64,000 bases of DNA from Candidatus Woesearchaeota archaeon (GTDB lineage: Archaea > Nanobdellota > Nanobdellia > Pacearchaeales > GW2011-AR1). The first letter of the stretch is position 1. Each line of letters starts with the position of its first letter. The translations under genes and the position numbers were made by a program. The notes beneath the pieces are model-generated. The model was not told the DNA's origin, searched no databases, and worked only from the letters and a program-made list of their open reading frames with translations. The stretch lies in NCBI GenBank assembly GCA_964467035.1, contig CAYXNX010000004.1, positions 89-64,088 of the forward strand, in the 5' to 3' direction. Positions 1-64,000 of this stretch are shown piece by piece.

Positions 1-167
1 TTTTGGAGTCAAAAGAAACTATAATGAATTTGTAAATTAAGAGACATAGCTTATTTTTTATTTAAAAATAATGAATATTTTTAGTTAATTCTCGTCGGTA
101 AAATTTTTGTATATCAAATATATTAGATAAATTTAAAAAGAGAATAAATTTAAAATCGTGGAAAAAG

Positions 168-770
168 ATGATGTCACATATAATTTCTTTATTGGTTATG
201 TTGAATCCGTTTGCAATGTTTTTATACTTGAAGCCAGTGATGGAAGAATTGGACAATAAAAAATTTTCTTGGGTATTGTGGAAAGCTAGTTTGATTTCAT
301 TTTTTATATTCACTTTTTTTCTGGTATCTGGAAGTTTTCTTTTCAAGAATATTTTTCAGACAAATTTTGAATCTTTCAGAATTTTTGGAGGAATTGTTTT
401 ATTTTCATTTTCCTATATTTTTATTGTAGGGGGTAGAAAAGCGCTTTTTCAATTAAAAGAAGATTTAGATGATTTAGCTTCGGAAATTGCATTGCCTTTT
501 ATGGTTGGGGCTGGCACTATTTCAATAATTATTTTAATGGCTCATGAACTTAAATTCTTCGAAGGATTTGTTTCTCTAACAATAGTTTTGGGGGGAAATT
601 TCTTTGTTATAACCTCTTTGAAAAATATTAAAGAAAAAATAAATACTAAAAAATTTAGAGTAGCTTTTGATAAAAATATGGAAATTTTGTTGCGGTTAAA
701 TGGTTTTTTCTTAGGAGCTATTGGCATAAATATGATTGTTACAGGTTTTAAAAATCTACAAATTTTTTAG
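168..770 (+). CDS. MarC-family (UPF0056) integral membrane protein
   Basis: 200-aa ORF with multiple hydrophobic helices. N-terminal LLVMLNPFAMF motif resembles the MarC/UPF0056 family. Terminates in TAG. Confidence 0.55.
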   Translation: MMSHIISLLVMLNPFAMFLYLKPVMEELDNKKFSWVLWKASLISFFIFTFFLVSGSFLFKNIFQTNFESFRIFGGIVLFSFSYIFIVGGRKALFQLKEDLDDLASEIALPFMVGAGTISIIILMAHELKFFEGFVSLTIVLGGNFFVITSLKNIKEKINTKKFRVAFDKNMEILLRLNGFFLGAIGINMIVTGFKNLQIF

Positions 771-813
771 ATAATCTTAAAAAGAAAGAATGTTTTTATT
801 TAAAGAGGTATGA

Positions 814-1200
814 ATGAAAATTTCAAAAATTATGAGGAAGGCAATTGTAATAGATAGTTCGATAAGTGTTAAAGATGCTGCTAAAATTATGTCAAAAAAA
901 GGAATTGGATGTTTAATAGTAACAAAAAATAACAAAATAAAAGGAATAATAACAGAAAGAGATATAATAAAAAATATCCCTCATTTAAATTATAAAATTA
1001 GTAAAATTATGAGCAAAAAGGTTAGAACAATAAGTCCTGATGAGAATATTGAAAAAGGAGCTGAAATTTTATCAAAATACAACATAAAAAGATTGCCAGT
1101 TATTGAAAATAGAACATTGAAAGGGATTGTTACAATAACAGATATTTTGGGACATTGTGGCAATATTGAAGAATTAAATGAAGATTTTTTAATTAACTGA
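814..1200 (+). CDS. CBS-domain pair protein
   Basis: 128 aa with two CBS-like repeats (IMSKKGIGCLIVT..IKGIITERDIIK and LSKYNIKRLPVIEN..LKGIVTITDIL). Confidence 0.8.
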   Translation: MKISKIMRKAIVIDSSISVKDAAKIMSKKGIGCLIVTKNNKIKGIITERDIIKNIPHLNYKISKIMSKKVRTISPDENIEKGAEILSKYNIKRLPVIENRTLKGIVTITDILGHCGNIEELNEDFLIN

Positions 1201-1965
1201 TTTTGCTTGTTTTGTTTTAAAAATTGGCAAATTAAATTTTTCCAAAGTTTTTAGAGTTTGATTTTTAATTTCTAAATTTCCAAGACCCTTCCAATCAACT
1301 ATAAACAAATCGACTTTTTCTTTTGTTTTGGAAATTGCTTCTTTAACTAAATATTCTGTTAAAGGCAAATTATATTGTGGAAAGATATAGGAAATTGCGT
1401 ATTTTTTTTCTAATTGAATTTGGTTGAAATTTGGGCAGTAATGAGGTCCGCCAATTCCAATTGCTGTGAGGAAATTTTTTTCCTGAAATGAGGAGAGAGA
1501 ATCTAAGATTGTTTTAGCTATAATTTCTCCTGCTTTTTTGTCTTTCCACTGAGATAAAACTGAACCAATTTCTATAAAAAGGCAAGGGGTTTTTATCAAA
1601 GGTCCGTGGTGTGTTACCTCTAAAGAAATTTCATAATCTAATTTTTTTGAGTTTTTTGAGAGATTTTGGAAAAAATGTTTAGTTAATTTAGAACTGGCAG
1701 GACAAAGCTTTTGTTTTTGTCCTCCGAATTTTGCTTCTCCAAAGTTCCCAACTGTGTGAACTGTTAAAGAAGGAATATTTTTTATAGATTGATGTTTTGA
1801 TGCAAAAATTATAAAATCAGCTTCGAGATTTTCATCTATACTTTCTGCGTGAATTAATTCATTTTCTGTTAAATAAATTGGAATTTTGCAATTGAGTTTT
1901 TTTAAATTTTCAACTATATTCATTCCTGCAGGATCTTTTTTTGATGCAATAATAAGGGGTTTCAT
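1189..1965 (-). CDS. dtdA: D-aminoacyl-tRNA deacylase, archaeal DtdA type
   Basis: 258 aa. N-terminal IIASKKDPAGMNI, SLTVHTVGNFG, EVTHHGP and FIEIGS motifs are as recalled for the archaeal DtdA family. Confidence 0.65.
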   Translation of the reverse strand: MKPLIIASKKDPAGMNIVENLKKLNCKIPIYLTENELIHAESIDENLEADFIIFASKHQSIKNIPSLTVHTVGNFGEAKFGGQKQKLCPASSKLTKHFFQNLSKNSKKLDYEISLEVTHHGPLIKTPCLFIEIGSVLSQWKDKKAGEIIAKTILDSLSSFQEKNFLTAIGIGGPHYCPNFNQIQLEKKYAISYIFPQYNLPLTEYLVKEAISKTKEKVDLFIVDWKGLGNLEIKNQTLKTLEKFNLPIFKTKQAKSVN

Positions 1966-1998
1966 AAGGCTTTTAAATTAAGTTATTTTAAATAAATT

Positions 1999-2223
1999 AT
2001 GAAATACTTATTATCTTTAATTGTTTTATCTTTTGCAATACCTTTGGGGTTTTTTTTAAAAAAAATTACAAAAGAGGAATTAAAGCAAGGAAGAAAATAT
2101 TTTGGGGCTCTTTGGAAATTAAGTTTGATTTTAGGAATTGGAATGATGTTTTTTGAGGTTTATTTGGGTTTTGGATTTTTATTTATATCTGTTGTTAGTT
2201 TTATATCTTGGAAAAATGAATAG
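1999..2223 (+). CDS. small membrane protein (hypothetical)
   Basis: 74-aa ORF with 2-3 hydrophobic helices. No recognisable family. Confidence 0.35.
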   Translation: MKYLLSLIVLSFAIPLGFFLKKITKEELKQGRKYFGALWKLSLILGIGMMFFEVYLGFGFLFISVVSFISWKNE

Positions 2224-2830
2224 AAAAATTGCTTTGGCTCAATTTGAAGAATTGAAGAAATTGAAAAATGAAATGAGGTTGGCGGCGGAGGGGTGGGATG
2301 AAGATTGGAAAACTTTAATTGCTACATTGCTTTCTGCAAGAACAAGAGATGAAAAAACAATTTTGGTTTGTAAAAATCTTTTTGGAAAGTTCTCCTTGAG
2401 AAAATTAGCAAATGCTGATTTGAAAGAAATTGAAAAAGAGATTAGGATTATTAATTTTTACAAAAACAAATCTCGGAATGTTAAAAATTGTGCAAAGGTA
2501 TTGGTTGAAAAATACAAAAGCAGAGTTCCTGAAGAATTTGAAAAACTTATAGAACTTCCAGGAGTAGGAAGAAAAACTGCAAATGTTTTTTTAGCAGTTG
2601 TGGGAAAATCTGAAATTGGAGTAGATACACATGTAACCTATATTTCTAAAAAAATGGGTTGGAGTTCTGGGAACTCTCAAAAGGAAATTGAAAAAGATTT
2701 GAAAAGATTATTCCCAAAAAGAAAATGGAGAGAAATTAATTATGTTTTGGTAGGGTTTGGGAGGAGTTTTAAATCAAAAAAGAAAAAAGATGAAATTTTG
2801 GAAAAATTAATTTCTAGGAATTTTTCTTAA
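2216..2830 (+). CDS. nth: endonuclease III-like HhH-GPD DNA glycosylase (no Fe-S cysteine cluster)
   Basis: Helix-hairpin-helix LPGVGRKTANVFL followed by GVDTHV. Start placed at MNRKIALAQ (2216) to avoid overlap with the upstream ORF. C-terminus lacks the C-x6-C-x2-C-x5-C motif. Confidence 0.7.
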   Translation: MNRKIALAQFEELKKLKNEMRLAAEGWDEDWKTLIATLLSARTRDEKTILVCKNLFGKFSLRKLANADLKEIEKEIRIINFYKNKSRNVKNCAKVLVEKYKSRVPEEFEKLIELPGVGRKTANVFLAVVGKSEIGVDTHVTYISKKMGWSSGNSQKEIEKDLKRLFPKRKWREINYVLVGFGRSFKSKKKKDEILEKLISRNFS

Positions 2831-5182
2831 TCTTTTTTGACTAGTTGGTTTTGTTGGTTGGTAAGAAAAACTAGTATACTTTTTTTTGGGTGTCAGGGTT
2901 TTTTGAGGTGGAGATTTTGGAGGGGTTGGCGGATTTGAGGGGGTTAAAGATTGAGAACTTGAAGAAATATTGCGAGATTCATTATCTTTTTTAACACTTA
3001 AATAAACTAAATACCCAATAATTGCAATTAAGACAATTATAATTAAAATAACTAAAACAGCAATAAGGGGTTTACTTATATCTTTAATTTCTGTGGGGCT
3101 ACATCCTAATTTGTCTTCTTGTAATTCAACCCAATCATTATTGGTACATTCAAATGTTTTGTTTCCTTGACATTTTAATTCACCTTCATTACAAGTAGTA
3201 TCAGGAACTGTTTGGTTTAAAGTTTGGTTTTTAGTTTGGTTTTGAGTTTGGTTTTGAGTTTGGTTTTGGTCTGGGGCAAAAACACATTCTCCACTATAAC
3301 AAGTATAATTCTGTTTACATGTATGCAGTGTAGAATTTATTTCATTTCCTGAGCAAAAATATTCTCTTAATTGACTTCCTTCACAAGTATCTTTTGTTTC
3401 ATTATGAATTCTACCATCTACCAAATAAGTTATTGTTCCTCGTATGCTATAATTTTTCCCCCCATCATCTTCTGAGCAGGATTTTTCAGGAGTTCCTTGA
3501 CATTCTCCTTCACTACATCCTTCAGGACAATAGTATTCCCTAAAAGAGGGGGAATCTCTAATGTCACACATTGATTCATTTAAAGTTGTAGAATTTATAC
3601 AAGTATCATTCACAGCAATCCATGGTTCATTGTCCAAATCTAAAGTATAATTTATGTATCCTTTTTCATAAGCGCCTAATGTTCCTGAAGGGTTAGCATT
3701 TGTTCCTTTGGGTCCGCTATCTGTATCAATACATTTTGGGTCTGTTGAAGTTTGTTCGACACAATTTCCATCTTTACAAATATCATCACATTCTTCAATT
3801 TCAATATAATTATCTGAGGCAGAACATTTAACTTTAAAATAGATTTCATTATTGGAGTTGTCAATATCTTCTTCATGATGACAAAAATTGTCAAAAGTAT
3901 CATGATTACAATAAGGATAAATATCAATTAGTCCTGAACCAGTCCCATCATAATTATTATATAAGCGGTAAAATCCAGAATTTTTTGAGGAGTCATTATA
4001 AACTAAAAATAAATCAGATGAATCAAAAAATCCCATTGAAGGTTGTTTTTTATTTGGGTGAGGTAAATCTTCATAACTTTCATTAAAATTATTTGATATA
4101 TCTCTCAAAATTGGTGTCCCACCATCTCCTGTTCCATCAAAGTTCATTAATTTGTGACTCCCCTCAGATTCAACCCAAATGTGAATTCCTGATTTTTCTA
4201 ATCCTTTTTCTTGAGGAAGATATTCGTTTTTGGAAAAATTCAATAAAACATTTAAGTCATCTTCATTAACTGATCCATCACCATTTAAATCATACTTTGA
4301 ATAAGTTCCTCCTACCTTAGAACCATATTCATATATTAATTTACTAGTATCATTGTGTGAGCCAGATGTATTAAGTTCTAAATTTGTGCTAGGAACAGAA
4401 TACTCAAAATTTCCATATATTAAAGATTCTTTACCTCCTCCAAAATTATCATAAGAATAAACAAGTTTAGGTTCGCCATCAACAATCCCTGAATTATGAA
4501 CATATTCTTCATCATCATCTCCTTTTAATTTTCTTATTATTAAATCTCCACCAGAATTGAAAAGCCAAATTTCTCCTTCAGCAATTCCTGTAAAAGTTCC
4601 TGCAACTGGTTTGAAAGAATCTTCATTTATTTCGCTAAAACTAGATTTATAATCTGAAGTTACATTTTGAGCATCATATTTTCGAGAAGGATTGAATCTA
4701 TAAACATCTCCACTTTCGTACCAAACTTCAATAAAAGTTTCTATGTCATCACCATTGATAATTGGATAAGAATATAAAAATTTAATTTTCTCTTCAGGTA
4801 AATTATAATATTCAGCGTAACTTTCTTGTTTAAAAGTTAGAGAATCCTCTTCAGAGTTTAAAGTTGAAGAGTATATATTTTCATCGGAAAATAAAGCATA
4901 TCTTATCGTTGCAAAATCAGATGTTCTCCCATAAGCTCCAATTCCTTCATAGGGTATATCATCTAAGCGAAGTTTCTTCCAACTTTCTTGGCTATCAATT
5001 TGTTGAAAATTAATGATTCTGGGCAAGGTTTCATTCAAACCAGAAGGTGGACTTAGCGAAACAGGTTTTTCAATATTTGAAACAAAAAATAAAATTCCGA
5101 ATGCAAATACTAATAAAAATGCTAAAGGTAAAGCAGTTTTTTTTGCTAGTTTTTTGTAGTATTTCTTATCACTCTTTCTCAT
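2807..5182 (-). CDS. membrane-anchored surface protein (dockerin-like repeat, Cys-rich modules, N-glycosylation sequon tract)
   Basis: 791 aa. N-terminal TM anchor, DLNGDGSVNEDDLNVLLN, several Cys-rich modules, a QNQTQNQTQNQTKNQTLNQT tract, a C-terminal TM helix and a Pro-rich tail. Confidence 0.6.
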   Translation of the reverse strand: MRKSDKKYYKKLAKKTALPLAFLLVFAFGILFFVSNIEKPVSLSPPSGLNETLPRIINFQQIDSQESWKKLRLDDIPYEGIGAYGRTSDFATIRYALFSDENIYSSTLNSEEDSLTFKQESYAEYYNLPEEKIKFLYSYPIINGDDIETFIEVWYESGDVYRFNPSRKYDAQNVTSDYKSSFSEINEDSFKPVAGTFTGIAEGEIWLFNSGGDLIIRKLKGDDDEEYVHNSGIVDGEPKLVYSYDNFGGGKESLIYGNFEYSVPSTNLELNTSGSHNDTSKLIYEYGSKVGGTYSKYDLNGDGSVNEDDLNVLLNFSKNEYLPQEKGLEKSGIHIWVESEGSHKLMNFDGTGDGGTPILRDISNNFNESYEDLPHPNKKQPSMGFFDSSDLFLVYNDSSKNSGFYRLYNNYDGTGSGLIDIYPYCNHDTFDNFCHHEEDIDNSNNEIYFKVKCSASDNYIEIEECDDICKDGNCVEQTSTDPKCIDTDSGPKGTNANPSGTLGAYEKGYINYTLDLDNEPWIAVNDTCINSTTLNESMCDIRDSPSFREYYCPEGCSEGECQGTPEKSCSEDDGGKNYSIRGTITYLVDGRIHNETKDTCEGSQLREYFCSGNEINSTLHTCKQNYTCYSGECVFAPDQNQTQNQTQNQTKNQTLNQTVPDTTCNEGELKCQGNKTFECTNNDWVELQEDKLGCSPTEIKDISKPLIAVLVILIIIVLIAIIGYLVYLSVKKDNESRNISSSSQSLTPSNPPTPPKSPPQKTLTPKKKYTSFSYQPTKPTSQKRLRKIPRN
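3210..3269. repeat. 5 x 12-bp tandem repeat (gtttggtttNNa) encoding (Q/K/L)NQT sequons on the minus strand
   Basis: Read directly; lies inside CDS 2807..5182. Confidence 0.85.
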
Positions 5183-5232
5183 TGGAAAAATTAAGAAGAA
5201 AATACTTATAAATATTGTGATTATGAAAATAT

Positions 5233-5856
5233 ATGAGTCTTATTGAAGAAATTAATAAATTAAAGAAAACAAGGGTAAAAAATTTGGTTGAGCAAAGGTT
5301 GAGAGAATTTAGGGAGTTTGAGAATCAAGATAAAGAGGGGTGGTTTTCTGAGTTATGTTTTTGTTTGCTTACTGCAAATTCAAGGGCTGAAAGTGCTATT
5401 AAAATTCAAAATCAAATTGGGGGAAGAGGTTTTTTGTTTTCACCAAAAGAAAATATTGCTAGAATTATTAAGATGAATAAGCATAGGTTTCATAACAACA
5501 AGGCAAAGTTTATTGTTGAGGCGAGAAAATTTAGGAATATTAAATTGTGTTTGGAAGGGAAGTCGGAGATTGAAAAAAGAGAGTTTCTTGTTGAAAATAT
5601 TAAAGGATTGGGAATGAAAGAGTCCTCACATTTTTTGAGAAATGTTGGAGTGAAAAATTTGGCGATTTTGGATAGGCATATTTTAAGTGTGTTGTTTGAA
5701 AATGGATTTTTATTGGAAAAACCAAAAACATTGACAACGAAGAAGTATTTAGAGATAGAAGGGACTTTTAATAGGCTGGCTGGGAAAATGGGAATGAGTT
5801 CTGCTGAATTGGACTTGTATATGTGGTATTTGAAAACTGGGAAGGTTTTGAAGTGA
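5233..5856 (+). CDS. ogg: N-glycosylase/DNA lyase, archaeal Ogg-type (HhH-GPD)
   Basis: 207 aa. FCLLTANSRAE, GMKESSHFLRNVG and LAILDRHIL motifs resemble the Methanocaldococcus-type 8-oxoguanine glycosylase. Confidence 0.65.
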   Translation: MSLIEEINKLKKTRVKNLVEQRLREFREFENQDKEGWFSELCFCLLTANSRAESAIKIQNQIGGRGFLFSPKENIARIIKMNKHRFHNNKAKFIVEARKFRNIKLCLEGKSEIEKREFLVENIKGLGMKESSHFLRNVGVKNLAILDRHILSVLFENGFLLEKPKTLTTKKYLEIEGTFNRLAGKMGMSSAELDLYMWYLKTGKVLK

Positions 5857-5992
5857 GATTAAAATGTAAAAAAGGATTTAATAGAAAATTGGGGAAAAAT
5901 CCAAGCAATACATTCGAAAGCAAATCTTTTTTACATGGAAAAATAATTTGGACTTCCATAAATAGAACAACATTCTGAGTAATATTTCGTAT

Positions 5993-6136
5993 AACATCGA
6001 AATTTAACGAAGTCGCCGAAGGCGGTTTGGAAAACCGAAGTACAATAAGGTTTCCGTTAAATTCCTGTTATGTCTCCCGACGACTGAAAGGAGGAGAGCG
6101 CAGCGTGGTCGACCGAAGGGAGAAGCGCAGCGTCCC
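5993..6136 (+). repeat. G+C-rich modular junction element E1 (AACATCG left module, CTGTTAT core at 6065-6071, RM-1 right module)
   Basis: Positions 6060-6108 are identical over 49 nt to 32013-32061. The left part parallels 30515-30589. Hairpins cgcc-gaa-ggcg and aaaacc..ggtttc. Confidence 0.75.
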
Positions 6137-6142
6137 TTTAAG

Positions 6143-6376
6143 TTACGAGCCAGCTTTTTGTTTCCTTATTAAAGAATGTATTCCCCAACCTATGATAAAA
6201 CCTATACTTCCGAATAATACGAATAAAAATATTATTGGTAAAAAATCTGTATTGAATTTAGAAAAATCTATGTGTGTATTAGGTAGCCACAACAATGAAG
6301 ATATTCCAATTAATGCTCCAAACCAACTCCCCCACATTTTGAATGGATTGTATAATTTTTTTATTTTATCTGTCAT
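6143..6376 (-). CDS. small membrane protein (cassette cargo)
   Basis: 77 aa with two hydrophobic helices. Flanked by the perfect 11-bp inverted repeat ttacgagccag (6143-6153) / ctggctcgtaa (6425-6435). Confidence 0.45.
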   Translation of the reverse strand: MTDKIKKLYNPFKMWGSWFGALIGISSLLWLPNTHIDFSKFNTDFLPIIFLFVLFGSIGFIIGWGIHSLIRKQKAGS

Positions 6377-6424
6377 ATTATTTTATTGAATTAAATTAAT
6401 ATAAATAACTTTTTATCTTAAAAA

Positions 6425-6590
6425 CTGGCTCGTAATTTCACTTAACGTTCGCGTGTATGAGAAGTTTGCGAAGTAAATTTGGGAAAATTGCGAGCCGAGG
6501 CATTTTTTCTTTTATCCCTTGTTATATGAGGGTGAGCTTGCGAAAGCGCGTAGCGTCTCAGAGGATTTTTTTGTAGAAAAAACCGCAGAG
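6425..6590 (+). repeat. G+C-rich junction element E2 (degenerate core CTTGTTAT at 6518-6525)
   Basis: GNRA-like hairpins (ttgcgaagtaa, cttgcgaaagcg). The right part (gggtgag..gcgtagcg) resembles 33971-34010. Confidence 0.5.
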
Positions 6591-6703
6591 TTGTTTGAAG
6601 GCACTTGTATTAATTTTAAAAATGTCCATTGGGATGGTGGGTTGTTTGATGCCCATTAAATAAGAGAGATTGTCTTTTTGAAAGTTGGAGGGTGGGAAAA
6701 ATT

Positions 6704-7261
6704 CTATTTTGTATCTGTAAAAAATTCTTTTCTAATTTTTATTTTATCTTTACAAGCTTTCCATAAATGATTTGAAAGTGAAAGCCCAGATTTTCTCTTC
6801 CTATCAGTAAAATATGCAAGAATTACATTTATTCCATCTTCAAATAAATCTTTTATGATTGGAACAAAATCAGTATCAGAAGTTAGAACAATTACATCAG
6901 AAATATTTTCTTGTTTTGGAATCCTTGATAAATCAATTGTTAAAAGAGTATCAACTCCTTTTTGTTGGAAAGTATTATCTATTTTTTGACACCTTCCCTC
7001 TCTAACAATAATCCCAACTTCTTTTAATTTTGAAACAAACTTGTCATAATTTGCTTTTCTCCTATTTTCTTCTTTAGTTGGGGTTGAATCTTGATAAGGC
7101 GGAGCGGTGTAAAAATAGATTTTCTTGCACTCAAGATTTTTAGCCTTTGCAAGATTTTTTGCAAAAACTTCCATTTTGTATTTTAGAGGTTTCCCATTGC
7201 CAAAGAATTTAGAAATAAAGGATAAATAACCTGAGTCGATAAATACAATTGTTTCTGCCAT
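6704..7261 (-). CDS. NYN/LabA-like (DUF88) domain protein
   Basis: VFIDSGYL, YFYTAPP, GVDTLLTIDL and VLTSDTDFVPII motifs. Start uncertain (ATG at 7261 or 7273, GTG at 7294). Confidence 0.65.
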   Translation of the reverse strand: MAETIVFIDSGYLSFISKFFGNGKPLKYKMEVFAKNLAKAKNLECKKIYFYTAPPYQDSTPTKEENRRKANYDKFVSKLKEVGIIVREGRCQKIDNTFQQKGVDTLLTIDLSRIPKQENISDVIVLTSDTDFVPIIKDLFEDGINVILAYFTDRKRKSGLSLSNHLWKACKDKIKIRKEFFTDTK

Positions 7262-7347
7262 TATAAAAAGCATCAGGCAACCCCAAAGGATCACCTGGGA
7301 TTATGTTAATATAAGGAAATATTGGAGATTTATAATACTTTCGGTTG

Positions 7348-7884
7348 CTATTTGGTTTTCTCCCAAATTTTATCAAATACTTGTTTAAATGTTTCTGCAA
7401 AAATCTTGTCTTTTATTAAAAATCCTCTTGGTTGTTTTGTGATAATGTATTGAACATATAGGATATCATCAACAACTCCCCATTCTGCTTCATTTTTTAA
7501 ATCTGTAATTTTAGTCTTTGTATTTTTGTTTTCTCTTTTGGAAGCAAGAGATTTAAACTCTTCGGGAATTAGGATTTTTGCTTTAGCATTAAGTTTATTT
7601 CTTTGTTTATGATGTTCATCGTAAAAAGCAACAAATTTTTCAAAAGCAGGTCTTTTTGTTCCATAAATTCTTTCATTGGAGTTTTTAGTTAAAGAGGAAT
7701 TTATTTCGTGCCACATGGCTTTAATTCCAGAAAGACCTTCAAAGTATTTGTAGTTTGATTGGGGTTCTTCTTTAAGGTCTTTTGTTTTTAGTTTTTTTAC
7801 TAGTTCTTGAATCTCTTGTCTTTCTTGTTCAAGAGATTTTTGTTTTTCAATAAATATTTCGTTTAGAGTTTCAGGACTTTTCAT
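7348..7884 (-). CDS. TrmB-like regulator C-terminal part lacking an N-terminal winged helix
   Basis: Coiled-coil followed by a YFEGLSGIKAMW segment, as seen after the wHTH of TrmB-type proteins. No HTH is present; the start abuts element E3. Confidence 0.35.
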   Translation of the reverse strand: MKSPETLNEIFIEKQKSLEQERQEIQELVKKLKTKDLKEEPQSNYKYFEGLSGIKAMWHEINSSLTKNSNERIYGTKRPAFEKFVAFYDEHHKQRNKLNAKAKILIPEEFKSLASKRENKNTKTKITDLKNEAEWGVVDDILYVQYIITKQPRGFLIKDKIFAETFKQVFDKIWEKTK

Positions 7885-7934
7885 AATTATTAGGGGTATT
7901 GTGAACATTATAAAAGTTTGCCAGTAACCCAATC

Positions 7935-8037
7935 TCTTATAATCGCTGTTAGTTTCTCTGAGGATTGATTTTTAATGCAATATGTCCGAGCGGAATGAAA
8001 TGGAGCGAAGGAGTTGCCCCGAAGCGCGCATTATGGT
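7935..8037 (+). repeat. G+C-rich junction element E3 (core CTGTTAG at 7946-7952, RM-2 right module)
   Basis: The right part aligns with 30597-30650 (gagga-ttgattttta-R-tgcaa..atgYccgaRg). gaatgaaatggagcga also occurs at 33811-33826. Confidence 0.55.
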
Positions 8038-8132
8038 AAAGTTATTAAATAATAAGAATCATTTTGAATATATGGTAAATGAAAACTTCAAAAAAGAAAA
8101 AACTTTAAATAAAATTCTTTTGTAGTTTAAAA

Positions 8133-9926
8133 ATGAGGAGATTTAAAATGAGGTTTAATAATTTAATACAAAAAAGAAATTTTGGAAAAGTATTTCTCCT
8201 GCCTTTCCTGATATTTGTATCCCTTGCTTTTTTCCAATCTGGTTTAGTTTCTGCTGATTGTCCTCCTGATTTTATTAGCTACTGGTCACATGATGAGAAT
8301 TATACTGAAGGCGGAACCTCTCTTGATTTCTATCTTGAAAACGATGGAAACATAAATGGAATGAATGATGGTTCTTTAAATGGTGGAGTAACACAAGGTG
8401 TTGCTGGTAGAATTGGAAATGCTTATTCGTTTGATGGTAGTGATGATTATGTTGAAGTTCCTGATGATGCTTCTTTAAGATTTGATAATGGAGATAAATT
8501 TACAGCACAGGCTTGGGTTAATTTTGATACATTTGATACAGGAAGTATTGACCATTACACATGGATTTCAAAAGGAAATTTTGGTTTATCTAATGGGAAT
8601 TATCAATTTGGTTGGCATGGAAACGATAATGCTTTAAAATTTACACATAAAGAAGGGGGAAATTGGTATGATACTTTAGACACTTCTGGATTTACACCCT
8701 CAACTAATACTTGGTATCATATTGTCATAGTTGTTGATGCAGATAATAATGAAGTTAGTTTTTATGTTAATGGAGAATTAAAAAGCACAGTTTCAAATTC
8801 TGATTTAGATACTTTAACAAGCACAGAACAAGAGAGATTTTTAATTGGTGGGAGATTGAATAATGGATTTCAAGAAGCCGTAAATGGAAAAATAGACGAA
8901 GTAAGAATTTATGATAGGGCTTTATCTGAAGAAGAAATAGAAGGATTATACAACGCAACAGACCACACTGTTGTAAGGGATGAATTAATAGCAGAGTATA
9001 GAATGGAAGAAACTTCTGGCTCTACTGCTTATGATACAAGTTATATTCAATCAGGACAAGTGAATGAAGCTTATGATTTTGATGGAGAAGATGATTATGT
9101 AGAAATACCTGACGATGATAGTTTAGATTTTGGTTCTGGTAATTTTGCTATTTCTGTTTGGAGTAAGACTTCTTGGGAAAGCGATAATTATCAACAATTT
9201 ATAAATAAATATCTTGGAGGCCATGATGGATGGTATTTGGGATTAGACTTTAATCAAGAACCTATTTGGAAAGCAGGAGATGGTGACAATATAGCAGTTA
9301 GATATTCTCAAGATTATGCCGATGGAGAATGGCATCATTATGTAGGTATGAGGGATGGAGATGAATTAATACTTTTTATAGATGGAGAACAAGTTGGAAC
9401 AGCAGACTTTTCTGGAGTGGGAGATGTAGACACTTCAGAGGATTTAATTTTGGGAACAAATGCAGATGCATCTAAAAATTTCTATGGGGGAAAATTAGAC
9501 GAAGTAGCTATCTGGGATAGGGCATTAAGTGAAAGTGAAATTCAAAAGATTTATGATAGAAGTAATGACCCCAGTAATAAGTATTATTGCAATAGTAAAG
9601 CGAATTTAACCTGGGTGGAACCAACTGAAGACATTTATGTTGCTAAAAATAAATTCTGGAATTACAGCCTTAAAGCTACTTGTCCAGAAATAGGTCCTCC
9701 CTGCGGGAAGATAGATGTTACTCTTGACCCTGAGGAGGCTGAGAAATTAAAAGAAGGTAAGAAACTTCAGGTAAGCGGAGGAGAGGTTACAGGAGTTGCC
9801 GGGAATGAAGAAGGTACTGAGGATAAAGAAAATAAAAAAGGAAAAGAAAAAGGTTTTTGGGAGAAGATTACTGGGTTTTTTGTAAATTTATTTAAATCTG
9901 GGGAAGGAGGAAAAAATGAACAATAA
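8133..9926 (+). CDS. secreted protein with two LamG/concanavalin-like lectin domains
   Basis: N-terminal signal/TM segment. Twice repeated pattern G.AY.FDG.DDYVE.PDD ... G..DEV.I.DRALSE.EI. Confidence 0.75.
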   Translation: MRRFKMRFNNLIQKRNFGKVFLLPFLIFVSLAFFQSGLVSADCPPDFISYWSHDENYTEGGTSLDFYLENDGNINGMNDGSLNGGVTQGVAGRIGNAYSFDGSDDYVEVPDDASLRFDNGDKFTAQAWVNFDTFDTGSIDHYTWISKGNFGLSNGNYQFGWHGNDNALKFTHKEGGNWYDTLDTSGFTPSTNTWYHIVIVVDADNNEVSFYVNGELKSTVSNSDLDTLTSTEQERFLIGGRLNNGFQEAVNGKIDEVRIYDRALSEEEIEGLYNATDHTVVRDELIAEYRMEETSGSTAYDTSYIQSGQVNEAYDFDGEDDYVEIPDDDSLDFGSGNFAISVWSKTSWESDNYQQFINKYLGGHDGWYLGLDFNQEPIWKAGDGDNIAVRYSQDYADGEWHHYVGMRDGDELILFIDGEQVGTADFSGVGDVDTSEDLILGTNADASKNFYGGKLDEVAIWDRALSESEIQKIYDRSNDPSNKYYCNSKANLTWVEPTEDIYVAKNKFWNYSLKATCPEIGPPCGKIDVTLDPEEAEKLKEGKKLQVSGGEVTGVAGNEEGTEDKENKKGKEKGFWEKITGFFVNLFKSGEGGKNEQ

Positions 9927-10095
9927 GAGAATTTTTACATTTTTTCAAGTATTTTTATTAATTATGGTTATCTTGGTTTCTTTATCAGTAAGTGCAGATA
10001 TACAAAATATTTCTAATTCCTCTATAACAGGAAAATCAATAGAGGAAGGTGTTGAGGAAGAGACTAAAAAAAAACTAATTTTTCTGAAGGATTAG
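9916..10095 (+). CDS. signal-peptide fragment of the giant surface protein (out of frame with the body)
   Basis: ATG preceded by GGAGG (9906-9910). MNNKRIFTFFQVFLLIMVILVSLSVSA is a classic signal/anchor. The frame stops 21 nt after the A9 tract. Confidence 0.6.
   Translation: MNNKRIFTFFQVFLLIMVILVSLSVSADIQNISNSSITGKSIEEGVEEETKKKLIFLKD
10066..10074 (+). other. A9 homopolymer at the frame switch between the signal peptide ORF and the giant ORF
   Basis: A -1 slip (or a +1A/-2A length change) here joins frame 1 (9916..) to the frame that is open from 10068 to 24692. Confidence 0.7.
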
Positions 10096-13000
10096 TTTCA
10101 GATAATTCTACTTTAAACAAGAGTCCTAATAAAAAAACAGATTTTAATGATACTAAAAATCTAAATGAATCAAATCAAACAGGGATTGACGGAAATAATA
10201 CTCCAATTAACAATACCAATAACAATACTAATCCTAAAATAAACCAGTCCAACCAAACTCTAGGAAACAATACAGATTTTAATGAAACCACAAGTAATGA
10301 AACTCTGGATAATAAAACTCTGGATAATAAAACTCAGGATAATGGGACAATATTAAATCAGACCACTAACAATAAAACTATTGAAAACAGAACAACTGAA
10401 GATGAAACTCCTGATAAGGAAACCTATGAGAATAAGACGTTTGAGAACGAAACCTATGGGAATGAAACTTTTTCTAGAGAAAACAAGAGTCTGTTAGTAA
10501 ATATTACAGAGCCAATTCACGAAGATATTAAAATTGGAGAGAATGTTAAGTGGAATTCTAATTTAATTATTTATAATCCTTACAATCATACCTGGAATAA
10601 TTTTTCTATAAACATAACAAAAAAAATCCCTGAAGATGCTTTTAATATTTCTGTTAATGGAAGTAAAAAGGAAAAAATAATTATTTCAGAAATAGATTCT
10701 CAAGAAGAAATAAAAAAAGATATTGAATTTTACACTTCTCCTGTAAAAATTAATATAACTGAAAACAAGACTCAAACCAGTCTTTTGGATATCTTGCCTC
10801 CTGAAGCAAACAATGTTCAAATAAAAGAAATGAAGAAAGAACAAACAAATACATTAGAAAAAAATATACAGAGTTCAAAAAAAGAAAGCCTAAAACCATC
10901 AGATATAAAAGGGGAAACAATAAGAAAAAATATTGTTTTAGAGCATAATTCAAGTTTACATTATAAAAATTTCTCAATAAATATTGATACAAATTCTTCA
11001 AAAGTCAGAGTAAAGGAAAAAGGGAAAAAAGAAGTTTTGTCTGAAAACAGAAAAGGAAAAATAGAATTAAAAGTTGATAGATTATCAAAAAAAAGTTTTG
11101 TTGTTGAAGAACAAGTTGAAGGATTTTCTGTCCTAAAAAAGAAACATAAGGATATTGAGGTTGGAAAAGATGTAAACTGGAGCATGAATCTAAATTTAAC
11201 TTCTGAAAATAAAATTGTAGAAGTCACATATCAAACACCTCCCCCTGAAAAAGAAGAAGAAAGGATTCCAAATGGGAAAAAAGTTAAAGTTTATTCAAAT
11301 TCTTCAAACCATTATTATAATGTTTCTGCTTCCACAGATATTTCTGAATCAAAGATAAAGCCAAGAATCTATCATTTGATTGATGGAAAAAGGGTGGATA
11401 TTACAAATAAAGAAAAATATAATGTTAGATTTATTGATGAAAACAATAATTCAAAATACGACAGAATTGAATGGAATGTCCCAAAATTATCTGAACAGGA
11501 ATTTGAGATTATTGAAATCTCTGATGCTCTTCATTTAGATGAAAACAGGAATTTTATAAGAGATGTTTATGACAAAGTTAAGGAAAAAGACGATAATTGG
11601 GCAACAATTAATAATTCTCAATATTTAAGAGCAACTTTTGAAGAGAATCTAACAGAAGATAATGATATAACTATTTATGCTAGACCTCTTGAGAGTTCAG
11701 GCTCCATAGATATTTATAAAAAAGGAGAGAATAACATAATAGCCAGTTTTGATAATATAGACAATGAGAAAGAATATAAAACTTACTTAGAGGGAATGAC
11801 AGGTTCCTCAAAAACCTTTGATTTAAAGATGTCAGGAGATATAGAACTTGATTATATTACAGACCCTACTGAAGACCCAATGGGAAATAAAGGGGCTATC
11901 TCAACTACTCCTGGAGACACTCCTTTTTATACAATAGATTCTAATCCGCAGAGTTGCAATTTAGATAGAGGAGAAAGTTGCACATTAACTTGGAGAGTTA
12001 ATGCTACAGGCTCAGAAGACACTCCTTGGAATTTTTATGGTATAATAGATTCAATCCATGATTCAGTAAATAACATGTATTCAGAAATAGTTAATGTCAC
12101 AATAACTTCCCTAAGTATTTCAGAGAGTTTTAATCCAAACCAAAATATAGAGACCAATGAAGTTGTTACTGTTTACGGAAATATTGAAACAAGTGGAGGT
12201 GAGAGAATAGGAAATAATCCTGTTTCAATTTATGCTAATGGAAACTCGCTGGGAACTACTTCAACTGATTCAACAGGTTTTTACGAATTTGATTTTAGTT
12301 TACCCACATCAGGAACATATGATATAAATGTCACAGCTTCAAGAAATAACTTATATACAGACAACTCCAAACAAATTAAAATATGGCCTTCTATTAATGT
12401 TACAGAATCAATTAATCCAGATACTACACAAGTAAAAGAAAATGTTAGTATTTTTGGTCATGTAGAACTTTATAATGGAACTATCTTAGAAAATCATGAC
12501 ATAAGTATTTATATGGGCGAAGATGAATTAAAATACAATTCTTCTTCAGGAATGCTTGAAAAAGACGCTACAGGAGATCTAACTACAGATTCATCAGGAA
12601 ATTACAATTACACTTATCAAATACCTTCAGAAGCAGGAGGAGCATATATTGTAAAAACAAACACTTCATATCACCATGAAAGGACAGGAGAAAGTACAAA
12701 AACCCTCTATGTCCAGTCAGGAGATGAAAAACTGGGAGCTATTCCTGAAACAGAAGGAGCAAAACCTTTCTATACAATAGATTCTAATCCGCAGAGTTGC
12801 AATTTAGATAGAGGAGAAAGTTGCACATTAACTTGGAGAGTTAATGCTACAGGACACCAACATGTGGGATTTTCTTTTTATGGAATTATAGAATCAATCC
12901 ATGATTCAGTTAGTGATGTGGAAAGTTCAAAAAACGATATAACAATAGCAGGAATGAATCTAAGCGAGGATTTCAATAAAGTAAGTGTTGATGAAAACGA

Positions 13001-16000
13001 GAGTACAGTGGAAGTTTACGGTTATTTAAACACTACAGATGGAGAGCCAGTAAAGGACCACAATATTTCAATTTATATTGATGGGAATAGATATTATTAT
13101 AATTCGGGAACAGATAAAATTGAACAAGGAGCTTCAGGACAAACTAAAACAGATTCAAATGGTTTTTATAATTACACATTTACTGTTCCAACAGCCAAAC
13201 ATACAGTTTTTATTAACTCAACACTAAATAATATTTATGCAGAAGAAAATAAAACCTTATTGATGCGTCCTGAGTGGAACTTAACATTAAATGGTGTTTC
13301 GGATAATATAACTATAAGTTCAGGAGAAGAGGTAGATGCAGAGATATCTGTTACAGATCCTTCAGTAGCTAACATGAGCATCTATAGAGAAGGAGTTCTT
13401 AGAGCAGAAGTATATGGAGGAGGAAACTTAACTTACATTGATTCAGATTACATTGAAGACAAATACTATAATATCACTGCTTTTTTTCCTGAACAAGAAG
13501 GTTATCTAAGCGACTCTATAACATATTTCGTTATTGTAGGGCCTGATGCGACAAATCCCGATGTTACTCTCCTCTCTCCCGAGAATAATTCAGAACTATA
13601 CGGAACTACAGAATTCAGGTTTCATGTAAGTGATAACTTCCTTAGACCATTAGACTGTTCTTTATACCTAAATGGAACTAAACAAGAAAATAAGTCAGTC
13701 AGTCCTAACAGCAACCATTCTTTCAATATTAGCTCAGTTCCAACAGGTTTTCCTGGAGAATGGTATGTTAATTGTACAGACGAGGCAGGTAATTCAGATA
13801 AAAGCGAGGTTAGAAATTACAATTTTGATAGTACTAAACCATTCATTAATATAACTTCTCCTTCAAACGGAACACTCTTTTACACTCCTACACCTGAATT
13901 AACTGTTTTTGTAAATGACTCTTATTCTTCAAATTTCAATTATTCCATTTTTATAGAAGGAGAGGTTAATAAAGAGGGTGGCGGTCTTACTACAGGAAGC
14001 AACAATATAACAACAAATCAATTGGAAAATGGAACTTATGAAGTAATAGTACAAGCAATTGATGAGTACGGTAATAAGGCTAATTCAACTCCTAAGTATA
14101 TTGAGGTTGATAATGCTTATGTATCTCTAATCTCCCCGGAGGATAACTTTGTTACCACCAGCCCTACAATTAATTTTGATTACAAATACATAGATGATGA
14201 TTATTCTACAGCTGATTGTTCTTTATATGTAAATGGTGCTCTGGAAGATAGTGAAAGTGATGTGTTAGAAGGCACTGAATCTACATTAACTTATGACCAT
14301 GGACAACAAGGGAGGGATATTAACTGGCTTATTGAGTGTGAAACTCCGAACTACGATAGGTCTAGTGAAAGGGCTATTTCAATAGATTATAAGAATCCAT
14401 GGTATAGTGACATCTCTGAGAATCCTGAAAGTGTTGCTAACTATACAGAAGAAAATAATACATTCAGCATAACTGCTAAAGATAATATTGAAATAGGTTC
14501 TGTTGTAATTGAGCATAATTTTTCAGGAACTCCAGAAAATAAAACCCTTGATTGTAGTGGCAGTGATACAGAAAGAGATTGTTCTTTCAGTAAGCAACTA
14601 TCTCCTGGAAATTATTATTATAAGTATTACATCAATGATAGTTTTGGATTAAAAAACTCTACAGAAGAAATCTCGTACATTGTTCAAAGAGAAACTCCTT
14701 CTTTAACTTTAAATTCAGACCCTTCATGGAATGAAGAACTAGGTACAGAAACAAATATAACCTGTTCTGTTGAGGAAAATGTCAATATTTCTTTGTATAG
14801 GGATGGTGTTTTGATGGGCTCTTCTGTTGGAGGGAGTATCTCTGACATACAATCCTTAGATATTGGAACTTACAATTATGTATGTAATAGTTCTGAGACA
14901 TCTCAATACAGGCCCAACTCGATAAGCAATACTTTAAATATAACTAAGAAAGAAGATAACATAGGTTTATTCCTCAATGGAAATCAAAATAATTTGACTA
15001 TTGCCTATGGAGAAGAAAGTAATGCTACTGCAATTTCCGATTCAGGAACTGAACAATTGTTTAGAGATGGTATTGAGATAAGTAATCCAGATATAAACAA
15101 TTTAGGAGTTGGTTATTATGAGTATTTGGCTAATTCTACAGGAAATTCCAATTATTCTTCTGGCGGTCCTGTTGGATATTATCTAAATGTTACGAGAGCT
15201 CAGACCAATATCAATCTAAGTATAGAACCAGATCATATCTACACTGGACAACAAGCAAATTTTACCTGTAATGTTAATCATAACCAATCTCAAATTACTT
15301 TATATGAAGATGGAGCAGAATTGATTTCAGGTTTTGGGAATATTAGTTACTCAAAAACTTATAGCTCTGAAGATAATTATACAATAACATGTAATACTTC
15401 TGAAAGTCAGAACTATACTTCTTATTCAGAAAGTCAGTTATTGGGTGTTGGGCCTAAATCAAATACAACTCTGGATTTAACAGCTAACCCTTCATGGAAT
15501 GAAGTGTATGGAACTGAAACAACTGTAGATTGTTCTGCGAACCATAATGAAGCAGAACCCAATCTTTTTGTAGGGGGAGAAAGTGTTTCGATACCTCACA
15601 CAACAAAACATCCTGCAGGAGAATATAACTATACTTGTAATATAAGTGAAACTGCAAACTATCAACCTGAAGAGGCATCAAATATAATGAATATAACCAA
15701 GACAGAAGATAACATAGGTTTATTCCTCAATGGAAATCAAAATAATTTGACTATTGCCTATGGAGAAGAAAGTAATGCTACTGCAATTTCCGATTCAGGA
15801 ACTGAACAATTGTTTAGAGATGGTATTGAGATAAGTAATCCAGATATAAACAATTTAGGAGTTGGTTATTATGAGTATTTGGCTAATTCTACAGGAAATT
15901 CCAATTATTCTTCTGGCGGTCCTGTTGGATATTATCTAAATGTTACTAGGGCCACCCCAAACATAACCTTAAATTCAGACCCTTCGTGGAATGAAGAACT

Positions 16001-19000
16001 AGATACAGAAACAAACATAACATGTTCTGTTGAGGAAAATGTCAATATTTCTTTGTATAGGGATGGTGTTTTGATGGGCTCTTCTGTTGGAGGGAGTATC
16101 TCTGACATACAATCCTTAGATATTGGAACTTACAATTATGTATGTAATAGTTCTGAGACATCTCAATACAGGCCCAACTCGATAAGCAATACTTTAAATA
16201 TAACTAAGAAAGAAGATAACATAGGTTTATTCCTCAATGGAAATCAAAATAATTTGACTATTGCCTATGGAGAAGAAAGTAATGCTACTGCAATTTCCGA
16301 TTCAGGAACTGAACAATTGTTTAGAGATGGTATTGAGATAAGTAATCCAGATATAAACAATTTAGGAGTTGGTTATTATGAGTATTTGGCTAATTCTACA
16401 GGAAATTCCAATTATTCTTCTGGCGGTCCTGTTGGATATTATCTAAATGTTACTAGGGCAAGTCCTGGCCTTGAGTTTTCCAGTGAAAATGGATTCAAAA
16501 TATATAAAGGCCAAAATACAACTATTGTATGTAATTCTTCAGATGAAAACCTTCTTGTTAATCTTTATAGGGATGGTTCTTTAGTAAATACATCTAATGG
16601 AAGTGTAAGCGAGTTTGTTGATTTTTCAAGTGGAAGTTATGATTATAAGTGTAACACTACAGGAAATAATAATTATTCTAAAGAGGAGATATCTCAAAAT
16701 CTTAATGTCTCAAATAAAACAGAAACTAAATTAGTCCTTGATTCTAGTGAAGGATGGACCATATCTGAAAAGGAGGAAACTACTCTTTCCTGTGAAATTG
16801 AAAATCATGATGAAACAAATGCCTCTTTATTTATAGATGACACTCTGGTTTCAAGTCCTTATAATTTTAATGATTCTCTAGGAGATTATAGCATAAAGTG
16901 TAATTCAAGTGAAACAGAAAATTATAGTTCAGAAACAAAAACTAAAGAATTAAATGTTAGAGAAGAAGGAAGTTGTAATTTAAGTTTTAGTAAGGATTCT
17001 GCATATAGAAAAGAAAATTTTACTGTTTATTGTAATTGCTTAGGCAATAGCCAAGAGCAATTGTTTAGAGAAGGCAATAATGTAACAGAAGAAATTGGCA
17101 AAAATGTTTCATTGGATAGTGCAGGAACATATGGCTATTTATGTTATGCTAATCAAAGTTCTCAATATCTTTATGCTGAAAATACTTCTTCCTTTACAAT
17201 AACTAAAACTCCTTCGGATATAAATTTAACACTTAATGGGGCAGAAAACAATATAACTGTTAGCCAGGAAGAGAATGTAGATATTGTATCCAGTATGGTT
17301 AACCCCTCTGAAGGAAGTATAACTGTTTTTGAAGACGGAAGTATAATACGGGAAGGAGAAAATAGAGTCTCTTTCCTTAAGGAGTTTAATAATCCAGGCA
17401 AGTATAAAATAACATCAAAATTTTCAGGAAACTCTGACTATAGTTCTACTAATGAAAGTTATTATGTAAATGTTCTTAATACAGAAGCTCCTGAAATTAA
17501 TTTGATTTCTCCTGAAGATAATTCCTGGATTTCCACAACAAGCAAAAATTTCAAATTTTCAGCAGATGATGAAGATGATGAAGTCAATTGTTCTTTATAC
17601 ATTAATGGAGGTGAAATTTCAAGTAAACAGGTTTCAACAGGAACTGAGCAACAATTTAGTTTTAATGGTTTAGATGAAGGAGAGAATCAAAAATGGAGTA
17701 TAGATTGTAAGGATTCTGCAGGAAATTATGCAAATAAATCCAGGAATTTCAATGTTGATTTAACAAAACCAAATGCCACTATTCTTTCTGAGGATATGAA
17801 TGTATCAGACAGTACCCCTACAATAGAAGTAGTTATGGAAGATAACTATGCTTCTAATTTATCCTATGAAATTTATGTGGACGATTTGGATAACACACAA
17901 GGTTTTAAATTAAACAAAGAAGGCTCTGGAATTGAAAACGGAACACCCACAAACATTACTCTAGACCAATTATCAAAAGGGACTTATAAAGTATATGTAA
18001 AAGCTATTGATAACGCAGGCAATACTTTTTCTTCTGAAACAATTACTATAGACATTTCCGGAAGTGTGATGTTCCTATTAAGTCCTGATAATAATTACCA
18101 TAGCAGTGACGATGATATAAACTTTACATTCAGGTTCTCATCTGAAACCCCTGAAATGAACTGCAGTCTTTACATTAACGATACAATTGTTGCTAATAAC
18201 GAATCTACAGAAGAGGGTGTAAATACTACTTTTGAGATATTTGATATTCCTGATTATTTTTCAACAAAATGGAGTGTAAAATGTTTCAAACCCTCGGATC
18301 CAGAAGTTAATGCAAATGATACTTATAATCTAAGAGTTGATACAGAAAAGCCCAAGTGGAAAAATCATAGTAGATACTATAATGCAAGTGAAACAGGTAT
18401 AACATACATTAATGTGACATTTACAGATAATTATGAAGTTGGAGATATTATAATGGAGAATGATTTTGATGGTGGGTGGAAAAACACTACTTTAAATTGT
18501 GAAGGAAACAGGACTTATAAGAAATGTAGCTATTCAGAAAGACTTCATGGAGGAAACCATACATATAGGTTTATTGGAAATGATTCAACAGGACAAGTAA
18601 ATAAAACACCTTACTTTAATCATCTTATTATAGAAAAATACGAATTCCTGTTAAATGATAAGGATTCGGATATTTGGGTGCAACCAGGAGCAGTAGTGAA
18701 GGTATATTCAAATTTTGTAGAGCCGGAATCAGGGGATGTTCATGTTTATAGAGAAGATACAAAAATAGGGACATGCAGTAATGCTAACGGATGTAGTTAT
18801 TATCCTTCTTTTGAAGAACCAGGAGTTTATAACATGACAGCTAATTTTTATAGCAATTATACTGATAAAACATATAAGAGAAACCATCTTGTTTATGTTA
18901 ATGGTACTCCACCTAAAACTAATATCTATAAGAATACATCCCATGTAGAGCAAGGGTATGAAAATATCTACATTAACTGGACAGCCAGTGATTCATTTTT

Positions 19001-22000
19001 AAACAATTCAGAATTTAATATAACTGATCCTGATGGAAATTTAATTTATAATTCTTTTAATAGTGCTGGAGAAGTTATTTTACAGCTTGATAATTTAACT
19101 CGTGAAGGGACCTATGATATAAGATTATATGCAGATGATTATTCAGGTAATAAGAATGAATCGCAGGATACTTTTGAAGTTACAGACTCTATGTCTCCTT
19201 CTCTTTCAATTTTTAAGAACCAATCAGAAGTTGAATATAACGAAGAGTCTATATATATTAACTGGACTTCTACAGACCTTAATCTAGATACAACTGAATT
19301 TAATGTGACTTATCCTAATGGAACTCTTATTTATGAAAGCACTTCAGAAACAGGAGAAATAAATTTAACTCCAGGGGATATTACAGAACTAGGAGATTAT
19401 GAAATTAATTTATGGGCAAATGATACCGCGGGTAATGAAAATTCAATTAGTGAAATTTTTGAGGTGGTAGATTTAGGATCTCCTGAAGTAAATATTCATT
19501 CTCCAGAAAATAAAACTTATGGTATTGAGGAATTGTTAGTTAATATTACTGCTAATGATGAACATGGGATTGACCAAATTTGGTATAATTGGAATGGAAC
19601 AAATGTAACTTATACAAATCCAACTAACGTAACATTTAATCAAGGATTGAACACTCTAAAAGCATGGACAAATGACACTTCGGGAAATATAGCTAAGGAT
19701 AATGTTACATTTACTATAGATACAGTTCCTCTTAATATAAGTATATTAAACCCTGGAAATAATTCTAAATTCAACTATTCTAATATCATTTTCAATGTTT
19801 CTTCAAACAAGGAAATGGAATGGTGTGGAATATCCATTGATGATGGAGATAATATTACAATGGAATTAAATAATTCGGGGACAGGAGCAAATTATTCAGA
19901 TACTTTCGAGGATAGAGAGCATTACTTTGAAGTAAGTTGTAATGATAGTGTTGGGAACACAGACACCTCTGGGAAATATTTCTTCTTAGTTGATACAATA
20001 AATCCTAATCTTTCAATTTTTAAGAATGAAACAGAAGTTGAATATAACGAAGAGTCTATATATATTAACTGGACTTCTACAGACCTTAATCTAGATACAA
20101 CTGAATTTAATGTGACTTATCCTAATGGAAGTGTAGTTTATTCCTCAGGTAATAGTGATGGGGAATTCGGTTTATCTCCTGCAAATCTAACTTCGGTGGG
20201 ATATTATAATGTTAGCTTGTGGGCCAATGACACAACAGGCAATGAAAATTCAATCAACGATAGCTTTGAAGTTTTTGCAGAAGTTGAACTGAATATATCA
20301 AAAACAAGCAATCTTGAAACAATTGATCCTACTGGAGGAGAGTTTAATTATATAATAAATATCTCAAATATTGGTTATGGGGATGCAAAAAATATAACTT
20401 TAGTTGAAAACTATCCTGAAAATGTAACATTTATTAATTCTACCCCTACGCCTGATTCAGGAAACAATACTTGGAATTTTAGTGTTGTGGAAGAAGGAGA
20501 AAATAAAATCATAGATATAATAGTGGATGCAAATTATGGTATTGAAAATGGAACTGAATTAGTAAACATAGTGAACCTTACCTATCTTGGAAGAGATAAA
20601 ACTGAAAAAAATATTAGTGCTATAGAAATAACAAAAATTATTGATGAAAATCTCCCAAGTGCTTTATTAATATCTCCTTCAAATGCTTCCATATTTAATG
20701 AGTCTAATGTTGAATTCATTTGCTCAGGAATGGATAGTGAATCTGTGCAAAAGATAAAGTTGTATGGTAGTTGGGGAAGCGGATGGGAAGTTAAATCTGA
20801 AGAAGAAGTTAATGGAACCTCTACTTCTGCAACATTTAATGAGGATGTTTTAGATGAGGGGAAATATATTTGGAGTTGCGAGGTTATAGATATTGGCGGA
20901 AATAAAGTTATGGCTTCTCAAAATAGAACATTTACAGTAGATGAAACTCCTCCAACAGTAGATTTAATAGACCCTGTAGGAAATAAAACAGTAGGTGATA
21001 AAAATATAGAGCTTACCTATAATGTTAGTGATAATCTTTCGAATGTTGAATCGTGTGAATTGTTTATTGATAATTCTTCTGTTAAATCAAGCAACAATAT
21101 AAATGAAAATTCTGAAAATAATTTCAATGTAAGTTTAAATAACAGGGTATACGAATGGAAAGTATCTTGTATAGATGAAACAGATAATGAAGGATTTTCT
21201 GATACTGAGACATTTAATGTAGAACTTTTGTTAGATGTTACCTTGAACACCCCAAAAAATAATTCTTATCTTAATGATAGTAATGTAGAATTGAATTGTT
21301 CTGCAGAGTCAGGATATCAACTAAGTAATATGACTATTTTTCTGAAAAATGGGACATGGACTAATAAAACATTTAATGTTTCAGGATATACCAACACTTC
21401 AATCTGGGAGGTAGAAAACCTTTCAGAAGGAGAATCTGAATGGTATTGTTCTGCAAGCAATATTGAAGGAAATGAGTCTACCTCTATTAACAAAAATACC
21501 TTTTATGTTGATTTGACAAATCCTTATATTGAGTTAATTGAACCTGGAAATAATAGTATAAAGAATGAAGAAGAAACCACTTTTAAGTATAATGTGACTG
21601 ATAATATATCCCTTATACCAAGATGTGATTTTTATTTGGATGGAGCAAAAAACGAGAGCTTTTTCAATGTAAGTAAGAATACAGTCCAGGAGTTTGGTAA
21701 GGAGGTATCTGAGGGTAGGCATAACTGGAGTATAAATTGTAATGATACTTCAGGCAGGTTAGGTTCTTCTCCTGTATTTTATTTCAATTATACTGGTGCT
21801 AGGTATACTGTTAATATAACCAATCCTTACACAGATATATATGAATCGCATTTCCATCTCCCTCCAACCGAATCCTGGTTTAGTAATTATACAGAAGCAT
21901 ATTTTAACAAAACCTATGATGTTAATGCTACAATAGATGTATTCAAATCAATATATGGTTGTTCCGCAAGTCTTATTATTAAACCAGACAATTTAACATA

Positions 22001-24692
22001 TATTAATAAAACAAAATATATTGGAGATATAGCAAAGGGTGAAGAAGAGGTTGTTTCTTGGGATGTAAACATCACTGATGCAGGAGTCTATAATAAAAGA
22101 TATAATTTTTCAGTTAATGTTTCTTGTAGTAATGCAGAAAAAAGAAATGACACTCTAAAAATATTTGCTTTACATAATTGGAAATCTCAATGTAATCATT
22201 CAAGAGAACATCCTGAAAACATCAATGAAACTTTTTATCAATATGAAGAAATTCCTGTAGATTGTTGGTTTTATAAAAACGGTAAATTAGCAGATCCTTA
22301 TGATATTACAATCCAATTGATGGGTACAGATACCTCTAAAGAGAGAAATGTTTGGAGAATTCATAGTTATGATAATAAAACTGATGAAGAAGTTAATGAA
22401 ATGATGCATAATGTGGCAAATATGTATTTGCCTGATGCGTTTTTTCAACCTCAACGGAAAGATCAGTTTTTTATTATAGAAAATTCTTCAGGCAATTTTG
22501 AGAGAGAAGGCGTTGGACATTACAAGACAGCGTTTTCCACTGATTATTTTAGTAACCCTAATAATTATTTTGTTCATTTTCAGGCAAATATATATGATGA
22601 TGAAGGAAATTGGTTAGATTATGCACCTCATGAAGACTTTTGGTTATTACCTCCAAAACCTTGTGTTTTTAGAGGAAACGGAACTATTGGTGAAAGAACA
22701 CTAAGATCCGGAGATGTAATTTCTGCTTATGATGCTAATGGAACTAAATGCGGAAACACTACAGTAACAGAGGAAAATAAATATGAATTATATTGTAGTG
22801 GAGACAACCAGGATTCTTCAGAAGATGAAGGAGCCAGACCAGGAGACAATATTAGTTTTGAAGTAAATGGTATGTCAGCTGAAACAGAAGGAGACGCAAT
22901 ATGGGAAACTAAGGAGATTAAGAATGTAAACTTATCTGTTGGTGCAATCTTTGATTTAGTCTCTCCCCCGAACAATACTTTTACCCAGAACAGAACATTT
23001 AATTTTAATTGGATGCATCCAAACACCACAGAGAGGAAGTTTGATTTATTGGTAGCAAATGATAGTTCTTTTAATGATATTGTTTTAAATGAACCTGCAA
23101 ATGAAACAGAATATCAAACAAACAGTTCTCAAAACTTATCTGATGGATATTATTTCTGGAGAGTGGATGCTTTTGATAATTCGTGGAATTTCTTAAACAA
23201 AACTGAATATTGGCATTTGATTGTTGACAATGTTGCTCCAGATATAATTTCTATTAATGTAACTCCTAAAATCGTAGAACCATTAAACCCTATTAATGTG
23301 AGTGCTAATATATCTGACAACAGAAAAATGGACAGAGTTGTTTTAAATATGACTTCTCCTGAAGGTTTGATAAAGAGATCCTGGGAGATGAATATTTCTG
23401 AAGGTCTTTATAAATTTATTATCCCGGAGGATGAAGTAGATAGGTTCGGACAATTTAACCTTACTATTTCTGCTTATGATAAAGCAGATAATTTGAACAG
23501 AACTAACTCTAGCTTTACTGTTGCAGAAGAAGGAGTTGCAGATGTTAATATTACCAACCCTGAAGATGATTCTGCAGTTGAACCAAATACTTCTTTTAAT
23601 TTAACTGCTAATATAACAGCTCTTCTAAAAAATATAAATGGATGTAATGCAACCTTGTTAATATCAAATCAATCTCTAATAAACAAAACACCAAATGAAA
23701 ATTACACAAAATCTATTGGCAGTTTGTCTAAAGATGAATCTATATCAGAATTATGGAATCTTTCAACTGAGAATAAAACCGGAAAAACTGAATTAACTGT
23801 AGAAACATCCTGCACTGATGGAGTTAGCGATAGTGAAACTATAACTCTTCATTTGATTAGAGATAAAATTTCTTACCCTTTTAATCTTAGTGCAGAAGTT
23901 CTTCCTAACCAGAAAGATATAAAAGTTAATTGGAGTGAAGTTCCTGGAGCAGATAGCTATAATATCTACCTGTCTCAGGATATAGACAATTTCGATTCTA
24001 GCCCTAATGTAACAGGAATTTCAGGAACTGCATGGAACCATACTTCTGCTGAACAAGATCAATACTATTTCTATAAAGTAGGGGCTGTAAGAAACACTTT
24101 TGTTAATATCTCTGAAGAAACAGTAGGAAAATTTACTTTTGAATATATTGCAAGCCAAGATGGAACTAAAGGATACAATTTTATAAGCCTCCCACTTAAT
24201 GTAAGTTATGATTCAGAAACTTTTTTGGAAGATATACCTTCTGATTATAATCCTGTAATATCAGAGTTAGATAGAAGTGATCCTGAAAAAGAAGAATGGA
24301 CTCCTCATGTTAAAGGTACAGAAAAGAATATGTTTAATCTAAGTTTAGGAGAAGGTTATATGATTAATGTGAATCATAATTATAGTCATACAATTGCAGG
24401 AGATGCAATAAATACTCCAACAAATCTTAGTTTAATTTCAAGTTCAGATGGAACTAAAGGATACAATGCTATTGGAATACAATATCATGCAGAGAATTAT
24501 GATTCAGAAACTTTTTTGGAAGATATACCTTCTGATTATAATCCTGTAATATCAGAGTTAGATAGAAGTGATCCTGAAAAAGAAGAATGGACTCCTCATG
24601 TTAAAGGTACAGAAAAGAATATGTTTAATCTAAGTTTAGGAGAAGGTTATATGATTAATGTGAATCATAATCATTCAATGATAATAGAATAA
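10068..24692 (+). CDS. giant cell-surface protein body (Ig-like/adhesin repeats, N-X-S/T rich); frame open from 10068, no ATG until far downstream
   Basis: I translated 10077-10800 codon by codon and found no stop, so the frame continues into the 4,635-aa track ORF. Many repeats of about 85-100 aa. No N-terminal signal of its own. Confidence 0.8.
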   Translation, partial: KKTNFSEGLVSDNSTLNKSPNKKTDFNDTKNLNESNQTGIDGNNTPINNTNNNTNPKINQSNQTLGNNTDFNETTSNETLDNKTLDNKTQDNGTILNQTTNNKTIENRTTEDETPDKETYENKTFENETYGNETFSRENKSLLVNITEPIHEDIKIGENVKWNSNLIIYNPYNHTWNNFSINITKKIPEDAFNISVNGSKKEKIIISEIDSQEEIKKDIEFYTSPVKINITENKTQTSLLDILPPEANNVQIKEMKKEQTNTLEKNIQSSKKESLKPSDIKGETIRKNIVLEHNSSLHYKNFSINIDTNSSKVRVKEKGKKEVLSENRKGKIELKVDRLSKKSFVVEEQVEGFSVLKKKHKDIEVGKDVNWSMNLNLTSENKIVEVTYQTPPPEKEEERIPNGKKVKVYSNSSNHYYNVSASTDISESKIKPRIYHLIDGKRVDITNKEKYNVRFIDENNNSKYDRIEWNVPKLSEQEFEIIEISDALHLDENRNFIRDVYDKVKEKDDNWATINNSQYLRATFEENLTEDNDITIYARPLESSGSIDIYKKGENNIIASFDNIDNEKEYKTYLEGMTGSSKTFDLKMSGDIELDYITDPTEDPMGNKGAISTTPGDTPFYTIDSNPQSCNLDRGESCTLTWRVNATGSEDTPWNFYGIIDSIHDSVNNMYSEIVNVTITSLSISESFNPNQNIETNEVVTVYGNIETSGGERIGNNPVSIYANGNSLGTTSTDSTGFYEFDFSLPTSGTYDINVTASRNNLYTDNSKQIKIWPSINVTESINPDTTQVKENVSIFGHVELYNGTILENHDISIYMGEDELKYNSSSGMLEKDATGDLTTDSSGNYNYTYQIPSEAGGAYIVKTNTSYHHERTGESTKTLYVQSGDEKLGAIPETEGAKPFYTIDSNPQSCNLDRGESCTLTWRVNATGHQHVGFSFYGIIESIHDSVSDVESSKNDITIAGMNLSEDFNKVSVDENESTVEVYGYLNTTDGEPVKDHNISIYIDGNRYYYNSGTDKIEQGASGQTKTDSNGFYNYTFTVPTAKHTVFINSTLNNIYAEENKTLLMRPEWNLTLNGVSDNITISSGEEVDAEISVTDPSVANMSIYREGVLRAEVYGGGNLTYIDSDYIEDKYYNITAFFPEQEGYLSDSITYFVIVGPDATNPDVTLLSPENNSELYGTTEFRFHVSDNFLRPLDCSLYLNGTKQENKSVSPNSNHSFNISSVPTGFPGEWYVNCTDEAGNSDKSEVRNYNFDSTKPFINITSPSNGTLFYTPTPELTVFVNDSYSSNFNYSIFIEGEVNKEGGGLTTGSNNITTNQLENGTYEVIVQAIDEYGNKANSTPKYIEVDNAYVSLISPEDNFVTTSPTINFDYKYIDDDYSTADCSLYVNGALEDSESDVLEGTESTLTYDHGQQGRDINWLIECETPNYDRSSERAISIDYKNPWYSDISENPESVANYTEENNTFSITAKDNIEIGSVVIEHNFSGTPENKTLDCSGSDTERDCSFSKQLSPGNYYYKYYINDSFGLKNSTEEISYIVQRETPSLTLNSDPSWNEELGTETNITCSVEENVNISLYRDGVLMGSSVGGSISDIQSLDIGTYNYVCNSSETSQYRPNSISNTLNITKKEDNIGLFLNGNQNNLTIAYGEESNATAISDSGTEQLFRDGIEISNPDINNLGVGYYEYLANSTGNSNYSSGGPVGYYLNVTRAQTNINLSIEPDHIYTGQQANFTCNVNHNQSQITLYEDGAELISGFGNISYSKTYSSEDNYTITCNTSESQNYTSYSESQLLGVGPKSNTTLDLTANPSWNEVYGTETTVDCSANHNEAEPNLFVGGESVSIPHTTKHPAGEYNYTCNISETANYQPEEASNIMNITKTEDNIGLFLNGNQNNLTIAYGEESNATAISDSGTEQLFRDGIEISNPDINNLGVGYYEYLANSTGNSNYSSGGPVGYYLNVTRATPNITLNSDPSWNEELDTETNITCSVEENVNISLYRDGVLMGSSVGGSISDIQSLDIGTYNYVCNSSETSQYRPNSISNTLNITKKEDNIGLFLNGNQNNLTIAYGEESNATAISDSGTEQLFRDGIEISNPDINNLGVGYYEYLANSTGNSNYSSGGPVGYYLNVTRASPGLEFSSENGFKIYKGQNTTIVCNSSDENLLVNLYRDGSLVNTSNGSVSEFVDFSSGSYDYKCNTTGNNNYSKEEISQNLNVSNKTETKLVLDSSEGWTISEKEETTLSCEIENHDETNASLFIDDTLVSSPYNFNDSLGDYSIKCNSSETENYSSETKTKELNVREEGSCNLSFSKDSAYRKENFTVYCNCLGNSQEQLFREGNNVTEEIGKNVSLDSAGTYGYLCYANQSSQYLYAENTSSFTITKTPSDINLTLNGAENNITVSQEENVDIVSSMVNPSEGSITVFEDGSIIREGENRVSFLKEFNNPGKYKITSKFSGNSDYSSTNESYYVNVLNTEAPEINLISPEDNSWISTTSKNFKFSADDEDDEVNCSLYINGGEISSKQVSTGTEQQFSFNGLDEGENQKWSIDCKDSAGNYANKSRNFNVDLTKPNATILSEDMNVSDSTPTIEVVMEDNYASNLSYEIYVDDLDNTQGFKLNKEGSGIENGTPTNITLDQLSKGTYKVYVKAIDNAGNTFSSETITIDISGSVMFLLSPDNNYHSSDDDINFTFRFSSETPEMNCSLYINDTIVANNESTEEGVNTTFEIFDIPDYFSTKWSVKCFKPSDPEVNANDTYNLRVDTEKPKWKNHSRYYNASETGITYINVTFTDNYEVGDIIMENDFDGGWKNTTLNCEGNRTYKKCSYSERLHGGNHTYRFIGNDSTGQVNKTPYFNHLIIEKYEFLLNDKDSDIWVQPGAVVKVYSNFVEPESGDVHVYREDTKIGTCSNANGCSYYPSFEEPGVYNMTANFYSNYTDKTYKRNHLVYVNGTPPKTNIYKNTSHVEQGYENIYINWTASDSFLNNSEFNITDPDGNLIYNSFNSAGEVILQLDNLTREGTYDIRLYADDYSGNKNESQDTFEVTDSMSPSLSIFKNQSEVEYNEESIYINWTSTDLNLDTTEFNVTYPNGTLIYESTSETGEINLTPGDITELGDYEINLWANDTAGNENSISEIFEVVDLGSPEVNIHSPENKTYGIEELLVNITANDEHGIDQIWYNWNGTNVTYTNPTNVTFNQGLNTLKAWTNDTSGNIAKDNVTFTIDTVPLNISILNPGNNSKFNYSNIIFNVSSNKEMEWCGISIDDGDNITMELNNSGTGANYSDTFEDREHYFEVSCNDSVGNTDTSGKYFFLVDTINPNLSIFKNETEVEYNEESIYINWTSTDLNLDTTEFNVTYPNGSVVYSSGNSDGEFGLSPANLTSVGYYNVSLWANDTTGNENSINDSFEVFAEVELNISKTSNLETIDPTGGEFNYIINISNIGYGDAKNITLVENYPENVTFINSTPTPDSGNNTWNFSVVEEGENKIIDIIVDANYGIENGTELVNIVNLTYLGRDKTEKNISAIEITKIIDENLPSALLISPSNASIFNESNVEFICSGMDSESVQKIKLYGSWGSGWEVKSEEEVNGTSTSATFNEDVLDEGKYIWSCEVIDIGGNKVMASQNRTFTVDETPPTVDLIDPVGNKTVGDKNIELTYNVSDNLSNVESCELFIDNSSVKSSNNINENSENNFNVSLNNRVYEWKVSCIDETDNEGFSDTETFNVELLLDVTLNTPKNNSYLNDSNVELNCSAESGYQLSNMTIFLKNGTWTNKTFNVSGYTNTSIWEVENLSEGESEWYCSASNIEGNESTSINKNTFYVDLTNPYIELIEPGNNSIKNEEETTFKYNVTDNISLIPRCDFYLDGAKNESFFNVSKNTVQEFGKEVSEGRHNWSINCNDTSGRLGSSPVFYFNYTGARYTVNITNPYTDIYESHFHLPPTESWFSNYTEAYFNKTYDVNATIDVFKSIYGCSASLIIKPDNLTYINKTKYIGDIAKGEEEVVSWDVNITDAGVYNKRYNFSVNVSCSNAEKRNDTLKIFALHNWKSQCNHSREHPENINETFYQYEEIPVDCWFYKNGKLADPYDITIQLMGTDTSKERNVWRIHSYDNKTDEEVNEMMHNVANMYLPDAFFQPQRKDQFFIIENSSGNFEREGVGHYKTAFSTDYFSNPNNYFVHFQANIYDDEGNWLDYAPHEDFWLLPPKPCVFRGNGTIGERTLRSGDVISAYDANGTKCGNTTVTEENKYELYCSGDNQDSSEDEGARPGDNISFEVNGMSAETEGDAIWETKEIKNVNLSVGAIFDLVSPPNNTFTQNRTFNFNWMHPNTTERKFDLLVANDSSFNDIVLNEPANETEYQTNSSQNLSDGYYFWRVDAFDNSWNFLNKTEYWHLIVDNVAPDIISINVTPKIVEPLNPINVSANISDNRKMDRVVLNMTSPEGLIKRSWEMNISEGLYKFIIPEDEVDRFGQFNLTISAYDKADNLNRTNSSFTVAEEGVADVNITNPEDDSAVEPNTSFNLTANITALLKNINGCNATLLISNQSLINKTPNENYTKSIGSLSKDESISELWNLSTENKTGKTELTVETSCTDGVSDSETITLHLIRDKISYPFNLSAEVLPNQKDIKVNWSEVPGADSYNIYLSQDIDNFDSSPNVTGISGTAWNHTSAEQDQYYFYKVGAVRNTFVNISEETVGKFTFEYIASQDGTKGYNFISLPLNVSYDSETFLEDIPSDYNPVISELDRSDPEKEEWTPHVKGTEKNMFNLSLGEGYMINVNHNYSHTIAGDAINTPTNLSLISSSDGTKGYNAIGIQYHAENYDSETFLEDIPSDYNPVISELDRSDPEKEEWTPHVKGTEKNMFNLSLGEGYMINVNHNHSMIIE
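11928..12010 (+). repeat. 83-nt exact repeat, copy 1 (copy 2 at 12771-12853), inside the giant gene
   Basis: Encodes YTIDSNPQSCNLDRGESCTLTWRVNATG in both copies. Confidence 0.9.
14709..16453 (+). repeat. near-identical intragenic repeats: 485-nt copies at 14709-15193 and 15969-16453, plus a third 243-nt copy at 15704-15946
   Basis: The 243-nt unit starts at 14951, 15704 and 16211 (agaagataacataggtttattcc...). The flanking 240 nt is shared only by copies 1 and 3, with a few substitutions. Confidence 0.9.
24206..24671 (+). repeat. C-terminal tandem duplication (period 291 nt); 175 nt identical at 24206-24380 and 24497-24671
   Basis: Encodes YDSETFLEDIPSDYNPVISELDRSDPEKEEWTPHVKGTEKNMFNLSLGEGYMINVNHN twice. 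Confidence 0.9.
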
Positions 24693-24734
24693 AAATAATA
24701 AATTTATAAATAATGATAAATAAGAATAAATAAG

Positions 24735-27700
24735 ATGCCAAGGGTAAAAAAAGGGGAATACAATAGAATAAAAAAGAAACTACTTTTAAATATATTTACT
24801 TTGATGTTTTTTATTATTATTTTATCAGGTCTTGTTTTAGCTGGAGGGAATAAGGCTGTTTGGACTTATGTAAACAAACCAAATGGAGACCCTGCTGAAG
24901 GAGCTAATGCAACCTACCGTGTTTTTTTAGAAGGCGATACAGGAGGATTCCCCGAATCTGAACAGTGTTACTGTGTTTCTTATCCAGGTGAAACTGCTTC
25001 TGATGGAAGTATGGTGGATGATCTAAGAAATTTAAAATATGAATCAACTTGTGCTTTTGGAGGAAGAGAAAAAGGAGATAGCTGTGGCTTACATTGGTCA
25101 GAAGGAGATCCAATATGGATTTTAGCAGATGGAAGTACAATGGATCCCCCGTTAGGAACAGGCAATGTTTCAGATACAATAGATGCATTTGGAACACAAA
25201 AGCTAGACAACATAACTCTTAGCTCAGGGCCAAATAATCCTCCGAATATTGACAGTGTTTCTCCTGGTTCGGGAAATTGGTATAATGAGTCTTCTTCCCA
25301 AGGTATTTCAGTAGAGGTTAATACTAATGAAGATTCAACATGTAGATGGAGTAAAAGCCCTATGGACTATTCATCAAAACCATATGATTTTACAGGAACA
25401 CAGTTAACTCATAATTATATCCTGGATTTGTGGCAAGAAAATGCAAATAATATTTACATAACTTGTCAGGATTCAGAAGGAGCTAATAGTGATGAGTATC
25501 ATTTAATACTGAACAAGGATACTACTTCTCCTGTTACTGATGATGATTATTCTTATAATGGGGGTTGGTATAATCAAAATGCAATTATTAATTTGAATGA
25601 GCAAGATTCTGGCTCAGGTGTAGATACTACCTATTATTGCATTGATGACTCAGATACATGTTCTCCTTCTCAAATATATAGTGATTCAGTTAATATCTCT
25701 GATGAGGGAACGAGTTACTTAAGATATTATTCAATAGACAATGTTGGAAATATCCAGGAAACCCAGTCTGTTGAAGTAAAAATAGAAAAAAATGCTCCGA
25801 TTACAGAAACAAACTTTACTAATAATAATACATGGGTGAATACAACCCAGTATGTCTGGCTGAACTATACTGATTCTGGCAATGTTTCAGGAAAAGATTG
25901 GACAAAGTATTGCACAGATGCTGGTTGTGATCCTTCAAGTGGAACAGATTATACAAGCCAGGTAGAATTTTCATCTGATCAAGAAACTAGCTTCAGGTAT
26001 GCAAGTAAAGATAATGCAGGAAATATTGAGACAACAAACGAATTAATTATAAAAATAGATAAAACACCTCCTACTACATCAGACGATTACACTCATGATG
26101 GAAGTTGGTATAACGACAATGCAGATATAACTCTTAATGAAAATTGTGATATTTCAGGATGTGAGTGGACAAAATACTGCACAGGAGAAGAATGTAATCC
26201 AAACACTGATTATACAGGAGAAACTATTGACTTTTCTGAAAATGGAACTCTAAGATATTATTCAAAAGATAATGCAGGCAATATCCAAGATGTTAGAGAG
26301 ACAACCATACTTATAGATAAAAAAGCTCCAGATATAAATGACGATTATGCCTATGATGATTTTTGGATAAATCATTCAACAGGAACAATAACATTAACCC
26401 CGAGTGATGCCGGAGGAAGTGGGTTAGAAAATGATCCTGATGCTGTTAAAATATGTGGGGGAGATGGGTGTGACCCTGAATCAACAAGTGGAATAAATTC
26501 TCCTTATGAATTAGATTATAGTTCTGAACAAGAAACTGTTTATAGATATCAATCATATGATAAAGCAGGAAGTGGCTCAGAAATAGGGAATTTTACAGTA
26601 AAAATAGATAAAACACCTCCAAATACCTATGATGATTATGCCTATAATGATACTTGGAATAATAAAAATGCTTCAATAAATTTAATTGAATCAGACCTTC
26701 CAGATCCTGCAAATTCAGGAATAAATATTACTTATTATTGTACTACAGATAATCTCAATGATTCCTGTGTTCTTGAAACAAAATATATAGGAGAAAAAAT
26801 AAATTTTTTTGAAAGCGGAGTTCTTAGGTACTATTCAAAAGATAATGCAGGCAATACTCAGAATGCTAAAGAAGCAATCATTAAAATTGATAAACAGAAT
26901 ATCTCAATTGCAAATGCCTCTGTTTTAATAGAAAATGGTTCAACTTATTCTACAGAAACAACTCTCCATTTTGATTATTTTGGATTTGAAGATCAAGCGC
27001 AACTTTCAGGAATAGATGGTTATTATTATAATTTTTCAAACAATGAAGGAACAACTTCAGGAAGCTGGGATACAGACCAAAATGGAGTTCTATCCGGAGC
27101 TAGCCAAGGGAATGTGAGTGTTTATGTATGGGGTAAGGATAAAGCAGGGAATATAGGTCCTGCAGTAAGTGATTCTATTATAGTAGATTCTGTCAATCCG
27201 GTTTTTTCTAATTGGAATAATTCTCAAATAAAAATGTCTGATTCAGGACCAATGAATATCAATGTAACTATAACAGATGAAACTTCTGGGGTAAAAGGAA
27301 TGCCTTCTATAAGATATAAATATGGAGAAGATAGTTGGTCTGAATGGAAAAATATAAGTTTGGTTTCCGGACAAAACTACACTTATGATATACCTGACCC
27401 AAATGGATGGTATGATTATTACAATGAAAACGTTTCTTGGCAGGTTAGAGCTAGAGATAATGCAGGAAATGAAGTAGATTCATCTATACATACTTTTCTT
27501 ATAGGCAGTGATGAACCAGCACCCATTGTAATACAAAAGAAACTAGAGTTTTTGAATGAAACAAAAGATTTTGTAAGATATAAAATAACAGATAAGGTAC
27601 ATAATACATTAAACAATACAGATATGTCTGATGTCCAGTTTGGAGATGGAGATATAATTCAGAATATAACACCGCCTGAAGACACATTTGACATAATTAA

Positions 27701-29000
27701 AGGAGAAGTTAAGATAAAAGAGAATAATGTTAAAATAGAGAAAGATTCTAAAAATAAAAACCATACATTTGAAACTGCTTATGCAGAATGGAATGGACAC
27801 ACATACAGATCTGTTATCCATGAAGTCGTTATCCCGGGTTATGGTGGTCCTTTTGATATAGGTGTAGATACTCCTCCTTCAGTCAAGCCTTCTGATGATG
27901 TAAGGGGAGACATAAACCTCATTAATATGAATCTAGATATTGGTAAAGATGTGGAAGTTAATTATTGGATAACTGATACAGAAAATAATGTAATAAACGG
28001 GTTAGAAGGGCAGAAAATGGTTTTTGCGGGGTCATTAGAAAATACATCTACTTTTGGGAAATTGAACTCTCCGTCTATTGAAGGAAATTATAGATTTTGG
28101 GCAGCAGTTACCTGGGCAGATGGGCATAATGCTAGTGCTTTTGATAGTTTTAAGGTAGAATCTGGAGGAGATGAAGGGGGTGGAGGCGGAGGTAGTGCAG
28201 GAGGAATTATAGGGAGTGTGGTGGAAGAACCGGAAAAAGAAACAGAAAAGAAAAAATACTTTGAGTTTGATATAAGTTTACCTCTTAAGAGAATAGAAAG
28301 AAATGAAATATTGTCGATATTAACAGGAATAGAAAATTTAGAACATAATACTTCTAGAGAAGTATCTATTGATTATACTATTGTAGATGAAAATAACAAT
28401 AGTATAATTAATGAAGGGGAAACAAAAACAGTAAATATTTCGAAATGTTTTTCTAAAAATATTTTGATTACCAATCAAACAGAAATAGGAGAATATACTG
28501 TTATAGCAGAATTGAATTATGGAGATTTTTCAACAATTTCAAGGGCAACTTTTGAAATAGTACCTGAAAAGACAAAAAATGTCATTAAAGAAAGTAAAAA
28601 TGTATCCTGTTGTCTTTGGTGTATAATAAGTGTCATATTGCTTTTGATAATAATCATTTATTATTTGTGGAGAATAAACAGGAATAACAACCAGATGGAT
28701 GATTCAGAAATTAAAGAGATTTTAAAAGAATCCATATCTGAAGTAAAATCTAAAATAGATCAAATCAAACCAAATAAACAAATATTAGAGAGGATGTTAT
28801 TAATAGAAAAAGAGGGTAAAAACAGAAAAAATATGAAGAAGACTTTAAAGAAATATATGCAAGAATCCATTTATACAAAACATAATAAAAAAATAGAGAT
28901 CATTTGTTTAATAGCTATAATTGCATTTATAATTTTAGGTTTTATATTATTCTGTTTAAGACCTGAAACATTATGTATTGGAGAAATTATATGGAATTAA
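24735..29000 (+). CDS. large surface protein with repeated Ig-like modules of about 95 aa and C-terminal TM helices
   Basis: N-terminal anchor LLLNIFTLMFFIIILSGLVLAGG. At least 5 modules DDY..(D/N)G.WYN...(Y/K)YC...LRYYS(K/I)DNAGN. A Gly-rich linker and two C-terminal hydrophobic helices. Confidence 0.65.
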   Translation: MPRVKKGEYNRIKKKLLLNIFTLMFFIIILSGLVLAGGNKAVWTYVNKPNGDPAEGANATYRVFLEGDTGGFPESEQCYCVSYPGETASDGSMVDDLRNLKYESTCAFGGREKGDSCGLHWSEGDPIWILADGSTMDPPLGTGNVSDTIDAFGTQKLDNITLSSGPNNPPNIDSVSPGSGNWYNESSSQGISVEVNTNEDSTCRWSKSPMDYSSKPYDFTGTQLTHNYILDLWQENANNIYITCQDSEGANSDEYHLILNKDTTSPVTDDDYSYNGGWYNQNAIINLNEQDSGSGVDTTYYCIDDSDTCSPSQIYSDSVNISDEGTSYLRYYSIDNVGNIQETQSVEVKIEKNAPITETNFTNNNTWVNTTQYVWLNYTDSGNVSGKDWTKYCTDAGCDPSSGTDYTSQVEFSSDQETSFRYASKDNAGNIETTNELIIKIDKTPPTTSDDYTHDGSWYNDNADITLNENCDISGCEWTKYCTGEECNPNTDYTGETIDFSENGTLRYYSKDNAGNIQDVRETTILIDKKAPDINDDYAYDDFWINHSTGTITLTPSDAGGSGLENDPDAVKICGGDGCDPESTSGINSPYELDYSSEQETVYRYQSYDKAGSGSEIGNFTVKIDKTPPNTYDDYAYNDTWNNKNASINLIESDLPDPANSGINITYYCTTDNLNDSCVLETKYIGEKINFFESGVLRYYSKDNAGNTQNAKEAIIKIDKQNISIANASVLIENGSTYSTETTLHFDYFGFEDQAQLSGIDGYYYNFSNNEGTTSGSWDTDQNGVLSGASQGNVSVYVWGKDKAGNIGPAVSDSIIVDSVNPVFSNWNNSQIKMSDSGPMNINVTITDETSGVKGMPSIRYKYGEDSWSEWKNISLVSGQNYTYDIPDPNGWYDYYNENVSWQVRARDNAGNEVDSSIHTFLIGSDEPAPIVIQKKLEFLNETKDFVRYKITDKVHNTLNNTDMSDVQFGDGDIIQNITPPEDTFDIIKGEVKIKENNVKIEKDSKNKNHTFETAYAEWNGHTYRSVIHEVVIPGYGGPFDIGVDTPPSVKPSDDVRGDINLINMNLDIGKDVEVNYWITDTENNVINGLEGQKMVFAGSLENTSTFGKLNSPSIEGNYRFWAAVTWADGHNASAFDSFKVESGGDEGGGGGGSAGGIIGSVVEEPEKETEKKKYFEFDISLPLKRIERNEILSILTGIENLEHNTSREVSIDYTIVDENNNSIINEGETKTVNISKCFSKNILITNQTEIGEYTVIAELNYGDFSTISRATFEIVPEKTKNVIKESKNVSCCLWCIISVILLLIIIIYYLWRINRNNNQMDDSEIKEILKESISEVKSKIDQIKPNKQILERMLLIEKEGKNRKNMKKTLKKYMQESIYTKHNKKIEIICLIAIIAFIILGFILFCLRPETLCIGEIIWN

Positions 29001-29443
29001 AATTTGTATATTCAAGAGTTTATTTCAGACATCTGACTAAATACAAAAAAGCAAATAAAGATTGGAAAGAAGTCAGAAAAATAGGAAAAGAATTTGAAGA
29101 AAAATATAAATCTGAGATAAACAAAATTATAAAAATAATTCCAAAAATTGTTAGAAAGCCTTGGAGAAAAAAAGAAATAGATGTTTATATTGTTGATTGG
29201 GTAGGTCCAAGTTTTTCTCATCCATTAACATTAAAAGTTCGTGAAGATTTATTATTAATGTTAGTTATTTTAACTCACGAACTTTTACATCAATTCTATA
29301 TGGAGGATTTTTATTTAGATGAAGAAGGAAATGAAGCTAAAATCAATGAGGATGTGAAAGAAGTTTTTGAAAAACTTGGACTTGATGTAAAAAAACAATT
29401 AAAAATATTGCAAAGTTATCACAATAAAAGGTTTTCCAAATAG
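28991..29443 (+). CDS. hypothetical protein with HExxH motif
   Basis: About 150 aa with an LTHELLHQF motif. No other recognisable feature. Start uncertain (28973 or 28991). Confidence 0.35.
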   Translation: MELKFVYSRVYFRHLTKYKKANKDWKEVRKIGKEFEEKYKSEINKIIKIIPKIVRKPWRKKEIDVYIVDWVGPSFSHPLTLKVREDLLLMLVILTHELLHQFYMEDFYLDEEGNEAKINEDVKEVFEKLGLDVKKQLKILQSYHNKRFSK

Positions 29444-29469
29444 GTGCACAGAAAATTGATTTTATTATA

Positions 29470-29540
29470 TTAAGCCCTGTTAAATCCGCCGACGAACGAA
29501 GTGAGGAGAATGACATACTCCCTGGCCTAAAGGCAGGGGT
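29470..29540 (+). repeat. junction element E4 (core CTGTTAA at 29477-29483, RM-1-like cgacgaacgaagtgaggaga, bulged hairpin 29518-29539)
   Basis: aagccCTGTTAAATCC is shared with 33626-33641. The RM-1 motif is shared with 34978-34997. Confidence 0.6.
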
Positions 29541-30170
29541 ATCTCTTTAAGAAGTTACAAAGTTGTTTGTCTTAAATCTTTAAATTCAAAATTCCATTCT
29601 TCTTGGGAATACTTAATGTATTGTTCAATTACTTCAGCAGTTACTGCTCCAACACTTCGGAAAAATTTTCCAGGGCTCCATAAATGAGGTTTAACTGTTC
29701 CGTCTCTACTAAAAAAAGCATACCATTGAGTACACTTTTTGAAAAAAATTCTCGCGCTTCCTCCTTTCAAAAATTGTAAAGTCATACTCACCGAAATTGT
29801 CGACGGAACTTGTGCAAAACAATGCACATGGTCTGGCATAACTTTTAACTCAATAATTTCTATTTTATGTTTTTTTGCAACTTGTTTGATTGCATCTTCA
29901 CAAATTTTCCGAGGGTATTCTTTTTTGAAAACCGATACATTGTATTTTGGTCTCCAAACAAAGTGATAAGCACTTTGTCCTATTGCGTGTTTTGTATGTT
30001 TTAATTCCATTTTTCTCCATAGCTTTCGCGCACGAAAGCAAACATTTATTTAGTTTGAGAAAGTTTCAACTAGGCAATTTTATGGCGGTTTAACCGCCTT
30101 CTTTCTCGTAATAAATAAGTTTTTTAGAAATAAATACATTTGCACCTCGTCTTAAAAGACGAGGCAGCAG
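29500..30170 (-). mobile_element. IS200-like element (tnpA only); ends approximate
   Basis: Y1 transposase ORF flanked by subterminal hairpins: 29518-29539 downstream, and 30022-30039, 30084-30098 and 30145-30164 upstream. No tnpB/iscB. Confidence 0.5.
29555..30010 (-). CDS. tnpA: IS200/IS605-family Y1 (HUH) transposase TnpA
   Basis: 151 aa. YHFVWRPKY start, HUH motif PDHVHCF, LKGGSARIF, LWSPGKFFRSVG and the catalytic-Tyr region VIEQYIKYS. Confidence 0.85.
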   Translation of the reverse strand: MELKHTKHAIGQSAYHFVWRPKYNVSVFKKEYPRKICEDAIKQVAKKHKIEIIELKVMPDHVHCFAQVPSTISVSMTLQFLKGGSARIFFKKCTQWYAFFSRDGTVKPHLWSPGKFFRSVGAVTAEVIEQYIKYSQEEWNFEFKDLRQTTL

Positions 30171-30241
30171 ATATATTGTAGCGCAGCGGAGTGCGGAGTG
30201 AAACGGAGCAAGTTTTTCCTTTGGCGTTTTGAATACAAAAT

Positions 30242-30249
30242 TTTAAATA
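30242..30249 (+). promoter_or_regulatory. TATA-box-like element about 30 nt upstream of ATG 30272 (leaderless layout)
   Basis: tttaaata. The same spacing is seen at four other cassette genes. Confidence 0.4.
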
Positions 30250-30271
30250 TAACTTAGAATTCTTTAATACC

Positions 30272-30487
30272 ATGGCATTATTAACAGAAACTTCTGCAAA
30301 ATTATTGGAGGAAATGTGCGAAGATAGAACGGGAAAATCATTACAAGAATTTTCAGAACAAGATTTTCCAAGAGATTACTCTCCCGAATTAGAACAGAAA
30401 AGAGCAGAAGTTTCAAAATACAGATTAACCAAACCATCTACAACGCCATGGTATAATCCTCAAAGAATTCTAAGACATTTTAGATAG
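30272..30487 (+). CDS. hypothetical small protein
   Basis: 71-aa ORF with a TATA at -30. Terminates in TAG. No recognisable family. Confidence 0.4.
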   Translation: MALLTETSAKLLEEMCEDRTGKSLQEFSEQDFPRDYSPELEQKRAEVSKYRLTKPSTTPWYNPQRILRHFR

Positions 30488-30514
30488 TTTATAGCCAAAT
30501 GAAAAATTTCGTTG

Positions 30515-30660
30515 AACATCGCGATTAAACGAAGTCGCCTAAGGCGATTTGGGTGGAGAAACCTGCAAGGTTTCGGAACCGTTAAATTCCTGTTAGTTTC
30601 GTCCGAATATTTAGAGGACTTGATTTTTAGTGCAACGATGCCGAAGGCAAAAAATCAAAG
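30515..30660 (+). repeat. junction element E5 (AACATCG left module, core CTGTTAG at 30590-30596, RM-2 right module with hairpin 30620-30660)
   Basis: The left part parallels E1 and 33533-33630. The hairpin is repeated in inverse orientation at 56190-56229. Confidence 0.7.
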
Positions 30661-30796
30661 TTTTTGGATTACTGATAAATTTCGACCGCAGAGAGTATAT
30701 ATGTCCAAAGGAAGAGAGAGTAGGGTGTCTTGTTTTGGTTCTTTTCTAAAAGAACATTTAGGGTCGTCATTTGTCATTTTCTGGGCTACCAAAAGA

Positions 30797-30804
30797 TTTA
30801 TATA
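30797..30804 (+). promoter_or_regulatory. TATA-box-like element about 30 nt upstream of ATG 30829
   Basis: tttatata. Overlaps the left inverted-repeat arm at 30788-30800. Confidence 0.4.
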
Positions 30805-30828
30805 GTAATTGTATTATTGATTATACAT

Positions 30829-31419
30829 ATGTATAAAAAGATAAGATTTACAGAAAATACCTTGCAAGTATTATCTTTATTTACGAACGATTTTAATAGA
30901 GAATATTATATTCGAGAAGTTGAAAAATTACTAAAAATTAGTCCGAGAACATCACAGCTTATTCTTGAGGATTTGGAAAATAAAGGAGTGATAGAATCAA
31001 AAACTAAGGGCAAGATTAAAACATTTAAATTAAATCCAAGCGAGTTCACTAAAAGGTATCTTGCTTTCGTAGAACAATATAAAGCGATTGCATTTTTAGA
31101 AAAGAAACTTTTGATTAAAGAAATAATAGAAAAGATCATTCCCAATATTAAAGGAATCGGCATAATTTTTGGAAGTTATGTTAAAGGATTAGAAAAAGAA
31201 GGTTCTGATTTGGATATTTTTATTGTAGGAAGTTATAACAATGACGAAATAAAAAAAATTTCAAAAAATTTAGGTATAGAGATAAGTATTAAATGTTATC
31301 CTCTGAAAACATTTGAGAAGAATCTAAAAAAAGATATCCTTCTGAAAGAAGTTTTAAAAAATCATGTAGTTTTTCTAAATGTAGAACAATTTATACAGAA
31401 GGTCTTCAAAAATGGATAA
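30829..31419 (+). CDS. nucleotidyltransferase (MNT-like) with N-terminal winged helix
   Basis: GSYVKGLEKEGSDLDIFIVGS matches the minimal nucleotidyltransferase signature. N-terminal wHTH-like segment. Overlaps the HEPN gene by 8 nt. Confidence 0.75.
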   Translation: MYKKIRFTENTLQVLSLFTNDFNREYYIREVEKLLKISPRTSQLILEDLENKGVIESKTKGKIKTFKLNPSEFTKRYLAFVEQYKAIAFLEKKLLIKEIIEKIIPNIKGIGIIFGSYVKGLEKEGSDLDIFIVGSYNNDEIKKISKNLGIEISIKCYPLKTFEKNLKKDILLKEVLKNHVVFLNVEQFIQKVFKNG

Positions 31420-31894
31420 AATAAAATGGTGTGCTGAGAAAAAAGGAGGATTAAGTTTAGTTGAGCCAAACTCTGATCTCGCAAATGCTTATATCAAGAA
31501 AGCGGAAGAAGCACTTGAATCAATGAGGGTAAACATAATTAAAGATTGGAAAATCTCAACAGCATACTATACAATCTATTTCTCATTATACGCTGTCTTG
31601 ATGAAATTGGGTATAAAATGTAAGATTCATTCTTGTACTATTGAATTTGCAAAAAGATTCCTCGAAGAATATTTTGAAGAAGCAGAGTTAAATTTTACTG
31701 AGGACTCATTAAAAGCTAGAGTCGATTCCCAATATTATATAGACCGAACTGTTCCAGATGAGCAATATAACAAAATGATTCAAAAAGCTCCTGAATTTCT
31801 AGTTAAGTGCAAATCTGTTATTATCAAATTAAACGAGAAAAAGGTTAATGAGATAAGAGATAAATTTCAAAAGGAAATAAGCAAGAGGAGATAA
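31412..31894 (+). CDS. HEPN-domain protein (partner of the MNT)
   Basis: 160 aa, helical. N-terminal AYIKKAEEALESMR is typical of HEPN. Translationally coupled to the upstream nucleotidyltransferase. Confidence 0.7.
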   Translation: MDKIKWCAEKKGGLSLVEPNSDLANAYIKKAEEALESMRVNIIKDWKISTAYYTIYFSLYAVLMKLGIKCKIHSCTIEFAKRFLEEYFEEAELNFTEDSLKARVDSQYYIDRTVPDEQYNKMIQKAPEFLVKCKSVIIKLNEKKVNEIRDKFQKEISKRR

Positions 31895-31956
31895 TTAAAT
31901 GAATACTAAACAGATAATTAACAAGAAAGCTGAATATTGGAAAAAGTGATTACCAG

Positions 31957-32141
31957 TAAATCTTTTGGTTTCAAATTATATTTCTATTTAGCCCGAATTC
32001 TGAATTAGACATAATTCCTGTTATGTCTCCCGACGACTGAAAGGAGGAGAGCGCAGCGTGGCAAAATCCGAAGGATTTTGAGTTCAGAATTCGGGCGTAT
32101 TTGATATTAACTTCAGAGTAGTAAAAGAACCGAAAGATTTA
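31957..32141 (+). repeat. junction element E6: nested-stem structure with core CTGTTAT at 32018-32024
   Basis: Stems 31957-31970/32128-32141 (13 of 14), 31991-32004/32083-32096 (14/14), 32007-32014/32021-32028 (8/8) and 32062-32069/32073-32080 (8/8). Confidence 0.8.
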
Positions 32142-32145
32142 TAAA
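32138..32145 (+). promoter_or_regulatory. TATA-box-like element 30 nt upstream of ATG 32168
   Basis: tttataaa. Overlaps the inverted-repeat arm at 32128-32141. Confidence 0.4.
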
Positions 32146-32167
32146 GATTAGACTTATTCTAAAATAC

Positions 32168-32461
32168 ATGAAAAAAGAAATAATCCCAAGGTATAATATT
32201 GAAGTTCCAACACTAGAGGAACAGCTAAAAGAAGAAGGATTCAAAAGAGTAGCTGAACTTGAAGCAAGAGCTGATGGAAGAGTGGAACTTCCAATTGATT
32301 TAGTCCCAAATACAAAGGGCGGAAAAAATATTTTTGGTAAACCTTACGCGGAATTGAGAATTGTAAATGCGAGAGAAGTTAGCCCATTTGAAAAGAGCGA
32401 TAGAAAATATTTTGTTTACCAAAAAATAGAAGAAAGCCCATATGTATTTGAACAAGAATAA
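32168..32461 (+). CDS. hypothetical protein (cassette cargo)
   Basis: 97-aa ORF with a TATA at -30. Bracketed by perfect inverted repeats. Confidence 0.5.
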   Translation: MKKEIIPRYNIEVPTLEEQLKEEGFKRVAELEARADGRVELPIDLVPNTKGGKNIFGKPYAELRIVNAREVSPFEKSDRKYFVYQKIEESPYVFEQE

Positions 32462-32600
32462 ATCTTTCGGTTTCTATCTTTTAGCCCGAATTCTGATTAG
32501 ACATAATCGCTGTTATACGCCCCGACGAGTGAAACGAGGAGAGCCTGCAAGGCGTGGTCGGAGCGAAGCGACGAAGAAGTGGTGTGAGTTTTCGTTAAAT
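32459..32600 (+). repeat. junction element E7 (core CTGTTAT at 32510-32516)
   Basis: The left part gcccgaattctga-ttagacataat equals the E6 left part. Positions 32539-32570 are identical over 32 nt to 33666-33697. Confidence 0.75.
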
Positions 32601-32603
32601 GAT

Positions 32604-33062
32604 TTAGAGTAGCCTTCGTTTTATTTTTATTAATAAAAAAGTTAATACTATATAAAAAAATCCGATGCAAATTATATAGTAATTTGGAAATGTTTTAAAA
32701 AAAAGAAAAAATCCAAAAGCGTAAGCTATTCCTAAAAAGATTCCTGAAGATGTCCTTAAAATATTATTGCCTTTGGATTTTTTAAAAGCAGATATTGACC
32801 AATCAATTAAAGCAAATATGGGGAAAAAAGCAATTACAAAATAATATAAATTTTTATTTGGTATTTGAAAAGTTAATAACACTATTCCTAAGAGAATTCC
32901 TAAATATACTCCAAGACAACGAGAACAAAAAGCAATTTGTTTATTTTTAATTTTAAATAAATAGCATTTATAATAATCTTCTTTTTTATGATGAGAAAGA
33001 ATATACTTAGAGACTTCACTTAATCCCCTTTTTAATTCTTTTAGTAAATAATTTAGTCCCAT
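32604..33062 (-). CDS. DUF2085-like membrane protein
   Basis: 152 aa with CSRCLGVYLG followed by 4 hydrophobic helices. Confidence 0.5.
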   Translation of the reverse strand: MGLNYLLKELKRGLSEVSKYILSHHKKEDYYKCYLFKIKNKQIAFCSRCLGVYLGILLGIVLLTFQIPNKNLYYFVIAFFPIFALIDWSISAFKKSKGNNILRTSSGIFLGIAYAFGFFLFFKTFPNYYIICIGFFYIVLTFLLIKIKRRLL

Positions 33063-33093
33063 ATTATTAACTAAATATAAGTAGAATAAAAAT

Positions 33094-33432
33094 TTATCCG
33101 TATTTTGCTTTAAATGCAGAATCGGTCATTGTTAAATAAATTATTCCTTCAATTAAACCAATTATTGCAGGAATGAAAGTCCAAAAAAAACACAAATACA
33201 AAATTCCCATTCCAATATCTTCTAAATAAAATTTGTGTGCACCGATTCCGCCAAGTAAAATTCCTAAAAGGCCTGCGGCAACTTTGTTTTTTTCCCTTCC
33301 AGAAAATGAATGATGACTTCTTTGTCTAACGCCACATTTTGGGCATATTTCTGCTTCTTTTTTTATAACTTCTCCACAAGAAGAGCAATAAGCTTCATCG
33401 GATTTTTTTTCTTTCTTGTCTTTTTGAACCAT
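33094..33432 (-). CDS. zinc-ribbon plus TM2-domain membrane protein
   Basis: CSSCG..x..CPKCG zinc ribbon, then AGLLGILLGGIGAHKFYL, which is typical of the TM2 domain. Confidence 0.7.
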   Translation of the reverse strand: MVQKDKKEKKSDEAYCSSCGEVIKKEAEICPKCGVRQRSHHSFSGREKNKVAAGLLGILLGGIGAHKFYLEDIGMGILYLCFFWTFIPAIIGLIEGIIYLTMTDSAFKAKYG

Positions 33433-33532
33433 ATTTATATTTAAAGAAATATAGAACTTTATAAACTTTTTTATTTTTTAAGGGGGCTACTCTTCTAACG
33501 AAGATGTCTAGAAAATTCACACTATTGCAATT

Positions 33533-33720
33533 AACATCGCGATTAAGGAAAGTTAATTTCTCCCGCGAGTGTAACGAGCTGGCTGAGAAATTAATTTAGG
33601 AAAATCCTGCAAGGATTTTCTGTTTAAGCCCTGTTAAATCCTCTGAACAAAATCTTTGATTTTGTGAGAGCCTGCAAGGCGTGGTCGGAGCGAAGCGGAG
33701 GGCGTAAGTCCCAATCTCCA
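33533..33720 (+). repeat. junction element E8 (AACATCG left module, core CTGTTAA at 33631-33637)
   Basis: Hairpins 33553-33562/33585-33594 (10 bp) and 33599-33620 (gaaaatcc-tgcaa-ggattttc). Shares a 32-nt block with E7. Confidence 0.7.
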
Positions 33721-33832
33721 TTATATTCTCAAACTTCCAAAAAATAGAATCTTTGATTCGTCATTTTTTGAGGATGTTTGGCGAGCATCTTTTCGATGCG
33801 AAGAGTCGCGAAATGAAATGGAGCGATTGGAT

Positions 33833-33960
33833 ATAAGGGGTGTTAATCGACCCCAAATACTTGGAGAGGCACGAGTTCTTCAGATATTTGTTGGAAGTGA
33901 GTTTTGCGTTGGGCGGGGTCTTGATAATAGAAGGGTTGTGGGGAGCAAAATTTTGATTAA
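33833..33960 (+). repeat. L repeat copy 1 (noncoding element of about 125 nt)
   Basis: About 90% identical by eye to 34840-34964 and 36134-36259. Indels between copies break any reading frame. Confidence 0.9.
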
Positions 33961-34015
33961 CCCCTGTTATACAGGGGGTGAGGAGCGTAGCGACGAAAGC
34001 GTAGCGTTCCATTGC
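33961..34015 (+). repeat. junction element E9 (core CTGTTAT at 33964-33970 inside the hairpin cccctgt-tat-acagggg)
   Basis: Followed by gtgaggagcgtagcgacgaaagcgtagcg, a gcgtagcg..cgaaag..gcgtagcg hairpin-like tract. Confidence 0.6.
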
Positions 34016-34031
34016 GTCAAGAAATTGGGCA

Positions 34032-34775
34032 TTACTTCTTCTTAAACTTGAACAAAATAAAAGTTGGCAAAGTTGTTGTTAATCTATATTTTTCAGAATC
34101 ATATTTTTTAGATATTTTAGTTGGCTCAGCATCTTTATAATCGATTAATTCAAATCCATTATTTATTCCTGCTTTAATCAGTGTTTCATAGGTAAAATTA
34201 CAAAGTTCCACTTTTCCTAAACTTCCTAAATCATTTGGTTTTGGGGTTTCATCAAAATAATTGCCAAAAATTATTCTTTTTCTATAAGATTGTTTTTTTA
34301 CACCAATCATGTGTTCCTTAGTTTGATTGATTAGATTAAAAATTGGGTGGCCTGTTGAAAAACAAAAAATCCCTTTTTTCTTTAAAACACGATTTACTTC
34401 TTTGAATAATTTGTTAATGTCTTTGATGTAATGTATTGCTAAACTTGAATAAACAATATCAAAAGTTGAATCTTCATGTTTTAACTTTTTACTCATATCT
34501 CCAACATAGAAATTAGAATCAGGAATTTTTTGTTGATTTGCAAATTTGACTAATTCTTTACTAATGTCAAATCCAACCAATTTTTTATAATTTTGCTTAG
34601 ATAATTTTTGAGCATGATCCCCAAAACCACAACCCATATCTAGAATAACTTTGTTTTTTACATCACCAATGATTTTAATTAAAGCAGGAACTTCAATATC
34701 TCGATTATAATCAAATCGCGTTTTATCTTTTCTTCGCTCTAAATAATGCTGAGCCAATTTATCATATTCTGCCAT
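34032..34775 (-). CDS. class I SAM-dependent methyltransferase
   Basis: VILDMGCGFGDH (motif I), DIVYSSLAIHY and KKGIFCFS motifs. Confidence 0.85.
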   Translation of the reverse strand: MAEYDKLAQHYLERRKDKTRFDYNRDIEVPALIKIIGDVKNKVILDMGCGFGDHAQKLSKQNYKKLVGFDISKELVKFANQQKIPDSNFYVGDMSKKLKHEDSTFDIVYSSLAIHYIKDINKLFKEVNRVLKKKGIFCFSTGHPIFNLINQTKEHMIGVKKQSYRKRIIFGNYFDETPKPNDLGSLGKVELCNFTYETLIKAGINNGFELIDYKDAEPTKISKKYDSEKYRLTTTLPTFILFKFKKK

Positions 34776-34839
34776 ATATATAGACTACTTTGCCAACAAT
34801 ATAAATCTTTTTGTTCTGAGCCCAATTTCTTGATTTCGT

Positions 34840-34964
34840 ATAAGGGTGTTAATCGACCCCAAATACTTGGAGAGGCACGAGTTTTTCAGATATTTGTTTG
34901 AGTGAGTTTTGCATTGGGGGTGTCTTGACAATAGAAGGGTTGTGGGAAGCAAAATTTTGATTAA
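34840..34964 (+). repeat. L repeat copy 2
   Basis: See copy 1. Immediately followed by tcgCTGTTAT (core at 34968-34974). Confidence 0.9.
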
Positions 34965-35042
34965 TCGCTGTTATCTGTCCCGAACGAAGTGAGGAGAGTG
35001 CAACGTGCCCGAGCCGAAGGCGAAAGAGTTTTTGAAAATGCC
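34965..35042 (+). repeat. junction element E10 (core plus RM-1-like cgaacgaagtgaggagag; gagccgaaggc hairpin)
   Basis: Read directly. Ends in the inverted-repeat arm at 35029-35042. Confidence 0.6.
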
Positions 35043-35105
35043 GTTCATCAAGGACGAAGTCCCATTAGTTTAAAGAATCAAGGTGTAAACTCAAGAAGCA
35101 CAATG

Positions 35106-35113
35106 TTTATAAT
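35106..35113 (+). promoter_or_regulatory. TATA-box-like element 30 nt upstream of ATG 35136
   Basis: tttataat. Confidence 0.4.
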
Positions 35114-35135
35114 AATTCATAATTTCCACTAATTT

Positions 35136-35801
35136 ATGGCTTCAAATTTAGAGAATCTTCATCAGTGGGCATCTTCAAAATATGAGAATTATCTATCTAT
35201 GATAGCTATTGGTTCAATTGCGGTGGGAGATGCTTGGATTGAGGGAAGAAGCGATCATGACATTCTTCTTGTTTTTGAAGAATATCCTCAAAGCATTGCT
35301 TCAGATTTAGAAGGATATCTTCAAAATTCTGAATTTGATGAAACTTACCTATTCACACCATTACCAAAATCTGTGTTAATAGGCCCAAAAAATCATAGTC
35401 ATGATTTCTCAAACAAATTCAGAAGTAAGACTCTCTATGGAATTGATTTAATCCCTGAAGTTAAATTACCAACAGATGAAGTGATTAAATCATTGTATGA
35501 AAGTGGTTTAGAGAGTGTTACGAGAAGAATGTCGCATAGAATTGCCCACGCTTCTTTATGGACTGATGAAAAAGCCAGAAATGTTTTTTGGAAATTATTC
35601 AAGCATTCATTTATGAATTTAGCAATAAGAGCTTATGCAACATCTGGAAATTATCCAAGAAAAAGGGAAGATGTTGTAAAACATTATGATTCTGATGAAT
35701 TAAAAGTCGTATTAGAAACATTGAATACAATTAATGAACAACCAAGAGAAAATATTGTTTCTGCTGCGAAAGGATTGGTTGGCTATATTAAGCGACTTTG
35801 A
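35136..35801 (+). CDS. putative nucleotidyltransferase-fold protein
   Basis: GSIAVGDAWIEGRSDHDILLVF matches the G-S-x(9-11)-D-x-D nucleotidyltransferase pattern. The rest is helical. Confidence 0.5.
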   Translation: MASNLENLHQWASSKYENYLSMIAIGSIAVGDAWIEGRSDHDILLVFEEYPQSIASDLEGYLQNSEFDETYLFTPLPKSVLIGPKNHSHDFSNKFRSKTLYGIDLIPEVKLPTDEVIKSLYESGLESVTRRMSHRIAHASLWTDEKARNVFWKLFKHSFMNLAIRAYATSGNYPRKREDVVKHYDSDELKVVLETLNTINEQPRENIVSAAKGLVGYIKRL

Positions 35802-35821
35802 GTTTACCTCATTCTATTTTA

Positions 35822-35915
35822 GGCATTTTCAAAAATTGGATTTAATGCCTGTTATAATCTCCCGTTAGTGACGAGGGATAGCTGCAAGCGGTTTTTTGCG
35901 AAGCAAAAAAATCCT
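35822..35915 (+). repeat. junction element E11 (core CTGTTAT at 35849-35855)
   Basis: Hairpins gctgcaagc and ttttttgcgaagcaaaaaa. Begins with the inverted-repeat arm at 35822-35835. Confidence 0.6.
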
Positions 35916-35935
35916 GAAGAGTTGAATTTAGAAAC

Positions 35936-36082
35936 TTACTTCTTTTTTAATGAGAAGAAAGCGAAGAATGCAAAAAATCCGAAGAATCCGAAAAGCTCGT
36001 AATTTTGAGTAGGTATGCCTAGCAATCCTAATAATCCAAAGATACCAAAATATCCAGCTTTCCATTTATTATCATCTTTCAT
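35936..36082 (-). CDS. small hydrophobic protein (48 aa; below the ORF-track cutoff)
   Basis: My translation is MKDDNKWKAGYFGIFGLLGLLGIPTQNYELFGFFGFFAFFAFFSLKKK. Bracketed by the perfect 14-bp inverted repeat 35922-35935/36114-36127. Confidence 0.4.
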   Translation of the reverse strand: MKDDNKWKAGYFGIFGLLGLLGIPTQNYELFGFFGFFAFFAFFSLKKK

Positions 36083-36133
36083 AATATTTCTGAGGTTCTA
36101 TTTGTTTATTAAAGTTTCTAAATTCAATTGATT

Positions 36134-36259
36134 ATAAGGGGTGTTAATCGACTTCGAATACTTGGAGAGGCACGAGTTCTTCAGATATTTGTTTGAGTGA
36201 GTTTTGCATTGGGGGTGTCTTGACAATAGAGGGGTTGTGGGGAGCAAAATTTTGATTAA
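36134..36259 (+). repeat. L repeat copy 3 (adjacent to the recombinase gene; not followed by CTGTTA)
   Basis: Ends gattaaCAG, so TTAACAG (the reverse complement of CTGTTAA) sits at 36256-36262. Confidence 0.9.
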
Positions 36260-36304
36260 CAGACTTTTAACGAACTCAGTTAATATTTGATAGTTAAAAG
36301 TCTG
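36260..36304. repeat. perfect 12-bp inverted repeat cagacttttaac-N21-gttaaaagtctg upstream of the recombinase gene
   Basis: Arms at 36260-36271 and 36293-36304, read directly. Confidence 0.85.
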
Positions 36305-36367
36305 AAAGAAGCAAAATTAGGTTCAGGGTCTAGAAAAAATTACTATTGTTGAATTGTAAAATATATT

Positions 36368-36377
36368 TTTAAATATA
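36368..36377 (+). promoter_or_regulatory. TATA-box-like element about 27 nt upstream of ATG 36395
   Basis: tttaaatata. Confidence 0.4.
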
Positions 36378-36394
36378 TAGTGTTTAGTGTTATA

Positions 36395-37234
36395 ATGGTT
36401 TATATTCCTTATGACTGGGAAACTTGTTTAAGGAGAAAATGTAAAAGATATAGGTATTCTGACAAAAATGTGAAAAATTATAGTTACTGGATTCAAAGAT
36501 TTTTGAAATGGAATGGGAAGGAATTGAAGTATATTTCAAAAAAAGATGTTAGTGCTTTTTTGCAAAAATTAGATAATCAAAATCTTTCAGGAAATACCTT
36601 AAATCAATGTCATATGACGCTTAAATTCTTATTTGAAGATGTTATGGATAAAAAGATGTAGATAAATATTAAGTATGCAAAAGTGCCTAAAAGAATTCAA
36701 AAAGTTTTGAAAAAAGAAGAAATAAAATTATTAATTAAAAACATTAAAAATTCTAAACACAAAATTATGATTGCTTTGATGTACTCAGCAGGTTTAAGAG
36801 TAAGTGAGTTAATTAATTTAAAAGTTGAAGATTTAGAATTAAAAAATAGATATGGATTTGTGAGAAATGGAAAGGAAGGAAAAGATAGATTATTTATTAT
36901 TTCTGAAAGACTGGCACCTGTTTTAAAACAAATTATTTTAGATAATAATTTGGGAAAAGAAGATTATTTATTTTTAAGTAGAAGAAATAAAAAATATAGT
37001 GTAAGAACAATACAGAAAATTGTTAAGGATGCAAGTAAAAAAGCTGGTCTTGATTTTAAAGAAATTCACCCACATACATTAAGACATAGTTTTGCAACTC
37101 ATTTAATTGAACAAGGAGATTGTGTTGGAGATGTGCAAGCAATGTTAGGACATAAATCTCAGGAAACTTCTTTAAACTATATCCATTCATCAGGGAAAAT
37201 GTTAAATATAAAAAGTCCTTTTGACAGATTATAA
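36395..37234 (+). pseudogene. Xer-like tyrosine recombinase interrupted by one in-frame TAG (36659-36661)
   Basis: The N-terminal SAM-like domain (36395-36658) and the catalytic domain (36662-37234) are in the same frame. Catalytic signature: R in GLRVSEL, HPHTLRH, LGH and Y in LNYIH. No IntI-type insertion. Confidence 0.75.
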
Positions 37235-37235
37235 A

Positions 37236-37928
37236 ATGGTATTTTATTTAATTGGATTGGGATTGGATGAGCGAGGAATTTCAATTCATGGCAAGAGTTT
37301 GATAAGAAATTGTAAAAATGTTTATTTGGAAAATTATACAGTGGATTTTCCCTACACAAAGAAAAAGTTAGAGAAGCAATTAAAAATTAAACTAAAAGAT
37401 GCGCCTCGAGAACTTGTTGAAAGTGAGGAGTTAATTAAATTAGCTAAAAAAGAAAATGTTTGTTTGTTAGTTTATGGAGCTCCCATGAGTGCGACAACAC
37501 ATATTTCTTTGATAGATGATTGTAAAAAAAATAAAGTGAAGTATAAAATTGTTTATGCTGGGAGTATTTTTGATGCTGTTGCTGAAAGTGGGTTAAGTTT
37601 GTATAAATTTGGAAAAACAACATCTTTACCAAAATGGGAAAAAAATTTTGAGCCTAAAAGTTTTATGGAAGTAATAGAGAATAATCAAAAAATTGGAGCA
37701 CACACTTTATTACTTGTGGATATTGGTTTAGAGTTTGAGAAGGCAAGAGATGAAATGGAAAAGGCAGGATTTCAAGGAAAAGTGGTAGTATGTTCAAGAA
37801 TAGGGATTAGAAGTAGATTTTATTTTGGAGAATTAAATGAAATTAAAAGTGAAAAAGTGAAACAACCGTATTGTTTTATTGTTCTTGGAAAACTAAGTAA
37901 AGATGAAGAAGAGAATTTAATTAAGTAA
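37236..37928 (+). CDS. dph5: diphthine synthase
   Basis: MVFYLIGLGLDERGISIHG, VYLENYT and LVYGAPMSATTH motifs. The start lies 1 nt after the recombinase stop. Confidence 0.8.
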   Translation: MVFYLIGLGLDERGISIHGKSLIRNCKNVYLENYTVDFPYTKKKLEKQLKIKLKDAPRELVESEELIKLAKKENVCLLVYGAPMSATTHISLIDDCKKNKVKYKIVYAGSIFDAVAESGLSLYKFGKTTSLPKWEKNFEPKSFMEVIENNQKIGAHTLLLVDIGLEFEKARDEMEKAGFQGKVVVCSRIGIRSRFYFGELNEIKSEKVKQPYCFIVLGKLSKDEEENLIK

Positions 37929-38021
37929 AACTTAAAAACCCATTTTTTCTTAAATAAAGATGGCTATAAACCAAACGAATAAGATTGGAATTATTTCTAT
38001 TATAGCTATTATTATTTGATT

Positions 38022-38043
38022 GCGCAAATTTTTAAATTTGCGC
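38022..38043. promoter_or_regulatory. perfect 10-bp palindrome gcgcaaattt-tt-aaatttgcgc upstream of ORF 38056
   Basis: Read directly. G+C-clamped and 12 nt upstream of the ATG. Could be an operator or a terminator hairpin. Confidence 0.4.
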
Positions 38044-38055
38044 GCAGGAGTTTAA

Positions 38056-38319
38056 ATGAGTTATAGATTTATTGCGCAAGATGAAGGAGAATTATATAGT
38101 GAAGCTTGTGCTAGGGTTTTGAGAAATTATATTGAAAGCAATGGAAGAAGAGAGGAAATATTGAAAAAAGATGATGTTAAAGAAGCAATAGAATTTTTTT
38201 TTAGTTGGCATTGTCCAATCCAGCAAAGAACATTGTTTGGGCAGGAAATCTGTGAAGAAATGTATAATTCGGAAAACAGAAATTTAATAAATAGAGTTTT
38301 GTACAAAGATAAATGCTAG
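38056..38319 (+). CDS. hypothetical protein
   Basis: 87-aa ORF with GGAG upstream. Overlaps the ileS start by 7 nt. Confidence 0.4.
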   Translation: MSYRFIAQDEGELYSEACARVLRNYIESNGRREEILKKDDVKEAIEFFFSWHCPIQQRTLFGQEICEEMYNSENRNLINRVLYKDKC

Positions 38320-41204
38320 ATTTAAAACAAATTGAGAAAGATACGAGAAAGTTTTGGAAAGAAAACAAAATAGAAGAAAAATTACTTAATAAAAATAAAA
38401 AAAAGGAACCATATTTTCTCTTAGATGGGCCCCCATATGCTAATTTTACACCTCATGTTGGACATATAAAAAATACAGTTTTCAAAGATTTGTTAATAAG
38501 AATTGCTTTGATGAAGGGATATAATACATTTTTCCAACCAGGGTTTGATACTCACGGACTTCCTGTGGAAAATATGGTTGAACATAAACTTAATTTGAAA
38601 AGTAAAAAAGATATTGAAAAATTGGGGATTAAAAAGTTTATGAAAGAGTGTAAGAAAAGTGCTGTTGAAAATAAAGATAATTGGATGAAAGCTTATAAAA
38701 AATTAGGTAGCTTATATGATGGAAAAGAACCTTATTTAACATATGAAAATTATTATATTGATAGTGCTTGGTGGGCTTTTTCTCAAATGTATAATAAAGA
38801 AATGGTTTATGAAGGTGAAAAACCACTTATGTGGTGTCCGCATTGTGAAACAAGTTTAGCAGGTTATGAAGTAACTGATAGTTATAAAGAAGTTACAGAT
38901 CCAGGAGTTTATGTTTTGTTTAATTTAAAAGATAGTGATGAGAGTTTATTAGTTTATACAACAACTCCTTGGACCCTTCCTGCAAATGTTGCTATTGCAA
39001 TTGCTCCTAAAGAAGATTATGCAACAGTAGAGGTAACTGGAAAAAATATAATTATTGCTAAAAATCTTTTGAAAAAATTAAGTGATAATGAAATGGGTTA
39101 TTTAATAAAAAGAGAGTTTAAAGGAAAAGAATTAGTTGGAAAAAAATATGAACCTTTGTTAGATGTTCCATTGCAAAAAGAATTGGGAAAGGGGGAATTA
39201 GGAAAGGCGCATAAGGTTATTTCTTCTATACCTTTGTTGAAGGAGAGAGTTGCAAGTAAGATGAGGACAAAAAAAGGTTCTGAGGGGGAAGATGTGTTTG
39301 AAGAATTTGTAACTGTGGAAGAAGGAACTGGTTTGGTTCATTGTGCTCCAGGACATGGTAAAACTGATTATGAAGTAGGACAACACTATGGATTAGCTTG
39401 TGTTTCTCCATTAGATGAAAAGTGCAAATTTAAAGAAGAGGCAGGATTTCAAGGTTTTGTTAAATATGCGGATAAAGATATCATAGAATATCTTGAAAAT
39501 GAAGGAAAACTTTTGTTTAAAGAAAAAGTAAATCACAATTATCCTTTATGTTGGAGATGTAAAAATCCTTTGATTTTTAGATTAAGCAATCAATTATTTT
39601 TCAAAGTTAGCAAAGTTAAAAAAACAATACAAAGGGAAAACAAGAAAGTTACATGGTATCCTGAATTTGCTAGAGAAAGATTTGATAATTGGGTAGCTAA
39701 TGCTGAGGATTGGAATATTTCAAGACAAAGATATTGGGGAATCCCAATTCCAATTTGGAAAAGTGAAGATGGGGAGAAAATTGTGATTTCAAATTCCAAA
39801 GAATTAGAAAAACTTTATGGAAAAAAGATAAAAGATTTGCATGTTGTTGAGAATGTTAGTTTTAAGAAAAATGGAAAGGAGTTTAAGAAAGTAAAGGGAA
39901 TTTTGGATGTTTGGTTTGATTCTGGAGTTGCTCCTTTTGCAAGCTGGGGTTATCCTCACAAGAATAAAGAATTGTTTGAGAAAAATTTTCCTGTTTCAAG
40001 GATTAATGAAGCACAGGATCAGATTAGAGGGTGGTTTTATTCTTTGATGTTTTCATCAGCAGCTGTTTTTGAAAAACCTGCGTATAAAGAAGTTTCAATG
40101 ACTGGATGGGTTTTAGATAAAAACGGGAACAAAATGTCAAAATCTTTGGGAAATGTAACTACTGGAAATGAAGCGTTAGATACATATGGGGGTGATATGT
40201 TAAGATTTTATTATTGCTGGGATGTTGCGCCTTATGAAACTCAAAAATTTAATGGAGACATTATGCAAAAAGAAGTTGGGAAAATTTTCAATGTTTTGTG
40301 GAATATGAGAAATCTTTGTGAAAAGGGAAAAGTTATTGCAAAAGACAAAGGAGATGAATGGATTTTATCAAAACTTGAAAGTATGACAAAAAAGTATGAA
40401 AAAAATATGGACGAATTTGAATTTAGTGAAGCTTTTAGAGAATTAACTGATTTTATTCTTAATAGTTTATCGAGACAGTATATTCAAATGAATAGAGAGA
40501 AAAACAAAGGAGCAATTATTGGGCATTGTATTAAAAGAATTGTGAATTTGCTTGCCCCGGTATCTCTTTTTATTAGTGAAATGATTTGGCAAGATTTAAG
40601 AGAAAAAGAAATTGTAAAAGAAAAAAGTGTTCATCTTTGTGATTGGCCAAAAGCTAATGAGAAAAAAATTGATGTTTCCTTAGAAAGCAAATTTGAATTT
40701 GTTTTTAAGATAATTGAAAAAGGACTTTATGAAAGGGATAAAAATAAAATTGGTTTAAAATGGCCTTTAACAAAAATTACTGTTTATTCGAATAATGAAG
40801 AAAGTGTTTTTGAATTAAAGGATATAATTAAAAATCAACTAAATGTAAAAGAAATTATTTTTGAAAATTCAACAAACAAGGAAATAGAAGTTAATCTTGA
40901 TACTGAAATAACTCCTGAACTTGAAACCGAGGGTTTTGTGAGAAATATTGCAAGAGCTGTTCAATCATTAAGGAAAAAGAAAAAACTTGTTAAGGAAAAT
41001 AAGATTGCTTTGGTGATTGTTTGCGAAAAAGAAATGGCACTAAGATTAACTGACTTTAAAGAAAATTTGAAAGAAAAAACTAATGCAAAAGAACTTGAAA
41101 TTTTAACAGAAAAAAAAGAATTAAAAGATTTTGCTGAAGATGAAATTAAAATTAAAGGGATAAAATTTAATTTATTTTTAAAAAAATTGAGTATTAACTA
41201 TTGA
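38313..41204 (+). CDS. ileS: isoleucyl-tRNA synthetase
   Basis: GPPYANFTPHVGH (HIGH region), WCPHCETSLAGYEV, GTGLVHCAPGHG and KMSKSLGN motifs. Confidence 0.8.
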   Translation: MLDLKQIEKDTRKFWKENKIEEKLLNKNKKKEPYFLLDGPPYANFTPHVGHIKNTVFKDLLIRIALMKGYNTFFQPGFDTHGLPVENMVEHKLNLKSKKDIEKLGIKKFMKECKKSAVENKDNWMKAYKKLGSLYDGKEPYLTYENYYIDSAWWAFSQMYNKEMVYEGEKPLMWCPHCETSLAGYEVTDSYKEVTDPGVYVLFNLKDSDESLLVYTTTPWTLPANVAIAIAPKEDYATVEVTGKNIIIAKNLLKKLSDNEMGYLIKREFKGKELVGKKYEPLLDVPLQKELGKGELGKAHKVISSIPLLKERVASKMRTKKGSEGEDVFEEFVTVEEGTGLVHCAPGHGKTDYEVGQHYGLACVSPLDEKCKFKEEAGFQGFVKYADKDIIEYLENEGKLLFKEKVNHNYPLCWRCKNPLIFRLSNQLFFKVSKVKKTIQRENKKVTWYPEFARERFDNWVANAEDWNISRQRYWGIPIPIWKSEDGEKIVISNSKELEKLYGKKIKDLHVVENVSFKKNGKEFKKVKGILDVWFDSGVAPFASWGYPHKNKELFEKNFPVSRINEAQDQIRGWFYSLMFSSAAVFEKPAYKEVSMTGWVLDKNGNKMSKSLGNVTTGNEALDTYGGDMLRFYYCWDVAPYETQKFNGDIMQKEVGKIFNVLWNMRNLCEKGKVIAKDKGDEWILSKLESMTKKYEKNMDEFEFSEAFRELTDFILNSLSRQYIQMNREKNKGAIIGHCIKRIVNLLAPVSLFISEMIWQDLREKEIVKEKSVHLCDWPKANEKKIDVSLESKFEFVFKIIEKGLYERDKNKIGLKWPLTKITVYSNNEESVFELKDIIKNQLNVKEIIFENSTNKEIEVNLDTEITPELETEGFVRNIARAVQSLRKKKKLVKENKIALVIVCEKEMALRLTDFKENLKEKTNAKELEILTEKKELKDFAEDEIKIKGIKFNLFLKKLSINY

Positions 41205-41273
41205 TAAAAAGTAAAAACTATTCATTATAAATAAATGAAATACAAAAAGATTTAAATACTCAAACTATTTAAT

Positions 41274-42113
41274 ATGATTAATAAAATGATAGTTAAAGAG
41301 GAATTTTTAAGTCGGTTAAGAAAGATTTTTGATCTAAACCTTTACGAGGTTAAAGTGTGGACAGCTCTCTTGTCAAGAGGTGTTTCAACAGCAGGAGAGT
41401 TAAGCAATATTTCAGATGTCCCTCGTTCAAGAACATATGATATTTTGGAAAGTTTGGAGAAAAAAGGATTTATTGTTATGAAGTTGGGAAAACCAATCAA
41501 GTTTGTTGCTTTAAAACCTGAAGAGGTTATTGAAAGAGTTAAGAAAAATTTAATGAGTGGTGCAAAAGAAAAAACAAAGAGGCTTGAAAGTTTAAAGGGG
41601 GATGAAGTTCTTGAAGAATTAAGTTCTTTATTTAGCCGAGGAGTTAAATATGTTGAACCTAGTGATTTATCAGGGAGTTTAAGGGGACGAAGCAATCTTT
41701 ATAATCATTTAGATATGTTGATTAATAGTGCTGAAAAAACAATAACTATTGTTACAACAACAGAAGGGTTAAATAGAAAAATGGAAGTTTTAATGCCTTC
41801 ATTTAATAAAGCAAGAAAAAAAGGTGTTAAAGTTAGAATTGCAGCTCCTATTGATTCTTCTAATGAAAATGTTGCAAAAGAACTTGCAAATGTTGCTGAA
41901 GTGAGAAGTATGAAAAGTTTTAGTGGAAGGTTTACAATTATTGATAGCGAACAAATAATGTTTATGTTATTGGATGATAAAGAGGTTCATCCAAATTATG
42001 ATGTGGGTGTTTGGATTAATACTCCTTTTTTTGCCCAATCGTTGGAACAAATGTTTGAACTTGCTTGGAAAAGTTTTAAGCCAATAAAACCTTCAAAAAT
42101 CAAAAAGAAATAA
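41274..42113 (+). CDS. TrmB-family transcriptional regulator
   Basis: N-terminal wHTH YEVKVWTALLSRGVSTAGELSNISDVPRSRTYDILESLEKKGF plus a TrmB-type C-terminal domain. Confidence 0.8.
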   Translation: MINKMIVKEEFLSRLRKIFDLNLYEVKVWTALLSRGVSTAGELSNISDVPRSRTYDILESLEKKGFIVMKLGKPIKFVALKPEEVIERVKKNLMSGAKEKTKRLESLKGDEVLEELSSLFSRGVKYVEPSDLSGSLRGRSNLYNHLDMLINSAEKTITIVTTTEGLNRKMEVLMPSFNKARKKGVKVRIAAPIDSSNENVAKELANVAEVRSMKSFSGRFTIIDSEQIMFMLLDDKEVHPNYDVGVWINTPFFAQSLEQMFELAWKSFKPIKPSKIKKK

Positions 42114-42333
42114 TTCTTAAAATAATTTATTTGGGGAATAAAGATTTGAACATGCAAATATCAAGAGGCCTTGTTAAACTTTTTTATTGCAAGTGAGTTG
42201 AATTTGAAAAGACAGTAATTCTAAAAATTTTTATGAGAAAATTGATTGAAAAATAAAAAAAATTTTACAACAAAATTTTTATTGCAAAATTTGAAAAATT
42301 AATAAATAAAAAATAAAATAAATAAATTTAAGT

Positions 42334-42558
42334 TTAACTTAGTGAATCTACAATAGCAAGGATTGCTCCAACAATTGTTGCAATAATAACTACCCATCCT
42401 GCAATTTGATTAACTACGCCTAAGTAAGGTACAGACAATGTTCCTCCAGTAAGTGCAAAACCTACAGCTAAAGAAACAATCACACCTGTTAACCAAGCAA
42501 CAAAAGTAACTAGTTTGCTTAAAGCTCCTGTATTATTTTTAGCTTTCTTTTTTTTCAT
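42334..42558 (-). CDS. small membrane protein
   Basis: 74 aa with two hydrophobic helices. Confidence 0.4.
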   Translation of the reverse strand: MKKKKAKNNTGALSKLVTFVAWLTGVIVSLAVGFALTGGTLSVPYLGVVNQIAGWVVIIATIVGAILAIVDSLS

Positions 42559-42642
42559 AAAGACCTCCTTTCACCTCTTTAATAATATTTGAATATAGAT
42601 AGCCCAGTATATAAATGTTTTCTTTGTAGGAAAATTTATTGA

Positions 42643-44295
42643 TTACATTTCTTCCATTACTTCAATACCCAGAAGATATAAAGAATTTTTTATTGTGTTT
42701 CGAAACGACTGCACTAATTTTAATCTAAATTTTTCTTCGGGTGTATCAAGAACTTTGGAGTTATGATAAAATTCGTTAAAAATTTTTGATAAATTAAAAG
42801 AGTAGTTTGCGATTAAACTTGGGGAAAATTTTTTTCCTGCTTGTTCCACTATGTCTGGAAACTCTGCTAATTTTTTAATTAGTTGAAATTCTGAGGAAGA
42901 AATATCTTCGGGAAATTCGAGAGCGGGAGAAAATTTTGATTTTTTTAAAATTGAAGATGCTCGGGCGTAAGAATATTGTAAATAAGGTCCGGAATTTCCT
43001 TCGAAGTTTAAACTTTGTTCCCAAGAGAAGATTATGTTTTTTTCGTTGTCATTTCTTAGCATTGCGTATTTAATTGCCCCAACTGCTATTTTTTTAGGGT
43101 CACCTTTAGTTTTTCTTTTTTCAATTTCTTGTTTTGCTTTTTTTATTGTTTCTTCGAAAAATTGTTCTAACAAAACCAGTTCTCCACGACGAGTTGACAT
43201 TTTTGTTGCTTTTTTTTCAGTTTGCAAAAGAACAAAAGAATAGTGAACAACATTTGGAGATTCGTGACCCAAAAGTTTTAGAGCTTCGGAAATTTGTTCA
43301 AAGTAATTTTTTTGGTCTTCACCCAAAACAATTATGTTTTTTCCGTGTTTCATTTTTTCTATTGTATAAGCTATATCTCTTAAACCATAAAGTCCTGTGC
43401 CATTACTTCTTGCAAGAACAAAATAAGGGGCTTTCATTTTTTTGATTAAGGGTGTTGTTGATTGGTCTAAAACTAAACGATTATCTTTGTCTTCAAACAG
43501 CCTGCCTGTTTTTTCAAATTTTTTTAAAAGCTCTTGGGAGGATTTTCCAATATATTTTGATTCATAATCAAAATAGTCAAAATCAATTCCAAACTGGTTG
43601 AATATTTTCTTTTGCCCTTCAACAGCTGTGTCAACTATTTTTCTGAAAAGTTTAGTTGTTTGTTTATCTTTATTTTCAAATTTTTCTAATAATTCAAAAA
43701 TTTTTTTTTCAAGTTTGGGATTTTTTTCTATTTTTTGTGAAATTTCTATATATTTTTTTAGTAAATCGTTAAAAGTATCTTCTTCATTGAAGTTGAGAGC
43801 GAGCATTGCGATTTGTTTGCTGACATCATTAATATAATAATGAGTCTCAACTTTATTTCCTTGAAATTTTAAAATTCTTACAATTGAATCTCCAACTATT
43901 GCATTTCTTGCTCTTCCGACATGGGGTGAAGCATTGGGGTTTACTGAAGTGTGTTCTACTAAAATTTTTTCCCCTTTTTTTGAACTGCCATAGTTTTCAT
44001 TTGAAGCATGAGTTAAAACTTCTTTTGCAAAATGTTTTTTTGAAACAAAGAAATTTATGTAAGGTCCATTTTGTTGAATTGAAGAAATTTTACTGAGGGG
44101 TTCTTTTTTTAATTTTCTTGTAATTTCTAAAGCAATTTCTTGAGGTGGTTTTTTGTAAGATTTAGATAAAATAAAACAAGGAAATGCATAATCCCCCATT
44201 TCTTGGGAAGGAGGTATTTCTAAATTTTGCTCAATATCTTTTATTGGAAATTTGGTTTCTTTATGTAATAATTCTATTATTGTTTTTTTCATCAA
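42643..44295 (-). CDS. argS: arginyl-tRNA synthetase
   Basis: 550 aa. HTSVNPNASPHVGRARN (HIGH-like region) and a DALR-type anticodon-binding C-terminus ending in M. Confidence 0.8.
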   Translation of the reverse strand: MMKKTIIELLHKETKFPIKDIEQNLEIPPSQEMGDYAFPCFILSKSYKKPPQEIALEITRKLKKEPLSKISSIQQNGPYINFFVSKKHFAKEVLTHASNENYGSSKKGEKILVEHTSVNPNASPHVGRARNAIVGDSIVRILKFQGNKVETHYYINDVSKQIAMLALNFNEEDTFNDLLKKYIEISQKIEKNPKLEKKIFELLEKFENKDKQTTKLFRKIVDTAVEGQKKIFNQFGIDFDYFDYESKYIGKSSQELLKKFEKTGRLFEDKDNRLVLDQSTTPLIKKMKAPYFVLARSNGTGLYGLRDIAYTIEKMKHGKNIIVLGEDQKNYFEQISEALKLLGHESPNVVHYSFVLLQTEKKATKMSTRRGELVLLEQFFEETIKKAKQEIEKRKTKGDPKKIAVGAIKYAMLRNDNEKNIIFSWEQSLNFEGNSGPYLQYSYARASSILKKSKFSPALEFPEDISSSEFQLIKKLAEFPDIVEQAGKKFSPSLIANYSFNLSKIFNEFYHNSKVLDTPEEKFRLKLVQSFRNTIKNSLYLLGIEVMEEM

Positions 44296-44435
44296 AATAG
44301 TAAAATTAAGAAGTTAATAAATTTATTGAAAAAAACTACAAATTTGTTCAGATTTATATTTAACAAATCTTGCAAATGAAGTAAGTTGAATCAATAATAA
44401 AAATATAAAAATTAATAGAAAATTGGAACTGTTAA

Positions 44436-44693
44436 TTATTCTTTCTTTTTTCTAAAACATTCATTACAATAGACTGGTCTGTCTTGAGATGGTTTAAAGG
44501 GAACTTCGCATTCCTTACCACATTCTGCACAAACTGCTTTATGCATTTTACGTGGACCAAAGCTTTTTCTAAATCCTCTTCCGCCTTCACTAAAACTTTT
44601 GTTTCCAGGTCTGTTTCCAGGTCTGTTTCCAGGTCTGTTTCCTTGAAACTTTTTTCTCGGCCTTTCAGAACCATGTTCTGTATTTTCTTTCAT
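44436..44693 (-). CDS. CxxC-x17-CxxC zinc-binding protein with (GNRP)3 repeat
   Basis: C-terminal MHKAVCAECGKECEVPFKPSQDRPVYCNECF. The repeat is encoded by a 3 x 12-nt tandem at 44601-44636. Confidence 0.6.
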   Translation of the reverse strand: MKENTEHGSERPRKKFQGNRPGNRPGNRPGNKSFSEGGRGFRKSFGPRKMHKAVCAECGKECEVPFKPSQDRPVYCNECFRKKKE

Positions 44694-45203
44694 TTATTTA
44701 CTCCTTTGCCCTGAGGCATTCCTAAAATAAATAAAGAGGGTTTATAAATGATTGGAATAAAATTAACAAAGTTTAGGATTATACATTTAGGGTAAAAATA
44801 GGGAGTTTATAAAAAACTAAAGATTTGAATATTGTAGAAAATTATTGGAAGTGTATTTGTTTAAATTCAGAATTAAAGAAATTTCAAGCAGTATAATTAT
44901 ATGAAAAAGGGTGTTTAAATTTTATTAAAGTAGAATAATTTGAAAATAATTTTAAGAATAGGATGTAGAGAGTAGCAAGGTTTTGATGTTTTGGGATTAA
45001 GGTGCAGAGTTTAAAAAATGATAGGGATTATACAAGAGTTAATTGATAGTGTTGATAAGATAAAGAAATTATTAATAGTAACTTTTAAAACCCCTTTATA
45101 ATTCTATGAAATATACTAGATAGGAAGAAATGCCTAAAAATAAATGCTTTGCGATTTTCATTCGTCTAAAATTCCGGTTTCGAATGAGTAATCGAACAAT
45201 TAT

Positions 45204-45287
45204 GTGGGAGTGCCGGAGTGGTCAAACGGGACGGACTTAAGATCCGTTAGCTTAGTGCTTACGCAGGTTCGAATCCTGCCTCCCACA
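45204..45287 (+). tRNA. tRNA-Leu (anticodon UAA)
   Basis: Cloverleaf folded by hand. Acceptor GUGGGAG/CUCCCAC, anticodon stem ACGGA/UCCGU with loop CUUAAGA, long variable arm, T arm GCAGG-UUCGAAU-CCUGC, discriminator A, no encoded CCA. Confidence 0.9.
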
Positions 45288-45339
45288 TTTTTAGAAAGTT
45301 TTATAATAGATTCTATCTTTTATTTCAAAAGAGGCAAAT

Positions 45340-45993
45340 ATGTCAGATTTCGGTGAAATTATAAATGTTGTATTCCAAGAAACAATTGTTAAAGGACTTA
45401 ATATTGTTTCAAGTGCAATTCCTGAAGAATATAGAGTTTATATTAATCTAGGGTTAATATTAATTGCTATTACTTTGTATGGAATTTTTGTTTGGAATTT
45501 TTATAGGTTTTTAGCAAAAAGAGATTTGCTTGATTTAAATTTAAACCAATATAATAAAACAAACGACCCGAGTTTCTATAAATTACTTGCTACTTTGTTG
45601 TTTATTTTAGAGTATATTATTATTTTGCCAGTAGTGGTGTTTTTTTGGTTTGTTATAATGGCAAGTTTAATTTTTGTTTTAGCTGAAGATTTACAAAATG
45701 ACCCTTCTACAATTCTTTTAATTTCTACTGGAATTATCGGAGCTGTAAGAATTACTGCTTATTATAACGAAGATTTGTCAAAAGATATTGCAAAAACTTT
45801 TCCATTTACACTTTTAGCTATTGCACTAACCGCGCCAGGATTTTTTAAATTTGACACTATAAGAAGTATTGGACATTTAGGAGATTTATTACCAAATATT
45901 TTTGTTTATTTATTGGTTGTTATAATTGTTGAATTTATATTAAGAATGTTGTATTTAGTTTCGCCAAAAGCTAAAAATAAAGAGAAGGCTTAA
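45340..45993 (+). CDS. integral membrane protein (hypothetical)
   Basis: 217 aa with about 6 hydrophobic helices. Confidence 0.45.
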   Translation: MSDFGEIINVVFQETIVKGLNIVSSAIPEEYRVYINLGLILIAITLYGIFVWNFYRFLAKRDLLDLNLNQYNKTNDPSFYKLLATLLFILEYIIILPVVVFFWFVIMASLIFVLAEDLQNDPSTILLISTGIIGAVRITAYYNEDLSKDIAKTFPFTLLAIALTAPGFFKFDTIRSIGHLGDLLPNIFVYLLVVIIVEFILRMLYLVSPKAKNKEKA

Positions 45994-46130
45994 TGAGGTT
46001 CATTGGTTTTGGGTGGTTACAAAAAATGTTTTCTCGACGACAAAAATACTTTTAAAGAGCAAAGCTTTAAGATTATAATCAATAACAAATAATTTTCAAT
46101 ATTGAGTGAAAGGAGGTATAAAAAAAAGAA

Positions 46131-48041
46131 ATGAAATTAAAAAATTTAACATTGATTTTGATGTTAGGAGTTATTTTAGCTACAGGTTTTGTTAGTGCTA
46201 TAGGATGCAATATTGATATTACAAACCCAAATAATGATTTCGTTGATGACAGCTTGAATATTACTTGGGAAGTTAGTGGAGAGAGTTGTGTTTCAATAGA
46301 TTATGATATCTATTTATTAGATAAAGATGAATACAATTGTAACGATTTGGATGATCGGAGAAATTACTCTGAAGAAATTGGCAATGATGTTCCTTTCAGT
46401 GAACAACCTGTTTCTTTAAATTTGGAAGAAAAAGAGGAAGGAGATTATTGTGTCTTAGTTTCTTCTGAAAACGATATTATTTCTCCAGATTCAGAGGTAA
46501 GTGATTTTACTGTAGACCATACTGCACCAGAGATTAATTACTTTGAGGAAAATTTACCAGAATCAAAGAGTATTGAAAGTGATACTTGGAGTTCTGATAC
46601 AAGAACCCTAGTAAATATTGATGCAGAAGACAATGAAGGAATTGTTTTTTGTGAAATAGAGTGGGGAGATGGAAAAACAAAAAATTGTTCAGAAGATTAC
46701 TCGGAGAAAAATTATGGACACCAATACAAAGACAGCGGAGAATATGAACTAACTTTAACTGTAAGAGATGCTGTAGGACATGAGGCAACTGAAACAACAA
46801 ATGTTGAGGTAGAAAATGTTAATCCAGAGGTTGAACAAGAAATAGAAGCTCCAAATCAAGAAGACGATAATGGAAATGGACTAAAAGAAGCATCAGTTGG
46901 AGAAGTAGTTAAATTTACTGCTAAGGGTTCAGATGTTAAAGCAGATGTTGAAGCAGGTTTAACTTGTATTTGGACATTTGATAATGGAACAGAAGAAACA
47001 ACTGCTGATGAAAATGGAAATTGCGAAGTTAATCACACTTGGAGTGAAGCAAGTATTCACACTGTTGATTTAACAATTGAAGACAAAGATGGCGGTTCTG
47101 TAGATGCAGAGATTTTTGAACTTGAAATTTTGGAACCAATACTTATGACACCTACACAAAAAGGAGTTATAAATCAAGTTTTCAAATTTGATTTAGATGA
47201 ACCTTGGGATGTACCAAGTAAAAAGAGATTCAAAACAGATTTTTCAAAGCTTGTAGAATGTCAAGAAACTGTGACTCCTAATGGAATGAATGTAACTCAA
47301 CAAGGACCTGAGAATAGATGTCAAGTTGATTGGACTCCTTCTGAAGAGCAAAAAGGAAAACATTTAACAATCATAAAAGTGATGAATAAAACTTCTAATG
47401 AAATTGAATATTATTCATTTGAAACAATTGTTTACAGCTGGGGTATTGAATTAGAAGAAGGATGGAACTTGATTTCAATTCCTTATATGCCTACAGATAC
47501 AAGTATTGATTCTGTATTTGGAGGAATTGTTGAAAATATTGTCTATGACAGTGAGGTTTGGAGTGTTTTCCAATATGATGCAGTTGAAGGAAAATGGCTG
47601 AAAAATAGACCTTATTCAAACCACGATGGATTTTACTCAAGTAGAAGTTTGCAAAAAATTGTTCCAGGATACGGATATTGGGTAAAAATGGAAAATGAAG
47701 ACACTCTTTATGGAGTTGAAGAAAACTTCCCAATAGATACAACACCTGGAGAAACTGGAATTGATTTAGCTACTGAAAGTTGGAATTTAGTTGGAAGATA
47801 TGGTGCAAAAAATGAATCACTTGATTGGGAGATAGCTTTTAAATCATTAAGACATCCATTCTATGATGATAACTATGTAGGTTCTGATTTAGGAATTTAT
47901 GAATTAGATTCTGTTACTGCAAATGGAGATACTACATGGAGTAGTGCCTCAAACATAGTTGTTGCACAAGGATACTGGGTTAGAACTGCTGCAGGAAGTG
48001 AAGGAAGAGAAAAGGTATTTTACGAGCCTAACACAATTTAA
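46131..48041 (+). CDS. secreted protein with PKD-like domains
   Basis: Signal peptide. WGDGKT...YGHQYKDSGEYELTLTVRDAVGHE and WTFDNGTE...HTWSEASIHTVDLTIEDKDGG resemble PKD repeats. Confidence 0.65.
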   Translation: MKLKNLTLILMLGVILATGFVSAIGCNIDITNPNNDFVDDSLNITWEVSGESCVSIDYDIYLLDKDEYNCNDLDDRRNYSEEIGNDVPFSEQPVSLNLEEKEEGDYCVLVSSENDIISPDSEVSDFTVDHTAPEINYFEENLPESKSIESDTWSSDTRTLVNIDAEDNEGIVFCEIEWGDGKTKNCSEDYSEKNYGHQYKDSGEYELTLTVRDAVGHEATETTNVEVENVNPEVEQEIEAPNQEDDNGNGLKEASVGEVVKFTAKGSDVKADVEAGLTCIWTFDNGTEETTADENGNCEVNHTWSEASIHTVDLTIEDKDGGSVDAEIFELEILEPILMTPTQKGVINQVFKFDLDEPWDVPSKKRFKTDFSKLVECQETVTPNGMNVTQQGPENRCQVDWTPSEEQKGKHLTIIKVMNKTSNEIEYYSFETIVYSWGIELEEGWNLISIPYMPTDTSIDSVFGGIVENIVYDSEVWSVFQYDAVEGKWLKNRPYSNHDGFYSSRSLQKIVPGYGYWVKMENEDTLYGVEENFPIDTTPGETGIDLATESWNLVGRYGAKNESLDWEIAFKSLRHPFYDDNYVGSDLGIYELDSVTANGDTTWSSASNIVVAQGYWVRTAAGSEGREKVFYEPNTI

Positions 48042-48121
48042 TTTTTCAAAAATTTATTTTTATTTCTTTGTTTTTTTATTTTTTTCATTAATTTATTAAA
48101 TATCTCTTTTCTAATTATTTT

Positions 48122-48688
48122 ATGAAAATTGTGATTACAGGTCCAAGGTCTGTTGGAAAAACAACAATTTCCAAAATTCTTGCAAAAAAATTGAATTTAA
48201 AGTATATTTCTACTGATGAAATAGGCGAAAAATACACCCAAGAATATGAGGGATTAGATAAAGCAATAAAATCAGGAAAAATAAATGAATTCATTAGGGA
48301 AAAAGGATTTACATTAATTATTTCTACTTTTGAAAGCAATAAAGATTTTGTTTTAGATTTATTAGGAGGTTCAATTACTTCAAGAAAATTTAAAGAACAA
48401 AGCAGAAAATTAAGAAACAAAATTAAAAGAGATGCCATAATTGTTGGACTTCTCCCTTCTAAAAATTCAAAAGAATCAATAGAATTTTTATTTAATAGAG
48501 AAAAAAATAGAAAACATTTTAGAAAAACAAACGAAAAGGAATTATTTGAAAAAGTAAAGAAAGATTATCTAAAATTTCCAAAGATATTAAAACAATTTTG
48601 CAATAAAATAATTTATGTTCAAGATAAAAATAAGGAAGAAATTATGAAAGAAATAGGAGAGTTTTTAAATGCCCCTCCTAATTCATAA
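48122..48688 (+). CDS. P-loop NTPase / small-molecule kinase-like protein
   Basis: Walker A ITGPRSVGKTT at the N-terminus. Size and layout resemble shikimate or adenylate kinase-type proteins. Confidence 0.5.
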   Translation: MKIVITGPRSVGKTTISKILAKKLNLKYISTDEIGEKYTQEYEGLDKAIKSGKINEFIREKGFTLIISTFESNKDFVLDLLGGSITSRKFKEQSRKLRNKIKRDAIIVGLLPSKNSKESIEFLFNREKNRKHFRKTNEKELFEKVKKDYLKFPKILKQFCNKIIYVQDKNKEEIMKEIGEFLNAPPNS

Positions 48689-48770
48689 TTTTTCACTAAA
48701 TATAAATAATAACAAAAATCATTTCCTCGACGACAACAATATTTTTAAATAATGCAAATTTGAAGAGAAT

Positions 48771-49694
48771 ATGAAAAAGGCAATTATTTTGATATTTAGT
48801 ATTTTTGTTGTAAGTTTTGTATTCGGATTATCTTGTCCTATGAACCCTCCAGTTTATTACCAAGGGAATATTTCATACAATGATTCTTTATTAGAGGGAA
48901 ATTACAATTTAAATGCAATTTTAAATGGAGATATAAATGGAAGTATTATTGGACAAACAGAATTATCTGCTGGAGAATATTATATAGAAGTCTCTCCCTG
49001 CCAAGGTGTAACTTCTGGAACAATAAGTTTTGTTGTTAATGGGATTGAGGCAAATGAACAAACAAACTATAATGGCGAAGATTTTGGGGGGGAATTTAAT
49101 CAAAGTTTAACATTGAACGAGTTGCCACCTGAAGAAAATGTTTGCGGGAATGGAGAAATTAATGTAGGGGAGGAGTGTGATGATGGGAATACAAATAGTT
49201 CTGATGGATGTTCAGAAATGTGTGAAGTAGAATTTGGATATTCTTGTACTGGTCAACCAAGCGTATGTAATGAAACAGGATTTTGTGGAGATAATCAATG
49301 TAGGGGGGATGAAACATGTGAAACATGCCCTCAAGATTGTGGAAAATGCAAAGATGATGGAGATGATAATAACAATGGGAGAGGGAGTAGTGGAGGCGGA
49401 GGTGGGGGTGAAGGAGAAGGTGAAGGTGAAGGAGAAAGCGAAGATGAAGTAGAAAATTTAACAATTAAATCAACAACTGAAAATATAACTGAAAATACAA
49501 CCAAAAATACAAAAGTTGATGAAAATAAAGAAGAAAGTTTTTTCCCAAGAATTACAGGAGCAGTTACAGGATTTACAAAATCGAAACAGGGCATAGGGAT
49601 TATATCTTTGATTGCTATATTGGTGGGAGGATTATTTGTAATCAAAACTTTGAATAATAAAAAAATAAATAAAAATAATAAAAATGAAGAATAA
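48771..49694 (+). CDS. secreted Cys-rich-repeat protein with C-terminal TM anchor
   Basis: Signal peptide, CGNGEINVGEECDDGNTNSSDGCSEMCEVE (Cys-rich repeat), a GGGGGEGEGEGEGE linker and a C-terminal helix. Confidence 0.6.
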   Translation: MKKAIILIFSIFVVSFVFGLSCPMNPPVYYQGNISYNDSLLEGNYNLNAILNGDINGSIIGQTELSAGEYYIEVSPCQGVTSGTISFVVNGIEANEQTNYNGEDFGGEFNQSLTLNELPPEENVCGNGEINVGEECDDGNTNSSDGCSEMCEVEFGYSCTGQPSVCNETGFCGDNQCRGDETCETCPQDCGKCKDDGDDNNNGRGSSGGGGGGEGEGEGEGESEDEVENLTIKSTTENITENTTKNTKVDENKEESFFPRITGAVTGFTKSKQGIGIISLIAILVGGLFVIKTLNNKKINKNNKNEE

Positions 49695-51063
49695 AAAAAT
49701 ATGGGGTTTGATATTAATTCTTCTTTTAGTTACTCCGGTTTTTGCTTTGTTAAATAATCCTCAAGGAGATTATGATAATGATGGGGTAAAAAATAAAGAT
49801 GATAATTGTTATTTTGTTTACAATCCTTTTCAAACAGATTCAGATGGTGATGGGGTAGGAAATTGTTGTGATGCTGATTATATAATGGGAGATAATAGTG
49901 GATGGTGTGATTCTCCGGATAACGACTCAGAGGAACCACCAGAAAGTATTTGTGAAAATGGGATTATTGAAGGAGATGAAGTTTGTGATGATGGGAATTT
50001 AAATGGAAAAACTTGTGAAACACAGGGTTTTGATGGGGGAAGTTTGAGTTGTGCCGATGATTGTTTATCTTTTGATACAAGTAATTGTTTTAATGATGAA
50101 GAGGATGAGGAAATGTTTAAAGATGCTTCTCAGTGTGATTCAAAAAATGAAAATATTGAAATTAAAATTAGAGAGCCAGATGATAGAGATTCTTTTGAAG
50201 TGGGAGAAAAGATTGATGTAGAAGTTGAGATTGAGAATGAATTTGAAGAAGATAGGGATTTTAATATTGAAGCAGTTTTATATGATTTAGATGAGGAAGA
50301 AAATTTAGAAGAAAAAAGTGATGAAAAAGAGATTGATGAAGGGGAAGAAGAAACTTTTGAATTTGGGATTGAAATACCTGAAGATGTTGAGAATAATGAT
50401 TTTGTTGTTTATGTTTATGTTGAATCTGAGGATGAATGCAACAGTGATTATGTTGAAATAGAAATTGAAAGGATTAATAATAAAGTTGTGATTAAAAATT
50501 TTGAGATAAATCCTTCTGAATTGAAAGTAGAAGATTATGCAAATTTTGAAGTTGATATTGAAAACTGGGGAGAGGAAGAACAAGATTGTGTGGTGAAAAT
50601 TTTTAATGAGGAGTTGAGATTAGATATTGAAAGTGAAGAATTTGAGATTGAGGAATATGGAGAGGATGATTCTGAAACAAAAAGATTTGATTTTAAAATT
50701 CCAAATGTTGAAGAAGATATTTATGATGTGAAAGCTGAATTGAATTGTGATGGGGAAATTGAGGAAGAAACTCAAAGCTTGACTGTTAAAAAAAGAGGTG
50801 TTTTAATTAGTTCTAATAAGACTATAAATTTAAATGAAGAAAGAAAAGATTATACAGGGGAAATTGAAGAGATTAATTTGAATAAAGAGTTTGTTAAAGA
50901 TGCTAAGGAAGAAAAAGAAGATGAGAAAGTAAGTAAAAAAGGATTTAAAGATATTAGATTTGACCTTGGAAATTATTTTCTTCTCCATGTTTTAAACGGG
51001 GTTATGTTTTTAGCCATTGTTGTTTTTATTTGGAGGATTATTTTTATGTTAAAATTTTGGTAA
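49684..51063 (+). CDS. secreted protein with thrombospondin-type-3-like Ca-binding repeats, a Cys-rich repeat, an acidic region and a C-terminal TM anchor
   Basis: DNDGVKNKDDNC..NPFQTDSDGDGVGNCCD, CENGIIEGDEVCDDGNLNGKTCE, long D/E-rich repeats and a C-terminal helix. Confidence 0.6.
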   Translation: MKNKKIWGLILILLLVTPVFALLNNPQGDYDNDGVKNKDDNCYFVYNPFQTDSDGDGVGNCCDADYIMGDNSGWCDSPDNDSEEPPESICENGIIEGDEVCDDGNLNGKTCETQGFDGGSLSCADDCLSFDTSNCFNDEEDEEMFKDASQCDSKNENIEIKIREPDDRDSFEVGEKIDVEVEIENEFEEDRDFNIEAVLYDLDEEENLEEKSDEKEIDEGEEETFEFGIEIPEDVENNDFVVYVYVESEDECNSDYVEIEIERINNKVVIKNFEINPSELKVEDYANFEVDIENWGEEEQDCVVKIFNEELRLDIESEEFEIEEYGEDDSETKRFDFKIPNVEEDIYDVKAELNCDGEIEEETQSLTVKKRGVLISSNKTINLNEERKDYTGEIEEINLNKEFVKDAKEEKEDEKVSKKGFKDIRFDLGNYFLLHVLNGVMFLAIVVFIWRIIFMLKFW

Positions 51064-51099
51064 GAAAAAACTTAAAAACTTGCTAATTTTAGTGTAATT

Positions 51100-51358
51100 G
51101 TAGACCAGACCGGCGCGTTAGCTCTGCGCCATTTGCAAGTGAGCTCTAGGCAGGTCGCAAGGGGGTAAGTGATTCTTTTTACAAAGAGTCTTTGCCTGGA
51201 CTGTGATATTTTGTCCTATTTGACCTTGCTCCTGCAAACCGGGTCAGACCTTGATCGGAGCAGCCCTAAACAGGAAACAAGGTGCTTATAGGGTAGCAAA
51301 ATTGAGAAAGGGTAGAGGTAGCTTTTTGTGGAAAGGAGAGCAAACCCCTGTGGTCTAC
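51100..51358 (+). ncRNA. probable SRP (7S) RNA
   Basis: G+C-rich noncoding island. The 5' GUAGACCA pairs with the 3' UGGUCUAC. Alu-like hairpin 51112-51130 has loop AGCUC complementary to GAGCU at 51141-51145. GGGUCAGACC..GGAGCAGCC (51241-51265) resembles the helix-8 motif GGUCAGGUCCGGAAGGAAGCAGCC. A T-rich tract follows. Confidence 0.65.
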
Positions 51359-51573
51359 ACTGTAATGTTTCTTTTTGGGGTTTTCTCGTTTCGTCGTAAA
51401 CTCCGAAGGAGCAAACCCCTGTGGTCTACACTGTAATGTTTCTTTTTGAGGTTTTCTCGTTTCGTCGTAAACTCCGAAGGAGCAAACCCCTGTGGTCTAC
51501 ACTGTAATGTTTCTTTTTGAGGTTTTCTCGTTTCGTCGTAAACTCCGAAGGAGCAAACCCCTGTGGTCTACAT
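51338..51573 (+). repeat. 71-bp tandem repeat: three full units plus a partial fourth unit of about 23 nt
   Basis: Units start at 51338, 51409, 51480 and 51551. Each unit is the last 21 nt of the putative SRP RNA plus a T-rich tract and a spacer. There is one substitution between unit 1 and units 2-3. Confidence 0.9.
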
Positions 51574-51594
51574 TGTAAAAAGAACCTAAGGTTC

Positions 51595-51720
51595 TCTTTA
51601 CGAACTCTCCTCAGATAGGACAGCAAAGCTGTCTTGTTATTGGAATTATAAAAAGAGTTACTTTGGTTTTCTTTACGAACTCTCCTCAAATAGGACAGCA
51701 AAGCTGTCTTGTTATTGGGA
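51595..51720 (+). repeat. 2 x ~51-nt direct repeat (period 75) with hairpin gacagc-aaa-gctgtc followed by CTTGTTAT
   Basis: Copies at 51595-51645 and 51670-51720, with 2 substitutions. Confidence 0.85.
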
Positions 51721-51785
51721 TTTTTTATTAAAAATATATTTTGATTTATAACAAATGTTAAAAAGGAAATTCCATTTTTTGGGGA

Positions 51786-52070
51786 ATGAGAGATGAAATA
51801 AAAATTAGCAATATAAATTTGAAAACATATGCAAGGACTAAAGGATTTGATGAACAATCTATTGAATATGGGGGTTTATTTGTGGAGGGAGGTAGTTATA
51901 GCCAAGCAAATTTAAAATTAAAAGAAGAAGCAAAAAGAAAAGGATATGAAGAAGTTATTAATGTTACAGATATTCCTCCTTATGAAATTCAGTGCAGAAA
52001 TAACCCAGAAAAAAGAAAAGTTTTTGGGGTGCGGGCACTTGGAGTTAGAATAAAAAGAGAAAAAGAATAA
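51786..52070 (+). CDS. hypothetical protein
   Basis: 94-aa ORF with no recognisable family. Confidence 0.4.
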   Translation: MRDEIKISNINLKTYARTKGFDEQSIEYGGLFVEGGSYSQANLKLKEEAKRKGYEEVINVTDIPPYEIQCRNNPEKRKVFGVRALGVRIKREKE

Positions 52071-52179
52071 ACTATTTATAATCTGATTTCTATTATTATT
52101 TGAGGTGTTATTATACCCAATATGCCGATGTCATCCCATCACTTGAAATTAAATAAGGAAAAAATAGCCAAGTAATAAA

Positions 52180-52572
52180 ATGCCACACCAATGCGTTCAT
52201 TGTAGCAAAGTTTATCCAGATGGTTCAAAAGAATTATTGGAAGGTTGTAGTTGTGGAAGTCATTTTTTCTTTTATATAAGAGAAGAACAAATTGAAAAGA
52301 TGAAAGAAAAATCCGAAGAGATGGATTTAAGTGATGAAGAAAAAAAGAAAATTGAGCAAGATGTTAGAGAAATTATAAAATCAGAGGGAGATGATACTCC
52401 TGTTGTTCTTGATTTGGAGAGTATTAGAATTCTAAAACCAGGTAAATTTGAAATTGATATTACAAACCTTTTTAATGAAAAAAAACCAGTCATATATAAA
52501 TTAGAAGAAGGCAAATATGTTATTGATATTGCTTCAACGATGAAGAAAAGAAAAAATGAAAAAAATACTTGA
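52180..52572 (+). CDS. Zn-ribbon-containing protein
   Basis: N-terminal CVHC..x..CSCG zinc ribbon followed by an acidic helical region. Confidence 0.5.
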   Translation: MPHQCVHCSKVYPDGSKELLEGCSCGSHFFFYIREEQIEKMKEKSEEMDLSDEEKKKIEQDVREIIKSEGDDTPVVLDLESIRILKPGKFEIDITNLFNEKKPVIYKLEEGKYVIDIASTMKKRKNEKNT

Positions 52573-53845
52573 ACAAGAATTTAATAAAATTGATATTTCA
52601 GATAAAAGTGAAGAATATTTGAAAGGAATTGCAAAAAAAACAATTGATAATTTGAAAATTAAATTAAATAAGAAAAATATTGATGCTACACCTTTTATTG
52701 GCGGGAGTTTGGCTAAAGGGACTTTAATTAGAAAAAAGAAACAAGATATTGATATTTTTGTTAGATTTAATCAAAAATATTCAGAAGAGGAGATAGGATA
52801 TTTATTTAAGAAAATATTTTTTTGGTTTAGGATTCCGGGTGAGAGAATTAAAGTAAAAAGACACCATGGTTCAAGAGATTACTATAAAATAATATTTAAA
52901 AAAAGCGGAGTTATTGTAGAAATTGTGCCTACTGTTAGAATTTCAAAACCTGAAAATGCGAGAAATTTAACAGATTTGTCTTATTTTCATGTAAATTATG
53001 TAAAGAATAAAATTAACCAAGGCAAAAATCTTGATAAAGAAATTAAAATTGCAAAATCCTTTGTGCATGGACAAAATTGTTATGGTGCTGAATCATATAT
53101 TAAAGGATTTTCAGGTTATTTGATTGAACTTTTAGTTATACATTATAAAAGTTTTAGGAGGTTTTTGACTGAGATTTCAAAAGCAAAAACCCAAATTGTT
53201 TTAGATCCTGAAAAACATTACAAAAATAAAGAAGATATTTTTAAAAAAATGAATAAAACGAAAATCAGTTCTCCAATTGTTTTTATTGATCCAACTTATA
53301 AAGACCGGAATGCTGCACGAGCTCTTTCTGGGGAAACTTTAAGAAAATTTCAAAAAAAGGCAAAGGAATTTTTAGAAAAACCTGATGAGGAATTTTTTTA
53401 TCCTAAAAAAATAGATATTTATAGAATAAGAGAAAAGGCGTATGAAAGCAAAGGAATTTTTGTGATTTTTGAAATTTCAACAAAAAAACAGCCAGGAGAT
53501 ATTGCTGGAACAAAATTATTCAAATTTTCCAATTTTTTGAAAAAAGAAGTTAGCAAATATTATGGGGTTGAAGAATGGCAGTTTGATTATCCGGGGCTGA
53601 AAAAAGCAAGAGTTTATGGAGTTTTGAAAAGAAAAAAAGAAATTGTTTTTGAAGGTCCAAGAATTGAAATGGAAGATGCTGTGAAAAATTTTAAAAAAGT
53701 CCACCCTATTTGGTATGTTGAAGAGGGCAAAATAAAAAGTGCTATGCCTACTGATATTCCTGTTAAAAGATTTTTGAAAGAATTTAAGAAAGCTCATAAA
53801 AAAACTATGAAACAAATGGGGACTAAAAAAATCAAGATTGTGTAG
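52556..53845 (+). CDS. cca: CCA-adding tRNA nucleotidyltransferase, archaeal class I
   Basis: 429 aa. IGGSLAKGTLIRKKKQDIDIFVRF signature near the N-terminus; size and layout are typical. Confidence 0.65.
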   Translation: MKKILEQEFNKIDISDKSEEYLKGIAKKTIDNLKIKLNKKNIDATPFIGGSLAKGTLIRKKKQDIDIFVRFNQKYSEEEIGYLFKKIFFWFRIPGERIKVKRHHGSRDYYKIIFKKSGVIVEIVPTVRISKPENARNLTDLSYFHVNYVKNKINQGKNLDKEIKIAKSFVHGQNCYGAESYIKGFSGYLIELLVIHYKSFRRFLTEISKAKTQIVLDPEKHYKNKEDIFKKMNKTKISSPIVFIDPTYKDRNAARALSGETLRKFQKKAKEFLEKPDEEFFYPKKIDIYRIREKAYESKGIFVIFEISTKKQPGDIAGTKLFKFSNFLKKEVSKYYGVEEWQFDYPGLKKARVYGVLKRKKEIVFEGPRIEMEDAVKNFKKVHPIWYVEEGKIKSAMPTDIPVKRFLKEFKKAHKKTMKQMGTKKIKIV

Positions 53846-54461
53846 TCCAAATTTTTGAGGTTAAATTACTAATCTTATTTCTAAGGCCTGATTTTGCAGA
53901 ATTTGCAATTCTTTTTAGAGATGCAAGATTGTATTTATCTAAAGATTTAGGGTTTATTGAATCTACTAATTCTTCCGAAGATTTATTAAGAAACTGATAA
54001 CCATTTATTTCATCTCTTTCTTCGAAACCATATGCTTTTCTTTCTAATTCATAAATCATCCTGTCATCTTTTTCCCATTGTTTTCTGTCTGAAGTAGAAT
54101 TTTTTCCAGGATAGGGAAAAGAATGTTTTTCTTTATTTATATCTTCTCTTTTATCTTCAGAGAGTTTAAGCAAAGCATAATGTTGGTTCCTTAAATAAGT
54201 TGTTAAAATTCTCCCTACTTTGTCTGCTTTTGACTTATCAATAGTGTTAGATTTAACAGATTTAGAGATTAAACATTTGTAAGAGTTATTATGGGAGCCA
54301 TCTACCAAGTTTCTTATTCTTTTATATTCTGAAAGAGTTAAATTTTCTGATTCGTTGTTTAAATAATCTAATAATTTGTCCAAAATTTGATTTGTATCTG
54401 GGTCAGAACTATTTAATTGGTTTAAAATTTTTTCAAGTTCTGAGGAGTTATTATTTTTCAT
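53832..54461 (-). CDS. hypothetical protein
   Basis: 209-aa ORF with no recognisable family. Confidence 0.4.
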   Translation of the reverse strand: MKNNNSSELEKILNQLNSSDPDTNQILDKLLDYLNNESENLTLSEYKRIRNLVDGSHNNSYKCLISKSVKSNTIDKSKADKVGRILTTYLRNQHYALLKLSEDKREDINKEKHSFPYPGKNSTSDRKQWEKDDRMIYELERKAYGFEERDEINGYQFLNKSSEELVDSINPKSLDKYNLASLKRIANSAKSGLRNKISNLTSKIWTTQS

Positions 54462-54684
54462 TTTTTGAATAATATGATTCTATTTCCTCAAAAACATCAT
54501 CTGGGAAATTGCTTAATGCTCTTTCATTTTCATTTATTGAATCCCGGACTCCTTGATTTGGATTTTTTGTTAAATATGGTCTTTTTAAGTTTAGTTCAAA
54601 ACCAAAAAAATCAAAAGGAGTGTAAACTTTTGATTTGTAAGCACCTAGCAAAGTTCTTTTTGTAATAGTTCTAATTCTTGGCAT
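54451..54684 (-). CDS. hypothetical protein
   Basis: 77-aa ORF overlapping the downstream gene by 11 nt (operon-like). Confidence 0.35.
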   Translation of the reverse strand: MPRIRTITKRTLLGAYKSKVYTPFDFFGFELNLKRPYLTKNPNQGVRDSINENERALSNFPDDVFEEIESYYSKNEK

Positions 54685-54735
54685 TGTTCATTAATATAAT
54701 GTAAATACATTGATAATGTTTTTTTAAATATATTG

Positions 54736-55518
54736 TTAATATTTTTTTGTTGCTAAGTCAAATAAACTTGTGAAAGTTTGAACAAAAAATGGAGATGAAA
54801 ACCAAATAGCAAGTTGTTCATTTTTATCTTCTGATTGGTTTAACATAAAAACGATTTCATTTTTGTCTGCAATATAAAAATGAGATTTTAAATCTACTTT
54901 TTTTGCTTTGATTCCTAATTTTTCATTTAATTCATTTATTTCTTCATCTGAACCATTGACTGCTATTAATTTTTTTACTCCTTTTTTATCTAATTCTTGG
55001 AAAAGAGGGGCAAATAATTTTTGCTTTTTATTTAACTCTTGAGCAGAAGTGCAGATTATTGCTTCTTTTTGAGCTAAACTTAAAGTGTCTGAAATTTGGG
55101 AGTTAATATTTAATTTTCCCTTAATTGTTCCAGAGATATCTTGTTTTTTAATTAAATCATTGTTTGATTTATGAAGTAATTCAAGTTCTTTGTATTCTTG
55201 TGTGTCTTTAATATTTGAAAGAGTTTTTACTTTTTCGTTCATTTGCTCCATTGCATTTTTCTTTAGTTTATCTACAACTTGGATAGGTTTAACTGCAAGA
55301 TATTTTACTGGCTTGCCAATTTTTTGAACAGCAAAACCTTGTTTTTCTAAAGATTCTAAAACATCATAAGTTCTTGATCTTGGAACTCCTGAAATTTCTG
55401 CTATTTCGCCTGCTGAAGCCATTCCTTTTTGAAGTAGGGCTACCCAAACTTTTGTTTCGTAAATATTTAAATTAAAATAATTCTTTACCTTATCTATTGT
55501 ATCTTGTTTAATATTCAT
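54736..55518 (-). CDS. TrmB-family transcriptional regulator
   Basis: wHTH YETKVWVALLQKGMASAGEIAEISGVPRSRTYDVLESLEKQGF. Start placed at MNIKQDT. Confidence 0.8.
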   Translation of the reverse strand: MNIKQDTIDKVKNYFNLNIYETKVWVALLQKGMASAGEIAEISGVPRSRTYDVLESLEKQGFAVQKIGKPVKYLAVKPIQVVDKLKKNAMEQMNEKVKTLSNIKDTQEYKELELLHKSNNDLIKKQDISGTIKGKLNINSQISDTLSLAQKEAIICTSAQELNKKQKLFAPLFQELDKKGVKKLIAVNGSDEEINELNEKLGIKAKKVDLKSHFYIADKNEIVFMLNQSEDKNEQLAIWFSSPFFVQTFTSLFDLATKKY

Positions 55519-55909
55519 TTTTATCCTTAACCTCTGGTAGAGCATCAAAATCTGAAGAATCAAATTGACTGAAATGAGAATCAAGAACATTGTATTTTCC
55601 AGATAATGTATTTAGAATTTCTGTAGGATTTCTTGCTTTTGGACCATAAATTTTTATCTCTGAATTTTCAAAATCGATAGCAAAGATATTTCCATCAGAA
55701 TCTTCGTTACTAAAGTAAAATTCTCTTGTAGATTGATATCCTCCGGGTAGAGAAACTTTTGAAGTAGCTCTTTGTAATCTTTTAGCTGTTTGTTCATTAA
55801 ATCCTAAGGAGTTAGTTATATCATAAAATTCCTCATTAGTTAAACTCCGAGGTTTTCCAAATGTTACTGGTTTTCCCAATTTGATTGTATATGATTGATT
55901 TTGTGTCAT
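55508..55909 (-). CDS. hypothetical protein
   Basis: 133-aa ORF overlapping the start of the TrmB gene. Confidence 0.4.
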   Translation of the reverse strand: MTQNQSYTIKLGKPVTFGKPRSLTNEEFYDITNSLGFNEQTAKRLQRATSKVSLPGGYQSTREFYFSNEDSDGNIFAIDFENSEIKIYGPKARNPTEILNTLSGKYNVLDSHFSQFDSSDFDALPEVKDKNEY

Positions 55910-56189
55910 TACTTCAAAATGAATTAAGCATTTATAAATGTTGCGGTTGTGTTATTCTTTAATAGTAGGCACAAAGATAAGAAAGAATAATCTCGCGAAG
56001 TTAGTTTAATTAAAATTCTTTTTTTCAATTCGGAAATTCATTGTTTTTATTTTAACTAATTTCTCAAAATTTCTTACTTAATGATATAGATGATGTTTTC
56101 CTTTCTAGGAAGAAGAAAGCGTGCGTCTCTCTAACCCATCTCCCCCAAAAAAATATTATTTCAAAATACTAAAACAGCATTCTCAAAAA

Positions 56190-56229
56190 CTTTGATTTTT
56201 TGCCTTCGGCATCGTTGCACTAAAAATCA
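56190..56229 (-). repeat. solitary inverse copy of the RM-2 hairpin (40 nt identical to the reverse complement of 30621-30660)
   Basis: ctttgattttttgccttcggcatcgttgcactaaaaatca, read directly. Confidence 0.85.
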
Positions 56230-56374
56230 GCCAATATCGAAGCAATTATTATTAATTAAAAACTCAAAACATTTTTAATTTTTCTATTAAGATTTTTTCT
56301 GATTTTACTCAAAAATTCTAAAACAAATAAGCTTATAAATAATAAAAAACATTTTATTTAATAAAAGAGGAAAA

Positions 56375-56662
56375 ATGGAAAAAAAGAATAAGGGGTATGA
56401 GAATATTAATTTAAAAAATAAATTAATTAGTCATAAAAAATTAGCACAAGAAAGAACAAACTTAGCTAATGAAAGAAACACTCTTGCTTATATACGAACT
56501 GGTTTTTCTTCTTTTGTTTTGGGAATTGCTTTAATAAAATTATTTGAAGAACACATCAGATATGTTTACGCAGGTTATAGTGCATTAAGTATTGGGATAA
56601 TTTTAATAATATTTGGGATAATTTATTATCCATTAAGAAAAAGGAAAATTTTATCTTATTAA
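56375..56662 (+). CDS. DUF202/YidH-like membrane protein
   Basis: LAQERTNLANERNTLAYIRTG motif followed by two helices. Confidence 0.65.
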   Translation: MEKKNKGYENINLKNKLISHKKLAQERTNLANERNTLAYIRTGFSSFVLGIALIKLFEEHIRYVYAGYSALSIGIILIIFGIIYYPLRKRKILSY

Positions 56663-56711
56663 TTAAAGACCAAAAAATTTAAAAAAGTGTGTTTTTTGGT
56701 TTTAGAATAAA

Positions 56712-57467
56712 ATGGAAAAATCAGAGGATAAACAAAAAGAATTGGATAAAAACAACCAGAGTTTTTGGAAGTATGGGGTTATTTTGGTTTTAGCTGTTTT
56801 GATCGTTGGAAGTTTTATAATTTTTTCTGATAAAGATAATAATTCTAGTTTAACAGGAAATACTGTTGCAACAATAAATGGAGAAGAAATAACTTCTGGA
56901 GAAGTTGAAAATATTCAACAGATAATTGGACAACAAGGTCAACAAATCTCTGAGGAAGATGCTTTAGAGCAAATCATAAATCAAAAGTTGATTTCGCAAG
57001 AAGTAGAAAAAGGAGATTATTCTATTTCAAATGAGGAAGTAGAATCAATAATTGAACAGCAAATTTCAATGCAAAACATGTCTTTAGAAGATTTTAAAGA
57101 ACAACTTTCTCAACAAGGAATTTCTTATGAAGAACAAAAAGATTCTATTAAAGAAGAATTAGCAATTCAAAAATATTTAGAAACCCAACTTGAAGAAGAA
57201 TCTTTTGAAGTTAGCGAAGAAGAAGCTCAAGAATTTTATGAAATGAATAAAGAACAATCTCCTGAAGAAATTCCTCCCTATGAAGAATCAAAATCTCAAA
57301 TAATTTCATTATTAGAGCAACAAAAACAACAAGAATTAATTAGTTCTTTAATTCAAGAACTTCGGGCAAATGCTGAAATAGAGTATTTGCAAGAGTTAGA
57401 ATCTGAAGCAACACAAATAGAGGGAATGCCTACGGGTGAAGAAATTCCTGTTGAAATTGAGGAATAA
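56712..57467 (+). CDS. membrane-anchored SurA-N-like chaperone-domain protein
   Basis: N-terminal TM helix, VATINGEEITSGEV... and Q/E-rich helical repeats. No obvious PPIase domain. Confidence 0.4.
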   Translation: MEKSEDKQKELDKNNQSFWKYGVILVLAVLIVGSFIIFSDKDNNSSLTGNTVATINGEEITSGEVENIQQIIGQQGQQISEEDALEQIINQKLISQEVEKGDYSISNEEVESIIEQQISMQNMSLEDFKEQLSQQGISYEEQKDSIKEELAIQKYLETQLEEESFEVSEEEAQEFYEMNKEQSPEEIPPYEESKSQIISLLEQQKQQELISSLIQELRANAEIEYLQELESEATQIEGMPTGEEIPVEIEE

Positions 57468-57692
57468 AAAATCCAATATAAAGCGCATAATTTTATTTGA
57501 AGTTAGTTTTCTTTTTATGAATTTGTAATATTTTAGTGTATGGCTGAAAGACAAAATAATGTAAGCAGACAATGACGCAAGGTAGCACACTATCTTTAAA
57601 CATTGTGAAAAACAAATTAGAAACTAGGAGTTATTTATTAAATAAATACAGAAGTATTTCTTTTTTAGGTTATAATTATATTAAAAATATTG

Positions 57693-58658
57693 TTAAACAT
57701 AAAGATGCAAAAGATAACCAGCTAAAATTCCAATAAATAATCCTGATGAAATGAAAGGCATTGCAGGGTAAAATTTTCCTTTTTTTGACATCATAAATAG
57801 CCCAAAAAGAGCAAGAGTTCCTCCAACAATAACAGCGATAGAAGGAATTAATCCCCAAAGTCTAAAAATAATTCCTGCAGTAATTATTGGAAAAACAACA
57901 TCTCCTCCTCCGAGAATCGCCATATTAACCCTCATTGAAACTTTTTTATCAGATTTTTCTTTAGATTCTTTAGATTTTTCACGAAGTTTTTTTAATTTAT
58001 TTTTTTGATATTTTGAAAGATAAGGCACTAAAAATCCCCCAAAAACTTTCATCTCTTTCATTTGAAATTTAGCCATCTTTTGCATAATTCCAGAGTGCCA
58101 AACAGCCCACATGTCATAAATTGAGATTAGTATTAGTAAAATGATTATAGAAATCAATCCTAAAAGAGGAATAAAAACTGCTGCAATTCCAGGGTAAATT
58201 AAAAGTTCTGTAAAGTTGTGAGCGATTATACTTCCTTTAAAAATTTTCAAATATGCTAAAGGAAGAGCTATTAAAACAGGGATGATTAAGGCAAGATTAT
58301 AAGGAATTTCCCAAGGAATCAAAATTTCAAATGCATAAAAACTCACTGACAAAACCAAAATTACAACTAAAAAAAACCAGATTTTTAGAAAATTAACTGA
58401 TTGGAATTTCATTAAAAGAAAAATTACTGCTATTGCAATTATAAAAGAAATAAGTATTGAAAATAAAGAAACATTTTGGTCTGATTCAGAGGTTTCAAGA
58501 CCATAAGGCAGAGGGTTAGTCGTGATGTTTTGAACAGTTCCATTAACCTCAATTTGTTGGATATTTGGGGTATAAGCATGAACAACTAGAAGACCTATAA
58601 ACTGGGTTAATAAAAACATAGATATTAAAATTGCTGTAATTTTTAGATTATGTTTCAC
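57693..58658 (-). CDS. presenilin / signal-peptide-peptidase homologue (GxGD aspartyl protease)
   Basis: Polytopic membrane protein with a YD motif (ISIYDMW), a GxGD motif (LGGGDVVFP) and a PAL-like PAMP motif. Confidence 0.75.
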   Translation of the reverse strand: MKHNLKITAILISMFLLTQFIGLLVVHAYTPNIQQIEVNGTVQNITTNPLPYGLETSESDQNVSLFSILISFIIAIAVIFLLMKFQSVNFLKIWFFLVVILVLSVSFYAFEILIPWEIPYNLALIIPVLIALPLAYLKIFKGSIIAHNFTELLIYPGIAAVFIPLLGLISIIILLILISIYDMWAVWHSGIMQKMAKFQMKEMKVFGGFLVPYLSKYQKNKLKKLREKSKESKEKSDKKVSMRVNMAILGGGDVVFPIITAGIIFRLWGLIPSIAVIVGGTLALFGLFMMSKKGKFYPAMPFISSGLFIGILAGYLLHLYV

Positions 58659-58708
58659 TTTCTAAGACCTCTCTTTAATATGATGGGAAAATTAGTTTTT
58701 AAAATATT

Positions 58709-60586
58709 TTATTTCAACCTCAATGTTTCTAAATTCCTTGGAACATTTGTTTCAATATGTTGGTTTTTGTAAATTGTGCTAGCTAAGTCCAAAGATTTTG
58801 AAACTTCTCCGTGATTGATAACAACTCTTTTTGGTTTTGGTTTTGAATTTTTTATAAAGTTTAATAGTTCGTTCCTTCCTGCATGGGCTGAAAAACCATC
58901 TATTTTACTTACTTCTAAATTTATTTCTATTGTTTCTCCTGCTTCTGTTTGATAATGTTTAGCTCCCTCTGAAACCTCTCTTCCCAAAGAACCCACTCCT
59001 TGATAACAGACAAAAATTACTGAATTATCTTTATAAGGGGCAAAATATTTGAAATATTCTGTTGATGCTCCACCTACCAACATTCCAGAAGTTGCAAGAA
59101 CTACGCAAGGTCCTCCGTCGATAACTTCTTTTCTTTCAAGAGTTGAGCCAACTCTTTTAAAAGTATCTGAAACAAAAGGATTATTGTCTTGAAAAATTTG
59201 AGCTCGAACAGAGTGTGAAAGAAAATCTGGATAAGCTGTATGGATTGCGTTGATATCCCAAATCATCCCATCTATGTAAACAGGGATTTTTGGCAATTTT
59301 CCTGATTTTATTGCATCATCTATTATTAACATTGTTTCTTGAGCTCGCCCCAAACCCAATTCTGGAATGAGAACCTTCCCCCCCCTATCAATTGTCTTTT
59401 TTATTTTTTCAAGCAAATCATTTTCTGATTCAATTCTTGGAGGCAAGACATCATTTTTGCTTCCATAAGTTGATTCCACAATAGTTGTTTCAATACGTGG
59501 AAAACTTGTAACTGCTTGATTAAGTAAACGAGTTTTTGTATATTTAATATCTCCAGAATAAAGAAGATTATGTGCCCCATTACCAATGTTTATATGAGCC
59601 ATTGCTGAACCAAGAGCATGTCCAGAATTATAAAGAGTTAATCTTATATCAGGAGTTATATCTGTTACTTCATTAAAATTTAGGGAGATACTATGTTTAA
59701 CCATTTCCTTTACATCTGTTGAGCTAAAAAGTGGGGAGGATGCTTGTTTATATGCAACACCAATAAAATCCAAAGCTAAAAGAGAGGCAATATCTCTTGT
59801 TGGCGAAGTCATATAAACTGGGCCCTTGTAACCCATTTTATAAAGATAAGGAACTAAGGCACAATGATCTAGGTGGGCGTGAGAAAGAATTATTGCGTCA
59901 ATAGTTGACAAGTCAAATTCTGGAATGTTGAAATAAGGAAATTTATCATCTCCTTGAGAAGCAACATCTACCCCACAATCAAGCAGTATTTTGGATTGAG
60001 GTGTTTGAAGCAAAAAGGCACTTCGACCAACTTGTCTACCTGAACCAAGAACAGTTAATCTTACCCAAATGTCTTGTTTTTCAGGAGACCAATCTTTGTA
60101 AATTTTCTTACCTACTTCGTTTAAAAATTTTCTTCTGTAATTATTATTTGCATAAAGAACACTCCTTATATTATCAGTTATTTTGCTTTCTAGGGAAGCA
60201 CTTCTTTGAACTTGGGGTGTCCAAAAAACCTTGCTTTTTATTTCTTTTAACAAAGAACCTTGTTTCCCAATTACTAGTCCTGGTTTTTTGGCTTCAATTA
60301 CTACAATACTTCTTTGAACATCAAAAAGAATATTTTGCACATCTGCTTCAGCTGGAACAATTTCCTTTATAATTTTGCGAACCTTATCTTCAGATTCTAG
60401 TATTTTTTTATCTGCCCTGAGTTCAATACGTTTTTTGAATTGATTCACAAGTTCTTTAATTTGAGATTCTCCTGAAAGAAAAAACTCAGGACTATCAGTG
60501 TAGAGAACTATATTTGCTCCTTCAAAATACGATTCACTTACAACCTTTGGTAAGGCGTCAGTCACTTGTTTTAGAATGTCTGCCAT
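58709..60586 (-). CDS. fttA: aCPSF1/FttA beta-CASP ribonuclease (KH + metallo-beta-lactamase + beta-CASP)
   Basis: 625 aa. N-terminal KH-like domains, HAHLDHCALVPYL, and beta-CASP motifs downstream. Confidence 0.85.
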   Translation of the reverse strand: MADILKQVTDALPKVVSESYFEGANIVLYTDSPEFFLSGESQIKELVNQFKKRIELRADKKILESEDKVRKIIKEIVPAEADVQNILFDVQRSIVVIEAKKPGLVIGKQGSLLKEIKSKVFWTPQVQRSASLESKITDNIRSVLYANNNYRRKFLNEVGKKIYKDWSPEKQDIWVRLTVLGSGRQVGRSAFLLQTPQSKILLDCGVDVASQGDDKFPYFNIPEFDLSTIDAIILSHAHLDHCALVPYLYKMGYKGPVYMTSPTRDIASLLALDFIGVAYKQASSPLFSSTDVKEMVKHSISLNFNEVTDITPDIRLTLYNSGHALGSAMAHINIGNGAHNLLYSGDIKYTKTRLLNQAVTSFPRIETTIVESTYGSKNDVLPPRIESENDLLEKIKKTIDRGGKVLIPELGLGRAQETMLIIDDAIKSGKLPKIPVYIDGMIWDINAIHTAYPDFLSHSVRAQIFQDNNPFVSDTFKRVGSTLERKEVIDGGPCVVLATSGMLVGGASTEYFKYFAPYKDNSVIFVCYQGVGSLGREVSEGAKHYQTEAGETIEINLEVSKIDGFSAHAGRNELLNFIKNSKPKPKRVVINHGEVSKSLDLASTIYKNQHIETNVPRNLETLRLK

Positions 60587-60595
60587 TTTCTTAAA

Positions 60596-61252
60596 TTATT
60601 TTAGAATAGACTCAATTTCTTGACTTACTTCTTTTTTAATTCCATCTTTTGTTAAAGTAAATACATCTATCCCGTATCCGCTTCCAACATCTCTTTGTGT
60701 GGATGCCTTTAAACAATCAATTGCTAATTGAACACCTTCTTTAACAGAAATGTCTTTTTTCCAACTTTTTTCCAATACTCCCAAAATATAAGGAACTCCA
60801 CTTGAAAAATTTGCATCATAATCTTTAACTTCTGATACAGCTCCTGCAGGCTCTATTGAAAATAGTTTTGCTGAACCATCTTCATCAACTCCTGCGATTA
60901 AAGTTCCTACGATAGAAGGAATCATTGTTGGTTGACGAATATTTCTGAAGGTAATTGAGGAAATTAAATTTGAAGATTCTTTAACTGTTGAAGGCCTATG
61001 TGCTTTTAATTCTTTGAGTTTAAGTTCTGCTGCTGCGATTTTTAACAAATATTGGGCATCTGAAACACCACCTGTGAAAGCAACTAACAGATTATCTCTT
61101 ACTGGGAATATTTTGTTGAATGCTTTTCCAACTACCAAATTTCCTGCTGTGACTTGACGGTCTGCAGCAAGAACTACCCCATCACTACAAACAATCCCAA
61201 CAAGACTTGTGCTGGATTTTAACATGGACTTATTTAAATCTTCGGAGTTCAT
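60596..61252 (-). CDS. psmB: proteasome subunit beta
   Basis: Propeptide then TSLVGIVCSDGVVLAADRQVT. Length is typical. Confidence 0.85.
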   Translation of the reverse strand: MNSEDLNKSMLKSSTSLVGIVCSDGVVLAADRQVTAGNLVVGKAFNKIFPVRDNLLVAFTGGVSDAQYLLKIAAAELKLKELKAHRPSTVKESSNLISSITFRNIRQPTMIPSIVGTLIAGVDEDGSAKLFSIEPAGAVSEVKDYDANFSSGVPYILGVLEKSWKKDISVKEGVQLAIDCLKASTQRDVGSGYGIDVFTLTKDGIKKEVSQEIESILK

Positions 61253-61395
61253 TTAACCTCTAAATTCTTTTAGAACTTATTTTAATAAATTTAGTATGTT
61301 GAGAGGTTTTATAAAGTTTTCGGGGTTATATTTTTAGTATTCTTAATCTAATTTTAAAGCAATAGATTTATAACTGATATAAAAATTGAAAAATT

Positions 61396-61965
61396 ATGGC
61401 AAGAAAAATTCCAGAAGAAGTTAAAGAGGAGATTGTTAGATTATATGATAATGGAAATGGGTTAAATCCTAGGCAGATCTCTGAAAGAATTGATGTTTCA
61501 TATTCTACTGTCTATAAATTAACAAGATTAAAAGAAAGAATGAACCCTTTTACTTTAAAGATTTTTGAATCAGATAAAGAATACAAAGAATTTTTTGCAC
61601 ATACAAATGGATTTAAAAGTTATAAAGAATATGAAAATTATAGGGCAAGGGCAAATGGATTTAGGTCACGCGCTTCATATAATCGGGCGATTGAAAAAGG
61701 TAGAAAACTTAAAATTAAAAATGAAAAAAGAAAGCAAGAAGAAGAAAAGAGGAAAATAATAAAACAGAATTTAGGGGATTTAATTTTGAAAAGATTGGAA
61801 GAATTTGGTAAGACTAAAACTTGGTTGGCTAAAGAAGTAGGGGTTACAAGGGAGGCAATTTCTAAATACTCTCGAGGAATTTACTTGCCAGGTGATGAGG
61901 ACATTTTACAAAATCTTTTTTCTGCTTTAGATGTTGATTATAAAAATTTAGATGATTTATTGTGA
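61396..61965 (+). CDS. DNA-binding protein with two HTH motifs
   Basis: N-terminal LNPRQISERIDVSYSTVYKL and C-terminal KTWLAKEVGVTREAISKYSRG, separated by a basic linker. Confidence 0.45.
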   Translation: MARKIPEEVKEEIVRLYDNGNGLNPRQISERIDVSYSTVYKLTRLKERMNPFTLKIFESDKEYKEFFAHTNGFKSYKEYENYRARANGFRSRASYNRAIEKGRKLKIKNEKRKQEEEKRKIIKQNLGDLILKRLEEFGKTKTWLAKEVGVTREAISKYSRGIYLPGDEDILQNLFSALDVDYKNLDDLL

Positions 61966-62006
61966 ATAATAAAAATGTTTAAATAATATATTTGATTTAA
62001 AAAGAG

Positions 62007-62270
62007 ATGAAAGATTATATGATTAAAAGAAGTATTTATTATGTTTTTTTTAACGAAAATGATGTTACAATACAATCTCTGGGGGAAAAAGATGTTTGGG
62101 GATTGGGGAACATAATGTCAAGAAGAATAGTTGAAAAGGGATTTAATGCAGAAGAGTTTTTTCCAGAATTTAAGGAGCGTATAGAAGAAATTAGAAAAAT
62201 ACAGGAAGAACCGAATTATAGAATAATTGGAATGGATTCAATAACCTGCAATTCTCACTATACTTTATAA
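62007..62270 (+). CDS. hypothetical protein
   Basis: 87-aa ORF. Confidence 0.35.
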   Translation: MKDYMIKRSIYYVFFNENDVTIQSLGEKDVWGLGNIMSRRIVEKGFNAEEFFPEFKERIEEIRKIQEEPNYRIIGMDSITCNSHYTL

Positions 62271-62274
62271 ATTA

Positions 62275-64000
62275 TTAAACAATTTTTGAAACATTATTTT
62301 GTTTTTCCAATTTTATTACATTTTCTACAAAAGTTTCGATTTTTGGGTCGTGAGAAACTATTATTAATTGTTCAACCTCTAACTGAGATAAAACGTCGCG
62401 CATTTTGTCTAGTTGTTTTTGGGAAAAACCATCAGTGGGTTCATCTAAGATTACAACTCCTTTTGTTTTTATTTCACTTAAAACTGAGTTAATTGTTTGA
62501 TTCAAAGCTAATCGATAAGCTAAAGCTACTGCTGTTTTTTCTCCTCCTGAAAGAAAAGAGTAATCAAGTTGATAATCCTTTTGTTCAATTATCGGGGTAA
62601 ATTCTTCATCTAATCGAACATTAAAAGTATCTGGAACTAAGGTTGAAAACCATTGATTAAAAAGTCTTGAGAATTCATGGCGAAGTTTAGACAAAACATT
62701 TTTTTCAATAAGGGTAATTGAAGGAAGAAACATCGAACTTATCCAATTATTCAATTCTGTTAAGTAATGTACTTGTTTTTTAATTTGTTCTTTTTGTTTA
62801 ATTTTTTCATTCAAGGAATTTATTTCCTTTTTTGTCATATCTGATTCTTTTTCTGTTTGAGCTTTTTTTATTTCCAAATCCTTATTTTGAGATTTTAGTT
62901 CAGAAAGTTCTTTTTCTTTTATAGAATAAGTGTTTTCATATTTTTTCAAAGAAAAAAGAGATTGTTTAATCCTTTTTATTTGTTCATCCAATAAATAAGA
63001 ATCATTTTCTAAAGAAATTTTTTCTTTTTCTAAATTCGAGGTTTTCTCAGATTCTGATTTCAAAGAATCTATTTTAAATTTAAGAGAATCAAAAAATTTT
63101 GTCCTATCTGTCAATATTTTTATTTGCTCTTCTAAATAATTTAATTTATTTTGTAAAGAGGATTTTTCTGATAAATGGCTATTTTTTTCAAAAGTTAACT
63201 TTGCTATTTCTTTTTCTGTTTGATCAAATAAATTGTTTTTATGAAAAGAACTTACTTGTTGAAGACAAGTAGGGCATTTTTTTAAATTAGAAATTTTACC
63301 TACTAAAGAGTTTAGTTCAACAATTCTTTTAGTTAACGAATCAATCTTCAAAGATAGTTCTATTACTTTATTGTTTTTTTGGTTTTTGTCTACTAAAAAA
63401 TTCTCTAAATCAGAATTTATTTTATCAAACTCTTTTTGGTCAAAATTATTTTTAGTTTCTTCAATATTTTTGTTTATTTCATTTATTTGTTTAGTTATTT
63501 CTTGTATTCTTTGTCTTTTTGTAGATAATAAAATATTTATCTTTTCAATCTCATTTTCCAATTTGTTTTTTTCATCAATTTTTGATTTTATTTCAGAAAG
63601 TTCTTTGTCTTTTTTTAAAATTTGAGAATTTGAATTTGAAAGATTTGAATTTAATTCCCTGATTTTTATTTTTAATTCTTTTATATAACTTTGTTTTTCA
63701 GAAATATTTTCTTTCAAATAATCTAAATCTAAAATTTCTCCTTGTTTTAATTTTGAAATTTCTTTAATTTTAGAGATTAAAATTTGGGAGTTTTCTTTTA
63801 TTCTTTTATATTTGTCAATTCCAAAAACATGACGCAATGTGTTGAGTCTTGTTTCAGAGTTTTCCAAAATAATCTGTTTCATTTCTTCTTGAGGAGTGTA
63901 AACTGTGAATTTGTATAAAAGGTTTATTTTTTTGGAAAATTCCTTAGGATAATTTATTAAATTTAAAATTTTATTTTTTATTTCAGTTACAGATTTTTCT
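62275..64000 (-). CDS. rad50: Rad50-type SMC ATPase (N-terminus runs off the window)
   Basis: Long coiled coil with a CPTC zinc hook, signature LSGGEKTAVALAYRLAL, Walker B VVILDEPT and SHD. The frame stays open from 63883 to 64000. Confidence 0.8.
   Translation of the reverse strand, partial: EKSVTEIKNKILNLINYPKEFSKKINLLYKFTVYTPQEEMKQIILENSETRLNTLRHVFGIDKYKRIKENSQILISKIKEISKLKQGEILDLDYLKENISEKQSYIKELKIKIRELNSNLSNSNSQILKKDKELSEIKSKIDEKNKLENEIEKINILLSTKRQRIQEITKQINEINKNIEETKNNFDQKEFDKINSDLENFLVDKNQKNNKVIELSLKIDSLTKRIVELNSLVGKISNLKKCPTCLQQVSSFHKNNLFDQTEKEIAKLTFEKNSHLSEKSSLQNKLNYLEEQIKILTDRTKFFDSLKFKIDSLKSESEKTSNLEKEKISLENDSYLLDEQIKRIKQSLFSLKKYENTYSIKEKELSELKSQNKDLEIKKAQTEKESDMTKKEINSLNEKIKQKEQIKKQVHYLTELNNWISSMFLPSITLIEKNVLSKLRHEFSRLFNQWFSTLVPDTFNVRLDEEFTPIIEQKDYQLDYSFLSGGEKTAVALAYRLALNQTINSVLSEIKTKGVVILDEPTDGFSQKQLDKMRDVLSQLEVEQLIIVSHDPKIETFVENVIKLEKQNNVSKIV

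What the first reader, a model, noticed from the sequence alone, without database searches (positions are those of the whole stretch)
51100..51573. The 3' end of the putative SRP RNA plus its terminator is tandemly repeated (71-bp period, 3 full units plus a partial fourth)
Units start at 51338, 51409, 51480 and 51551. Each contains the last 21 nt of the RNA (gagcaaaccccTGTGGTCTAC, which pairs with the 5' end GTAGACCA), the T-rich tract tttctttttg and a 40-nt spacer. The units are almost identical, so the duplication is recent. One possible cause is repeated integration and excision of an element that targets the SRP RNA 3' end, with att-site duplication as happens at tRNA genes. Others are replication slippage, alternative 3' ends giving SRP RNA isoforms, or an assembly artefact. 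The spacer (ggttttctc) can also pair imperfectly with gagcaaacc of the next unit.
Basis: partly seen in the sequence, partly recalled or inferred. Interest (0 to 1): 0.65.

Follow-up and report, generated by a model that had tools for sequence, protein, structure and literature searches.

The report
Conserved echo repeats after SRP RNA
The last 22 bases of this archaeon's signal-recognition-particle RNA gene really are repeated four times in a row with a hairpin-forming spacer, and related Woesearchaeota carry the same kind of "echo" in 2 to 5 copies, so it looks like an old, maintained and fast-resizing part of the gene's 3' region rather than an assembly error or a virus-integration scar.

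Summary
There is a 71-bp tandem repeat, 3.4 copies, 98% identical, at 51338-51578. Each unit starts with the last 22 nt of an archaeal SRP RNA (51098-360; Rfam RF01857, full length, E 3e-19, below gathering score; 21 compensatory pairs in a 7-species alignment).

It is not an assembly artefact. In run X1 the k-mer depth is 1x in the flanks, 2x at the unit-to-unit junction and 3x in the unit. Two runs from another study carry the SRP-to-unit1-to-unit2 junction with no mismatch.

The main new result is that the repeat is not private to this genome. Five SRP lineages of DPANN/Woesearchaeota carry 2-5 copies of their own 3' core. The cores are identical or nearly so within a genome and differ between genomes. 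Every downstream core is preceded by an "anti-core" GGTTT(G/T)C that can pair with it.

Among W, A and B the spacer is 87-97% identical, with an 18-mer identical in all three, although 4-fold codon sites are near saturation. That points to purifying selection.

No integrase, inserted element or viral copy was found at the site.

Best reading: an old, selected SRP RNA 3' trailer module, probably for fail-safe termination or alternative 3'-end closure (inferred, no RNA data). It is resized by slippage and homogenised with the gene, and was recently expanded here.

The parts
51071..51079 (+). TATA-like box CTTAAAAAC, about 25 nt upstream of the RNA 5' end. The motif (C)CTTAAA(A/T)A is present at the same distance in all related loci, so transcription probably starts at or next to the mature 5' end, with no long leader.
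   Evidence: Sequence read; relatives' upstream sequences. Inference from position; no promoter assay.
51098..51360 (+). Archaeal SRP (7S) RNA gene, about 262 nt, a short form lacking helix 6. The 5' UGUAGACCA pairs with the 3' UGGUCUACA (helix 1).
   Evidence: RF01857 full-length hit, E 3.4e-19, 84.5 bits. RF00169 reaches its gathering score on the core. MFE rod, z -3.7. Alignment fold of 7 species: 82 pairs, 21 with compensatory changes.
51338..51359 (+). Core copy c1, the gene's own 3' end: GAGCAAACCCC is the 3' strand of basal helix 5 and UGGUCUACA is the 3' strand of helix 1.
51409..51430 (+). Core copy c2 (exact).
51480..51501 (+). Core copy c3 (exact).
51551..51572 (+). Core copy c4 (exact). 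It is followed by TTGTAA and then unrelated sequence, so this is the end of the array.
51368..51376 (+). Oligo-T tract TTTCTTTTT, 8 nt after c1, a candidate archaeal terminator. The same tract recurs at 51439-51447 and 51510-51518.
   Evidence: Sequence. Its function is inferred from the established oligo-T termination of archaeal RNA polymerase.
51377..51387 (+). Anti-core GGGGTTTTCTC (GAGGTTTTCTC at 51448-51458 and 51519-51529). It is complementary to GAGCAAACCCC of a core in 10 of 11 positions in unit 1.
   Evidence: Folds. An anti-core is present before every downstream core in all five lineages.
51387..51404 (+). 18-mer CGTTTCGTCGTAAACTCC, the loop of the anti-core/core hairpin. It is also at 51458-51475 and 51529-51546, and is identical in lineages W, A and B.
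51338..51578 (+). The whole 71-bp tandem array (3 full units plus 28 nt).
   Evidence: depth support.
51577..51722 (+). Two 75-nt units (87% alike), each with strong hairpins, followed by T6 at 51721-51726. They may be old, decayed units of the same array (marginal similarity) or a separate dispersed hairpin element.
   Evidence: D2; z -6.0 and -3.2; similarity to the 71-bp unit, p about 0.01-0.05; 3-5x depth in X1, and another upstream context in X10/X11.

Best explanation
The array is a genuine, lineage-conserved 'echo' of the SRP RNA 3' terminus. The basic module is: gene-borne core c1, a short variable linker (often an oligo-T tract), an anti-core GGTTT(G/T)C, a loop, and a second core c2, followed in most lineages by an oligo-T tract. 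This module is shared by at least five SRP lineages of Woesearchaeota-like DPANN archaea, which shows it is old or repeatedly regenerated. Its spacer is under purifying selection; this is inferred from conservation against saturated neutral sites. At the DNA level the number of units changes by slipped-strand mispairing or unequal recombination between the direct repeats, and the copies are kept like the gene's own 3' end by gene conversion and/or selection. This is inferred from within-genome identity, between-genome difference, and copy numbers of 2, 2, 3, 5, 2 and 4. The window's three near-identical 71-bp units are a recent expansion of that module. At the RNA level, which is inferred and not observed, the module is most likely the 3' trailer of the SRP RNA transcription unit. 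A polymerase that passes the first T tract, or has none to stop at as in lineages B and C, transcribes the anti-core and another core. The anti-core/core hairpin forms, the new GGUCUAC can close helix 1 with the 5' end, and the next T tract ends the transcript. Read-through molecules would therefore still end in a correct terminal helix, giving fail-safe termination and an alternative 3' end.
For: The repeat is real and is about 3 copies. SRP RNA identity and ends are established. The relatives are as follows. A (L011/L012) has 2 cores with period 65. B (L018/L019) has 3 cores. Strain variant B' (L021, identical SRP) has 5 cores. C (L026) has 2 cores. D (L027, a GTDB Woesearchaeota MAG with SRP only 71-75% identical) has 2 cores with 27/27 identity. 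Cores are identical within genomes W, A, C and D; B's copies differ by one or two bases. They differ between genomes (W CCCCTGTGG, A CCTCTCGG, C CCTCCCGG, D CCTTCGG). W's private T-to-C change in the core covaries with an A-to-G change in the helix-5 partner strand (pair 66-251, AU in 6 sequences and GC in 1) and is present in all 4 copies. 4-fold-site identity among W, A and B is 0.39-0.56 for the CCA-enzyme gene (about 80 sites per pair; the smaller OapC sample scatters 0.26-0.61), against a random value of 0.34. Yet the spacer from the anti-core to the next core is 27/31 (W-A) and 30/31 (A-B) identical, with an 18-mer identical in all three. All 9 kinds of inter-core spacer begin with the anti-core even where the interior is unrelated, and 8 of the 9 fold into the anti-core/core stem as their MFE. 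The anti-core-to-next-core distance is constant in X-type spacers, while the core-to-anti-core distance varies by 0-19 nt. B's one core substitution in the stem (C to T) keeps a G-U pair. In B and C the first T5 run follows only the last core. MFE folds of read-through transcripts pair the 5' end with the last core and the anti-core with that core's 5' half. In L021 the sequence just upstream of an internal core is a decayed copy of the SRP 3' strand, while the core itself is 22/22 identical to c1. tRNA-Leu in the same window has no such echo.
Against: There are no RNA data for this lineage, so transcription through the array, the real 3' ends and any hairpin are unobserved. The anti-core pairs with an invariant part of the core, so no true covariation test is possible. 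The echo is absent from three relatives (L014, L015, L016) nested among echo-bearing lineages, so it is dispensable or repeatedly lost or gained. Units 2 and 3 of the window fold no better than shuffles (z +0.46). MFE preference for the last core is not evidence of what happens co-transcriptionally. All relatives are short-read metagenome contigs, so copy numbers could be collapsed or chimeric; L012 looks like an A/B hybrid. The 18-mer is not conserved in C or D.
Confidence: 0.55

Rival explanations
1. A neutral minisatellite (VNTR). The SRP 3' end plus flank was duplicated by slippage. The array persists and resizes by unequal recombination, and gene conversion with the constrained first copy keeps the cores identical. 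It has no function.
For: There are head-to-tail units with 98% identity. Copy number varies between strains and species, including 3 against 5 cores on an identical SRP gene. The cores evolve in concert. The echo is absent in L014, L015 and L016, showing it is dispensable. Larger blocks that include flank are also duplicated in L021.
Against: Conversion with the gene cannot conserve a spacer that has no counterpart in the gene. Yet the spacer is 87-97% identical across lineages whose 4-fold sites are near saturation. The anti-core is retained in spacers whose interiors are unrelated, including the distant lineage D. Direct repeats 30-50 nt apart should be lost quickly if neutral.
Confidence: 0.25
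2. Scars of site-specific integration. An element that targets the SRP RNA 3' end, as islands target tRNA and tmRNA genes, integrated one or more times. Each event left a displaced core, and the element bodies were later deleted.
For: The core-spacer-core-...-core layout, with a core at both ends, is the layout of attL and attR. The principle that the target is regenerated and a displaced fragment marks the island's end is described for tRNA/tmRNA genes in PMC4383910. In L021 a block containing two cores plus a copy of the distal flank sits next to the gene.
Against: No integrase lies within 14 kb. The only Phage_integrase-family ORF is at 36683-37234, far from any core. No kb-scale insert lies between cores in any of the 8 echo-bearing loci, and there is no distant core copy on any contig. 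Neither the exact core, the spacer nor a generalised core was found in a real viral contig in IMG/VR; the 4 hits were chance matches in coding DNA. The three spacers in the window are identical, so they cannot be independent events. Spacers are homologous across species and all carry the anti-core.
Confidence: 0.07
3. The module is not part of SRP RNA biogenesis. It could be a separate cis element or small RNA that mimics the SRP RNA terminus, for example a protein-binding mimic or leader regulating the co-directional downstream genes, or a DNA-binding site array.
For: The spacer is conserved and the hairpin has a constant stem with a variable interior. In W, A and B a small conserved ORF (94-101 aa), OapC and the CCA-adding enzyme follow in the same direction.
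Against: The downstream gene is not conserved: C has OapC directly after the array, and D has a different neighbour. No promoter-like box was seen inside the units. The repeated part is exactly the SRP terminal strand, including GGTCTAC, which the hairpin does not need.
Confidence: 0.1
4. An assembly artefact: a single unit was inflated by the assembler.
For: Short-read assemblies can mis-size repeats longer than k. Logan contigs break at the array.
Against: Depth ratios of 1x, 2x and 3x fit the assembled structure. Independent runs from another study carry the unit1-to-unit2 junction. The same architecture appears in independent assemblies of relatives.
Confidence: 0.02

Closest known systems
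Displaced 3' gene fragments (attL/attR direct repeats) left by tyrosine-integrase islands in tRNA and tmRNA genes (Islander-type islands, PMC4383910)
   Same: There is a direct repeat of the 3' terminal about 20-45 nt of a stable-RNA gene immediately downstream of the gene. The gene-proximal copy completes the gene.
   Different: There is no integrase and no island. Spacers are 29-57 nt, homologous to one another and conserved between species. Every spacer carries a complement of the core. The target is SRP RNA, for which I found no described integration site in the searched literature.
Prokaryotic minisatellites / VNTR loci (e.g. mycobacterial MIRU-type intergenic repeats)
   Same: There are 50-100-bp head-to-tail units in an intergenic region. 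Copy number differs between strains. Units are homogenised within a locus.
   Different: The unit overlaps the functional end of an essential RNA gene. The non-genic part of the unit is conserved far beyond neutral expectation.
Tandem (fail-safe) terminators after highly expressed stable-RNA genes; oligo-T termination by archaeal RNA polymerase and by Pol III on 7SL RNA
   Same: In the window and in lineage A each unit supplies a T5-T6 run a few nt after a strand that closes the terminal helix. This is the context in which oligo-T terminators work (established knowledge, not tested here).
   Different: The whole terminal strand is repeated, not just the T run. In B and C the first core has no T run at all.
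Rearranged SRP RNA genes of Thermoproteus (permuted gene, BHB processing and circularisation; PMC4731332)
   Same: It is another case where an archaeal SRP RNA gene has an unorthodox arrangement around the point where the 5' and 3' ends meet.
   Different: Here the gene is colinear with the model (positions 1-317 in order). No permutation and no BHB motif were seen. The extra material is a repeat, not a rearrangement.

Membership tests
Archaeal SRP RNA (Rfam RF01857) | Covariance-model match over the full model at or above the gathering score | tested here: inconclusive
   Full model 1-317, E 3.4e-19, but 84.5 bits against a gathering score of 96.5. The same is true of all relatives (55.9-83.5 bits). 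The shortfall is explained by a 40-nt deletion of helix 6.
Archaeal SRP RNA (Rfam RF01857) | Conserved helix 8 / S-domain motif (GGUCAG...GA...AGCAGCC) | tested here: met
   Bacteria_small_SRP reaches its gathering score (40.2 against 40) on 51207-51305. The motif is invariant in 7 species.
Archaeal SRP RNA (Rfam RF01857) | Helix 1 formed by the 5' and 3' ends, and a long helix 5 supported by covariation | tested here: met
   82 consensus pairs, 21 with compensatory changes. Helix 1 pairs 3-7 with 258-262 are invariant Watson-Crick.
Archaeal SRP RNA (Rfam RF01857) | Helix 6 (SRP19 site) | tested here: not met
   40 model positions are deleted in the cmscan alignment. All clade members are about 260 nt.
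Integrase-mediated island at a stable-RNA gene (att duplication) | Direct repeat of the gene's 3' end | tested here: met
   4 exact 22-mers.
Integrase-mediated island at a stable-RNA gene (att duplication) | Integrase gene next to one repeat, with foreign DNA between the repeats | tested here: not met
   The neighbours are PKD/DUF4215 proteins upstream and a 94-aa ORF, OapC, the CCA-adding enzyme and TrmB downstream. Spacers are 29-57 nt in all loci. There are no distant cores.
Integrase-mediated island at a stable-RNA gene (att duplication) | A free element carrying the matching attP | tested here: not met
   There were 0 true hits for the core, the spacer or a generalised core in IMG/VR. The test is limited to exact-pattern scans of one collection.
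Minisatellite / VNTR | Head-to-tail units with copy-number polymorphism among close relatives | tested here: met
   L018 has 3 cores and L021 has 5 on identical SRP genes. Copy numbers are 2-5 across lineages.
Minisatellite / VNTR | Neutral evolution of unit sequence between species | tested here: not met
   The spacer is 87-97% identical where 4-fold sites are 39-56% identical.
Oligo-T (fail-safe) terminator array | A T run of 5 or more after each unit | tested here: inconclusive
   Present after c1-c3 in the window and after both cores in A. Absent after the first core(s) in B, C and D.
Oligo-T (fail-safe) terminator array | Transcripts ending at successive units | not testable with these tools
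   RNA runs hold only SRP cores of other DPANN lineages.
CRISPR array | Identical repeats separated by unique spacers, with cas genes nearby | tested here: not met
   The spacers are identical within the window and homologous between species. No cas domains were found in the ORFs scanned.
Permuted / circularised SRP RNA (Thermoproteus type) | Gene segments out of order | tested here: not met
   The model is matched colinearly, positions 1-317. BHB motifs were not searched for formally.

The most novel reading that the evidence does not exclude
In a clade of Woesearchaeota the SRP RNA is made with a selected 3' 'echo' domain. This domain is an anti-core hairpin plus a second copy of the helix-1/helix-5 closing strand. 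It would act as a built-in RNA switch for termination, 3'-end maturation or quality control, in which the 5' end can be closed by either core. The repeat number would tune read-through into the downstream genes. That would be a previously undescribed way of making the end of a universal RNA, and a rare case of an essential RNA gene carrying a selected, hypervariable tandem repeat.
Probability: 0.3. Interest if true: 0.75.

Novelty: new variant of a known kind. Interest (0 to 1): 0.6.

Why it matters
SRP RNA is universal and its ends are normally simple. How archaeal SRP RNA 3' ends are formed is poorly known, and nothing is known for DPANN archaea. A conserved, self-complementary echo of the terminal strand offers three things. 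First, it is a concrete and cheap hypothesis about termination and 3'-end formation that can be tested with one metatranscriptome or an in-vitro transcription assay. Second, it is a natural example of concerted evolution between an essential RNA and its downstream copies. Third, it is a hypervariable marker for strain typing of these uncultured archaea. There is also a practical caution: a repeat of a stable-RNA 3' end is usually read as an att site, and here that reading would be wrong.

Tried and rejected
1. Exact or degenerate DNA scans found no true hits. These covered the core, the SRP 5' end, the spacer and the D2 hairpin in genome contigs, metagenome contigs and viral contigs. The five metagenome hits and four viral hits were chance matches without an SRP.

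2. Loci found through the CCA-adding enzyme at 42-48% identity (L007-L010) had no SRP RNA nearby. The route that worked was OapC homologues followed by their contigs.

3. The 94-aa ORF has no word-sharing homologue, although syntenic 94-101-aa ORFs exist in A and B.

4. Similarity between the 71-bp unit and the downstream 75-bp D2 units was not significant with strict scoring and only marginal with permissive scoring (p 0.008-0.056). It is left as a possibility.

5. I looked for a link between D2 and the IS200-like transposase at 29.5 kb. There is no other D2 copy in the window.

6. Replication origin or ORB array (suggested by the neighbouring 'origin-associated' OapC gene): no Orc1/Cdc6 among the ORFs scanned (three large ORFs were not scanned), only direct repeats, and no skew turn. 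Dropped.

7. RNA-seq: metatranscriptomes contain only S-domain cores of other DPANN lineages.

8. Literature searches for SRP/7S RNA genes as integration sites or for DPANN SRP RNA 3' ends found nothing relevant.

10. The loop 18-mer has no complement of 7 nt or more in the SRP RNA.

Full report
OBSERVATION. The window is about 30% G+C. Its genes are archaeal: FttA/aCPSF1, a proteasome subunit, the archaeal CCA-adding enzyme, OapC and TrmB. The closest genomes by the CCA enzyme and by OapC are Woesearchaeota, Pacearchaeota and Nanoarchaeota MAGs, and the source is a microbial-mat metagenome.

Tandem Repeats Finder reports one strong array in the region: 51338-51578, period 71, 3.4 copies, 98% matches, no indels. 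It is by far the strongest tandem repeat in the 64 kb. The 22-mer GAGCAAACCCCTGTGGTCTACA occurs exactly at 51338, 51409, 51480 and 51551 and nowhere else, even with three mismatches allowed. The units differ only at 51378 (G/A) and 51573 (C/T).

THE GENE. With E-value reporting, Rfam's Archaea_SRP model matches 51098-51360 over its full length. The score is 84.5 bits (E 3.4e-19), below the gathering score of 96.5 because 40 model positions (helix 6) are missing. The bacterial small-SRP model reaches its gathering score on the S-domain core. The sequence folds as a rod with the 5' end paired to the 3' end. An alignment of seven related SRP RNAs gives 82 consensus pairs, 21 of them with compensatory changes. 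The repeated 22-mer ('core') is therefore the 3' strand of basal helix 5 plus the 3' strand of helix 1. A conserved CTTAAAAAC box sits about 25 nt upstream of the 5' end in this and all related loci, so there is probably no 5' leader.

NOT AN ARTEFACT. The k=31 contigs of run X1 break exactly where a de Bruijn graph should break at such an array. The gene-side contig has depth 8.9 and ends 30 nt into unit 1. The unit-to-unit junction 38-mer, expected twice, has depth 18.9. The 93-bp unit contig has depth 26.4, about 3x. The exit contig has 12.5 and the distal contig 8.3. No contig links the gene directly to the distal flank. Runs X2 and X3, from another study, have mismatch-free contigs running from the gene through unit 1 into unit 2.

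CONTEXT. Upstream are secreted PKD/DUF4215 proteins. Downstream, in the same direction, are a 94-aa ORF, OapC, the CCA-adding enzyme and then TrmB. The only Phage_integrase-family ORF is 14 kb away at 36683-37234. An IS200-like transposase lies at 29555-30010. tRNA-Leu at 45203-45288 has no repeat of its 3' end.

RELATIVES: THE KEY RESULT. DNA-pattern scans for this lineage found nothing. Contigs encoding OapC homologues did contain syntenic SRP loci. I label the lineages as follows.

- W (the window) has 4 cores with period 71.
- A (L011, L012) has its own core GAGCAAACCTCTCGGTCTACAC twice, 65 nt apart, with T6 after each.
- B (L018, L019) has three cores, separated by a 46-nt spacer Y and a 35-nt spacer X. 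Its first T5 run comes only after the third core.
- B' (L021) has an SRP gene identical to B but five cores. The extra 140 nt lie next to the gene. They consist of core, X', core, a 36-nt copy of the distal flank, and 21 nt that look like a decayed copy of the SRP strand just upstream of the core.
- C (L026) has two identical cores separated by 29 nt, with T5 only after the second.
- D (L027) came from a generalised pattern (core, 25-55 nt, core) that gave a single hit among 185,579 species representatives. It is a Woesearchaeota MAG whose SRP RNA is only 71-75% identical to the others. It has two 27/27-identical copies 62 nt apart.

Three other relatives (L014, L015, L016) have a single core. 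On an SRP distance tree the echo-bearing lineages are not a single clade: L016 is sister to W/A/B, and L014/L015 sit near C. So there have been either several losses or several gains.

WHAT IS CONSERVED.

(i) Cores are identical within genomes W, A, C and D, and nearly so in B, whose copies differ by one or two bases. They differ between genomes. W's private T-to-C change in the core pairs with a private A-to-G change in the opposite strand of helix 5 (pair 66-251), and it is present in all four copies. This is concerted evolution with the functional gene end.

(ii) Every downstream core is preceded by an anti-core, GGTTT(G/T)C with variable extensions, complementary to GCAAACC of the core. 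This holds for all nine kinds of spacer, including Y, J, C-type and D-type spacers whose interiors are unrelated. In eight of the nine, RNAfold's MFE closes the spacer with an anti-core/core stem.

(iii) In X-type spacers the anti-core-to-next-core distance is fixed, while the previous-core-to-anti-core distance varies by 0-19 nt, depending on the T tract. The conserved hairpin is therefore anti-core plus the following core.

(iv) Among W, A and B, 4-fold degenerate sites of the CCA-enzyme gene are 39-56% identical, against 34% expected at random; the much smaller OapC sample scatters from 26 to 61%. They are nearly saturated. Yet the spacer is 27/31 (W-A) and 30/31 (A-B) identical, and the 18-mer CGTTTCGTCGTAAACTCC is identical in all three. 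Conversion with the gene cannot explain this, because the gene has no such sequence. I infer purifying selection on the spacer.

(v) The one substitution in B's third core within the stem is C to T, which keeps a G-U pair in RNA. This is weak evidence for an RNA-level rather than a DNA-level structure.

HOW IT MOST LIKELY WORKS.

Shown: the array is real, old or recurrent, variable in copy number between close strains, homogenised, and carries a constrained hairpin-forming spacer.

Inferred at the DNA level: units are gained and lost by slipped-strand mispairing or unequal recombination between direct repeats 50-70 nt apart. The window's three near-identical units are a recent expansion, and L021 shows that larger blocks including flank can also duplicate.

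Inferred at the RNA level: the module is the 3' trailer of the SRP RNA transcription unit. In W and A a T5-T6 run follows each core. In B and C only the last core has one, so transcripts there should include all cores. In MFE folds of such read-through transcripts, the helix-5 partner strand pairs with the 5' half of the first core, each anti-core pairs with the 5' half of the following core, and the 5' end pairs with GGUCUAC of the last core. This uses all the conserved pieces. It suggests that a read-through transcript can still be closed into a correct terminal helix right before the next T tract, giving fail-safe termination and an alternative 3' end. This step is not observed. The available metatranscriptomes contain only other lineages' SRP cores. 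Thermodynamic folds say nothing about co-transcriptional choice. Units 2 and 3 of the window fold no better than shuffled sequence.

RIVALS. A purely neutral VNTR explains the dynamics but not the spacer conservation or the retention of the anti-core. Integration scars explain the core-at-both-ends layout. However, no integrase, insert, distant core or viral copy was found. The window's spacers are identical to each other and homologous to those of other species. A separate regulatory element for the downstream genes is unlikely, because the downstream gene differs in C and D. Assembly artefact is excluded.

COMPARISON AND NOVELTY. The layout resembles att duplications at tRNA/tmRNA genes (PMC4383910), and the dynamics resemble those of bacterial minisatellites. 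It fails defining features of both: there is no integrase or island, and it is not neutral. It is unrelated to the permuted, circularised SRP RNA of Thermoproteus (PMC4731332), since the gene here is colinear. I found no description of such a repeat at an SRP RNA gene in the searched literature. I class it as a new variant of a known kind: a tandem-repeat or terminator region at a stable-RNA gene. There is a real chance, about 0.3, that it is a functional RNA device not described before.

LIMITS. All relatives are short-read metagenome contigs. Copy numbers can be collapsed, and L012 looks like an A/B hybrid. The sample is 8 echo-bearing loci in 5 lineages. No covariation test of the anti-core stem is possible, because its partner is invariant.

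Noticed in passing
window 51577-51722 (and runs X1, X10, X11): Two 75-nt units (87% alike) lie right after the array, each with very stable hairpins (z -6.0 and -3.2), e.g. AGGACAGC-AAA-GCTGTCTT. In run X1 the first unit's k-mers have 3-5x the flank depth. In X10/X11, where this organism is absent, the same element follows a different sequence (...GTGGTCGAATCAGTGGGTC|CATTGTAAAAAG). So it is either a dispersed REP/MITE-like hairpin element or an old decayed unit of the SRP echo (similarity p about 0.01-0.05).
   Followed up: partly
window 51098-51360; L011, L012, L014, L015, L016, L018, L026, L027: The SRP RNAs of this whole group are about 260 nt and lack helix 6, the SRP19-binding hairpin (a 40-position deletion against RF01857). 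This keeps them below Rfam's gathering score, so they would be missed by default annotation.
   Followed up: partly
window 29555-30010 (-): An IS200-like Y1 transposase (PF01797, E 6e-28) with GC-rich hairpins in both flanks. No link to the SRP repeats was found.
   Followed up: partly
window 36380-37234 (+): A Phage_integrase-family catalytic domain (183 aa, E 2e-43), preceded by a 93-aa ORF in another frame or start. It is possibly a XerA-type recombinase with a mis-set start or a frameshift. It lies 14 kb from the SRP gene.
   Followed up: no
window 30730-31894 (+): An adjacent nucleotidyltransferase (PF01909/Polbeta) and HEPN-domain ORFs, the usual MNT/HEPN toxin-antitoxin-like pair, next to the transposase.
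   Followed up: no
window 10785-29000 (+): A 4635-aa ORF followed by a 1421-aa ORF. Giant proteins of this kind are typical of DPANN genomes. They were not analysed.
   Followed up: no
window 44600-44642: A perfect 12-bp tandem repeat TGTTTCCAGGTC, 3.6 copies, in the intergenic region between the ArgRS gene and tRNA-Leu.
   Followed up: no
L012 2560-2950 compared with L011 and L018: The L012 SRP locus is a mosaic. The upstream region and the 5' part of the SRP gene match lineage B (L018). The 3' part and the echo match lineage A (L011). This is either recombination between co-occurring lineages at this locus or a chimeric assembly.
   Followed up: partly
window 51786-52070 (+); L011 2439-2723; L018 2403-2705: A small ORF (94-101 aa) is conserved in position between the SRP echo and OapC in lineages W, A and B. 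It has no Pfam hit and no word-sharing homologue. It is absent in lineage C.
   Followed up: partly
window 51098-53845 and loci L011, L014, L015, L016, L018, L026: The gene order SRP RNA, (small ORF), OapC Zn-ribbon protein, CCA-adding enzyme is conserved across lineages with only about 70% protein identity. OapC and the CCA enzyme overlap or abut.
   Followed up: partly
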